A stretch of 64,000 nt of DNA from the NCBI GenBank assembly GCA_951406725.2, contig OX597827.1:55428001-55492000 (forward strand). The letters run 5' to 3'. The position numbers and the translations under genes were made by a program. Below, piece by piece: positions 1-64,000 of this stretch (positions within the stretch are counted from its first letter, which is position 1; every line of letters starts with the position of its first letter). Source of the stretch: Octopus vulgaris. Taxonomy: Eukaryota. The notes under the pieces are model-generated. The model saw nothing but the letters and a program-made list of their open reading frames with translations. It ran no database searches and had not been told where the DNA came from.

Positions 1-3
1 ACG

Positions 4-372
4 TTTCCGTCGATGATTTCCGTAAAAAAACTTTTATTTTTTTACATATGGGCTTGCGGGAACATTTGAAGTAATGAGAGCGAAAGAGACTAAGAGAAAG
101 CGATTTTATGCTCTCTCTTTCACACATTACTCTGTCTCTTCACACACACTAACAGAAGCACTTCACTTACACAACATACTGTCTGTCTCCCACACCCCAT
201 CAAACACACACACACACACATGTACATCAATGCTTTCCATGCACGGTAACTTCAAAAGAACTTCCCTCGTCATACAATCGCTTTCTCTTAGTGTCTTTCG
301 CTCTCATTACTTCAAAAGTTCCCGCAAGCCCATATGTAAAAAAAGAAGTTTTTTACGGAAATCGACGGAAAG
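4..372. mobile_element. Non-autonomous DNA transposon/MITE with ~100-bp terminal inverted repeats; left end probably clipped by the window edge
   Basis: 4-105 (tttccgtcgat...catatgggcttgcgggaac...agagaaagcgatt) is the reverse complement of 276-372; the CA-rich interior is non-coding. Confidence 0.75.
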
Positions 373-462
373 GTCTACTAGAGACGAAAGATTGCCCTGC
401 TGTCATATATCCATAGTGATGATTGCCCTGCCGCCCTCCTTTAATATTATTATTAAGAAGAA

Positions 463-845
463 GAAGGCGTGCTAGCAGAGTCGTTAGCACACCGGGCGAA
501 ATGCTTAGCTGTATTTCGTCTGCCGTTACGTTCTGAGTTCAAATTCCGCCGAGGTCGACTTTGCCTTTCATCCTTTCGGAGTCGATAAATTAATTACCAG
601 TTATGCACTAGGGTCGATGTAATCGACTGTACCCATCCCCCAAATTTCAGGCATCGTGCCTATTGTAGAAAGGATTATTATTATTAATAAGGCGGCGAGC
701 TTAGCGACATTTCATCCGTCTTTATGTTCTGAGTTCAAATTCCGCCGAGGTTGACTTTGCCTTTCATCCTTCCTAGGTCGATAAAATAAATACCGCATGT
801 AATCGACTATTCCTCCCATTGCTGGCCTTGTGCCAAAATTTAAAA
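463..845 (+). mobile_element. Two adjacent tRNA-derived SINE copies with Nin-type central domain
   Basis: aaggcg..agc.gcagaatcgttagc head, gagttcaaattcc B-box and gcctttcatcctt..ggtcgataaa..taccag core; copies at 463-686 and 689-845. Confidence 0.75.
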
Positions 846-2898
846 TCATTATTATTATTAGTAATAATAATATACACACATATACACAAACATATAAAAT
901 ACATGTGTGTGTGTGTGCAGATAGACATTAAATTATCGAGTAGACAGACGTTTGACAAGCCAGATAATTTATGAAACCTATAGAGTAAATATATCAACTG
1001 TATCTTCAACAGAAAATTAGGAGAAAAAATGTGAGCATATTATATTCTGTAAAGTTGCGCACGAGAAACAATACGGAAAAGGAAAACTACAATCAGTCAG
1101 TGAAAACATTGATTGAAAACCTTGCTGAAGATTACGCTTAACGTGAAATTGCATGCCAATACTGTTTTTTTTTTTTTTCATCGACGCAAAATCACTTTCG
1201 TATTAAAAATCGATCGTTAGTTGATCGATCGTTCTGAAAAGCATAAGGGTTTGGTCGTAAATACTAAAAACAAGCACACATCCTGAAAAGTGAACTTTCA
1301 TTACTATTCAGTCACTGCAAAACCGTGCTAGTGTGTTTGTTTCTCTAACCAAATCTTTATCGGATTTTGGTATTCGATATTTGGGCGAGATGCTTTATAG
1401 ATTTCTCAGCACCTCCTTATTAACTTGCCGTCTCTTGTCCTTCTATAAATGCCGGTTTGCCGGTCTTATATTACACATGTTCTTAAAATCAAGTCAGAGA
1501 TGGATAAAAATATCTACAATAGGTCAGCATTATGTTCAGTGGAGATTAGTGTCTCATACTAGAAAAATTGTTATCGAACTCTCCTTGTGCATTACTTAAT
1601 GTTCGCGAAAAACAGTCTTTTTTATTCCAAGTATCAAAATAGCGCTGCTAAATAAATTAATAAAGAAATTGACAAAATCTTATCAAGCTAGTGAAAATAA
1701 TATTTAATGATCTTCATTTCTATTTCATGCTTGTTTCATATTCTGTCATCATTCGATTTGAATTCTAGTTTTCATTTTGTGAGTCTAAAAATGCAGTGTT
1801 TGTGTGTAAAAACAAATGCATTCATTGTGTGTACTCGTGTTCATTATGTAATAGCTTTAGCATTTCTCTTAGGAAGTATTCATTAAAATATAGCATACAC
1901 ATTAATTTCTTCTGACGGGACGCAAGAGTCTTTGTAAGAATGATATGGTTGAACAATTCAGCTGCAGTTGGATATTTATTTCAGGATTTTAACTGGGAAA
2001 TGTTAATGTAGCTAAATATATAGTATGAAAATAGTTCGTCTGGTTATTTAATTAATCATTTGCGCCACTTCACTTAATCTAATAATAATTGTCCTTGTTG
2101 CATGGCAAATAGTACTGAAGTGACTGACTGGAGACTAGGGGGTTATCCAGACAGTCTGGACTGTTGCTATGTAGGAGTGTAGTAGAAGTTACGGCAGGTT
2201 TCATTCATTTTGCAACCTGATTTTTATATATAAGATCAAAAGCTTGTTCGTTCATTTCATATTTCCGTGGGCCAGACAGAATAGTATTTCTATTAAGAAT
2301 TGTGTCGTGTACTGAAGCATTGTGGTGTTGACATGTTTGTATGTAGGTGGGCAAAGTTGTCAGTCAAAATTCCAGTAAATTGCAGCTGCAGTTTATATGA
2401 AATCAGAGATAGACAGTTACACCAGCAATTTTCCGGTATCCATGGTTCCAGACTTGTGCCGGGAAATCGGTGGTGTATCTGTATAAGCATAGATCACTAC
2501 GTGTGAGAGGGTCGGAATACCTCATGTTGAATAGAACTCGTTGATACTTATCGGCTGTTTCATGCTCCGACAGCAGAAATGAAGTGATCAACAATGGTTT
2601 TCGTCTGTGTTGCGAAGGCAGTCAGTCAGTAGCAAGATAGAACTGGTACTCTCGGAGTTTGTGGCAGAGCCAGAATATCAAACTTGCTAAATTCTGAATT
2701 GAATGTTTCGTACGTATGTAGTGATATTCCCGGTCCTATGCGCAGCTTTTAGAAACTTGAACATAGAGGGTTTGAGAATATTTATATATACTGCTTATAT
2801 GGTAAGCTCACCTCATGCAAAATATGAGATTTTTAAAAGCTATCTCAAATAGATGATCGAAGTCCTCTATTTCATCCAATATGCCCAACGCGTATCTT

Positions 2899-2985
2899 AA
2901 TAAGCCTTACTCTGTTATAAAAACTAAAATAAGCCTTACTCTGTTATAAAAACTAAAATAAGCCTTATTCTGTTATAAAAACTAA
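2899..2985. repeat. 29-bp tandem repeat x3
   Basis: aataagccttactctgttataaaaactaa at 2899, 2928 and 2957, with one mismatch in the third copy. Confidence 0.9.
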
Positions 2986-3118
2986 GTGGTAAATGTGTTT
3001 GTGACCGCCCCCGCTGCTTTTGAAATTTCATGTTATACGTAGGCTCAACAGCGAAAGCATTTTTAGAACCAAATATCAAACTATTAAAAGAAAAATATTC
3101 ACATCCATGACACGTATT

Positions 3119-3516
3119 CTCTTTCTACTCTAGGCACAAGGCCCGAAATTTTGGGGAAGGGGAGGCAATCGATTAGGACCCCAGTACGCAACTGGTACTT
3201 ATTTTATCGACCCCGAAAGGATGAAGGACAAAGTCAACCTCGGCGGAATTTGAACTCAGAACGTAACGGCAGACGAAATACCTATTTCTTTACTACCCAC
3301 AAAGGGCTAAACACAGAGAGGACAAACAAGGACAGACAAACGGATTAAGTCGATTACATCGACCCCAGTGCGTAACTGGTACTTAATTTATCGACCCCGA
3401 AAGGATGAAAGGCAAAGTCGACCTCGGTGGAATTTGAACTCAGAACGTAACGGCAGACGAAATATCCGCTAAGCATATCGCCCGGCGTGCTAACGTTTCT
3501 GCCAGCTCGCCGCCTT
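3119..3516 (-). mobile_element. Young dimeric Nin-domain SINE with 16-bp TSD
   Basis: TSD atccatgacacgtatt at 3103-3118 and 3517-3532; two tandem copies of the SINE core on the minus strand. Confidence 0.85.
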
Positions 3517-4154
3517 ATCCATGACACGTATTGGTATTAAATCAAGAAACCAACATATATAAACATTCTCCGTTAAATATATGGCTGTGTATGTATGTGT
3601 ACACACACATATCTTTTACATATTTCAGTCTTGCACTGCGGCCATGCTGGAACACAGCCTTGAAGGGTTTAGTCGAACACATTTCAAAGCCTGGTACTTA
3701 TTCTGTCGGTTACTTTTTGTCGAACCGTTAAGTTACGGGAATGTCAACAAATCAACACTGGCTATAATAGAAGACGCTTGCCCAAGATATTCCTGTTTCG
3801 CCTACTGGCTCCTTCAACCATTAGTTGAACAAACCAATATGCATAACTTGAAGTCCCAGATCCTCGCAATAAATTTAACTCAACTCTCATTTAAGAATCA
3901 CACCGTAAGTTCAGTTGCTGATCTTAAAAGCGTTTTTAAATAACTATTTTAACATATTTGCGACACGTGCATGCATACATACATACGTACGTACGTGCGT
4001 GCGTGCTCAAAATGTTAAGAGGTTCGTCTTCATCATAGCTTTGGCTCGAACCGAGCCTTGTAAATGACAGTGAATACAGGTAAAAATTGTGCGGAACCTA
4101 CCAGATGGATTGCACATGCAATTGAAGCGTCCAGCTTTATCATACACTGTGTCA

Positions 4155-4538
4155 GTGGAGGTGCAATGGCCCAGTGGTTAGGGCAGCGGACTCGCGGTCA
4201 TAGGATCGCGGTTTCGATTCCCAGACCGGGCGTTGTGAGTGTTTATTGAGCGAAAACACCTAAAGCTCCACGAGGCTCCGGCAGGGGATGGTGGTGATCC
4301 CTGCTGTACTCTTTCACCACAACTTTCTCTCACTCTTACTTCCTGTTTCTGTTGTACCTGTATTTCAAAGGGCCGGCCTTGTCACTCTCTGTGTCACGCT
4401 GAAAATCCCCGAGAACTACGTTAAGGGTACACGTGTCTGTGGAGTGCTCAGCCACTTACACGTTAATTTCACGAGCAGGCTGTTCCGTTGATTCGGATCA
4501 ACCGGAACCCTCGCCGTCGTAACCGACGGAGTGCTTCC
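4155..4538 (+). mobile_element. Full-length tRNA-derived SINE with 11-bp TSD
   Basis: A-box tggcccagtgg, B-box ggtttcgattccc; TSD acactgtgtca at 4144-4154 and 4539-4549; CpGs intact. Confidence 0.85.
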
Positions 4539-4775
4539 ACACTGTGTCAAGCTGGTTCTGCTTAAAGATTACATTGAGTTACACGTGTCTGTGGAATAAT
4601 ACTCAGTCACTTTGAATCTAATTCAGTGAGCACGTAGTTAAACGACGGAGATCCTTTTTAACATTTCACACAACACTGTCTCGGTCCTCAGTTTCTTAAC
4701 CCGACGTAGCATCGTGAATGTGACAGCTAGTGATTGGAAAGATGTACCAGCACTTGGTTGGAACTCATTTTCAGC

Positions 4776-4807
<32 letters not shown>

Positions 4808-6644
4808 ACCGCAGAAATCGTTTAATATTCGGTTTGGGTTGCCTTGAATGTGGAGGGATACAATGAAGAATTCCAAAACCTTAAGCGAGGTTAATTTGCC
4901 ACTGCCTATTTTGGTATTTATTTTCCCCCCCATTTTAAAAAAAAATGTCTTTATATAGTCTGTTATTACACCTTATAAATATCGGTGACCTTACAAAACT
5001 TATTTTGCCGTATCACAAGACTCATTTATTATGTAGAAGAATGGAATATAACCGACAGCAATGTTACTGGCACTTATACCATTAGCCATAGTGAAGATTT
5101 GAACTCAGAAAGTAAAGCATGAAACAACCTCCTTATGTAATACATCTTTAGTCCTCATATCCTAATACGTATTATTTCATGGGCCGATTATTGATACCGA
5201 TGCGTTTTTGTCAAAATTAGAAGTTATGGGGATGACATTAAACTGCATCCAGTAATGGGATCCTGGTTCGGGAGTTGCAGGGTTTTGAGGCGTGTGGAGC
5301 CACCTATAAGCCACAATTGTTCACGGGTCTATTCTGACCCAGAGTAGTAGCACCTGCCAGAGTCCTGGCTGTGGGTTAAATATAACACGTAAACTACCAG
5401 GTGGTTGTTATCTATTTCGGCAAATGAACTTATTGTGGTCAATGGCGAATATTATTTACATTACTAAGTGGGTGAACAGGCTACAAACTGTCATCAGTCG
5501 GGATCAACCATTTCATTTAACGAACTACGGCTTGCATGTATAGTCGTGTCATGTTTCTGCTAGCGAAAGACCAGTGTGTCTAAAACCCAAGTTAGATAGG
5601 CAGACATTCATATGCCTCATGGCTCGATCGAGACATTTGGCATGGAAGAGTTAACATTGGTCCGGGCAAGTTGCTCGACCTGGATGGATGAGACACATAT
5701 TTGGACTAGGTCGCAAAGCTAACCTTTGTAAGAGAGATAGGGAGAGAGTTGGTCGTTTAATTTACTCTAGTATATTATTAGTGTATGTGCTTGTTTTCTT
5801 GATCCTTGACTTAGCAGGATTTGAACTGAAGTACGGGACTTCACTGTTTCAACTACACTTACCGCCGCCCTCCAACGTTAAGTCTTGGAGGTGTGATGTC
5901 TAACATTATCACAAGGCCAGAGATGGTAGAGAAGGATTGCTTAAAGTCGCTTCAATCGATTCTCAGTAAAACTATTTATTTGCTTCAGGGGAATTAAAAG
6001 CCAGTCATGTCCTGAATGATTTGAATTCAGAACGTAATGGGTCGAAATTAAATACTACAAGGTATTTTAGCCGAGCGCTCGGCCATGTCTACCCTTTTGA
6101 CTCGTCCATGTGAAGATCAGAAATGCATATTAAAAATATCTTATTTGATGAAAACAATCTATTGTCTTAATATATTTTTTTTTTTCACCATTGGGGCGAT
6201 TGCACCAATGTTTTTTTTCGGCATAATGTTTTCTCAAACAGATACAGTCCCGAGAGAGAGGCGCGGGTAATAAGCTAGCAAGACGGTCATGGTTTTCTCA
6301 AGGGCATTAGCGATGTAATTAAAGTGGAAAGCTGGACACGAACTTGTTTCTACTATGCAATCGTGATTAGTACTAAACAGTTTATTTTCCTTTGTTTTTC
6401 ACTGTTCTGTACACGAAAAAATATAAACTCCACACTTCTATTTATGAACGTAAAGATTATCATCTGTTATAAATCTATTTGAAATCTTTCTTTTAAGCGG
6501 CCAATCAGCTGAGAGATCGATATTGTGTTTAACGCATACACAGTAGAGACACAAACATAAACACACGTATATTTAATATACGTCTGCGTGTGTGTATGTT
6601 TGTATGTATGTACATATATATATATATTTGTTTATTTATTCAAC

Positions 6645-6875
6645 ATGGCTGACGATAAACGAAAAAGCTATCCGTTGATGTTTAAAAACAGTGTCCTTAA
6701 AATGCTTCGTGAAAACAATGGAAACGTAGCTAAAACTGCTAGGGAATGTGGTGTACATAGGAAAAATATTCGGCGCTGGAAGTCTCAAGAAGCTTTGATT
6801 TCGGACACGGTTCAAAATCGTAAGATGAATGCCGGATTTCGACGAAGGATACGGGATCGAAATTTAGTTCTTCTG
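6645..6875 (+). CDS. Brinker-type (BrkDBD, pogo/POGK-like) helix-turn-helix DNA-binding domain ORF/exon
   Basis: caacATGG start; MADDKRKSYPLMFKNSVLKMLRENNGNVAKTARECGVHRKNIRRWKSQEALI matches the BrkDBD pattern RxY..FK..VL.....N...TAR..GV.R..I..W; basic NLS-like RRRIR; donor-like CTG|GTATAT at 6875/6876. The frame stays open to a stop at 7007. No DDE domain follows. Confidence 0.6.
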
Positions 6876-7237
6876 GTATATATTTTCTTTCTTTCCTTTT
6901 TAAACATTCATCTTTACTTCCAGACAAAAAGAAAAATCTACATATATAGAGAGAGTAACAATGATTATTATTGTTACTATAATGATGATGACACGAGTAA
7001 TTTATAATGGAATATAATAATTTCTTTATAATTAACCGGTAAGGTAGGTGCGTGTACTTATAAACCACGGCGTTTTTCATATTACGAACGTCAAAAGTAA
7101 ACATTAATAGACTCATGTGCTTATCTGATACATGTGTTTGTGTATGTTGTCTTCTTAGTTTACATGTACTTTCGTTTTAACAACACACCCACTCAATTTA
7201 AAAATTTATATAATTTATATATATATTAATTTTAAAA

Positions 7238-7279
<42 letters not shown>

Positions 7280-7993
7280 GAGGGGTCTGCGAAGGTCATG
7301 GGGCAAAACAGCAACTTCCTCCAGACCAAACTAGAAAAATAAACAAATAAATTAAAAGAAAAGCTGATTAAAAAAATATGACTAATTTGATTTCTCAATT
7401 TTATTTAGTAACAAAACCGAATATGTTTTATCGATTAAAATTACAGAGTATTTATAGTGTAGCAATAATACGAATTATCTAAAAATTTGTCCTTATCGGA
7501 AAATCGAAAAGTAAACACAGCTTATCAGACCTTTATTTGTTTTTTTTTTCTTTTTTCATTGATTTCCACGACTACCCTCATTTCGTCTGCTTTTGAGTCC
7601 ACATCGGTTCGCTTAGTTAAACATGAACACTGGGTGATTAAATAATGGTGATAAACGTTTGTATTTGCGGGCAAACAATTTTGACCGGGTTTATAAACTT
7701 TTTTTTTTCTGGTTTTTCCTTTCATTTAGTTAATATATTTAAATGGAAGTACGGATATCTTTGTAATGAAGAAAGCTGCTTTGTATTTTAAATGTAATTT
7801 ATGTTTGTGTGGATATATTTATGTATATATAACATATACACGTGCGAATTCACGTACAGTGTGTTTATGTGCATACGTTCCTGATGGAAGTATTTGTATA
7901 TATGTACAAATGTAAAGATTTCATATAGCCAACCTTGTACTGGGACGGCTATAGTCGGCAGTGGTTGCGTGTCCATATGAGAGGCATGTGCTT

Positions 7994-8038
<45 letters not shown>

Positions 8039-11000
8039 CACATAGTGTTTCGATGGTATATGAAATAAACACTGGATTCCGATGCCTTGTTGTAAAGCAG
8101 TTTCGGAGCTAATGCTCTTAAAAACATGTACATGTTCTCTTCCTATATAAAACCGCTTACATTTTCTGTCGGTAGTCAAAATTATTTTAAAGCAGATATC
8201 CGATCCAATTATGAACATTATTGAATGGATTTTTCTGAATAACAACAAACTCTTTGGAACTTAGATATGTTTTCTCCAAGTACTGCCTTCCTTCACGAGG
8301 ACAGTGGAGTCATCTTTACATGTAGCATGCTAAATCCAGCCAGTGAGGAAGGCCCTATGCAGTCGCCCAAACTGCTAGAAATAGCAACCATATCGCCCCC
8401 AAATCACACCGTAACACACACAAAAAAAAAAGGAATAATATGATCCTGTGTGCACTCTGTCTGAAAACTATGTTGGATAATTACGGCTGGAATGATTTTA
8501 ATTATAAATCTTACCTGCTTCATCAGGGCTGATTTGAAGCTAAACATTTGCTAATCAGACTGTGCTATTATAGATTTATTAGATTTAGCATGTCTTGGTT
8601 CCCGACTGAATGACTCTTACCCAAGATTTGTTAGGGCATCGAAAACTTTTTTTATACTTGCACTAAACAATGATAACACCAACAATTCCTGTAACAGGGA
8701 TTTGCATAGATCTATTACTAGAAATACATGAAACTTCAGACGCAGGTTTCTTCTCCCAGTCAAAACCATCCCTATACACGCGCGCTCGTGTATATATCCC
8801 TAACAACACCGCTGCTTTAAAAATACGCACACACAAGTTTGGTAGAACAAGCAGGAGAAATAGAACTCAATACTTGAAAATATGTACATTTTAATTATCA
8901 TTAAACTACAAGACTTTGAGTCACTTTTGTAACTTTCTGCTAGTTAAAAATAAGAGTATATATAAAAAAGAAAGTGCGCGCGTGATGCTGTTGTTCGTCG
9001 AGTGCACAAGGCTCAAAAGGCCCTCTGCATTCTTCCATGTCACCTGGTATATAAGAAATTGGCTAAAATACTTAGGTACTTGCTTAAGCAAGCACACGAG
9101 TATATTTTTTAACCTGGGTTACAGGTGGCACTATTTGAGTTCAGAACGCACAGAGGCAGAAACAGCTGTCCCAAAGCGTCTTGTCTGCTGTATTCATGAC
9201 CTTAGACTGGTACTTTTATTTATTAACTCTGAAAGCATGAAAAGCAAAGTTGACCATAGCAGGATTTGAAAGCTGGAATAAATGCTCTAAAGTTTCTTAG
9301 CCAATGCAGAATTGACTCTACTAATTTGATTCCAGTTTCACACATGAGCGCCTGTATGTTTGTAAATATATGTATATGGTGTGTCTGTGTGTTTATATAT
9401 AGGTATCTGTATGTATGTAGGTGTGTGTATAATATATGTATACATGAAAGATGAAACATGAAAATTTCAGCTTTTAATAGAAAAAAATTTTGACCACTCT
9501 ACTTTCACTATCGAATAACTCTATTTGTGTTTACATTCAAGTATTTACAGACACACATGTGCCTGTCCACATACACACACACACACGTTTCATTTATTTG
9601 TGCTTATAATTTCTTTACAGAATCATGTTTTTAAGCACAGTCACACTGTGCATCACTTTCAGGCGTCAAGTGCCTTGTCATGCCACTTTATGTTGATTAA
9701 AACCACCTCTTGAATGAAATCTAATGGATAGAAATTGTACTGAAGTTCATTGTCTGTGTGTTTGTCTGTCTGAATTTATGTCCTGTAACTTATGTTTCAA
9801 TAAATAGAGATAAAAATAAGTATTGGAATTCATAATATTGACTAAATCCTTGAAGTGGTGGTCAAGCCTGGCGACAATCCAATGACTGAAGCCAGTGAAT
9901 GTGTGTGTGTGTGAGTGTTCACACACCATATATAACACAGACCAAATCATTAAAATAGAATTTTTTTAAATGCAGAATGGCAGGCTCTAATTTGGGGAAT
10001 TTTATAAGTTATAAACAGGTCATAGTAAAAAGGAAAAAAGTTGCAAGATGTATGAGTGTGTATGTTTTTCATTATACTTTTCAAAAAGGACAACTAAACA
10101 ACTAACTATACTTAATATTAGTATAAAGTAACCCTTTGATAGACCACAGCTACTGGTTGCTGTGTAATGATTATTTACATGTAACTGTTCTAACCATAAA
10201 TGCTATTTACAGTGAGTCAATCCTTTTGCAGTCTTGAGTTGTTGAAAGCACTTAGTCTGACTACTACATATCACTATTTTAACTAAATCCTTTTGTCAAT
10301 ATGAAGTAACAGAGAATGAACCCAGCCTTAATTCATATGAGTTTGCTGCAGAGAAAATTTGGGGTTCTGCCAGCATGAGAGAAATTTGGTGCCATGCCAA
10401 ATCCTATTTGGCATTATTTTAGCATATTTATTGATTTATGTTAATATTGGATATCTCTTCAGAATATTGATTTCTTACATTGGCACAAGGCCAGAAATTT
10501 GCAGGGGAACTGTGTAGTCTAGTGAACCAATCCCTGTACATGACTCATGCTTATTTTCTCAACCTTGTAGAGGTGAAAGGCAGAAATTGTTTCCCCAGGA
10601 ATTTGAACTCAAAACATAAGAAATAACCACTAAACTGTGTAATGCATTTAGTCCAGTTTTCTGTGCCTCAATATCCACAACTCATCGTTTTCTGCTCTGT
10701 CACATCTTTATACATATATATATATATATATTTATATAGTTTTATAATATTATCATCAACAAACGAAAATAAATATGAGTATACCATTTCATTGTAGGTT
10801 CTTACTCTCTTCATAAATACAAGAGAATGAAAAAGAGGGAAGGGATGTGTTGGTGAAGTATTTGATTTAGATTACTTTTATTTTGTTTTGTTTCTCAACA
10901 CAAAATCTGTTATAGGTTTTTGCTTGAAATTTGATACAGAAGGAAAAACTTTTCTATACAGAAATATCTATATGCCTATGTGTGAGTGTGCATGTTTGTA

Positions 11001-11339
11001 TTTAGGTGCAGTATGGTTGAATGGTCAAGAAGTTTGTTTTGCAACCACTACGTGGCATCTCAAGCAGTTGTTATTTCCTATAGCTTTGGGTTGACCAATT
11101 ATATCTTATGAATGAAAATGGAGAGATGGAAACTGAAAAGAAAGTCATCCAATGAATCGTACCTGTAATTCAAAGGTACAATCTTGTCAACTGTGTCACT
11201 TTGATTCTGTCTGAGAATTACATTAAGGGTACACTTGTCTGTGGAGTGCTGAACCACTTACTGATTCTTTGAGCAGAAAATCCACTTGATTGAATGACTG
11301 AATTCTCAGCATTGAAATCAATAGAGATCCATCCATCTT

Positions 11340-11660
11340 TTACTTGTTACAGTCATTAGACTGTGGCCATACTGGGGCACCACCTTTAGTTGAATGAATC
11401 GACCCCAGTACTTTTTATTGTTTTTAATTTTGGTACCGAACCACTAAGTTGTTATGGGGGTGTAAACACACCAACACCGATTGGCAAGTTGTGTAGTAGA
11501 GGACAGACACACACATATACATACACACACACCATATTCACTCACAAGGTTTGGGTTGGCCCAAGGGTATTGTAGAAAATACTTGCTCAAAATGCCATGC
11601 AGTGGGACTGAACCAGAACCATGTGGTTGGGAAGCAAGCTTCTTACCGCATAGCTGCACC
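11340..11660 (-). mobile_element. CORE-like tRNA-derived SINE (OR2-like family)
   Basis: Reverse complement of the gcatggctgtgtggtaagaagcttgcttcccaaccacatgg...gggcaagt...ggtgtgtttac family also seen at 12085 and 39212. Confidence 0.7.
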
Positions 11661-12084
11661 TGGCTTAAATAGAAAGTCGATGACTACCCGTAAAACATGA
11701 ACTCCCATCTCCTGCAGTCATGACAGGAATTCTCACAATATACAATATATATATATATATATACATACATTTACAGAAATATCTTAAGAATTGATTTGTG
11801 GTTTCCTATTGCTTTTATGATAAAGAAATAGCCTATTGTGTTTAGAGTTGGTTCTGTGAATTCTCTTTTACTCTTTTTCTAACAAAAGCTCCAGTCAATT
11901 CTCTTCCTTTAACTGCAATTAGGTTTCATGGGGTATACCAGCATCCTACCTTTCCAAATGTACACTTATTGTACACTTTCTACATTCTTAATTAAACTAT
12001 CTGCTCAAAACTACCTCCGCTTCTATGATACAAACTTCATGTTTAAAATGATCTAAATTAAAGCCTTTCAAAATTATGGTTGGG

Positions 12085-12350
12085 TAGGCATGGCTGTGTG
12101 GCACCTTGGGCAAGTGTTGTCCTACTATAGTCTCGGGTCGACCAAAGTTTTGTGAGTGGATTTGGTAGACAGAAACTGAAAGAAGCCTGTCATATATATA
12201 TATATATATATGTGTATATGTATATATTTATGTGTGTGTCTTAGTGTTTGTCTCTCTCCCCATTGCTTGGCAACTGATGTTGGTGTGTTTACGTCCCTGT
12301 AACTTAGCTGTTTGGCATAAGAAACTGATAGAGTAAGTACCAGGCTTACT
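12085..12350 (+). mobile_element. CORE-like SINE (OR2-like), internally deleted
   Basis: gcaccttgggcaagtg...ttgtgagtggatttggtagacagaaactgaaagaagcc...ggtgtgtttacgtccc. Confidence 0.7.
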
Positions 12351-12539
12351 TTGGACTTATTCAAGTCCAAAGTATTGAATAACCTTATTTTCATTGCTTT
12401 TCTTTGTGTGTTCAGATGAAGGACCTGTAAGCTGAACCTTTTTGTGTTACATATTTTCTGCCAACTCTAAGATTTAAACACTTCAGTATGCATGTATAAT
12501 GTTACCTCACTGGCAAACACAATCTATCAAGAAATCAAT

Positions 12540-13507
12540 GACAACTATGGTTCTCTCGCTCAGGATGAAAGGTAGACTGTATGATGCATATGTGCAAACT
12601 ACCATGATACACGGCAGTGAAACATGGGCCATGACTGCTGAGGATGTGTTGGCTTGAAATAAATGAAGCTAGTATGATCCACCAGATGTGTAATGTCAGT
12701 GTGCATACACGACAGTGTGTGAGTGCCCTGAGAGAAAAGTTGGACATAAGAAGCATCAAATCTGGTGTGCAAGAGAGACAACTGCACTGGTATGGTCGTG
12801 TGTTACATATGAATGAGGATAGCTGTGTGAGGAAGTGCCACACACTAACTGTGGAAGAGGCAGACCCAGAAAGACATGGGATGAAGTGGTGAAGCATGAC
12901 CTTTGAACATTGGGCCTCACAGAGGCAATGACAGGAGACTGAGACCTTTGGAGATATGCTGTGATTGAGAAAACCTGGCAACTAAAGTGAAATCTCAGAC
13001 ATGGCCAATGTCAGTGTTGCATGTCTGGCCCATTTAAAAGTACCCTTGATGCATTGGGCAATATGATATGCTTGAGAAGATCTATTGAGTCAAGTAAAAC
13101 CAAATTCGTAACTGTGTTCAGTGCCTCCTGACTGGCTCCCATGCCAGTGGCACATAAAAAGCACCAGCCAAACGTGGTTGATGTCAGGTCTGTCTGACTG
13201 GCTCTCGTGCCAGTGGCACGTAAAAAGCACCATCTGTACATGGTCAGTGTCGGTGGCACGTAAAAAGCACTATCCAGATGGGATCAATGCTAGGGCCACT
13301 GACTGGCTCCTGTGCCAGTGGCATGTAAAAAGCACCCACTACACTCTCAGAGTGGTTGGCTTTAGGAAGGGCATCCAACTGTAGAAATATTATCAGATCA
13401 GATTGGAACCTGGTGCAGCTGCTGGCTCTCCAGTCCTCAGTCAAACCGTCCAACCCATGCCAGCATGGAAAACAGGCATTTAAACAATGATGAAGATGAT
13501 GATGATA
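12540..13507 (+). mobile_element. 5'-truncated RTE-clade LINE remnant (ORF C-terminus, 3'UTR and (GAT)n tail)
   Basis: Frameshifted HGSETWA..LE.NEASM..MCNVSVH..LREKLDIR..GVQERQLHWYG; 3'UTR gtggcacgtaaaaagcacc modules; gatgatgat tail. Confidence 0.8.
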
Positions 13508-13914
13508 TCCAGCCAAAATATTCTGCTTGTTTTATGCTAAAACTGGCCAGATCCAACCTCTCACAACTACCCTACAATGTCAATCTAAAGACAAACAATC
13601 ACATAAGTAAAATTTCATAGCTATGAAATAATGCAGATGTTCAATAACATGAGTAAAATCTCATTGCCATGAGATAATGCAGATATTCCAATGCTGATAA
13701 TGCAGGATTAATTCAAAACAATGTGAATAAATAAGCATTACACTCCACAGAGAAATCTGAATGCTGAGAGGTCAAATTACTTGCTGTCAGAAAAAGGAAA
13801 GGTCACATTAGATAATGTAGTCTGAGATATGCAATGCCATGAGAGTAGGCTGGGCTGCTCGTGGTTGAAAGGATTTTGGTAATAGGCCTTCTTGGTTAAG
13901 GCTAAACAATACAC

Positions 13915-14044
13915 CAGGCATGGGCAACCTTTCTCAAGAAGTGGGTCACATTAAGCACTCTGTACTACTAAAAATTATTGAAAGTAATTTTTTGTTAGGC
14001 ATGCCATTAAGAGAGTCCCATGGACTGCAGTTTGCCCATAACTG
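13915..14044. mobile_element. hAT-like MITE
   Basis: TIRs caggcatgggcaa / tttgcccataactg; 8-bp TSD caatacac / caataaac. Confidence 0.65.
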
Positions 14045-14179
14045 CAATAAACTTTTGACACTTTGGTTGGTTTACCAATACTGTCCAGGCACAGTTCGAA
14101 ATAACAGTAAAACTATTCTAAAAGATCGTTTGAATAAAGATTCAGTATTTGTGAAGATGTGGAATGGTTGGATGGATTG

Positions 14180-14404
14180 AGTGGCGGCAGAAACGTTAGC
14201 ACGCTGGGCGAAATGCGCAGCCGTATTTCATCTGTCATTATGTTCCGAGTTCAAATTCCGCCGAGGTTGACTTTGCCTTTCATCCTTTCAGGGTTGATAA
14301 ATAAAGTACCAGTTACGCACTGGGGTCGATATAATTGACTTAATACCTTTGTCTGTCCTTGTTTGTCCCCTCTATGTTTAGCCCCTTGTGGGTAGTAAAG
14401 AAAT
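14180..14404 (+). mobile_element. Nin-domain SINE
   Basis: Same head and core as 463-686 and 3119-3516. Confidence 0.75.
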
Positions 14405-15134
14405 ATATACTGACTTACTGAGTAGCATATTGACTCATATTATTTTAAGCCCCATTAGTCGGCATATTAGTCTATGTGCTACAATTAATCAAACTGAAGT
14501 TAAAAAAAAAAAAGAAATTACAATTGCCAATTAGACTATCCAACTTCTGCAATTTATGCAAAAATAACCAAATTTCCGTTAATACAACTACTGATGCTAA
14601 ATATATATATATAACACCAGCTCAAAAATTTACTCGTCCTGTCGAAAAGACGCTTGTCTGTGACGTCCTGTTTTTGTTGTATTATTATTATCATTATTGT
14701 TTTTACGTATTTTTGTATTCTTATTCGTGCTATCTTTATTGTTTTTACGTATTTTTGTATTTTTACTTGTGTAACATCGTCCGTTTTTCCGTCCTTTTGT
14801 ATACATTCGAGGCTTTCTTCCAAGGAATCTAATGCGCTTGGCTTAGATTTTCCTTTGGGGCTGGCCAGATCGGAGCAATCTCAAGATTAATCAGCCGAAA
14901 TTGCGCAGATGATCTGGTTCTTGAAGGCTTTGAATGTCCCGTCCGTGTTTTTTGTATCGTCTTCTAAATGTTTCACGTTCTTGTCCCAGTTTGTATTTTT
15001 TTACATTTACATATATATATATATATAAGGAATAAATATATAAAAAAAAATATGTTTCTAGATGGTTCTGAAATAATTATCAGATGTCTTCTTGTATCAT
15101 AAATATCTAAATTAACCATCGCTTCTCTTTTCAG

Positions 15135-15263
15135 CCTGGCGCTTCAAGATTAGAGACTGACAGTTTGGGGCCTGTGCCAGTCCCAAATGACAAACTCTAT
15201 GGAGCTGTCACGGCACGCACTTTGATCAATTTCAACATTGGTGGCGAAACTGAAAAAATGCCG
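15135..15263 (+). CDS. FH: FH exon (homologous to vertebrate exon 2)
   Basis: ttttcag|CCT...CCG|gtatgt; [43 protein letters not shown]; 129 nt, phase 0/0. Confidence 0.93.
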
Positions 15264-18200
15264 GTATGTAGAATTCTAGTATTCAGTCTTTCTTTAATGC
15301 AATGCTTTAAGATGCATGGGAAAACAAAATCCTAGGGTATCCTTACTTGGTAAGATGTCACACAATAAAGAAGCCTTTATTTCTGTAAATTCTTTCATTA
15401 TCAGTCTGTCTGATTTGAAGTGATGTGTATGGATCTAGACAGTTGCATACAGAAGTGCCAATCACTTAACGTAGATGGAACTTGTAGAAGAGAGAAACCC
15501 AAGAAGACATGGTACAAAGTATTGAAGGCCAATCTCAAGACACTGAGTCTTACAAAGGAGATGACAAAGGGCCAAGGTATCTGGTGGGTACCTTGCTATA
15601 CTCAAGAAGATCTACCCACCATAGCAGAATTGATACCAATGCTGGTGTCACGTTAAAGCACTGGTGCTGGTGCCACATAAAAAGTAACCAGTACACTCTG
15701 TAAAGTGGTTGATGGTAGAACAAACAGTGGTGCCTGGTGTGGTCCATGGCCTTACCAGCTCCTGTTAAACCATCCAACTCATGCCAGCATGAAAAACAAG
15801 TTAAATGAGGATTTAAATTTAAATGAAAAAGGTCATTTTTGTGACATGAATGGTGAAAGATTTCAAAAAGTGTCTATTTGTGTGTGTGTTCTTTAGTTTT
15901 AGATATCATGGTCAAGGTCAAGCTGGAGCATCATTGTGTAGTGTGCATGTATATATTTTTGAGTAGTATTCCAAATACTACTCAAGGTGCATGAAGGCAC
16001 GTGGCCTAGTGGTTAGGGCATTCGGCTCACGATTGTAAGGTTGGGAGCTCACTTCCCGGCGACACGCTGTGTCCTTGAGCAAGACACTTTATTTCACATT
16101 GCTCCAGTCCTCTCAGCTGGCAAAAATAAGTTGTACCTGTATTTCAAAGGGCCAGCCTTGTCCAGACTCTGTGTCACACTGAATCTCCCTAAGAACTATG
16201 TTAGGGGTACACGTGTCTGTGGATTGCTCAATCAATTGCACATTAATTTCACGAGCAGGCTGTTCCGTTGATCGTATCAGCTGGGACCCTCATTATCGTA
16301 ACCGATTGAGTGCTCCTATTCCAAATAATCAATTGTCAATACACGAAGAAAGTTAAGTATTTTTTTTTCTTGTGAAATCCTTGCCTGGTTATTTTGTAAA
16401 TTGAGACGCATAAACATTCTATTCTTATTAGAAATATAACTATGAAAAGGTATAATATTTTAGTCAGTTGAATTTTACTTTAAATATAAACTTTAAAAGA
16501 AAATTACTTGGTTTTTTGTTTTAATCTTTTGGAATTTTTTTTTTTTTTTGCTTGGTATAAAATGTAATAGAAGAAATAAGGCATTTTATTTTTTTAATTA
16601 ACTGTGCACTTCTTTTCATATAATTTAGTTGTTGTTCTGAGAACTAACAAAAGGATTAAGAATAAATCCAGGAACAAGCAGTTGGAAAAATGAAAGAATG
16701 AGAAATGAAATAGATACAACAATCTGTTATAGGGGCACCTGTAAACACTTTATATTCTGCAGCAAATTAGCCCACCACATCCTATCCTTTCCCTAGAAAT
16801 TGAATTCAATGTACAGCTACTGAAATGCTCTTCGATTTTGTAGCACTCTTGTTGTGTACAGCAGTGAGTTGTTCCTGACCTTCAGTATCTGTTTACAACT
16901 AGGTAGGCTGCAATACTTGAGAGTTTACTCTTATAGTCATTGAAGTCAGTGACAGGGAACAAGCCATCAACCTTCTGGATACTGACTATTAAACCATATT
17001 GAATTGATTATCAGCATTTTTCTCTCACAATTCTAGTGTATAACTCTTTTGCCCACCTATCTTATCCATTTCTATTCTAGATAGTACAAAAATGAGTGAA
17101 TTCAATGGTGTAACATAATCAAAAAATAAGGTAATTCAGTGTGAAGAAATCCAAGAAATAGGTACTCCAAATCAATGTTGGATCCAATCGCTTCAGCCAC
17201 ATAACGACACATGTGCTTTTCTTGGACTATTCTTTTCCTTCTCTCCGGACCCTTCCTCTTTCTAATGAAGAGCCATGTTCAAAATGTCATCTTCAACCTC
17301 TTTTATTTTTTCCATCTTAAACTGACTATTTACCTAATACATTCATTGATTTTTATTGCTTTTGTTTTTATTATTTTGTCTATTCTAGAAGTCTATTCTG
17401 AAGCAATGTTAATGAATAAAATAAGGTTATATTAATAAAGAACCAAGGAGGTGGAGAGTGGTAATAAGTGATGAACTTATTGCTTTCCCAAAGTGAAATG
17501 AAATGGCTTTTCAATAAGAAAATATAAGAAAAGAAATCTTGAAATAAAACTTGGTTTGTATTTGATTTGTCTGGAGAGTAATGACAATAATAATGCTGAT
17601 TTAAAAAAAAGAATTTTCTATGTTAGTAGTAAGCGTCAAAAACAGATTGTATGACAGTCATTCCTTTCTCAATATTGTTAATAACATCATTGAAGAAAAC
17701 AGATGCAACCAGAAAACTAAACCAAATAGAAAAGTTGTTTAGTTTCAAGTCAGTCTTGATTGAGCTGTTTTATGATCATCCTACCAAGAGTACCATGAAA
17801 TCTTTTCCAAGTAGTGTCATACAAGACAACATTATATGATGTGTTCTTCCCCTATTGAGAAAGTAGGAGTTAATTTAAGGAAGATTTAGCTGTTATTTCT
17901 AGCAGGTTGACTGACTGCCTAGACATACCATCATTGACTCTATGTAGCAAAATAATAATTAATAAAAGTTGGCAAATGATTGGCACTCGAGGGCTCATAG
18001 CAGCAATGTTAGTAACAAAGGCAATTTTTATTCATTATTCCTTGCTACATCAACAGAACTACTAGTAGCAGTTGTAGTAAAAGTAACAGCATAATTAGTT
18101 TTCCTGGCATAACATCATCAGATACTATGTTGATTAAGTACCTTATTTAAAACAGCAAAGAATAATTGATCATGAATTTTTATAAAGTCACTGTATGATA

Positions 18201-21200
18201 AGAGATTACTATACTGGGTTTCTCATATTGTTTAGATGTGTTGAAAAGGCATGTGCCTTTCACATGACACTGTATTGATCCCACAAGTCTTTGGTTGATC
18301 GCCCTCTCTATGTTCCTGATTTTACTCCTATCTTCTGTTCCCCACATGTGAAAACACTTGGCTGGGAATCAGTATCAGTGATGATATCATATCTGCTGTT
18401 GACTTTTTTGAGCAACAGGATGAAAGCTTCTTCACCAATGGGATCCAAGCACTGCAGCATAGTCCCACAAGGGGGACTATATTGAAAAATAAACCTCATT
18501 TGGTCACATTCTATGAGAATATTATGGTCAGCCTATGAATTTTTCAACTGACTCTTGTATATACAGTCCACTTTGGTTTGGTGATCACTAAATTACACAA
18601 ACAGATATGACCATATCTATTATGTCTCACATCCATAGAAAGCTTGAGACATCTATTATGTTTCACATCAATAGGAAGCTTGAAATCTTAGCTTTCAGTA
18701 CCTGACAAGATACTATGAGGGTGCGGGGAATATGACTGACTGGCTAAAACCTTTGACAGAGATCCTGAACTAAAATAATTTCTTACAACATTGAACTGTA
18801 TCTACTCATGGCCTACACACTATTTACAACATGGTCTCAGCCAGTGAATGTTAAAGTAATTGACTTTCTGCAGCTTCCTTATGGGTTGGTCAGTTAACAG
18901 TTCTCTTAAATGACCAATTCTGCATAAGTTAAATAAAAATTTATAGCTAAAGTAATAGTAACATTTGTTATGTGCAGCAGAAGCAGTACTAGATTAAATT
19001 AGTAATTTGTGCATCATGCTTAATGCAAATAGATCATGGAAAGCTTAATTAACTGCAATTTTTGTCTGGAGGTAATATCTGTTTTGGACGTACTGTGTTA
19101 AAAAAACACAAAATTATATTGGTAGCAGATGAAAATTGTCCACCAGTGATGACAAGAATGCTATGTGCTTCTAGTATTTCCATTGTCACTACTCAACAAT
19201 TTTCTTCTGCTACCAATTTAACTTTGTGTTATTCAATTTAATTTTGTGCTATTCAAATCGATCGACATCAATGGAAATTGTAGCTGTGATACCAGTGCCG
19301 GTGGCACGTAAGCGAACCATCCGAACATGGCCGTTGCCAGCGCCACCCCGACTGGCCTCCGTGCTGGTGGCACGTAAAAAGCACCATCCGATCGTGGCCG
19401 TTTGCCAGCCTCATCTGGCTCCCGTGCTAGTGGCACATAAAAAGCACCATCCGATCGTGGCCGTTTGCCAGCCTCGTCTGGCACCTGTGCAGGTGGCACG
19501 TAAAAAGCACCCACTACACTCACGGAGTGGTTGGCGTTAGGAAGGGCATCCAACTGTAGAAACACTGCCAGATCAGACTAGGCCTGGTGCAGCCTTCTGG
19601 CTTCCCAGACCCCAGTTGAACCGTCCAACCCATGCTAGCATGGAAAACAGATGTTAAACGATGATGATGATGAATACAGCAAGTCCATAAGAGATATTAT
19701 CTGTAGTATCTCCAACTGAACACTGTAGTTAATTCAGCCTTTTGTGATGTATTTATATAAAGTATGATACACAGATTGCTAATAGTAGTATATATTTTAT
19801 GAAAAATAAAGAGAGCAACAGAAGCAATATTAATACCAAAAGATAAAATATTCACCACTTAAAAGTAGATGTTGTGTTAGGACAAACAAATACTGCAATA
19901 TTTACCAAGAGAGAAAAACCTTCATGTGGGTTTTTTTTTTTTTTTTTTGTGTGCATAAAAGCATATAGCTATTGCCAGTGGCAGACAATCACTGCTACTT
20001 CTGCTTCCAGGACTACCAGATCACGTGATTTCAGCTTTTTTTTTGGGTGGGGGGTCAGTGGCAGATACTTTGGCACCGGAAATAACAGTAACTGCTATGC
20101 TAACAATATACATAGAGATCACGTGACCAACCAGGCTATCAGATGTTGCTACACATTGCTGGTCACAATGCACTTTGCTTTGTTTTAGCCTTCAAATCAG
20201 GCCACCCCGCTGGCTAAGCGAGTAGGCCAACAGAAGAAAGAGTGAGAGAAAGTTGTGGTGAAAGAGTACAGCAGGGATCACCACCACTCCCTGCCAGAGC
20301 CTTGTGGAGCTTTAGGTGTTTTCGCTCAATAAACACTCACAACACCTGGTCTGGGAATCGAAACTGCAATCCTACAACCGTGAGTCTGCTGCCCTAACCA
20401 CTGGGCCATTGCACCTCCACGATATACATAGAAATACAGAGCCAAATATATTTTATATTTCTTTTTCTTATTTTGTAATGTCAAAGTATTATTTTCTAAA
20501 ATGATTATATCTTATCCATATTATTATGAGAAACGTTTAATGATTGATTTTATACTTGCAGGTTCCACTTATCAAAGCTTTTGGTATTCTGAAGGCTGCA
20601 GCAGCCCAAGTGAATCAAGAGTATGGCCTGGATCCCAAAATAGCTGAAGTAATAAAATCTGCTGCCATGGAAGTATGTTAGCTTTGTTGTATTTGGTCAT
20701 TAGGACATAGTTTATTTACCTAGTGATGACACCATGTAACCAATTTGAAAATAGTGCAAACGATATAATTCTTGAATAGAATCAAGAATTTTCTATTCTC
20801 AAATTGAGAGTTGTGAAAATGCATGGCCTAGTGGTTGAGGTGTTGCACTCACGATTGCTAGATCATGGTTTTGATTCCCCGACTGGGTAGTGCATTGTAT
20901 TCTTGAGCAAGACACTTCATTTCATGTCGCTCTGCGATCACTTTAACATTTGATAATGTGGCATACTATACACTTGTACTAGGCAATGTTGATTTGATGA
21001 CAGAAGTGAGCTAATGTACAACACAAACATTTGATCAACAGAAACAAATCGCCTGTGGAACAAATTGTTCAGCAAGAAATTGCAAAGCCCTAATCTGTCA
21101 TCTGTGACAGGTGAGTCTACCACAATTGAAAATAACAGTTAAAAGTGTTTGTTTTTTTTTTAAGTTTTGATATTTCTCTGAATGGTTAAATGGGCATGAA

Positions 21201-21486
21201 ACTTATCAAAACTAATTTATTCATTCTTAAAAATATTCTTTTTTACTTGTGGCTAAAATTCAACTTTCCTTCATTTTTAAAAAAAATCTTTTATCTTATT
21301 ATTATCATTATGGCAGCAAGCTGGCTGAATTGTTAGCATGGTGGGCAAAATTTCGCTCGTCGCTATGTTCTGAGTTCAAGTCCTGCCAAGGTTAAATTTG
21401 CCTTTCATCCTTTCAGGGTTGATAAATTAAGTACCAGTGAATCACATTCCTTCAATATTTCAGGCCTTGTGCCTTTAGTAGAAAGG

Positions 21487-21524
<38 letters not shown>

Positions 21525-22677
21525 GGTGAGCTGGAAGAATTGCTACCACACTGGGCAAAATGCTTAACAGCATTTCATCCTTCTTCACATTTTGAGTTCA
21601 AATTTTGCCGAGGTTGACTTTGCCTTTCTTCCTTTCAGGGTCAATAAAATAAGTACCAGTAAAACACTGGGGTCAATATAATTGACTACCAGTTACACAC
21701 TGGGATTGATGTAATCGACTAGCCCCCGTCCCCAAAATTTCAGGCCTTGTGCTTATAGTAGAAAGGATTATTATTATTGTTGTTGTTATTATTATTATTA
21801 TTACCAGTACTATTATTATTACTACTACTACTATTGTTACTACTACTACTACTATTATTATTATTACTATTGTTGTTATTACTACTACTACTAATACTGC
21901 AATTACTATTATTATTATTGTTGTTGTTGTTACTATTATTGTTATTATTATTATTATTATTACTTTTACCACTTAAGTTCAGTTAGCAACATGATACATG
22001 TTTCTTCACATTACAAAATTAAAACAAGGTACCTCATCTTTTCAAAAAACTATGTCATGAATATTAATTATATGTGTTTATGTTATCTTCTTCATTGTTA
22101 ATATCTATATCATATCTTGTCATGAAAAGTTTAATAAGGAATGCCCATGGATTGAATTTCCAACAATAATCTACCTTCAACATGATACTGGGAAGGAAGG
22201 TAGTAAAAGAACAAATATTTCTCAGTCTAACTACACTAGTCATAGTTATGTATTTGTAAGGCTATAAGAGGTAATGAGCTGGCAGAATCATTAGCATGCC
22301 AGGGGAAATGCTTAGTAGAATTTTGTCCATCTTTTGTCCATTATGAGTTCAAATTCTGTTGAGATTGACTTTGCCTTTCTTCTATCCTGAGTCAATAAAA
22401 TAAATACCAGTTGAGCACTGGGGTTGATGTAATTGACTTAACTACTCCTGGGTATGAGTAAAAGAAAAAAATTGCATACCTCTGTCAAGCCAGTGTGGCA
22501 GAGTAGGCTCACCAAACCAGTATGATCTCAAGCTTAAATTCATGGCCTCTACATCAGACCATGGTTGATGGAGAGAACATGCTGAGGCCCTTGTCTTGCA
22601 GTGGACTGAACATGGGCAATCCAATCCAATCCAATCCAAGGTTTCTCCATCTAGCCATATTTACTTGCACTCGCATG

Positions 22678-22714
<37 letters not shown>

Positions 22715-23552
22715 GGCCATTTCTTTTTAGTTAATACTATGTTTGATTTTCTTTTTCTTTATTTCTGTTCAGGTGAGTTCTGGTGAACTTATGGATCATT
22801 TCCCTCTTGTCGTGTGGCAGACAGGTTCTGGCACACAGACAAATATGAATGTGAATGAAGTGATTAGCAACCGAGCTATTCAGTTACTTGGTGGTCAGCT
22901 TGGCAGTAAGGATCCTGTGCATCCAAATGATCATGTAAATATGAGCCAAGTAAGTGTGATTTATCTTATCAAGATAGATATATTTTTTTATTTTTTTGTG
23001 AAATGGGGTGAAGCTATTGTTTGTCTTTTACTGGTACCTATTGACTTTCCAGAAGAACAAGAAATACGATATCCTCACATTATTTTTCCATGCAGAAATA
23101 TAAATGAATAAACAGGATGATTTAAAGCATTGACACCTTTTTCAGATACAAATTAAAATAAACTCAAAGGAAGTTAAAAGTAAACTTGAATCAAATTTAA
23201 ACATCTTGAAATAAATTAATCTTGCAGTAAATTAACCCTTCAGTATTTAAACTGGCCATATCTGGCCCAAAATTTTCTACATGTTTTTTGTTAAAAGTGG
23301 CCAGATCTGACTCCCCACAATACCTAACAATGTCATTATAAAAATATAGTCACATCATTGAAATCTCAAAGCTGCAAGATAATGCATTATTAATTTTTTT
23401 TTTAATGTGAATTAATAAGCATTACATTTGACAGAATAATCTGAATGCTAAAGGGTCAAATCTTTTTTTTTCTAATTAGATGATGGCATCCAACCTTATT
23501 TCCAATGCTTTTATAAAATGAATAATAAATAAACAGTACACAGACAAACACA

Positions 23553-23598
<46 letters not shown>

Positions 23599-26500
23599 CT
23601 CTCACACATACGTTTTAAGTGCAAGCTTTTTGTATGGTCCTCCACTTGTTTCCCTGATTACTTTGAGCATCCACAAGTAAGCACATTATTGTAGGTATAT
23701 GTTGGCACTTTATTGGCAGCTATCAAACTGTTGAGAATTATCTGTTTTGGAAATACAATAGGCAATTACTTTGGTTATAAGTAGACATTCCTCCTCATCA
23801 TCATCATTTAACATCTGCCTTCCATGCTAGCATGAGTGGGATGGTTTGACAACAGCCTGTCAGGCAGAAGCCTGCACCAGACTTCTGTGACTATTTTGGC
23901 AGGATTTTTACAGTTGGGTACCCTTCCTAACACCAACAACTCAGCAGAGTGGACTTAATGCATTTTACGTGGCACAAGCACAGGTGAGATCAGTTTTGGC
24001 AAGGTTACCGAAATATAAAGCACGTTGTTACCGAAATGCAATTCGAAAAAGCCCACCATTTACATAGATGTGAACATTTCTATATGCTATGTTGGATACA
24101 ATGGTTGTTCGTCTGGTATGTTGATTTTGTTCATTCATTATAAATCTTGAATTATGCTTGCACTGATGAGTAAAGAGTGCACCACTGCAGCTAAATTCTG
24201 TTTTTAAGTGACTTGCTTCGAGAGTTGCATTCGGTACGATGTGCTTATTTTTTTTTAGTAGTTTTGACTTTGAGTCCCTCCTAGCGTGTGGCATTTATGT
24301 GTAGTAATGCTCTCTATATAATATATATATATAGATAGATAGATGTGTGTGTGTGCTGGTGGAACGTAAAAAGCACCTTCCAAATGTGATTGATACCAGG
24401 GCTGCCTGACTGGTTCCCATGCCGGTGGCACATAAAAAGCACCATCCAGACATAGCCAATGCCAGTGCTCCCTGACTGGCTCCTGTGCTGGTGGCACGTA
24501 AAATGCGCTATCTGAACATGATCGATGCCAGGCCCACCTGACTGGCCCCTGTGCCAAAAGCACCCTACTATACTCTCTGAGTGATTGGCATTATGAAGGG
24601 CATCCAACTGTAGAAACATTGCCAGATCAGATTGGAAACTGGTGCAGCCGCTGGCTTTCCAGGCCTCAGTCAAACTGTCCAACACATGCCAGCATGGAAA
24701 ACGGATGTTAAATGATGATGATATATAAGCTGGCACTCCAGTGGTTATGACAATGAAGGTTCCAGTTGATCCAATCAATGGAACAGCTTGCTCATGAAAT
24801 TAATGTGCAAGTAGTTGAGCACTCCACAGACATGTATACCCTTAACATAGTTCTCAGGGAGATTCAGGGTGACACAGAATGTGACAAAGCTGGTTATTTG
24901 AATTACAAGTACAACTCATTTTTGTCAACTGAGTGGATGGGGGTAACATAAAATAAAGTGTCTTACTCGAGGACAAAATGTGCCACTGGAATCGAACTCA
25001 TGTCCTTATGATCATGAACTGAATACTACTAAGCTCACACACAACAGACTTCCACACAGTTGGCATCTACTAAATTCATCCACATGGTTGGTTTGGGTCT
25101 ATATTAGAAGAGGTGCTGTGTAGCAGGACTGAATCTAAAACCATGTGGTTGTAAAGTAAGCTTCTTAATCACACAGTCAGGACTGTGCCTTTATAGAATA
25201 ATGTTTAAGACTCAATTAAATACCAGCAATGAGAACTCACAGCTCTATCTAGAACAGATACAGAAAATGTTTTTTAGATGGAATAAAAAAAAAATTTGAA
25301 AATATGAATTTATAATCTACACCCGTGGCTTTCAACCAGGGTCCATGTGGCCCTTGGGTGGGGTCCATATAAGATTTTGTTAAATTTATCTGCAATAAAT
25401 TTGTTATACTTTCACAATTCACAAAATATATATATATTTTTTTTAATACAATTCCTAATAATATTTAATTATAAAAATATCATTTTTTAAACATTGAATT
25501 GCTGGGAGAGTCCATCCGAGTAAAATAAAAATCAAACGGGTCCATTGGTAAAAAATGATTGAGAACCGCTGATCTATGCAATAACCAACTAACAACTCAA
25601 CCGTTCTTTTTCTAATTAGTGTAATTTTCTCATAACTTAGCAAAAAGAAAAATATATTTTAATCAAGTGTTCCTGAATAAGGTGCCAAATACATATTTTT
25701 TATATTCTTATTTACTTGCTTAACCCTCTAGCATTTAAACCGGCTATATCCGTCCCAAATATTCTACCTGTGTTATACTCCAACCAACCAGATCCAGCCT
25801 ATCACACTTACTCTCTAATGCCATTGTAAAATATGCAACCATATCATCAAAATTTCGAAGTCACAAAATAATGCATGATTAATTGAAAGCAATGTGAATG
25901 TAGAAGCATTACATTGGACTGAATAATCTGAAAATGCTAAAGGGTTTTAAATACCACACCTGTCTTCAATGTGTTTACATGTCACTCTAAGAAAAACAAC
26001 TTAAGAGCTTTGGATATTGGGGTCATTTGCTTATGTTTTGTGATCAAGCTTGTTTATTTTTCTTTTTATGTCTTACATTATTACAATTAATTGTTTATTC
26101 ATGTATTACAGAGTTCCAATGATACATTTCCGACTGCAATGCACATAGCTGTTGCTGCTGAAATCCACCAGCATTTATTACCTGCCCTTCATAAATTACA
26201 CGAGTCTCTCAAAAACAAATCTAATGAGTTTATGGACATTATCAAAGTAGGACGTACACACACGCAAGTAAGTTATATACCAATAATTTTATCCATGTAC
26301 ATTGCATGTATATATATATGATGATAGCTTCATCTTGACTTATGATAACCCTCCCATTAATACACAATACAATCCCTCTGTTGGTGAGCCCTCAGATGGC
26401 TTTTGAGACTAGCTCCTGACTGACAGTGTTTAAAACACAAGTGACAGATATTATTCATCTTTGCCCTTTAGAATCTGAATCTGAAGGAATGTTTTTATGA

Positions 26501-29500
26501 ACTAGCATATGTCTTTTAAGTCCAGATATTGTCTTACAAGTTTTGTGATATATGGCAATTACATATATATATATATATGATAGTATTACTATCAAACAAC
26601 AAAATATAGTTACGCCATATTTCTATCGTGAAACTGCCCAAAGCACCTTTTACACAAGGGCACTTTGCAAAACAAACATATATATTAGTTCTTGACCTGA
26701 TATCCTTTTGCAGTTTTGCAAAACAGTCTGCAAACTTTTTTCCTTCCATTTATTTTTTCCACTTTATGGAAGTCAATATTTTCTGTTGATGTCCACTTCA
26801 GTTAATCTTGCTTCTCTCTCAGTTCTGTACTTTCTAGAAGAAAAGCCCTCACGTAACTGAGATGCGATGTCAACCCAAAATTTTTAAATGGTCATAGTCT
26901 TTTGGTGGCTATTTACATAAACAGTATATGAATCAACTATAGTTAGACATAACGCTGGAGATATATGGATCACCATACCTTACATCTGGACTCCAGTAGT
27001 TAAAAAAAAAAACTTCAGTAAAATAAAAATAAATAGTCCAATGGTTGAGCATCGGGAGGTAGATTGTGTTGTGGCCTAGTCTTTTCTGTGAAATCGGGAA
27101 CTATGGTTGATGTGATAATCTTCAACAATGTTGCCATAATGTTTTCAATATAATTTTCATCACTTTTATTATCAAAATCTTCCTCTCACAATGAAGATCC
27201 ATAAATATCAATATCAAATTTGTCCAAAGACAAATCACAGTTGTGTTCATTTATATTTTGGACATCATTAAGAGTAAAATCTTCAAAGTCAGAATTGCTA
27301 CTTGCTGACACCCTATCGTTGGAAACTAAGATATACACTTCTCTTCAAATGTTGAAAAAAAAAGACCAAGAAGTCTAAAAAATTTCACAGTATTTTTACT
27401 TGAAAGATAAAGGCTTTATCTTGCATTATCTCAAATCTACTAGAATTCAATAACGTGATTTATTTAATTATTTAGTGATTTTGTAGAGGAATCAGATATT
27501 GCTAGATTTGGCTGGTTCAAACAAATAAAGGGGAATTATTTTCGGCCAGTCTAAACACGAAAGGGTTAATACCACTACCCAGAACTGTTTCCCTTGATAT
27601 ATGTCCCTCACCCTTAATACTGTCCTCCATTCTCACATCCTCTCCACCACTGTTTCTCACTCCCCCTGTGTTACACCTGCCCCTTTCTTCCCCACACTCT
27701 CACAACCTACTCAACTACTCATCATCCCTCTCTCTCTCATCCTTCCTCTGTCTACTATATCTCCTGTATCTGTTCTGTAACTTCTTACTCCACATTTTTA
27801 TTCACCTCTCAACCTTAGCCTATCTCTTGCATTTGTCACCTATTCTTCCCTACTCATCCACTCAACACTTGTTCTTTATTATAGTCACCACCTCAACCAT
27901 TCCCTATCTCTGACTCTGCCATACATTCACACATCCTTTACCCATCCACACTTCTAGTTCTTTTGCCCTGTTCACTTTTAGTCACTTTGTATTTTGAGGG
28001 TTCACAAAAACACCTTATCACTATTTTTATCTCTTCCCAGCTCCACCTGATCACTCCCACCCTCTCTTCCAAAATGCGAGTACCCATGTAGCCCCTCTGT
28101 AGCATGAAACTTGCCCTGCAACTAATTTTGAGCTGTGCATTTTTATATTTTCACACATCTTTTCTTTCTTTACTGTTTTACACCTGTTTTCCTCCCTGCT
28201 TATCAAAGGGAGGAAGGCACACACGCAAATTTTGCTGTATGATTATGTTTTTATTGTTCAAATGTTATTTTGCAGGATGCAGTACCCTTAACACTTGGAC
28301 AAGAGTTTAGCGGATATGTAACCCAGTTAGCTAATGGAATTGAACGCATCAAATCAACTATGCCAAGATTATATCAGCTAGCCATAGGTTTGTTAGATAT
28401 CTTTATAAATTCCAATAGCTCGAGTTGGTCTCTTTTAAAAAATTTTTTTATTAACATCATCATTCAGTAATAACTGAACATTTTGTTGTTGACTCTCTTG
28501 CAGGTAGAACATTTCATTCACCAATGGTACAGACAGAGGGACATTTTGGTCATCTTTTCATAGCTCATTGTCAAACATTCTCCTATTGGTTGATTTTTTT
28601 TCTTTTTACTTCAGTAATTTGATTGTGGCCACGCTGGAGCACCACCAAATATTGCATGTTAACTTGTTGAAGCATCCATGTATTCCTATAGAATTCCAGA
28701 CTGTGGCCATGCTGGGGCACCACCAACTATTGCATGTTAACTTGATGAAGCATCCATGCATTCCTGTAGAATTCCAGTGATTTTCACATCATTATGTTAT
28801 ATAATTTATAGCTTTAAATGCTCAAAAGCAACATGAGTGGTTCATATTGTTTGCTTGCAAAAAGGGAGGTCTTCAATCAGTGTAGAGAGAAATGTTTGAT
28901 ATCTCCAAAGAGTCGAACAGTAACAATGACAGCCTAGGTAATGGAAATGATCTTAATTTGTTCTTTGTATGCAGACAATAGAGCTGAATCTAGTTGTGGA
29001 AATGAGTTACATGATGGTGATACTTCTGACAATGCAGATGCTGGATACATGTGACTTGAAAACTGATTAACCCCACATCTTATAAAGGATTTTGTAGGCC
29101 AAGGTGGACCTAGATAGACACTAACTAAAACTACGTCTGTTGATTATTTTCATAATTCTTTTTGGCTTCTGTTGGTGCTGGGTTTTTTACTTTGGGATCA
29201 TCTTGTGAAGGAAACCAAAAATATATTTCACCTGCTGTATATAGTGTTTCCCAACCTATTTTCACAAAAATACTCCACTGTAACTTTCCAAAAAAATGTA
29301 ATCCCCCACTGGTGGCGGGTAAAAAAATAACTTATTTTTAATATTTGATAATTATATATTTTCCTTAAAGAAATATCCACACCAGGGCACTAGAATAACA
29401 CTATACTGTAGCAAACAGTCTTCACACAGTATGCTTGGCTGGAGGGATTGGTTTGGCTAGGTTGAGTATAAGTGTAGAATGTTAGCTGTGAAAAAAAGAT

Positions 29501-32500
29501 TTTCACAATTCCATATTCCATTAAAAATAAATAAGAAAAGAGAAAAGAAAAAATTTTGGATTCCATGCCCCATGTTGGGAATCACTTGTATATGATATGT
29601 GGGACCACTTCAAAAATGTCCCAGAATTCTGTGGCAACCGTTGACACTTGAAAAACTATGAGCATTTGTCGGTTTGATTTTTGAATATGGGTACTCGTCC
29701 CTCATGCCAGTGGCACTTTAAAAGCACCCACTACACTCTTGGAGTGGTTGGCATTAGGAAGGGCATCCAGCTGTAGAAACTCTGCCAGATCAAGATTGGA
29801 GCCTGGTGCAGCCATCTGGTTTGCTAGTCCTTAGTCAAATCGTCCAACTTATGCTAGCATGGAAAGCGGACGTTAAACAATGATGATGATGATGTACATA
29901 AAACACACTCCATAGAGCAGTACTAGAGCACATTTTCTAAAAATTATTTGCCTATGTCACAAGGGTTTAAAAATATTATCTACTTATTAAAAGGTTAATA
30001 TCCAGGTCAGTTCTGATCAAGCATACATATGATTAAAGGAAGTTTTGCTGTGACCATCTTGTCTTATGTTCCAACACAGTTTATCTAGGACTATATTATT
30101 ATATAGTTATTATTATTATTAGTAGTAGTAGTAGTAGTAGCAACACTGATGCTGATATTAGAATAATATGTAGGTAAATTTTTATTTCTAATTTTACTTA
30201 CCTTTGCTGCTACTCTTAGCAGATTTATCAAATAAAGATAGAAGCTTTCTCATAGGCTCAACCATTTTTTCCTAAAGTTAGGATTAAGTTGTTTAATGAA
30301 TACATAACTAGGATGGGGAAATATGTAAGATATTGATAGAGTAATCCCAGGTATTACATAAATGCCATTAAATTTAATTTGATCATAATTTCACCACAGA
30401 TTCCTGAAACAGCTGGTGCTAAATGGATAGCAATGGCAGTTTATAGGTGATTTGAATTCACAAAAACACTCAATGTTTTCGTCATATTCAGTTATTAGCT
30501 GTATCACACTAAAGAAATTGAAAGTTAAGTGCCTTTGCAAAAGATACAGTGGCAGTGAGACAAGCTGTTTAGCTTTCTTAGTGACTCCAGCAGCTAATGC
30601 TCACTCCACATAAGTGAAATACTCAAAGATGGTCTTTGTTGATTTTCTTAAGAGTACTAGTGATACAAGGGAAATCTGTACAACCAAGAATTAGTTACAG
30701 ACTAAACTTATGAGTAGCTTATCTCAATTAAGCAAGCTTCTCTATTTTTCCCCAAGTTAGTACAGGTAATTCAGATACTGGAGATTTCTTCTTGCTCTTC
30801 AACCTTCTACTAAACATAATACATTACCATATTTTATGTCATATACTAACCAATGTTCTGCAAAAGTTACTGCACACATTTATATTCTAGTATGTCCTTT
30901 CCGTTTTTAGCATATCCCAATTGATTTTTTTAAAGATCTATTTTCATATCTGATCCATCTTCTCTGTCCACTATTCCTGGGAAAGTTGTTGGGGTAGTCT
31001 TCAAGCACTTCCTCCATAGGGTCCTATCAGAAGCAATCATCATTAGACTTTCCAGTTAGATTCCCAAGCACAACCAACTGAGACTATGAATATAATCCAG
31101 CCATTTCATTCTTGGTCTACCCCAAGTTCTCCTGCTGATTGGCTCAACATGAATGATCTGTCTTGTGATTTTTTTCTTGCTACATCCTGCTAATAATATG
31201 TCGAAAGTCCTGGAGCTGTGGCTTCTGAATATGGAGAAGTAACAGCTTAACCTACCTTTGCTTTTATTTCATCCAATAAGCATTTTTTAAATCTGCAATT
31301 TATTTATTTTAACAAGGTGGCACAGCTGTTGGAACTGGAATAAATACAAGAATTGGATTTGCAGAAAAAATTGCTTCTAACATTGCTGAAATTACAGGTA
31401 AAATTTTATAAAACTCTAAGTTTGGTTCCTTATGTGGCAAATATTTTCCATTTGTTTTCATGAAATTTGTCTACTTAAATATATTTTCAATTTTGTGAGG
31501 ATTGTAATTTTTAGAAATGTAATTGGTTGTCTCAAGTAAGATATAAGCTTCTCAACTGGAGATTTCAACCAAGTGTTATATTTAGAAAATAAAAAGGCAA
31601 TATTTGAAAGGACAATTTTGTATGAGTGCTTTTCGATATTTGTCAGTGATTCCAAGCCGATCATGATACAGGCAGTGATTTGTGTTAACAAAATCTCTCA
31701 GTTGTGAAAACATTCTTTTTGTTTACACGTTGCTACAACTTTGTTGTAGAAATGACCGGTGTTACAACACAAACATTTTCACTATTTAGATAGAAAATAA
31801 ATGTGTAAGGAATGACATGTATTGATAGAAAGAAATTTGCTAAATATTCTATATTTAAATGTACTGTACTCTTAACTTTTCCTTTCACAACTCTGTGTGT
31901 TACAGGTTCTATCTTTATATTATTCTTTTAGGGCTTCCTTTCCAATCTGCTCCTAATAAATTTGAAGCACTTGCAGCTCATGATGCACTTGTGGAAGTAC
32001 ATGGAGCTTTAAATGTTGTGGCATGCAGTTTAATGAAAATTGGTAATGACCTACGCTTCCTTGCTTCTGGTCCTCGGTGTGGTTTTGGAGAATTAATTCT
32101 TCCCGAAAATGAGCCTGGAAGTAGTATCATGCCAGGTGAGTGAAATGTATATTGAATTTTTATATTAGATTTATCTTTTTGAATTTTGTGAGCTGATTTT
32201 ATTAGGTAACACAAGCTCACTAGTTGTCCATTGCAGTTATTATATAGTAGCTTTAAACAAGGCTTTCATATGATTGTGACTGGTTCTGTGCTAACAGGGA
32301 TTATGACGCCTGGTGCCAACAACTGATGGTTTTAAGTTCCCAATTATAGTTTTTGTTATATCCTTAAAATGTTAGATTGCTATAACGCCCACTTTGGTAT
32401 ACAGTATACTTATACAACTATTTCTGACTGCCTACTATATACGCCAGTACTTCACGTACTCCTCTTTACTTGCAGTGACTAGGTTATTCCATTCATCATG

Positions 32501-35500
32501 TGAGAAAGGTGTACCATTATTACTAATTCCCTACATCTCCCCTTTTAAGTTTTTCTTAGGAAGTGTCATTTTATTTAGCAATATTTTTTATTCACCCCAC
32601 CTGCCTTTTTTGATTTTTTTTTTCTGTACTATTTAATATTTTTTGTGCTTGGCATCTATTTTCAAGAACTCTGTATGTTTTCTTTTCCTCTCACTTGTAC
32701 ACCTTGGTTCAATCACCTGTAGTGGTGTTGGTATTTGGAATGTATTGAACAACCATTCCATCAGTTCCTCCAACTTCTTGGGTTCACTCTCTACAAATCT
32801 TTTTCTTTCAGTTGGTTCATGTGTCTCTTTTGTATGCCTTTTCTATTTTTTACTCAATACATCATTTTACCTATGCATTTGGTAATTACGCCATCTTCCC
32901 AACTCTGCTTTTCATTCTTGTATGCCCTCATATACACCTTCTCACCAACTTTAAAGAATCTTGCTATGTCATCCCTGGCACTTTTTCTTTCTTGCCAGAT
33001 AGCAATTTATCAAGGACAGATTTTACTTTCCTTGCAAACACCAGCTCTGCTGATGTATTCAGATTTGATATTACACAGTACACTCTTAAAAATTATTGTA
33101 GAGCTACCTCATACGTTTTGCAAGGTTGAAACACAAAAATCAGTCCTGGTAGTATTTTAACTTTAAATGTAGAGGGACATAAGTAAATATCACAAGGCAT
33201 ACTAATAGTTCTGCAAAATAAGTTTCAAGAGAGTTATTCTGAATTGTTTTTGATGTTTTATACCCTAATTATTATCTTCAGTTTTGGGGCTGTGATCTAT
33301 TTTGTTGGTGTCCCTAGTTATGTTCTAAGAATAGAACAGGTGAAATTAAGTACTAAATTGAGCAAGTTAGATTTTGATGACAGACTAGGACAGTATCTTA
33401 CCCTGTAGCTCACTATTCAATTCTTCCCGCATCACAAAGGTCTATAGAGCTGGTTGTCTATTTTGGTTTCAGTAAAGTAAAACAAATTAAATAAATATAT
33501 ATGGCACAAAATTGAACTGCACTGCAAACTAACAAACAATAAACAAAACCACTTGCAGTACCAACCTTGAACTAGATAGGTTTAGTAACTTTCAAAAATT
33601 ATATGACATGCCAACCATTTCAACTAGGTTTGCTTGAGCCAATTTAATCATTATGATTGGTTAGTATAAGGTTGAACGTGCAAGTAAGACACCAAGGAAA
33701 GTTCACAGAGATGCTGAAAACATCATTTCAGTAGTGTGTGGTGTTACACCCAATAATTGTTACTGCATTAAATGCTACAAAGACAATGGTGATGCTCTAG
33801 TTAAGAATTATAGCACACGTGATTAGGAAGAAAATTAGCTTAGATGAGGAGTAGCACAGCTTTGTGCATCACTGATTGCATAGAGCAAGCCATTATGCCT
33901 CATATTCAATACCCTGGAGAAGGCCTTATGGTCTGATGATTGCAAAAAATATCTAGAATAACTGGATGGCTAGGAAGAGCCATACAAGCCATGTACAGAA
34001 ATGCTGTTGACATGGTGAGATTTAGTAATTGGTTTAGTGAGGAGATTAGCATGCAGGTAGGTGTTTCTCAACTCTTAGACCTTGTTTAGTATAGTTCTCC
34101 AGACTATAAAAGAAGAGTTTAAGAGAACTCCTCTGCCTAGTTTTCATATGCTGAAAAGTTGATAGGGATTCCATATAGCATACCCACTGTAAACTATGGG
34201 TGCAGTGGAATCACAGGTAAGCTGAAAGAGAAGAAAAACTTTGTAGCAAATGCACAATAATGGTTAGCAGTTAGAGAACCAATGAAACAACTCTTTTCAA
34301 ATGTTTAAAAGGCTGCTTTGAAGTTTAGTTGGTAGTTTCTGTTATGTAGGGGACCTAATTAGTAACAGAGGAGGGTGTTCCAAAAGCATAGTAGCCAGAG
34401 AAAGAATCAGGTAACAAAAAATTCAGGGAGCTATTACCTCTACTGGCAACAAAGGGATTCTCTTTCCAAAGCAAATTGTATGATGCTTGTGTGTGATGTT
34501 GCATGGTAGTAAAACATAGGCATTCAATTTGGAGTATGTGCGAAGGCTGTAAAGAAATGAGACAAACTTTACACATCCATTGCATGTGTAATGTTAGTGT
34601 GAATGAACAATGGAGCACAAATAAGCTTTAAGAAAAGTTGGATGTAAGAGGATTAAGATGTGATGTGCAGGAGAGAAGACTATGGTGTTGGTATGTGATA
34701 CATATGAGGGATCCTGTAGAACAGTGGTACTTAACCTTTTTCATCGTCTTACTCTGCCAAGCCTTTCATAACAAATTTTGTAATGGTCTTGGGACACAAA
34801 GCACCATGGGAGTCACAGAGCAGGAGCAAAGCACATGCAGTCATGATGCCACTAGCAACTGCAATGCAATACCGTAATTACATGAAATAAATTACTTTCT
34901 CCCAAACCTTCCGTGACCCCAAGGTTAAGAACCACTGCTGTAGAAGGAAAAGTGGTGAAAAGGGCAATTGCAAGATAATTAAACCTTAAAAGCGATGCAA
35001 GTGTTAAAATGCTGTTCTGAAAAGCTGTCAAAACCATGCAGGCATGGGAAAATATGTAAAAATAATCATCATCATTGTTTTTACATTCACTTTTCTTTCA
35101 TGCTGCATAGGTTGGATGGGCTTGAGGCAGTATTCTATGGCCAGATGTTGTTCTTGATGCCAACATTTCCTTCTTCAAGTAAGGAATTTTATTCCACATC
35201 TTTGCATTTTGAATCACTGAGTTAGTAAACTTTTCTTTATGGACATACACCAGGGGAGCTATGTAGGTGACACTTGCTCAAGGCACCATACAGTGGGATT
35301 GAACCCAAAACGAAGTTGTAGCAAAGCAAACTTTTTAAGCACACCACCACCACCACCATGTACTCACCTATTGACGTTGTGTTTTCTATTTTCAGGTAAA
35401 ATCAACCCTACGCAGTGTGAAGCCATCACAATGGTGGCTGCCCAAGTTATGGGTAACCAGGTTGCAGTTACTATTGGTGGCTCAAATGGCCATTTTGAAC

Positions 35501-35820
35501 TGAATGTTTTCAAACCTCTCATTGCACGTAATGTTCTACAATCAATTAGACTCGTTGGAGATGCATGCATTTCTTTCACTGACCATTGTGTTAAAGATAT
35601 CCAACCAAACAGGAAACGCTTGCAATCCAATCTTAACGAATCCCTTATGCTAGTCACTGCCCTAAATCCCCACATTGGCTATGACAGAGCAGCAAAAATA
35701 GCCAAACTAGCTCACCAAGAAGGTACTACATTAAAAGAGGCAGCGCTAAAATTAAATTTTTTGAAGGAAGACCAATTTGATGAAATAGTTCGACCCGAAA
35801 ATATGCTTGGACCAAAATGA
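15135..35820 (+). CDS. FH: Fumarate hydratase (class II fumarase), gene span of the 8 resolved coding exons; 464 aa plus an unresolved first exon
   Basis: Exons join in frame with canonical GT-AG sites; motifs [38 protein letters not shown] and GSSIMPGKINP; ends ENMLGPK*. Confidence 0.97.
15418..15810 (+). mobile_element. RTE LINE 3' remnant
   Basis: [28 protein letters not shown] resembles the RTE C-terminus; catgccagcatgaaaa 3'UTR. Confidence 0.65.
15995..16318 (+). mobile_element. tRNA-derived CORE-like SINE
   Basis: gtggcctagtggttagg head; gtgtccttgagcaagacactt core; 3' module shared with 4155-4538. Confidence 0.75.
18240..18560 (+). pseudogene. Decayed mariner transposase C-terminus and right end
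   Basis: DRPLYVPDF resembles HPPYSPDL; ..[15 protein letters not shown].. and GDYIEK* are typical mariner C-terminal motifs; frameshifted. Confidence 0.7.
19257..19673 (+). mobile_element. Young RTE-associated 3'-end element with internal repeats and (GAT)n tail
   Basis: Four gtggcac.taa..gcacc modules; CpG-rich; ends catgctagcatggaaaacagatgttaaacgatgatgatgatga. Confidence 0.8.
20060..20420 (-). mobile_element. tRNA-derived SINE (same head as 4155, different tail)
   Basis: Reverse complement of ggaggtgcaatggcccagtggttaggg...ctctttcaccacaactttctctcac. Confidence 0.75.
20562..20672 (+). CDS. FH: FH exon
   Basis: ttgcag|GTT...GAA|gtatgt; [37 protein letters not shown]; 111 nt. Confidence 0.95.
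20820..21120 (+). mobile_element. tRNA-derived CORE-like SINE
   Basis: atggcctagtggttgagg head; cttgagcaagacactt core. Confidence 0.65.
21311..21961 (+). repeat. Two Nin-domain SINEs with expanded (ATT)n tails and a compound ATT/GTT/ACT microsatellite
   Basis: SINEs at 21311-21487 and 21525-21766; trinucleotide tracts at 21486-21524 and 21766-21961. Confidence 0.85.
22773..22949 (+). CDS. FH: FH exon
   Basis: ttcag|GTG...CAA|gtaagt; [59 protein letters not shown]; 177 nt. Confidence 0.97.
23232..23459 (-). mobile_element. piggyBac-like ~225-bp MITE (family A)
   Basis: TTAA|CCCT...AGGG|TCAA termini; same family as 25720, 37522, 50183, 55789, 58096 and 13510. Strand is arbitrary, defined relative to the 55789 copy. 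Confidence 0.75.
24355..24722 (+). mobile_element. RTE 3'-end element
   Basis: Repeated gtggcac.taaaa.gcacc modules; catgccagcatggaaaacggatgttaaatgatgatg tail. Confidence 0.75.
24730..25040 (-). mobile_element. CORE-like SINE
   Basis: Reverse complement of the 15995-16318 family. Confidence 0.65.
25323..25571. mobile_element. hAT-like MITE
   Basis: ccgtggctttcaacc / ttgagaaccgctg ends; flanks atctacac / atctatgc; related inverted copy at ~50600-50784. Confidence 0.55.
25720..25948 (-). mobile_element. piggyBac-like MITE (family A)
   Basis: ttaaccctctagcatttaaac...aatgctaaagggtt. Confidence 0.75.
26112..26267 (+). CDS. FH: FH exon (catalytic His region)
   Basis: ttacag|AGT...CAA|gtaagt; [52 protein letters not shown]; 156 nt. 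Confidence 0.97.
26346..27569 (-). mobile_element. Internally deleted piggyBac transposon remnant
   Basis: Right end gaaaggg|ttaa; minus strand has an acidic N-terminus ([14 protein letters not shown]) and a C-terminal Cys-rich motif [17 protein letters not shown] at ~26627-26680; left end tentative. Confidence 0.6.
28276..28387 (+). CDS. FH: FH exon
   Basis: ttgcag|GAT...G|gtttgt; [38 protein letters not shown]; 112 nt. Confidence 0.96.
28624..28777. repeat. 78-bp tandem duplication
   Basis: tgtggcca.gctgg.gcaccaccaa.tattgcatgttaacttg.tgaagcatccatg.attcct.tagaattccag at 28624 and 28702. Confidence 0.85.
28880..29930 (+). pseudogene. Decayed piggyBac-type transposase fragment with nested hAT-like MITE (29242-29587) and RTE 3' end (29700-29894)
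   Basis: Fragments [39 protein letters not shown] match the N-terminal part of piggyBac transposases; the MITE has gtgtttcccaac / gttgggaatcac ends. Confidence 0.55.
30890..31250 (-). mobile_element. RTE-like LINE C-terminal remnant
   Basis: Minus strand reads approximately [13 protein letters not shown]...[14 protein letters not shown]. Confidence 0.5.
31317..31397 (+). CDS. FH: FH exon
   Basis: aacaag|GT...G|gtaaaa; (G)[27 protein letters not shown]; 81 nt, phase 1/1; too short for the ORF track. Confidence 0.95.
31932..32135 (+). CDS. FH: FH exon (signature loop GSSIMPG)
   Basis: ttttag|GG...G|gtgagt; [67 protein letters not shown]; 204 nt. Confidence 0.97.
33900..35070 (+). mobile_element. 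Decayed RTE LINE with nested hAT MITE (34722-34937)
   Basis: [44 protein letters not shown]; MITE TIRs cagtggt.cttaacct / aggttaagaaccactg with perfect TSD ctgtagaa. Confidence 0.7.
35396..35820 (+). CDS. FH: FH terminal coding exon
   Basis: tttcag|GT AAA ATC; [40 protein letters not shown]...[15 protein letters not shown]...[10 protein letters not shown]; 425 nt. Confidence 0.97.
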
Positions 35821-36010
35821 TGGAATTATTAATGTACTCTATAGCAACCTGGTTAAAAACCTTGTGAGGATAGCTCTAACTTTCCCTCCTTGACTTTCAT
35901 AGCCAACCTCTTTTGATAGCTGTTGAGCAAAAGTTGACTACAGATGTAATCACCAAAACAGGATAAAAATCTGATACGGAAAAAAATTGTAAATAGGTTG
36001 AGAAAAAAAT

Positions 36011-36195
36011 AATAAAACAAATGAATTTGATAGTTGACATCTTTTACCAATTTATTTATTTATAAATTCCTTAGCTATAATGGATACTGTTAATTCAATT
36101 TTTGATATTTTGAAATAAACATATGTAGAATATGTACTTGAAATAATGAAATATTTTGTTCATCATAGCAAAGTAGGGGATGTTCATAAAATAAA
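36011..36195 (+). terminator. Candidate FH polyadenylation signals
   Basis: AATAAA at 36011, ~36113 and ~36190; the AT-rich context makes chance hits likely. Confidence 0.35.
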
Positions 36196-37331
36196 CTTAC
36201 CAATTTAATTTTGGTCTCTTACATAGGCACAAGGCTTCAATTTTGCAGTAGATTGGAAAAATATATTTTGATGTCCATGCTTTTTATAAGTGCATGAGAC
36301 ATGAATGAAATGATTTTAGACTTGGGTTGCCTGAACTTCACTCTACGGCACTTGTTACAATTGTAATTCTTAAATGACTTGGATTTTTTTTCCCCTAGAC
36401 ACAGAAGCTTCATATTTGAAAGGAAGGCAGAGGCCATTTCACCTCATAGAAATGGAGTTTCAAAAGCAAGTCACAGACTTGGGCTTGCTACGGGCTTACC
36501 TTGTGTGCTACTTAAATTGAATTCTAACTGAGGCACAAGGCTGATTGTTCAAAGAGAGGGAATGTGTAACTGAATTGACACCCGTGTATTACCAGTATTT
36601 ATTTACCACAATGGGATGGGTAAACATTTGAACCAAATGAGTTTTAAAAATACTGAAATGTATTTAACCCTATTTATCTCAACCGTCTTTAAACATCAGG
36701 TAAAGTGAGCCAGTGAGCGAGTCTCTACACGTCACTCAATCTGCTAAAATTAGCAACCCAAATTTCTTATATCACAGCCTACCATCTAACAAAAACTGGA
36801 AGAACATAGATAATGTAATCTTAGATTAGCATCTAAAAAGACAGGATGGTCATGGCTGGAATGCCTTTGATCATAGGTCTGCTTGATTAGGGTTAAACAA
36901 TAAGAACAATTATCATATATATCAATATAAAAGTTACAGAGAAACATTTCAGATGAAGAGAAGGAATTAAATATTTATAAACTGAAGAAGAGAAAGAATT
37001 AAGATATTTTTTACTTATTTTCAGTCTGAGCAGCTCAATATGACTGACTAGTAGAAGTAATTTTTAAAACTGAGGCTGATGAAAAACCCTGAGAACTGAT
37101 AGTGAAGAAGCAAACCATTCTCACTGTAACTGAAACTAATTTATCCTACAGATCCACTATGTGTCTCCATTAATTTTTTTTCAATGAAAGACAACATGTT
37201 AGGAAATATAAAGTAGGACTGTTATTTACTAATTTGTTTACAAGAGAATTAGTATGGGGGAAGGGGCAGTAAAATGTCAGAACTACGTGTGAAGAGAGTT
37301 CATGTGCAAGAAAAGTATCCTACAATGAGAT

Positions 37332-37449
37332 TTACGTGACTTCAGCTTCCATGTCTTCCTCCTCCTCATCTTCTTCACTCGAAGTAATATCTGGTTCATC
37401 ACATTGAGACTGGCATTTTATACATTTGCAATTAAAGAGGTAATTATCC
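37332..37449 (-). CDS. SMYD5: SMYD5 terminal exon
   Basis: ttccag|G GAT; [38 protein letters not shown]; 118 nt. Confidence 0.95.
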
Positions 37450-40400
37450 CTGGAAATAAAAATTGAATTAAATTTCTTTTTACTCATTTAAAATAAAAAA
37501 ATTTCTTTTGTTAGATTTCTTTTAACCGTTTAGCATTTGGGTTTATTTTGCCAAATGTATTGCTTATTTACATTGTTTTAAATTCATCATGTATCTCATA
37601 GCCTTCAAATTTTGATGATGTGATTGTACATTTTGAGAATGACATTGTAGGATGGGTATGAGAGTCCAGATCTGGCTGGTTTGAACATGAAACATTTGCG
37701 CTGGATATGGATGGTTTAAATGCTAAAGGGTTAACAATGTTAAATTATTTCTTTCTTTTGAAAAAAAAAAAACCCTATAATATTTGTAAATGTAAAAGTA
37801 GTGGAGAAACAAAGAATGTTATACTTGTGGGATTTAAGTTCCTTACAATATTTAGTTATATATATATTTATATAAATAAGGATAAGATCGTTAATTTAAT
37901 TATCAATCTTATCAAGTGACCAGCATGGGAATAAAAGCCTTCAAAGGCAATAATTATTATTAAAATTATAATTTAGGGTATCTAAGAGATACCTCCATGC
38001 TGGAAATAGCAGCCAAAACTTGACTCTGCCTTTATTATATATATATATATATATATATACTGTTGCATAGTGTACCATAATCCAGGAATTGAAACTGCAA
38101 TCATCGAAGGGTGTTGCATTGATGATTGCAGTTACAATGATGATGATGACAGCAACGATGACGATTCATTTTTATTATGGTACACTATGCAACTGTACAG
38201 AGAATGTCGATTTGATAAAGGGAGTGAGCTAATAATAGTACAGCACAAACATTTGATCACTATGAACAAATTTGTGCTAGTTGTTCAGCAAAAAGTTGTG
38301 GCACCTCATCTGATTTCATCTGATGTTTACAACAGGAGAGTCTACTTATACATACATACACACACACACAAGGTACTCCATCAGTTACAAAAATGAGGAT
38401 TCTGGTTGATCCAATAACTGGAACAGCCTGCTCATGAAATTAACATTCAAGAGGCTGAGCACTCGACAGACATGCAACATGCAAAAGGCTGAGCACTACC
38501 CTTAACATAGTTCTCAGGGAGAATTACAGGTACAACTCATATTTCGCCAGCTGAGTGAACTGGAGCAACAGGAAATAAAGTGTCTTACTCAAGAGCACAA
38601 TGTGCTGCCTGGAATCAAACTTACAACCTTATGATCATAAGCCAAATACCTTAACCACTAAGCCACATGCCTTCACACACATATATTCCCCAGCCAGGTA
38701 AACTGCAACAAACAGAATTATGGATTCCAAAGATAAAGAAGCAATTATACTTGGATAAGAAACCCACCTATTACCTAGTAGTCTTATTACTATCTTATTC
38801 ACTTTTCTCTCTCTCACACATCTAAAGAGTACAAGTATATAAATATGCTTTAATATGGGCAGTAGCACCCCCTTCAGGTTGTGAGTTCATAAAAGGATCT
38901 TGTCAAACGGCATTTGACATTTAAAAAGGGACATGATTTTTCTTGGAAATAAAATACTTAAATCGATTATATTTTAAGCACATTTTCAAAAAAATTTCAA
39001 TTTTCTATTGGGGTGAGAATGTGTAGGACATTTGTCATAGGCAAGTAGAAACATGATTGATGATGCACCAAGGTCCAACATAATTTCATTACTTAAGTCC
39101 TTGCCTTTAGTAATTTCCATAAAAATCTCTCCATGCAAGATGGGAAAATAGAGATAGTAAACTAAGCAAAACTAGCTTCTGTTTAGACCCCCCCACACAC
39201 ACACACATGAGGAACAAGCATGGCATGTGGTAAGAAGCATGCTTCCCAGTACATGATTCTGCATGTCACCTAGGGCAAGTGTCTTCTATAACCTCAGACC
39301 AACCAAAACCTTGTAAGTGGATTTGGTAGATGGAAATTGAAGAAGCCTGTGGTATGTATGTATGTATACATGTGTGTGTGTGTGTTTGTCACACACACCC
39401 ACTACTTGACAACCAGTGTTGGTGTGTTTACATTCCCATAACTTAACAGTTTGGCAAAATACACTGATAGAATAAATACAAGGCTTAAAAATAAAAATAC
39501 TGTTCAACTAAAATTCTTCGAGACAGTGCCCCAGAATGGCCAGTTTAATGACTGAAACAAGTAAAAGATAAAAGATGAGTGACATTGTAAAATGTCATTT
39601 GGTAAAAGGGGACACTTAGCTTTTATGTTGGGAACTACAGATTACAACAAACTTTTTTTTATAGAAAAGGACTAAAAGCATATACAATGAAAGGTACCTT
39701 AAATGCTTCTGTCTGCTATGACGACTTCTTTCCAACATGCATCCATCCAAATAACTGATACAGATCTCCTGAAGAAGAAAAAAATATATATTTATAATCA
39801 TTTAGTGTCGAATATCTTGCTGTTGTATCATAACCATGACAATTGCTTCTAACATAAAGAAGACATGATATTGTGAAGATAAACATATTTTAACAGTTTG
39901 ACATTGACCTGACAAGGTTTCATCAAACCGAAGAGTATAGGACAAGAGAGTGGCTGTGATAGAATATAAGTTAGACTGCACAATTAAGAATATGTTTGTA
40001 TTCACAATCCTAAGATTTAAATCCTATCATAGTAGGCTTAGCTCTCTGTTCCATCAAGATTCATCATTTTAACATTCACTTCTCCATGTATGTATGGGTT
40101 GAACAGAGTTTGAGGCAGATTTTCTATGGCCAAATGTACCTTCCTCTAGCCAACTGCCACCTGCTTCAAAGCAAGGTAACATTTCTCTGGCCAGAATATT
40201 GGAAATGAATGATATTCATTAACAACAATCACATGATGTCATATACACACACACATGTATATGATGATCTTTTTTTGGTTTCTATCTACCAAATCCAGTG
40301 ACAAGGCTTTGGTTAGCCCAAGACTATAGTAGAAAACACTTGCCCAATGAGTCACTCAGTGGGACTGAACCCAAGACTATGTAATTGGGAAGCAAGTTTC

Positions 40401-43400
40401 TTAATCACACAGCCACATCTGCATTCAGAATATAATACCAAAAATACATCAAGAAAATGCAGATTAGCTAAAAACTTATTGCGTTTTTTTTTTGAAATGA
40501 ACAAAATACTTGGTGTTTATTGAAAACATTCAGTTAATGCTGCTAAAACTCCATTATTTGTGTCTTGTTTGTTGCTAGGACAGCCATGATAGTGCCCTGG
40601 TCAGTCTTCTACCAGTTGTTTCCGCGATGTGAAAGCACCCCTTCCCAGTTTTCTTTCAGTTGCTAATTAGGTATGCAGAAGAAATATAATTTGATTACAC
40701 AGGTGTTATGTCAGGATTTGTCTTGGATTATCATTTGCAAGGGATATACTTATAACTGTTACAAGAAAAAGATTTCTAAGGTTAAAAAATAAATCCCTGC
40801 TCTAACAGTTTTCTCTTGTGGCCCCAAATAGGGAGATTAATCTCCTTTTAGCAAGAGTCATTTGTATATAATTGGCAGAAGCAAACACAATGTTGGCTCA
40901 AGCCAGTGAAGAAGCCCCAACTTAGCTTGTTCATCCTGCTAGAAAGAGCACCCAAATCTCATTTAAACTGCACCCTACTTAGAAGAGGGAAGAACACATT
41001 AGATAATGTAGTCTTAGATAAATTGAAAAATATGTGATTGTTGTGATTGGAATACCTAGGAATGCTTTATGTACATTGACCCAAATCAAAGGAAAAAAAC
41101 CTATTTCATACATTTGATACCCAACCAGTCAATTGCATTCAGTTTTTTCTCCCATGCTAACCTATTGCCACATACCATTCTAATTATATAACATCTCATT
41201 TAGCTACCTGTTTATATTCCATATTGGAAATTTCCAAAGTTGCAACAGCAGCCTGTCAACAGAGGACGTGAATTGGATAAAAAGAAAAACCAAAAAAAGA
41301 CATTTACATGAAAACAAATAAAAATACATGTTATGGAAAGTACATTCTCACCTCTCCTGGTACAATATCTTCTAAAGCCACCACTCTTAATTTATGGCAA
41401 TTGTGAGGGAACTGAACTTCTGCATTAGGCACACAGCTGTGATTACCTGTGTATTGTAAAAGAAAAATGAATATTATAACTACATGATGTCTGTGAAGCT
41501 ACAGCTGTTGACCAAATGGTCATGAGTTCAAAGCTTACTTCAGTTAGTTATGCCTTGGAGCACTGCAATAGCTAAATTGTCTTGTAATACTTAGCTCAGT
41601 CAATCAGCTAACAGGTTCCATTTCTAGCTTTAAAAAAAAGTGGTTAGCAATAGATGTCTTTAGTAGTAAAAGCTATTTGCTCTAGCAGCAGGTGGATGTT
41701 CAAATTAGTAAATATCTCTCTCATTCAGTGGGTAGTCAAAACTACAGGGCATAACAACCTTGCCTTACATGAATCCCAAACTGAGCAAGCTCAGGTTGGC
41801 AGTATTTGGAATGGGCTCCTATCTGGGGTTACAGATTCTCCCTCATCTTGATCAAGAATTTCTGGGCCAGTATCTGGCATAGCCTGTCCCAGGACTATGT
41901 TCAATGAAGAGGAGAGGTGGACAGAAAGCTGGCAACCAAACCTTCAGTGTTCAAATCACTATACAAGCAGCAAAGTGGGAGGAACTTAGTATGAAAATTG
42001 TACTTAAAACAGTTCATGTCGGAAAAGGAATGCTTGTCTTGCTATGATTATAGCCACAAATGAAGCTATTGTGGTAAGCATTTGACATAATAATTTTTAA
42101 TTCCAGAGCAGAATTCTGATTACTTTGTAAAAAATTAAATAATTTCATAACTTGACAAAGGTAATATAAAATTTGGTCAAGAGAAATGAAGATATATTAG
42201 GAGCAACAACAATTCTTAGAATAAAAGAAATTCAACTGAATACTTACAACAACTTTGCATTGAGTAAAGACCAGATCCTTCACAGTTCAAGAATGTTCCG
42301 GATTCTACAAGATAAAATATTAATAAGGTCTTATATTGATTTTTTATTTACGTGCCCTTTTCACGCCTAGCCAGGCTCATGGGCCCGGTTTCCTGGTTTC
42401 TATGGCATATGTGTTCCCCCCAGCTGGACGGGACGCCAGTCCATCACAGTGTTTGTTACTCAAGAAACAGGAAGAAAGAGTGAGAGAAAGTTTGGGCGAA
42501 AGAGTACACCATGAGTCGCCACCCCCCACCCCCTGCCAGAGCTTCATGGAGCTTTAGGTGTTTTCGCTCAATAAACACTCACAACGCCTGGTCTGGGAAT
42601 CGAAACCGCAATCCTACGACTACGAGTCCGCTGCCCTAACCACTGGGCTATTGCGCCTCCACCTAGTCATATATAGGTAACAAAAAATTATTTACAAACC
42701 TGTACTCATAAACCCAATATTTAACTCTAGACTCAACAGTGTTAAATGTATGAAAGAGAAGGATCTTCCCTTGTGTAGGTTACTAGTCTACTACAGATAA
42801 CATTTGTACAAGATTTGGTATTTATTCCCAACAGTTAGAGAAGCTGAAGAACAGGCAGTTGTAAGTTAGATAAAAGCAGAGTATCACAAGTACAAAATAG
42901 CTAAATTGATTGGATAAAGAATTAGTTTGTTGGTTGTGAAACTATTTGAAACCTAAATGTTCTCTTATGATTTTGGACAGAACACCACCAAATTAATTTG
43001 TTTACCATTATAAGAGTTAACAGCAATGCTAAGTAAGAAACAAAAACCAGCTGTACATACCTCTTTCCAAGTCAACATAAAGCTGGTCTATGAAACTGTC
43101 GATACTAATCCGTTCATCTGGATGAAGGTCCATAGCATCACAATTTTGACACCACACACTAATAGAACTAAGAAAAAATAACCGTTCTTTACTGATACGA
43201 AAAATATCAATGCTCATATACACTCTTTTTCTCTCTTTCTCAGAGACTATGTAATAATGTAAGTAGCAGTCAATACTGACGTATCACAATACACAACTTG
43301 CTGAATACATAACTAGTTTTGGCTGTAATTACCAGATGATGTGAAGGTGAACAATTTTAACTCAGTGGATAGAATTATAGATTCCTCATAGTTTATTTAA

Positions 43401-46400
43401 AGTGGGCTGGCAACCTAACATAGAATTTAGCCATAGAGAGTAAATTAATAAATATTTTGTGTTGTTTCAATCATAGGGAAAAATTCAAGAATCTTACAAT
43501 TGTGTTGTAGAATGAATTCATAAGAATTGTTTAAGATTTGTGGTTAGACACGAAATTTGTGATAGCAGTATTTAGGAAGCTATCTGTGGAATATTTTAAT
43601 TACTGATTTTGGATAATACAAATGTACTATAGCCTATATCCTACTTAGTAATTCAAGTTGAGTTTTTTTCTCAGCCATCACAGCAGCAGGTACTCAAATA
43701 CACTAACCAAATATAAATATGTTTTTGTATTTTCTAATATCTCCATGGGCTTGAAACTGAGATTGACCTGACCAGTTTCAATCCTAGTGGGGATTCTCTT
43801 CAAAGAGACAAAGCAAAGTGTGAGGTACCCAAAGAGAATACCAATTAAGATTAAAACCAGTCAAGTCTACCTTTCAATTTACTGTCTGCAGAGAGATAAA
43901 AAAAAATCATTTATTTATATTTACTCAGAATACTTGAGTACGCATTGCAGTCATGTTTAAAAAACCTTATATTGCTAGACAGAGTATACTCTTTACTACA
44001 TTTCCATTGTAAAATATTTTGGTTTTCTTTGTAGATTAAAGTGTATGTATGCACACCCCTTTATGAATGTACAGCCCTATTATGATACAAAATATGCTTC
44101 AAATGCGTTCTATCCTGTTGTAATGTCAGTTATAATAGTGTTCAGGTCGGGTGTGGGGGCACGTGCCATTGCAGCACATTGCTGCATCTACCATTTCTTG
44201 GTATTTGTGTGGGTTGTCCTGTGCAACCCTCTGAGCAGTGTCCCAGTCAGTCCCCGTCTCTGTGACATACTTCCCCATTCGCTGTGACCATGAGGCATGT
44301 GACCAACCAACACAAGCCATCACCCCAGGCAGATCCTCAGAAAAGAGAACGTGGTACACAGGATCTAACTCAGAAAATTGAGCAGTCTGATCAAACAATT
44401 TGAGCTGACTCTCTTGAATCATACAAGTAAGATTCAGATGATGGTATCAATAGTATAACCGTCAACTTTCTAGATGAATTGTTAACCTTTAGACCTATGT
44501 GTTATATACAATCAAGTATAATTTTTTTTAATATTTCATTCTAAAATATTCCCCTCACATCCAGAAGTAAAAATTCAATATTTACCTAGTACCAATTCCT
44601 TGACCATTACGACCAATGAGAGCAAACAAGGATTGAAACCCTTCATAAGTGAACCACTGGAAAATTGAAAATAATTGCATTTTTGGTCAATTTGTTTACT
44701 TCCAATAAAAATACACACACACAAAGAATTTGTAATATCAATTGATACCAAAGGCACATTTAAGCAAGGAATACAGTTGAATAATTCAACCACAATATTT
44801 GACTGGTGCTTTTCCTATCAACCATTAATATAAGTTGGCTAGTCTAGGATTCAAACCAAAATTATCTTCACTCTAATTAAGGAGCATTCTCCTTGACAAT
44901 CGTCTTTGCAATAAAATATGTTAAATTAAATCAACCAAAAAAGAAAAAAAGTATAATAAATTTCAAAAATGTAATTATTTAAAGTTTTAATTCTGAAAAT
45001 GAGAAAAATATAAAACTTTAATATTATCATTGTTTTCTTAAGAAAACAATGATAATATTTTCATTAATTCATCATACAATTTTTAAAGCTAACAATTATA
45101 AATGCAATAAATATCTAATAATAATCTAATACTATAAAGGCAAAAATTACTACATGGATATAATATTGAATTACCAACATATAATCCCTAAGTTTCCAAT
45201 CAAAAGAAGAGCAGTGTTTGAAATTCCTCAGCTTAGCTAGCTGTTGGAAATCCTGGGGAAATTACAACAAACAGGTACCCTATTCAGATGTTTTGTTTTT
45301 TGTTTGTTTAACTGTACAATACAAAGTATTAGCCTGTGCAAGGTACCAGTTAATAAGTCTGGCAGCTGTGAGAATTGAAGTTCCTGTTTGTAAATTAGTG
45401 CAGATTATAAGAGGCTCTGATTCCAGACCACCCGTATAGAGTATGTTGGTGTTGTGTCTGTGCTGCCTTTAGTAAATAGGAAAACAGTTAACTGAATAAC
45501 TAACATGCAACAAACATTAATAATAGAATCCTAGTACTACATACCTGTGGGATGTGCTCGTCATACAAACTTAACATAACCATTGACCTGAATGTTTCTA
45601 GCTGCTCCTGCATAAGAGAAAACATGTGAGTGGTAGATGTGTAGTCAACAAATGTTGTTCACGAAATTTGGACTTAAGATGTAACAGGAGAGTTAACTAA
45701 ATACATTTTTTTTTATTATCAGAAAGTCCCAAATGAGGTGAGAAGCTACTTAAGTGTAAGGGTCTACGAAGAAGGAGAAATGAATTTACTTCAGACTTGA
45801 AAGAGTTCAGGTCAAAAGAAAGAAAACAAATAGTTCAAAAGCCTGGCAGTTTGAGGGGGAAAAGCTATGACCATAGAAAGATTTCCTTATTCATGGAAGT
45901 ACGACAGTATTTGGATGAAGACACTGAGTTTCGAGTCAGGCAAGATGGCACAAAGTGATCTAGAACTAAGAGAGAAAGTTCATCAGAGCATTTCCAGTGG
46001 CAATAACAATAGAAAAGATCAGGACTGCTGACGTCATTGATGTGATAAGGGCTGCAGAGTTAAGCAAGAGAGGGACCAATATAGTTAGAGACTCATTTCT
46101 GAACCCAGTCAAGAAGATCCAAATAGGACAACAGTATTCCAGACAAGGATGAATTATGGACTTGTAAAGTTACAAAATGGCTTCAGATTTGAGTTAGTCC
46201 TTTGACCTATACAATGACCCAACCTCATGGAAAACAGGCCTATGAATTGATAATATGTAAGAACCCTAAGAAAGATCAGATGAGAAAGTACCTAATAAAA
46301 ATGTTTACATACAGAAAGATCAGAGCAATAAGTTATAAGTAAGAAAGATATCTGGAAAGGGGAGAGTCACAGGATTTTAGGGTTCTCACATGGAGACAAA

Positions 46401-49400
46401 GAAATAGTAAAGACTTCAGATAGTGTGCCAAACATTTAACAGTTTTCTTTCCATAGTAGTTCTACAATAATTTAGGACATCTCTTTGAACCCTTTTATAT
46501 AAAGCATGACAAACTTCCTTCCATACTGAACTAGAAAGTTAGGTACAGTATTGAAGGAATCACCATTTGCTCTTGAGAACACTGTATTTAGATTACCAAT
46601 AGGGATTTAGGGAAGGATAGTTCCATAGGACCTGAACTCAGCATTACACACAAAACATTTGTTGGTCAAATAGTGGTTCTATAACAATGATTTCAGTGAT
46701 GAATTTAGTGTGAGGGTAGGTGTTCATCAAGGTTCAATCCCCAGTCAACTCCTGCTCATCATAGTCTTACGGGCCATCACAGAGGAGTTTAAGACTTGAT
46801 ATATATGTATACGTATATTAAGTTTAAAAAAGTAAAAATTAAGATAAATAATAAAGGAAATATAGAAATTGTTTATTTACTTTGAACTGTGGGCCCAGCA
46901 ACTTGTGCATAATCTGTTCTTCTTCATTCACAGTTGAGTTAGTAAACTGAGAAAATGCTTTCAATACTGCTTCAGGGTCATTAGACTGTATGAAATATTA
47001 GTTAAAAAGAAAATAATATAATTATAAAATAATAATTACTTACAATAAAATTACAATAATTGCAGTTATACCTCAACTTATGGTAATTAGTTCCAAGACA
47101 TGAAATCCTAACTAAAAAAATGACATAACACAAGAATTTTAAAAACTTTATCAGCTTATATGTTTTAATAAATGGTTTGTACATATTTTCACATGTATTT
47201 TATTTAATTTTCTATTTCACTATTAGTTTTTAGGATCTTTTTTTAAAATTTACACTTTTATATAAGGTTGCCGAGACTGATGTAAAAGTCAGATAACTTG
47301 ATTGAAGTTGAGGGGTATATTTTTTTTTATTAATTTCTTTAAAAAAAAACCCAAAAATAATGTGAAGTCAAAAGAGACTTAACTTGAAATTATCTAAGTT
47401 GAGGTAAGCCTGTATTTATAATAATATAATTATAAAATAATGATAATTACTCCTTTTATTGACCATAAGGGTCCAAGATGTTGGAGACGTACAAAGAGGA
47501 AATCCAAATGAAAACAGAAAACAAGAAACAATAGCAGAATTACACATAAACAAGTGAGATCAAACAAATAATAAACACATCAATAAATAAATAATACAGA
47601 ACAAAATAAGAACAAATAATGATCTTCATGAAGGAAGGGTGAGGCAACCCTCATGCAACCCAGGATTACACTAACACATCAAAAGGTAATTTCTCCATTC
47701 TTGCCACCAGCCTATTGCTGAGCAGTATCCAATGCTGCCACTTTCACCCATTTTTGATAAAATTTACAAGAGACCAACACCTCCCCTCACCTTCATTTTT
47801 AAATGATACTTGAAGAAGTAGATGGGGGGGGGGTGATTTGAGGACAGCATTTTCCGAGATAATATACTATCTTCCAACTTTTCAACTGCATCCACAAGAC
47901 AGTGGAAGCCTACCCATTGCTATCCTTGCCAAAAAAAGAGATGGTGAAATGGTCTTTCTACAAGACTTGATTGATAGCCAGTGTCATTCCCATACACGGT
48001 AACAACTGTTCAACATAAACCCCACAAATCAACAATGCATGAACACTGAACATGTGACATAGTTTCATTACTTTCCACACATCTCAGACAAGTGTGGTTC
48101 ATTGCAGCTCCAACATGGTTATGCCTGTAGAATATATCCCAAACAAGCAAGGCCCTAGTAGCACAGTTAGATGAAAGATGTTAAAGTCCTCCAGAAAAGA
48201 ATACTTCCTAGTCAATAACCAGAATCATTCTCAAGCTACAGTCACTCATACTCTAGACTTACCCTCTTTAAAATGTGAGAAATGATTCTTTAGCAGTCCA
48301 GCTAGTAGAAAGCAGTCACAAACATTCCAAATGCTAAATGCTCAACTTTGGTATGTGCTTGAACCTATGACTGACACTTTATCAAAAGAGATGAGTTGTG
48401 TAAAGACAAGCTGCATGAATGGCAACCACACTTGTTTAGCGGAACTTTCAATTGAAGTAGCAACCTGAGTGCTTCTTCCCAAGTTTTTGTTCACTTGGGA
48501 GGTCAAGTCCAAACCAAACCCCAGACACTTTAATTGGAGCCCTTGAACTTGTCTCAGTAGGACTTACCTCTCCAGTTGCTAAGGGTGAAACCCACCAATT
48601 TTCCTAGCTAAAGTATACTCTAATTACCTAATGATGCTCTTCCAGAATGGTGCCAACCACCTTGATTTCCCTTGTGTTTGACACCATGATGATGACATCC
48701 ACATACACAGACATGACTCTCCTGTGTCCCAGTTCAAGTGGGATGCTTCTCAACATCTCCAACCTTAGACCAGTACTCAAATGACTACCATCCGTGACTT
48801 TCATATAGTGTGTGTGTGTGTAGTGTAGTGTCTTACTTTTTAGTTAGATACACAGGAAATAGAAAACTGTACCTTATCAAAGACCTTAATGGTACTGACA
48901 GAATTTAGGTTCTGTAGCACAAAATATACACAGAACTTCATAATTGTAGACAAGTAAGAAATGACATTCTTATGACATTGTAGTGAGTATATCTTTCCCA
49001 CAAGCATTATTAGAATGATAGTAGTGTCCTTTGTTAGTTCAGTGTTATATAATACAAATAAAAGAAATTAAAATGCCAAGAAGAGTTGTTGTCAAATCAA
49101 GAATAAAGCTTCAGAGATATAAAGAAATAAGGCATTATGATGTTTAACCCATTCTTAACGATATCATGATAAATAAGGGAGGCCATTCAAACATGGTATT
49201 AAAACTAAAGCATAGAATTTGTTTTTTAAATCACTAAGAACTTACCAACACTGCACAATGTAATAATTATAACAATAGAGATACTTGCCTGTTTTACCAT
49301 GCAGATCATTTTTGCCAACAGCATTATACTGCAGGATTCAGGGGGGAAGTGAATGTTCCTAAAATAATGAGAAAGTCTTTAGTTTCACATAACATGAAAT

Positions 49401-52400
49401 AAAAAGGGCAGTTGGCTGTGAACAGAGCTTTGAGAAAACAGTTTCGACACAATTGGCTACATACAGACCTCCATGCTACTTGTAACATTCCCAAGGGATG
49501 GGACTCATCCTCCCTGGAAGATCCCATACAGAGTGTGCAATGGTATTTTTTCCAGGCAGTCTCCATGCATTCCTTGCTGCAGTAAACAACCTGTGTGATA
49601 GCCAAAAACACACACACACCTGAACAAGTGGCATGTAGCATAAGCAACTTCAAATTTAAATCAAACAAGCTTACATGAAACCAAATTAATTCACAAATCA
49701 ATTAATAACAGGCAATCAGTACGTATGAATAATGTAATCACAGTATTTTGATCAATTTTATAAAAATGTGTGAGAAGTTTGAACAAGCATTTACCAAAAT
49801 CTTCACTAAAATTCATATTTAATATTTTCATTCTTAAATGGGTTTATGAGTACCTTGTTATCCTTACTTCAATAATATAGATTATCTTATATAATGGTGT
49901 GTAAACCAAGTAAAAACCAAGACATAAACAAAATTATTATGCAAACCACAGTGTAGGGTTCATAAAACAAGAACTGTCTTGAAAACTAAAGTTCTCTTAT
50001 ATAAGATGCTAAGAAATTTTTCCACATAGGTATGGTGCCTTAATTCTCCAATGTGTTAACTTGAAGAATGAAGAATTTAAATAGCTTCTCCACAGAGAGA
50101 CAAATGACCAGCATAAAATATGATCTTTTCTCCCTACAAATTTGTAATCCAAGTCCTACACAGTCTACCATTTCGCCCCTACTTAACCTTTTAGCATTCA
50201 GATTATTCTACCAAGTGTAATACTTATTTATTCACATTGTTTTGAATTTATCCTGCATTATCTTGTAGCTTTGATATTTCGATTATGTGACTATTTTTAG
50301 ACTAACATTGTTGGGTAGGTGTGAGAGGTTGGATCTGGCCAGTTTGAACATAAAACAAGAAGAATATTTTGGCTGGCTATGGCCTGTTTAAATGCTAAAG
50401 GGTTAAGGCTGGAAAATTTCACTAATTCTAAGCAATGATGGGAAAGGAAAATGAGTAATGACAAAGAAGTACATCCGTTAAAAACTAAACTATCTACTAA
50501 TGATGACATTATACATCAAACATACAACCATCAACAAATGAAGAGGTACACACAGGGGTAAAATGTCTGATGGAACAATACTAAGGAATTTTACTCTACT
50601 GGACCACCATAGCCATTTGCTATTTTAAAAAATTCTATTATATTTTTATAATCAAATATTATTAGAAATTGTATTTAAAAATTTGTTAAAATATTTCGTG
50701 CATTGTAGAAATATAACCAATTCATTTTTTATATGGACCCTGCCCCAACCGAGGGTCATATGGATTCTGGTTGAGAATGACTGGTATATAGGACATTTAC
50801 GTCATAAAACAAAAATGTTATGGTCCAATGGGTTGTGTAAGTTTATCTAGAGATGGGAGAGGAGCAGTGTCAATGACCTTGACAGAACTTCTTATGCTGC
50901 TGAGATTGATACGCAGTCTGAACTCTTGTAGGTCAATATCCACAGGAAAAACGTCACGCGTATGTTTGATGTACACACAAACACATGTTAAATCTAGTAA
51001 CCTATATGCCTAAGGCAACAGTTCTTAGCTCTAGGCAAAAATTAATTAACAACAAGATTAATATAATAAGTAATCATTACATTAAAGAGAAAATATTATG
51101 TGAGATTTTACAGATTTTTATCGCAATTAACCTTACAAAGGACTAGACAGATTTTCCCGTTATTAACTTCAAAATAAAATACATACATGATATAAAAAAT
51201 ATAAAGGAGTAAATGTAAGACATTATATAAATTTAATGATATCATGGTTAGAAGTTTATTTTGAATTCTATGGAATGGTGTTGTGATCCTCTTAGAACAA
51301 TATGGTATATTGTCTCCTGTGTGAATATGCATAATTCCTATCATTAAAACATTGTCATTCTGCTTTTGTTCCTATAAATCTAATTACTTTCATGATTTTA
51401 GTGCCTCACTTGGTTTTGATAGACAACTTAGTTCATCCAATTAACCTAATTTTCTACCGAGGAACTGATAAATCTAAACACCTGTTAGCATTATTTCTCC
51501 TCATTCCAATTAATAAAAGGAAAGAGGCCTCTACATAGTCACTCAACCTGCTAAAAATTGCAACCAAATCTCTCACCACTGTCTTTAAAAATTAAGGTGC
51601 GTGGCTTAGTGGCTAGGGTATTCAGCTCGCAATCATGAGGTCATGAGTTCAATTCTCGGTGACGTATTGTGTCCTTGAGCAAGATGCTTTATTTCACGTT
51701 ACTCCAGTCCACTCAACTGGCAAAAATTAGTAGTACCTATATTTCAAAAGGGCCAGCCTTGTCACATTTCTGTGTCACACTGAAGTTCCCAGTGAACTAT
51801 GTTAAGGGTATGCGTGTCTGTGGAGTGCTCAGCCACTTGCACGTTAATTTCACAAGCAAGCTGTTCCGTTGATTGGATCAACTGGAACCCTTGCTGTTGT
51901 AACTGACGGTGTACCAGTTATACTGAATAATGTACTCCTGTACATACACTCTGAAATCAAGATGAGTTAGTCACAACTGGAACAATTTCGAACACAGGCC
52001 CGATCAGCCCTAGGGCTAACCTGAGCAAAACAACAAGATGTGGTTTCTTTGTTGTGTAGAAGTCTCATCTAAAAAGTTTATACTGAGGTATTCCTAAGGA
52101 ATACCTCAGTACGAAATGAATTTCTATCCCAAAATACATATGGATATCTCCATAAGCTGCAGAGGATGCAATCCACATAGGAGAGCAGCAGACAGAATTA
52201 AAATTATACAAATGGGAGAGGGCTCTCAATCTTTTGCAAGATAAATTCTCTAGTGTTGGTGACACAATCACTTTCTCACTGATTAGTATTACAAAAGTGC
52301 AACAATTCAGAAAATAACTTTCCAATTAATCATGAAGCGCACCATATCAATTTGTAATACCAACTGCATTAACAGATGTGATACCAGTCATGTCATTACT

Positions 52401-55400
52401 GAATGTAGTTTGCAATAATGTCAGGTGTGAGCACTTCTTGACTGACATCAAGAAATCTTGATGCCACCAGCATCAAATCTGTTCTTTTCAGACCCCATTC
52501 CATCAATATTAGCATAATGCCTAACACGATAAGGTTGAGATTTTAGAACATAAACAAATGGTTGTACATCATGTTCAAGTAATGAGGGAAAGTAGTGCTT
52601 CAGTCTTGCACATCAAAGGCAAGAAACATAAATTCAAAATTTTGAGAGTGTGTAGCAACTCTAGCATAGATAGTGTATTAAGTAATTAACAGCAACATTC
52701 TCATAATAGCTGACAACTTTAAGGACCACATTGTAAAATGACAGTATGAACAGTGGTAAACATAGAAGCTACAGTTAACCCTTTTAATACAAACAGCCCA
52801 AGACTGCCCATGGATCTATGATGCAAACTTATTAATATAAAGTGAATAAAATTAAAACCTTCCATAAAAATTTGGTATTAATCTATGTTCTAAACTCCAG
52901 TTTAATAATAACAAAGTTATTTTACTAAATTCTTCATTATTACCAAAATTAATTAAAACACAAACAGTGTATATTAATAGTAATTCAGTAATGAAAGGGT
53001 TAATGTACAAGAAATGAAGAGATGTCAATGTTCTTGCAGCTCTGACCTAACTATTTACTGCACAAACATCAGATACACAACTCATCAACTGATCACTAAA
53101 AGCAGGTTTGAGATCCAGGCTGATTTTGTACTGACCAGTAAGTCTGGATGATGATGTAAACACTAAATTTTCCTCTAATCAGAAATGTATGTCTCAGTAT
53201 AAATTAGTGTTTAGCAAGTTTAAACTGGAGATGAGACATATTTTGAAGCAACGGACAAGTCAAAATAAGAAGGTAATAAAGTTCTCAAAGACCTTCCTGT
53301 TAGCTAACATTTCCCCCCCAAAAAAAATGATTGGGGATATAAACTAGAGAATTATAACCAAGGATGATTTGATATCCCTAAAGAGTAATCAACTGTATGC
53401 TACAGACTACTTCTATGAATAGAGCAAGGTCCCCAAGTTAGGCAGCAAGTAAACATAGTGAAATAATAATGGCTAGGGCTATAAGAGCTCAATGAAAGGT
53501 CTGCAAGGAATAGATGAAAGGGAGTAGGAATGCATGATATCAATATATTATACAAGGTGCCAAGTCTTTCAAGCCAGGAAGAAACCTGAGGACAGGAGAT
53601 TCACTTATGTTCTAATAGGAAGGATTAAATGTTTTCTAGTTACTAGGTTAACCATCAGCAAAATGCTATCTCCAATAACAAGGGTCTTATCTTTGTCAAC
53701 CACTACAAAGGGAAGAGAAAAACTAGAAGGGCAATTACAGAAGCCTCAAATTAATGAATCAAACCTAGTAATTAGCTGAGAAAGTTTTAACAAAGTTTGG
53801 AATAAAGTGGCTAAACTCTATTAATATCATGTATGCTTGTACATACTTAGTGAATAACAATTATATTTTGCATTTGACAATCAAAAGAAGGTGTTTAATT
53901 AAGCTACTTAGTCTTTTGTCTGCTGAGTACTAAGGAAACTAGGTACAGGTAAATGACTTATGTGAGTGCACGCATAAGTGGGGAAGTGGGGCATAATGGG
54001 TCTTTTGTCAGATTTTCATTAATATCTACCAGCTTTAGGATGTACTGCAGATTTGGACTTTTTGTACTAGAGATATATTCAGAGTATCTTCTTTGCCCAT
54101 GTTATGTTGGATAAAGGAATTAACCTTGGAAACACTGAAATTCAAAAGTGGGGCATAATGAGTCACTTGTCAGTTTGTGAGGGTGGAACATAATGGGTTA
54201 CTTAAAAATATAGCACATAGGTTTCTATAAATAGAAGAAAAGACAAATTAAAGAAGTCAAATATGTGCCAGTATCTGAAAGTGTTTTGGCAGCGTTGTTT
54301 CATGTAACTGTTGATATTTATACAGGATAAATGAACAGAAGGTGATTGTATTGTTATCTCAAGAGGAAAAGAGAAGAGTGTGCAGCAAAAAATGCACTAA
54401 CGAAGCAACTAAAGTCTAAAAATGAGAAAATGGAAGGAGGGTCACTTGCTCCAAAATGGCAGAAAACAGCTAGTGCAAAGTGTGGCAACAGTGATGGTAA
54501 CCATCACTAGTGCAGATGATTTGGAGGAAGAGGATGCTGAGAGCTCCGTCTGCAAAAGATTCTGGAACAGATACAAAGGCAGGAAGAATGAAGTTTGGCT
54601 GCTGTGTGACCTTTGTTATGATGTCTGCTCTAAGCAGATTCTACAGGGAACAGATGTTAACCAAGATTTCGTCTGCAAGAAGTATACAGCTTTATCTGAA
54701 CTCTGTGTGCCAAATGGAGGACTTTATTATGATCATTGTTCAGTAAACATGGTTGTTATTTTAAAATTTTGATGAAGATTGAGGGACATTCGGATGTCTC
54801 TCATATGATTCTTTATTGATTGTTTCCAACATTCACCCACAATTTGTCATATTTTTTATCCAAATACTACTCTGCATTTCACTCTATATGCAGATAACCC
54901 ATTATGCCCCACCAAATATTGAAATTTCTGGTTTTTACTGTAGTTTAAATATAACTATGTATTTATGATGAGTATTCAAAATTGCCTCATAATCCTTCAG
55001 AAGTGCTTATCAGAATCATGATGCACTTTTTGACTTTATAAATCCATGTTAACTGTTACATATTGGATTTTATTTCACAGTGTTTTCAAAATTTTGGAAA
55101 GAAATTGACCCATTCTGCCCCACCCCACCATACACCCTGTAGCAAGTTTACTGTCTGCAATGAATTTAGTGAAGAATTTAGCATTCAGACTACCTTTTTC
55201 TAATTTGAGTTAATGGAAGTTGCAACATGTTAAACCAATTCTTTTAGAACTTATATAAATTAGAGAGTTAGAGAAAAATGTTCCAAACATAAGAGTTCAA
55301 ATACTTAAATGGTTAATCATTAAGAGAAAAAACAATGACCAAGACTTATCTAGAAAGGGGCTTTGCCTGATGTGGCAAAAATAAATAGGAACACAATGGC

Positions 55401-58007
55401 AAGAGTATCGATAATTGATAGACTTATAAGGAATTATAACTTCAGATGTAATATGTGTACATTAGAAGTTAGTAGTAGTAGGAGCACACCCATGCAATGA
55501 AAAATCACAAACCTTTCAGACACTCCTTAAACACAGTTCTTACCTAGGTAAATTAATGAGTGCAGAGGATAAACGTAACAAAATCACACTACTTTGGGTG
55601 AGTAAAGGGAGGAGAAAAGATTATGTAGTTATTGCTTCTGTTGGCAACAAAGAATTCCTCTCTTCATGCAAAAGACACACTGCATTACAAGTAAAACATA
55701 CGGTGCTGCACAAGTGTTGATATCGAGTATGGAATGATCAACACAGGCTGGAGAGAATTTGAGTTTGATAGTTTGATCTATTGGAGGTTTAACCCTTTAG
55801 CATTCAGATTATCCTGTCAAATGTAATGATTATCTATTCACATTGTTTGGAATTAATCATGCATTATCTTAGAGCTTCAACGTTTTGATGATGTGATTCT
55901 TTATTTTTAGAATGACATTGTAAGACAGGTGTGAGAAGCTAGATCTGGCCTGTTTGGATATAAAACATTTGAACCAGATATGGCTAGTTGAAACGCTAAA
56001 GGGTTAACATTAACCTGTACAAGTTAGCTGAGAGATTAGTTACACATCAAACGTATCAGCTGACGTTTGCAGTTGATTGATTGGTTAGTAGTTGCAAAAG
56101 TATCTAACTGTAAAAAGTCACTCCAACAACAAAAACCATCCCGCTTACACAAACATGGAAAAATGGCTGTAAAATAATAATTAAAAATGTCTTGTACTTT
56201 TCTTTAGAGTTAACAGTATAAAAGACTTTGTCATACATCTATGAGTTGACACTCTACTTTACAATGACTAATGTGAAACCCATTTTATTCTATATTTCAT
56301 ATCCAAAGCAGAAATACTTCAAAATTATTCAAAACAAATCTTTCTTATTATGAACATATGCTGTTAAACAATGAAAATGTTTAGATAAATATTTATGCGA
56401 CAGATAAGACCCTGATTATACATAAAGAGGCTAATTAAACAGCTTAGAAAGAACTAAACCTAAAATAAGGTGGAGATAATTCCTAATTAATCACACTGTG
56501 ATGATTAATTTCCAACTTAATACCCAGTGGTTAAAACTTCTAGGAAAGTTCTCTACCAAATTGATGAATAAGTCATAAAACATCTTAAAGCTGAAGCAAT
56601 GCATAAATTTATAATTCCTGTCTGTTTTTTTTCATTATTGAGTAAAAGATGACTTTTGGAATCACATACATGCTTCCTTTACAGAAAGATAGACTGAAGT
56701 GGTTCCCCATCATAAACAACATCAAGCATAAAAATATTGTTGGGTCTGATAGCAATTCCCAACAGATAAGTAAAATGGAAGCACAGATTCCTGCATCCTC
56801 TCAAAAAACACAAGAAAATAATTGCTGTAAATTCTGATTTCACAATACATATTTATATCACATAGTCATATCAGAATTTGAGACAAATGTCTGTTGTAAA
56901 ATATCAATTTAATAACCTGGGCCCCCTATCAACACTATATTTCTGTATAATGCTTCCCTTTAATTATGTGTGTTTGCATGTGCATGTTTTTTTAAACATA
57001 TCTATTGATATATATATATAATTTACACACAGTTATACTCTTTGAGAAACTAACATATGCTTTCAACTAGAAGTGAGAATAGCATTAAACCATTAAACTT
57101 GAAAATAAAGTGCTTAATGTCAAACTTGATTACTTCAATTTGTATTTCTACATTATTCAGAAATACCTGCAATACACCTGTTTAAAAATATTCTTACAAA
57201 AAAAATCAAGATTTTGATAATTATCATTATTAAATCTTCAGATTTAATGTGTTTTTTAAAAAATTATACAACATAAACATTAATAAGATATACATACATA
57301 TATATACATACATACATACATACGTGTGTGTGTGCATGTATGTATATATATATATATAAATCACTTACAATTTAAAATTTTAAATTCTTGAAAATATTTA
57401 GAGTGAACTTATTCTACAGTGATTTAAGAAAGGGTTTTGTAAGGTGTTGCTTTCTCCAACCTATAGGATTTAAAGCTCAGCACTAACAAAATTGCTCCCT
57501 ACTGTTCTACAGAAAGGTGGATAAAGTGACTGAAAGAGTGCTAGGATACAAACTGATTATTTCTAGGTTGATAAGCCTCCATCCTATTGATATGAACAGT
57601 AACAGCCTTATATAATTCAATTTACATGAAACAACAAAGTGTATCTAATCTATACGAAATACACACCAAAAAGTTTACTTTAATTTTATGAGGTAATAGG
57701 TAAATATTTCAAGAAGTTTCTAGAGATGAATAAATTTAACGAGAAAAGCTGCTTTTACCTGACAATGTGGACAGCAGATATATTGATCTGGTCTTACTGT
57801 GCAATTCTGCTTTTGGGGCAATTCCAAGGTGGAAATAGAGGTAAGGCGCCTGGCCATATTTTCAGCAGTCTCCAAAGACTTGAGGCAGAACTCACAAGCC
57901 TCATATTTGTAGAATTCATTCCATAAAAACTGGGAGCATACCAAAGGAACTTCTTCAAAAATCTGGTCCCCTTTCTTGAATGCTTGGCATGCAAATAATC
58001 CTTTGCC
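37332..58007 (-). CDS. SMYD5: SET and MYND domain lysine methyltransferase SMYD5, gene span of the 11 resolved coding exons; 375 aa plus an unresolved first exon
   Basis: GKGLFA..., split MYND cysteines, [29 protein letters not shown], post-[13 protein letters not shown] and acidic tail; all phases join and the sequence aligns by eye with human SMYD5. Confidence 0.96.
37522..37734 (+). mobile_element. piggyBac-like MITE (family A)
   Basis: ttaaccgtttagcat...aatgctaaagggttaa. Confidence 0.75.
38390..38672 (-). mobile_element. CORE-like SINE
   Basis: Reverse complement of the 15995/51596 family. Confidence 0.6.
39212..39578 (+). mobile_element. OR2-like CORE SINE
   Basis: gcatggcatgtggtaagaagc...gggcaagtgtcttc...aatgactgaaacaagtaaaagataaaaga tail. 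Confidence 0.7.
39698..39768 (-). CDS. SMYD5: SMYD5 exon
   Basis: cttcag|GAG...AG|gtacct; [24 protein letters not shown]; 71 nt. Confidence 0.95.
40250..40420 (-). mobile_element. OR2-like SINE 5' half
   Basis: Reverse complement of the 39212 family head (aacacttgccca...gggactgaaccc...ttgggaagcaag). Confidence 0.65.
41352..41446 (-). CDS. SMYD5: SMYD5 exon (NHSC motif)
   Basis: acacag|GT...GAG|gtgaga; [32 protein letters not shown]; 95 nt. Confidence 0.96.
42248..42304 (-). CDS. SMYD5: SMYD5 exon
   Basis: ttgtag|AA...T|gtaagt; [19 protein letters not shown]; 57 nt. Confidence 0.95.
42340..42662 (-). mobile_element. Young tRNA-derived SINE (4155-type head, third tail type)
   Basis: Reverse complement ggaggcgcaatagcccagtgg...tgatggactggcgtcccgtccag...aaataaaaaa; CpGs retained. 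Confidence 0.8.
43061..43167 (-). CDS. SMYD5: SMYD5 exon
   Basis: tcttag|T...G|gtatgt; [35 protein letters not shown]; 107 nt. Confidence 0.95.
44130..44420 (-). mobile_element. RTE LINE 3' ORF remnant
   Basis: [45 protein letters not shown] resembles RTE C-termini (GRPxxSW..W..V.AA.RC.G.C). Confidence 0.55.
44586..44656 (-). CDS. SMYD5: SMYD5 exon
   Basis: ttccag|TGG...AG|gtaaa; [24 protein letters not shown]; 71 nt. Confidence 0.96.
45545..45607 (-). CDS. SMYD5: SMYD5 exon
   Basis: atgcag|GAG...CAG|gtatgt; [21 protein letters not shown]; 63 nt. Confidence 0.93.
45760..46320 (-). mobile_element. CR1/Jockey-like LINE 3' remnant
   Basis: Minus strand [17 protein letters not shown] matches the post-RT LY....P.LEY..P.W motif. 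Confidence 0.6.
46620..46800 (+). mobile_element. RTE reverse-transcriptase fragment
   Basis: [33 protein letters not shown] corresponds to the RT motif GVxQGxxLSPLLF. Confidence 0.6.
46881..46985 (-). CDS. SMYD5: SMYD5 exon
   Basis: atacag|TCT...AAA|gtaaat; [35 protein letters not shown]; 105 nt. Confidence 0.95.
47063..47412. mobile_element. Tigger/pogo-like MITE
   Basis: TIRs cagttatacctcaactta / taagttgaggtaagcctg followed by TA. Confidence 0.6.
47451..48790 (-). mobile_element. Decayed L1/Tx1-like LINE
   Basis: Minus-strand SVYVDV (YADD-like) near 48700, Cys-rich CLRCVE..ETM(S)HV near the 3' part and an aataaaa end; many stops. Confidence 0.45.
49289..49358 (-). CDS. SMYD5: SMYD5 exon ending in a GC donor
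   Basis: ttttag|G AAC...CAG|gcaagt; (R)[23 protein letters not shown]; 70 nt. Confidence 0.93.
49469..49590 (-). CDS. SMYD5: SMYD5 exon (MYND second half)
   Basis: acacag|GTT...AG|gtctgt; [41 protein letters not shown]; 122 nt. Confidence 0.95.
50183..50406 (+). mobile_element. piggyBac-like MITE (family A)
   Basis: ttaaccttttagcattcagatt...aatgctaaagggttaa. Confidence 0.8.
51596..51915 (+). mobile_element. tRNA-derived CORE-like SINE
   Basis: gtggcttagtggctagg, gagttcaattc, gtgtccttgagcaagatgctt and the shared 3' module; another copy at 58578-58830. Confidence 0.75.
52775..53003. mobile_element. piggyBac-like MITE (family B)
   Basis: TTAA|CCCTTT ... AAAGGG|TTAA ends; interior unrelated to family A; partial relative near 12010-12075. 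Confidence 0.7.
53977..55130 (+). mobile_element. Internally deleted pogo/Tc-mariner-type DNA transposon with a PHD-like C-terminal remnant
   Basis: TIR gtggggcataatgggtc / gacccattctgccccacc with TA flanks; subterminal gtggggcataatg repeats at ~54148, ~54184 and ~54898; ORF 54422-54772 has [23 protein letters not shown]. Confidence 0.6.
55789..56007 (+). mobile_element. piggyBac-like MITE (family A)
   Basis: ttaaccctttagcattcagatt...gctaaagggttaa. Confidence 0.8.
57759..58007 (-). CDS. SMYD5: SMYD5 exon (SET N-terminus and MYND first half)
   Basis: tttcag|GGC...CAG|gtaaaa; [56 protein letters not shown]...ICCPHCQ; 249 nt. Confidence 0.96.
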
Positions 58008-58851
58008 CTGAAAAAGAAATAGAAAGACTTATTATTTCACACTTGATGTTCTTGTTGTTTAACCTGAAGTCAACACTGATTGAGCCAACATGTGATTAAC
58101 CCTTTAGCGTTCAAATGTAATGTTTGTTTATTCACGTTGTTTTGAATTTATCTTGCATTATCTTGTAGCCTTGAGATTTTGAATATATGATTATATTTTT
58201 TAGACTAACACTGTGGGGTAGGTGTGAGAGGCTGGATCTGGCTAGTTTGAACTTGAATAGGAAGAATATTTTGGCTGGACATGGCTGGTCAAAAGCATTT
58301 CAGCCATGAATTTGTACATTTAATACATTGTCTAATGCACCCATTCTTTTAAAGATGATAGGGTGTGATTCAAGGGAGGCTTGACAGTCATTTCAAGTAA
58401 GTTAAGCAATAAAGTAGAGGGTCCCTTGACAGCTCATTCATCACCTGGTTGATATTGTAGGCAAATTCACTTCCTGAGGAGTGTTATAAGATATGATTTT
58501 TCTTCTGTAGGACATGAAGATAAAATCTCAAAAAGGATTATGTAATTCTTCCGAATGTAATCAAATGGGAGCAAAGCCATGTGGCTTAGTTGTGAGGGGT
58601 ATTCAGCTAACAATTGTATGGTCATGAGTTTGATTCCTTTTGAACAAGACACTTTATTTCATGTTGCTCCAGTCCACTCAGCTGTCAAAAATGAGTTGCA
58701 CCTGTATTTCAAAGGATCTGCCTTGTCACATTCTGTGTCATGGTGAATCTCCCTAAGAACTGTTATGGGCACGCATGCCTGTGGAGTGCTCAGCTGCTTG
58801 CGCATTAATTCCACAAGCAAGCTGTACCATTCATCAGATCATTACCTAAAA

Positions 58852-59055
58852 GTGCTCCGGGAGCTGTGGAAGGTGTTGTGAGTACTGTGGCAAAATGAGA
58901 TAATACCACCAGAATGGTGCATCGCAGAAGGCATTTATGTCCCCAAGGAGAAGGATTCTAAGACGTTGAATCAGTTCAGGCTGATATCACTGCTAAATGT
59001 CAAGGGCAAGATTTTCTTTGGTGTCATGGCGAAACAACTGACAGACTTCGTATTA
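58852..59055 (+). pseudogene. Non-LTR retrotransposon RT fragment (Hero/NeSL-like)
   Basis: LWKVL*VLWQNEIIPPEWCIAEGIYVPKEKDSKTLNQFRLISLLNVKGKIFFGVMAKQLTDF covers RT domains 1-2 (IPK..FRPISLLN..KIF). Confidence 0.75.
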
Positions 59056-59149
59056 CTGTGAGGATTAGCATGATTTGGCAGAATGGGTAGTTTTAGATAC
59101 TGAATATTAGCAGTAGTAACTGGAAAACCTAATGTTGCTGACCAGTTAA

Positions 59150-60790
59150 AAACAGTGCTACAAGAGACCACGAGACCAAGTGGTAGCTCTACAAGAGATT
59201 TGGCTGATATCATCAGTCAGATAATCCATATTTAGCAAGATGTGCTTGAGGAAGAATACTTCAGATCTGGTTATTCAGTTGACACTAACTGAGCTGTTCA
59301 ATCTTGGTCATGTTCTGGCCAGCATAAATCAGATAATGTACATCCTACACGAAATTTCATTACATTATTCTTGTAATGAATCAGTTGCCCAACCTCATAA
59401 AAGGTTTACTAATATTCTGGCAAGTAATATTTCAGCTGACAAAACTTGTCTACATTAGGTGCACCATATTTACGCTATGATGACTAACAAGAACCTTCAG
59501 CAAACACTCATCAAACTCTCCAACTGATGGATTTATAATCTTTTAATGCAGACTTAATTGTCCACCCAATTCTGCTGCACCATTAAATTTTGGTTTGTAG
59601 GTGGGACTTTTAATTTTCTTGCAATAAATTTGGTTGGATCACTCCTTTAACTGAATGAAGTTTGGTATATTGTCTAACATCACTGCCACTGGAAAGCCAA
59701 ATCTAGATAGGAAATAGGCATTTGCTTATGTTTTTTTTAGCTGGGGCATAAAATACCTTCAAGATCAACACACTCCCAGCATCTTCATTGTATCTCCTGT
59801 TCATATGCAACTTTTCTCAAAGCTGTGATTTGTGCCACTTATCAGTACAAAAAATAAGTTTTAAATCTCATTTTAACATAGTCATCTGACAAACTCCTTT
59901 TTCAAAAACACTGGTCTAATTCTACTGATAAGATTCTTTAAGCTAACATAATGAGTGCATATGTTAAAATGATTTTTGATGTCTTCAGCTATATAAGCTA
60001 AAATTAATTCGTCATTACCTATATCAGAATGTAAAGAGAACTGTACCATTACAAGAGCATGAATATGACTGACGATTTCAGCAGGCAAGTGAATGATTTT
60101 GAAACAATATTAATATGAGGGCCTAAGTAATTCACGGAGAGGCTCACTTGAAAACATCAAGATTTTTAATATATGATACCACTGTAGAGCAGTGGTTCCC
60201 AAAGTTTTTAGAGTCGCGACCCGCTATTTATCACACCAGTTTATGACGACCCACTTAACTCTACTGAACTATCTCAATAGACAGCAGTTAATCAAAGCTA
60301 ATGCGTAATTTTATAACTTTTTGCAACCCACTAAGATTCCGTTCGCGACCCATCTGTGGGTCGTGACTCATAGTTTGGGAACCCCCTCTGTAGAGGATTC
60401 ACATTCAATATCAGAATATTTCTCTAGAGTCCTGTCAAGTGTATAATCAAGATATGCTATGGGCCTTTCATTTTGAGACCTTATTTCTGCTACAGTAAAT
60501 TTAGCAACTTACTTAACTAAGTGTGAATCATAAGACGTTTTATCTTCTTAAGACGATGGCGATGTTTATCTCAATTTAGAGATAAACAATTTGGTTTCAT
60601 GTCCAACAGATCAATCATGCTACAACTAAATGATAAATGGACAGGAGGTTACTGAAGAAGCTGAAAAGTTGGTGATATTCTTGGATAGATTGAAACATTC
60701 TTGACAAACCTGAAAACAAAGAGTTGTTGCTGATAAGGAAGCATTAATGTAATCAGGGTGTAGTATGTGTGGGTGCTTGACTGTGTTATA
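59150..60790 (-). pseudogene. Possible decayed hAT (ZMYM1-like) transposase
   Basis: SLHSDIGNDELILAYIAEDIK resembles Y.S..IQNE.I...A..I; YGAPNV resembles YDGA.N; heavily interrupted. Confidence 0.35.
60190..60387. mobile_element. hAT (Charlie/Buster-like) MITE
   Basis: cagtggttcccaaa / tttgggaacccc ends; perfect 8-bp TSD ctgtagag at 60182-60189 and 60388-60395. Confidence 0.8.
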
Positions 60791-61466
60791 TGACCTGTCC
60801 AAAGCGATTAATAACAGAGAGATATTCTTCTACGTAGATAAAACGAAAATATTCAAAAACTTTTGCGAAAGAAGAGACTGAAGTCAAATACCACGGGACT
60901 TGAATGAGGCTGGGAATACAGTCAGAAATTTGGAGAGCCTTAGGCACAGAAAATAAAGACAAGCTATTGGGATTTGCAGCATTTGGGTGAGGTTTTACTT
61001 GGAGTACACATAAATCATATCTGGTACCTATATAAAGAGGACCTACATCAAAATGATAGAATATGTGCAACGAAGCGAAACAAAACTTGGTTCGATATTA
61101 AGAGAATCTTTCATTTGCAGAACGACTGAGGAAACTGGTTTTACATACACCGTTGCCTATAGAAAATCAAGCGTATACAGTATATAGTTTGAAGAGTATG
61201 AAAGAACCTACGACAAAGAAGCTCGTAAAATGTAAATAAAATACAAAGAGGCAACAAGTGCGACTAAACAAAAGGAAACATTCATTTTGAGAGTTGTGAA
61301 TACTGAGTACGGTCTCCAGTAAAATAAGATAAACTCAAAATCAGTGACGGAGTTTGAAAGTGGGATACAACTTTCATGGTAAAAAGATATCAACCCTAAG
61401 ACAAAAATCACATAACCACCGTGACCACCACCATATAACATTAATTTTTGTTATCTTTATGTTGGT

Positions 61467-62676
61467 GTCGCAGGCTTGAAGTCACTACCTGTGGCAGTCA
61501 TAACTGAGCATCGTAGGTCATTGACATTTCACAAGCAACATGGAAACGTCGCAGGCCTGAAGTCACTACATGTGGCAGTCATAACTGAGCATCGTAGGTC
61601 ATTGACATTTCACAAGCAACATCGAAACGTCGCAGGACTGAAGTCACTACATGTGGCGGTCATAACTGAGCATCGTAGATCATTGACATTTCACAAGCAA
61701 CATGGAAACGTCGCAGGCCTGAAGTCACTACATGTGGCAGTCATAACTGAGCATCGTAGGTCATTAACATTTCACAAGCAACAGCGAAACGTCGCAGGCC
61801 TGAAGTCACTACATGTGGCAGTCATAACTGAGCATCGTAGGTCATTGACATTTCACAAGCAACATCGAAACGTCGCAGGCTTGAAGTCACTACATGTGGC
61901 AGTCATAACTGAGCATCGTAGGTCATTGACATTTCACAAGCAACAGCGAAACGTCGCAGGCCTGAAGTCACTACATGTATCAGTCATAACTGAGCATCGT
62001 AGGTCACTGACATTTCACAAGCAACATCGCAGGCCTGAAGTCACTACATGTGGCAGTCATAACTGAGCATCGTAGGTCAATGACATTTCACAAGCAACAT
62101 CGAAACGTCGCAGGCCTGAAGTCACTACATGTGGCAGTCATAACTGAGCATCGTAGGTCATTGACATTTCACAAGCAACATCGAAACGTCGCAGGTCTGA
62201 AGTCACTACATGTGGCAGTCATAACTGAGCATCGTAGGTCACTGACATTTCACAAGCAACATCGAAACGTCGCAGGCCTGAAGTCACTACATGTATCAGT
62301 CATAACTGAGCATCGTAGGTCACTGACATTTCTCAAGCAACATCGAAACATCGCAGGCCTGAAGTCACTACATGTGGCAGTCATAACTGAGCATCGTAGG
62401 TCATTGACATTTCACAAGCAACATCGAAAACGTCGCAGGCCTGAAGTCACTACACGTGGCAGTCATAACTGAGCATCGTAGGTCATTGACATTTCACAAG
62501 CAACATCGAAACGTAGCAGGCCTGAAGTCACTACATGTGGCAGTCATAACTGAGCATCGTAGGTCATTGACATTTCACAAGCAACATCGAAACGTAGCAG
62601 GCCTGAAGTCACTACATGTGGCAGTCATAACTGAGCATCGTAGGTCATTGACATTTCACAAGCAACATCGAAACGT
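61467..62676. repeat. 81-bp minisatellite, 15 copies
   Basis: Unit gtcgcaggcctgaagtcactacatgtggcagtcataactgagcatcgtaggtcattgacatttcacaagcaacatcgaaac; one 8-bp deletion (~62026) and one 1-bp insertion (~62430). Confidence 0.97.
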
Positions 62677-62815
62677 TAATCATCTTAAATAGTCCTGACC
62701 ACATGCAAGCAAGCAAAACGTATGGATCGTCACATCAGTATAATCACTATCATAGATGTAGATAAATAAGTAGAATATATGCAGATGTTGACAAGATTCG
62801 TTTGTCAACACTCAC

Positions 62816-62848
62816 TAGCTGCCGTATTTCATGCAGATGACGCCCCAT
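62816..62848 (-). CDS. SMYD5: Candidate SMYD5 first coding exon
   Basis: ATG GGG...CTA|gtgagt (MGRHLHEIRQL); strong phase-0 donor matches the phase of the 58007 acceptor; lies in the CpG-rich zone; only weak similarity (EIR vs EVR), so it could instead be a UTR exon. Confidence 0.3.
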
Positions 62849-62997
62849 AAGTATTTATCTTCGCCACCAACAACAGTTCGACTAAACAAGAGATGTTGGT
62901 AGAACTAATTCGAAATACGTGTAAAACAAACTGGAGCATTCATTCTATAATGCTAACTTTGATACACTAATTAACAAAGAATGACATACTGAAAGAA

Positions 62998-63277
62998 TAC
63001 TCGGCATTCTTTCGATATAACTCGACAAAATCAAAACATTTCACTTTGGGTGTTTCCGTGGAAGCAAATGACAGTTCGATTCTGTTTTCTGCTTGGAAAT
63101 TTGCGGAATTTACATACACACATGAAACAGGTATGAACAAATATGCAAGGCTTTTTTTTTTCTTCAAGAGACATTGCTGGCATAATTTCGTTATATCTAT
63201 ACTCCACAACCCACGGAAAATACACGAAGTAAAATGTTTTTGATTTTGTCGCGTTATATCGAAAGAATGCCGAATAC
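62998..63277. mobile_element. MITE with ~65-bp imperfect TIRs
   Basis: tcggcattctttcgatataactcgacaaaatcaaaacatttcactt..ttccgtgg (62998-63061) is inverted at 63212-63277. Confidence 0.75.
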
Positions 63278-64000
63278 TCCAACTAATGAGTCCAAACACA
63301 TTGAGAAAACGAAAAACCATGTTGGAAGGAATATCGATAGGAAGAAGAGATAACAATGTCACGTGGGCTAACGAGTTTGAGCCGATTGTAGAGAGGAGAC
63401 GTCTGCGAGAAATTATGACTAATAACATCGTATATATCATATATTATCTTTAATTATTTATTTTTTCAGTCGCAATATAGATGATTAAATCATTGATATT
63501 ATTGTCTTCCATCAGGATAATGATTTACATTTTTTCTATCTCATTTAACCCTTCGATAACGAAACAGCTGGACACCAACCACGCTTCCACATTAAACCGT
63601 TTTTTTTTTCTTTTCATATTTATTCATCACTCTGATCCACATAAAAATAAACACATTAATTTTAAACAGAATAGTTTTATATCCAAACTAAAAATTTACT
63701 GAAGTATAAATAACGCTAAATTTGCAGAGGATTGTTACATTTTCGCTTGTCTTATTAGCGCTACCACATGTGGCAAAAAGTTCCGACCACCTTACAGAAC
63801 CTAATCTAATAATTTTCCCTGATTTATCCAATGTGACATCTATTGTCTTTACTTGTAGAATAATTAAAATACAATGGTCGAGTAAAATATCAATTGGTAC
63901 GTTGATTCGAGCTTTTAGCGCACAAATCCCAAATTATGCTGCGAAACTTGCCGCCAAAAACAAAATCCCTTCGGATAATGCAACTGAATTAAACTGGAGG

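Follow-up and report, generated by a model that had tools for sequence, protein, structure and literature searches.

A conserved alternative first exon of octopus fumarate hydratase, likely derived from a Passer/pogo transposase

We report that the fumarate hydratase (FH) gene of Octopus carries a conserved alternative first exon encoding a helix-turn-helix (HTH) domain, which was likely derived from a Passer/pogo transposase and is very likely spliced onto an intact fumarase; the resulting protein is predicted to remain outside the mitochondria and be tethered to chromatin, and we regard this reading as reasonably probable. The analysis covered one window, i.e., a stretch of 64,000 nucleotides from Octopus vulgaris, in which the following features were placed.

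5892..6644, + strand: 5′ portion of the HTH exon, comprising its leader and likely a second promoter (contigs of runs X10 and X1; CpG-rich zone)
6645..6875, + strand: alternative first coding exon, encoding 77 aa that likely stem from a Passer/pogo transposase N-terminus (open frame, Pfam domain, identity between species, contig ends)
6660..6794, + strand: BrkDBD helix-turn-helix, aa 6–50, with the recognition-helix region HRKNIRRW (Pfam, 2GLO alignment, model)
6840..6854, + strand: basic linker RRRIR (alignment with transposase relatives)
6876..15134, + strand: GT-AG intron, phase 0, 8259 nt (exon reconstruction; no Tc5, DDE or TIR remnant found)
15135..15263, + strand: FH exon 2, whose acceptor is common to the mitochondrial first exon (reconstruction, isoform comparison)
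20562..20672, + strand: FH exon 3 (this and the following exons by exon reconstruction)
22773..22949, + strand: FH exon 4
26112..26267, + strand: FH exon 5
28276..28387, + strand: FH exon 6
31317..31397, + strand: FH exon 7
31932..32135, + strand: FH exon 8
35396..35820, + strand: FH exon 9, coding part and stop, with AATAAA at 36011, 36114 and 36190

Gene structure and transcripts of the two FH isoforms

As a preliminary description of this locus had stated, the HTH exon is an uninterrupted frame (ATG at 6645, 231 nt or 77 codons, stop-free) with a phase-0 GT donor directly 3′ of 6875, in frame with the phase-0 AG acceptor directly 5′ of 15135. This donor has no G at +5, and 5 of the 7 other FH donors have one. 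When the exon is joined to the eight FH exons, canonical sites yield exactly 541 amino acids, letter-identical to a database protein (P0121) for which only one exon solution was found in the window. Indeed, the 541-aa fumarase that had been predicted from splicing 6875 to 15135 is modelled, junction peptide included, in three Octopus species (XP_014786186.1 in O. bimaculoides; CAI9733076.1 and XP_029644594.1 in O. vulgaris/O. sinensis), and the product of the HTH exon is identical to aa 1–77 of these models. The two domains lie on different exons, with BrkDBD on 6645–6875 and FH on exons 2–9.

The same description had found no obvious first exon for FH, which had to be revised: each of the three Octopus species has an annotated isoform of 500 aa that begins with a mitochondrial leader of 36 aa. 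This leader had no exact match in a six-frame search of the window, where the best score was 41, and, being encoded nowhere in it, must have its exon upstream of base 1. Since a normal mitochondrial first exon thus exists outside the window, the HTH exon is an alternative first exon that would replace the mitochondrial leader, and not the missing first exon of FH. The database label of the 541-aa protein is ‘mitochondrial’.

The joined frame is a complete class II fumarase with an HTH. Its enzyme part passes the TIGR00979 fumC_II profile (753.9 vs 664.75 bits) and carries the Pfam domains Lyase_1 and FumaraseC_C, and T265-H266, K402, N404 and E409, which we take to be the catalytic residues of fumarase, are invariant in 29 aligned sequences. 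In a model of the 541-aa monomer, the enzyme folds like human FH and the HTH stands outside the enzyme fold on a low-confidence linker.

Evidence for the joint came from contigs of four runs (four studies, three organism labels), presumed to be RNA and compared with the window sequence up to 7150. In 4/4 runs, a contig spans 6645–6875 and stops matching the genome at 6875, with overhangs, known by their length, of 28, 28, 5 and 1866 nt. With contigs built from 31-mers, an overhang of 28 nt is expected if the HTH exon and an exon ending in ATG share an acceptor, as in a merge with the mitochondrial first exon (29 nt for the intron end), and 1866 nt equals the 1395 nt of FH exons 2–9 plus 471 nt. 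According to PMC10700109, the O. vulgaris annotation drew on Iso-Seq reads in general. Altogether, models, contig ends and overhang lengths strongly support that the HTH exon is spliced from 6875 to 15135 onto the whole enzyme, which we consider very likely.

These data also bear on a stand-alone HTH mini-protein (an unspliced 120-aa frame or a form with 6876–6923 spliced out), for which the FH fusion would be a minor read-through or an annotation artefact. The 120-aa frame and, as noted earlier, the in-frame 48-nt GT-AG segment at 6876–6923 with a stop at 7007 are present; the junction is known from contig ends and overhang lengths and not by its letters; and depth just inside the intron (bin 6873–6971: 9.2 in X1 and 8.5 in X14) indicates that unspliced forms may exist. 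However, the main contig departs from the genome at 6875 in every run, the overhangs of 28 and 1866 nt suit FH exon 2 onward, no 6875–6924 joint occurs among the 15 of 18 joints listed, and, as a weak indication, the one candidate for a shorter stand-alone homologue was not such a protein (0/1). A mini-protein is therefore very unlikely.

The exon lies, as had been described, inside a CpG-rich upstream zone, with a CpG observed/expected ratio per kb of 0.70–1.32 across 1–9000 and mostly below 0.5 across 9001–60000. A single contig of run X10 is collinear with 5892–6565 and 6645–6875, and one of run X1 covers 6212–6576. The segment 5892–6644 is likely a second promoter, a role that we infer because start sites are not visible in contigs. 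A high-copy repeat was also observed at 4200–4550 of the window.

Origin of the helix-turn-helix exon

The complete BrkDBD-type HTH of the preliminary description was recovered by the profile search suggested there: Pfam BrkDBD (PF09607) matched aa 6–50 of the exon with 29.8 bits, above the cut-off of 23.4. The top PDB match, by sequence and by fold, is Drosophila Brinker (2GLO), whose HRRQIQKW pairs with HRKNIRRW of the octopus HTH; the octopus model (pLDDT 94–95 at aa 11–50) has an rmsd of 1.5 Å to 2GLO over 54 columns. The two thus share the same fold and a similar recognition-helix region, although at 31% identity and with E-values that are both weak (0.0017 by sequence, 0.16 by fold). Orthology to Brinker was rejected, given that 28 Brinker-like multi-domain proteins score at most 26.1 bits (best per-domain score) against 58.0 in Tc5-bearing relatives, and that the remainder of the octopus protein is a fumarase. 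Clusters of the ESM Atlas retrieved with the exon alone were generic bacterial HTHs (0.89–0.90) and uninformative; in a metagenome scan, 2 of 565 stretches passed, both irrelevant bacterial HTH genes.

The relatives of the exon point to a transposon. HTH_Tnp_Tc5 follows directly behind the homologous stretch in 10 of 30 chosen relatives, a combination that corresponds to the BrkDBD+Tc5 layout given for Passer in PMC7386202, and one relative (P0214) continues to an NMDE motif and resembles a Tc5/DDE_1/BrkDBD cluster. The motif RRRIR had been proposed as a nuclear localisation signal, yet it fits no classic NLS pattern, monopartite or bipartite; because, of 32 aligned relatives, 30 could be scored and 18 of these have a basic cluster at this position, the alignment identifies RRRIR as the linker inherited from the transposase, between its two HTHs. 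Judging from these relatives, the HTH exon was likely captured from a Passer/pogo transposase. Note that Pfam DDE_1 matched none of the relatives and that a domain tree of 79 rows (matches below 30 bits, including all Brinker-like ones, left out) gave the octopus domain a position without resolution, so that a host BrkDBD+Tc5 gene may have been the donor instead of a transposon.

At the locus itself, BrkDBD is present and HTH_Tnp_Tc5 and DDE_1 are absent, and neither TIRs nor a TA target duplication were found. That no DDE domain follows the exon had been pointed out before, and in the window none of 217 tblastn matches of 155 related proteins, Tc5-bearing ones included, revealed a Tc5/DDE remnant outside the exon. 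Around the exon, only microsatellites and short AT-rich chance matches were detected, TIR pairs reaching at most 16 nt and at best E 0.17, and the window holds no second copy of the exon. These results speak against a young, still undecayed pogo element with an internal deletion, a reading that would otherwise be suggested by the N-terminus, which is transposase-like and has a start codon of its own. Moreover, the same exon is found, with 77/77 identical residues, in species about 34 My apart. A recent element is thus largely refuted and extremely improbable, and both alternatives listed in the preliminary description, mini-protein and recent relic, are disfavoured.

Conservation of the exon and selection

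O. bimaculoides and O. vulgaris split about 34 Mya according to PMC10700109. Between O. bimaculoides and O. vulgaris/sinensis, 0 of 77 HTH residues and 6 of 464 residues of the enzyme part differ, two rates that are not significantly different (P 0.60). The mitochondrial leader is likewise identical between Octopus species (36/36), which indicates that the locus is slow overall and that the 77/77 identity is weaker evidence than it looks. A closer comparison was provided by one contig from one relative (run X10): the 231 nt of the exon hold 1 change and the 667 nt of flank hold 23 (Fisher P 0.015), with 0 nonsynonymous changes in the exon vs 6.2 expected (P 0.002) and 1 synonymous vs 1.7 expected. 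In run X14, the sole change in the exon is synonymous as well. Because nonsynonymous changes are absent and synonymous change is near the flank rate, these comparisons point to selection at the protein level, and the HTH exon is, as far as so small a sample of sequences indicates, under purifying selection. The earlier remark that the exon is not decayed stands, with all 77 residues conserved in three species.

This pattern argues against a reading in which the exon contributes no more than a second promoter and a start without leader to a cytosolic/nuclear fumarase. The basic HTH would then be tolerated or retain the protein in the nucleus nonspecifically, and a slow locus or constraint at the DNA level would account for its conservation. 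Human FH is indeed dual-localised through alternative transcription initiation (work cited in PMC6068284), and the equally unchanged leader, the lack of a classic NLS and the loss of the second HTH all suit such a role. However, a leader-free start is already available at Met36 of the mitochondrial isoform, which is where the 465-aa forms of Argonauta and another relative begin. We consider this reading unlikely.

Of 310 fumarase matches, 120 were listed, and BrkDBD occurred in one of these only (P0001); 1 of 11 candidates was a longer protein with the octopus HTH. The FH models of Argonauta (465 aa) and Sepia (505 aa) have no BrkDBD; since the Argonauta model is also without a leader, a lack of the HTH exon in Argonauta is not established.

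Predicted action and relation to known systems

Our favoured reading, a transposase-derived exon on an intact fumarase, suggests the following course. A Passer element would have entered FH intron 1 before the split of O. bimaculoides and O. vulgaris, and its own ATG and a GT donor just before the second HTH would have been retained while the remainder decayed. Transcripts from the CpG-rich zone, as strongly supported by the contigs, join 6875 to 15135, and the leader-free protein would be cytosolic or nuclear. With the first transposase HTH kept and the second lost, sequence specificity may be weak. Since class II fumarases are tetramers, up to four HTHs could be carried per enzyme and could offset the lost second HTH by avidity. 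By analogy with human FH, the DNA-tethered enzyme would then set the local level of fumarate/malate. More specifically, a tetramer with four transposase-derived HTHs might dock on old Passer sites, where local fumarate would inhibit 2-oxoglutarate-dependent histone/DNA demethylases at chosen loci, a proposal that we hold as tentative.

The fusion could also be real and selected while serving in gene control, either as a transcription factor or as a repressor of transposons; the fumarase would then be a tetramer scaffold or a fumarate/malate sensor, and local catalysis incidental. Most of the host-transposase fusions that Cosby et al. describe (bioRxiv 10.1101/2020.05.07.082677) retain the DNA-binding domain and regulate genes, and the single HTH that was kept would need oligomerisation; however, Pfam detected no repression domain in the 541-aa protein. 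The integrity of the enzyme is neutral here, because a complete enzyme is common to the mitochondrial isoform. Such a regulator is, in our view, slightly less plausible still than the leader-free start.

The octopus form is predicted to resemble human FH at chromatin, also a leader-free class II fumarase. In human cells, as presented in PMC6068284, local fumarate inhibits KDM2B, and FH, which has no DNA-binding domain, is recruited after DNA-PK phosphorylation; the built-in octopus HTH would be a hard-wired form of this recruitment. Metabolic enzymes with nuclear roles usually need other proteins to recruit them. A natural DNA-binding fumarase would permit a direct test of whether a metabolite that diffuses freely can have effects at individual loci, and its separate HTH exon could be deleted with the mitochondrial isoform left intact. 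If true, a Krebs-cycle enzyme would have been brought by a transposon straight into locus-specific chromatin control.

By its sequence, octopus FH appears to belong to the host-transposase fusions, with a partner unusual among them; the fusion is present in sequence databases, and no publication on it was found. Our searches retrieved no paper on octopus fumarate hydratase fused to a transposase or HTH and none on a domesticated pogo Brinker DNA-binding domain; octopus, fusion and DNA-binding are all absent from the text of PMC13655608, as are fumar, Brk and Brinker from that of PMC10027918 and the accessions from its five supplements.

As in the fusions detailed by Cosby et al. (e.g., KRABINER, SETMAR and CSB-PGBD3), the DNA-binding domain sits on its own exon and is very likely spliced to a host gene, the parental isoform exists beside the fused one, and purifying selection is seen. 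Among their 55 host domains, the KRAB, SET and SCAN partners considered in this comparison differ from the octopus one, an enzyme of core metabolism. In 8 of the 9 fusions traced there, an acceptor lies before the transposase ORF; in contrast, the octopus transposase piece is an upstream exon that provides the ATG and would be spliced through a donor. Also unlike the fusions described there, it swaps out an organelle-targeting signal and sits in a mollusc. If true, transposase capture would extend from vertebrate KRAB/SET-type partners to a mollusc housekeeping enzyme, by a route in which an organelle address is exchanged for a DNA-binding domain. An N-terminal BrkDBD is shared with POGK and the Passer-family pogo transposases as described in PMC7386202; there, POGK retains BrkDBD, Tc5 and DDE_1 and gained KRAB, whereas the octopus exon retains BrkDBD and the linker only.

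Structure of the probable HTH-fumarase fusion gene

An uninterrupted open frame was found at 6645-6875 (231 nt, 77 codons), with a phase-0 GT directly behind it, and the fumarate hydratase (FH) exon at 15135-15263, directly preceded by a polypyrimidine tract and AG, has the same phase, as the preliminary description had proposed.

6645-6875, + strand: HTH exon
15135-15263, + strand: FH exon 2

The BrkDBD-type helix-turn-helix (HTH) claimed for the first exon was confirmed with Pfam (29.8 bits; cut-off 23.4), alongside HTH_Tnp_1 (28.3 bits; cut-off 24.1). Drosophila Brinker (2GLO) was the top solved-structure match by sequence (E 0.0017), HRKNIRRW of octopus aligning with HRRQIQKW of Brinker, and the structure model built from an alignment of 33 sequences (pLDDT 94-95 for residues 11-50) was closest to the same structure (rmsd 1.5 Å, 54 columns, E 0.16). 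The zone around the exon is indeed rich in CpG (o/e 0.70-1.32 over 1-9000), the FH gene body being mostly below 0.5.

Among 11 candidate longer proteins, one carries this HTH, namely XP_014786186.1, a 541-aa O. bimaculoides protein that is annotated as 'fumarate hydratase, mitochondrial isoform X1' and begins with the 77 HTH residues. A second 541-aa protein, common to O. vulgaris (CAI9733076.1) and O. sinensis (XP_029644594.1), came from the shorter isoform's cluster and was rebuilt exactly from nine window exons with canonical GT-AG borders (one solution found). The predicted 541-aa product is identical to the O. vulgaris and O. sinensis gene models, and the fusion protein is already in databases under the misleading label 'mitochondrial'. 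FH had been thought to lack an obvious first exon; this does not hold, since a 500-aa isoform, whose 36-aa mitochondrial leader ends in Met before exon 2, also exists in all three species. No coding match to the leader was found inside the window, which places its exon upstream of base 1 and makes the HTH exon an alternative internal first exon. The Met closing the mitochondrial first exon (residue 36 of P0002/P0122) matches the start of the 465-aa forms (P0003, P0125) of Argonauta and another relative; the octopus enzyme may thus begin in three ways, with the leader, with the HTH or bare.

Transcript evidence and selection

Parts of 6400-7400 occur in twenty listed runs with five organism labels (14 presumed RNA, none recorded as RNA), and contigs of four (X1, X8, X10 and X14, from four studies with three organism labels) were aligned to 4200-7150. 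In each, one contig covers 6645-6875 and its match ends at 6875, with overhangs of 28 nt (X1, X10), 5 nt (X8) and 1866 nt (X14). Provided the contigs were assembled from 31-mers, as in Logan, 28 nt is expected for merging at exon 2 with an ATG-ending exon and 29 nt with the intron end, so the 28-nt overhang seen twice fits an acceptor common to the HTH and mitochondrial exons. The X14 overhang fits FH exons 2-9 (1395 nt coding) plus a 3′ UTR (remaining 471 nt) loosely, the window's canonical poly(A) signals lying at +191, +294 and +370. Some contig depth just inside the intron (X1, X14) counts against the splice. An exon read instead as a stand-alone HTH mini-protein is very improbable, since all four runs leave the genome at 6875 and no joint to 6924 occurs in the 15 joints listed of 18. 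Read from contig ends and overhang lengths rather than junction letters, the 6875→15135 splice is strongly supported. Upstream of 5892, beside an AG at 5889-5890, the X10 contig carries another 124 nt that do not align, the cause being divergence or splicing from an exon still farther upstream.

Between O. bimaculoides and O. vulgaris/sinensis, lineages that diverged about 34 Mya (PMC10700109), 0 of 77 HTH residues differ vs 6 of 464 in the enzyme (P 0.60), an argument weakened by the mitochondrial leader being equally unchanged (36/36). X10 is the better control. Its 231-nt exon has one substitution, synonymous, vs 23 plus 9 gaps in the 667 nt that lie next to it upstream on that contig (Fisher P 0.015); nonsynonymous changes numbered 0 vs 6.2 expected (P 0.002) and synonymous ones 1 vs 1.7. 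This pattern, from one contig of one relative, points to selection on protein rather than DNA; the lone exon change in X14 is likewise synonymous. A real and selected fusion transcript is highly probable, and a recent transposon relic extremely improbable.

Origin of the HTH and comparison with known fusions

Scanning 1.84 billion representative proteins gave 178 matches (figures from the best 150). Among the matches listed, the nearest single-domain relatives are 47-54% identical, and several begin at the same Met. In 10 of 30 chosen relatives HTH_Tnp_Tc5 (Tc5) directly follows the homologous stretch; the octopus exon stops where Tc5 would start, and its RRRIR is the counterpart of these relatives' basic linker. 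Passer-family pogo transposases and POGK share this BrkDBD-Tc5 arrangement (PMC7386202). One relative, P0214, runs on into an NMDE motif, and its language-model features resemble a Tc5/DDE_1/BrkDBD cluster (0.95). By sequence, a transposase origin is likely rather than proven, because no relative checked matched Pfam DDE_1 and the domain tree gave the octopus HTH no firm placement. A Brinker orthologue was rejected (Brinker-like multi-domain proteins reach a domain score of at most 26.1 bits vs 58.0 for Tc5-bearing relatives), as was an intact pogo element, since neither a second copy nor any remnant of Tc5, DDE or TIR was found in the 64-kb window, in line with the DDE-less HTH first described. 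The HTH is absent from Argonauta and Sepia FH gene models; as models rather than genomes were compared, capture age is bounded from below only.

The locus behaves like a host-transposase fusion in the features checked, junction display excepted. In the tetrapod survey (Cosby et al., bioRxiv 10.1101/2020.05.07.082677), DNA-binding domains predominate, the most frequent partner is KRAB, the parent isoform persists beside young fusions, and an acceptor before the transposase was used in 8 of 9 traced fusions; the survey's list of 55 host domains may include another enzyme. In octopus a Krebs-cycle enzyme is joined instead to a transposase piece that forms an upstream exon with a donor. No description of the octopus fusion was found in the literature searched (most subscription journals lie outside its coverage), nor by term search in PMC13655608 (text) or PMC10027918 (text and supplements).

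Proposed function and neighbouring features

The fumarase part is complete (TIGR00979 above cut-off, invariant positions kept), and models on human FH (TM 0.93 of target); the HTH sits apart from the enzyme fold, on a linker modelled with low confidence. Mitochondrial import seems unlikely, since the HTH replaces the leader and the new N-terminus opens with acidic residues (3 in the first 30 vs 1 in the 36-aa leader). Of the NLS-like RRRIR previously noted, the basic character stands; the HTH N-terminus matched no classic NLS pattern. Fumarase is a tetramer, and its avidity could stand in for the former contribution of the lost second HTH; the remaining HTH would give the enzyme a built-in chromatin tether. 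A chromatin-tethered fumarase is the most likely reading, and a reasonably probable one. In human cells, recruitment of fumarase to breaks follows DNA-PK phosphorylation, and KDM2B is inhibited by fumarate made locally (PMC6068284); sequence-specific targeting with demethylase inhibition in octopus is a tentative, less probable extension. It is unlikely that the exon supplies an alternative start only or a nonspecific tag, and rather improbable that the protein is a transcription factor with FH as scaffold or sensor.

Other features of the window were as follows.

57723-58028, 49327-49701 and 44129-44446, - strand: exons of a SET-domain gene, tail to tail with FH (SET match E 0.058, below cut-off), presumably SMYD5-like
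54413-54769, + strand: open frame combining an acidic stretch with a Cys-rich end, without Pfam match, possibly a decayed transposase C-terminus
61425-62689: tandem array with long open frames, its 54-nt unit translating into an 18-residue repeat
4200-4550: very high-copy repeat (maximum contig depth about 3e5 across X1, X8, X10 and X14), which we take to be SINE-like, with a similar copy near 16000-16310
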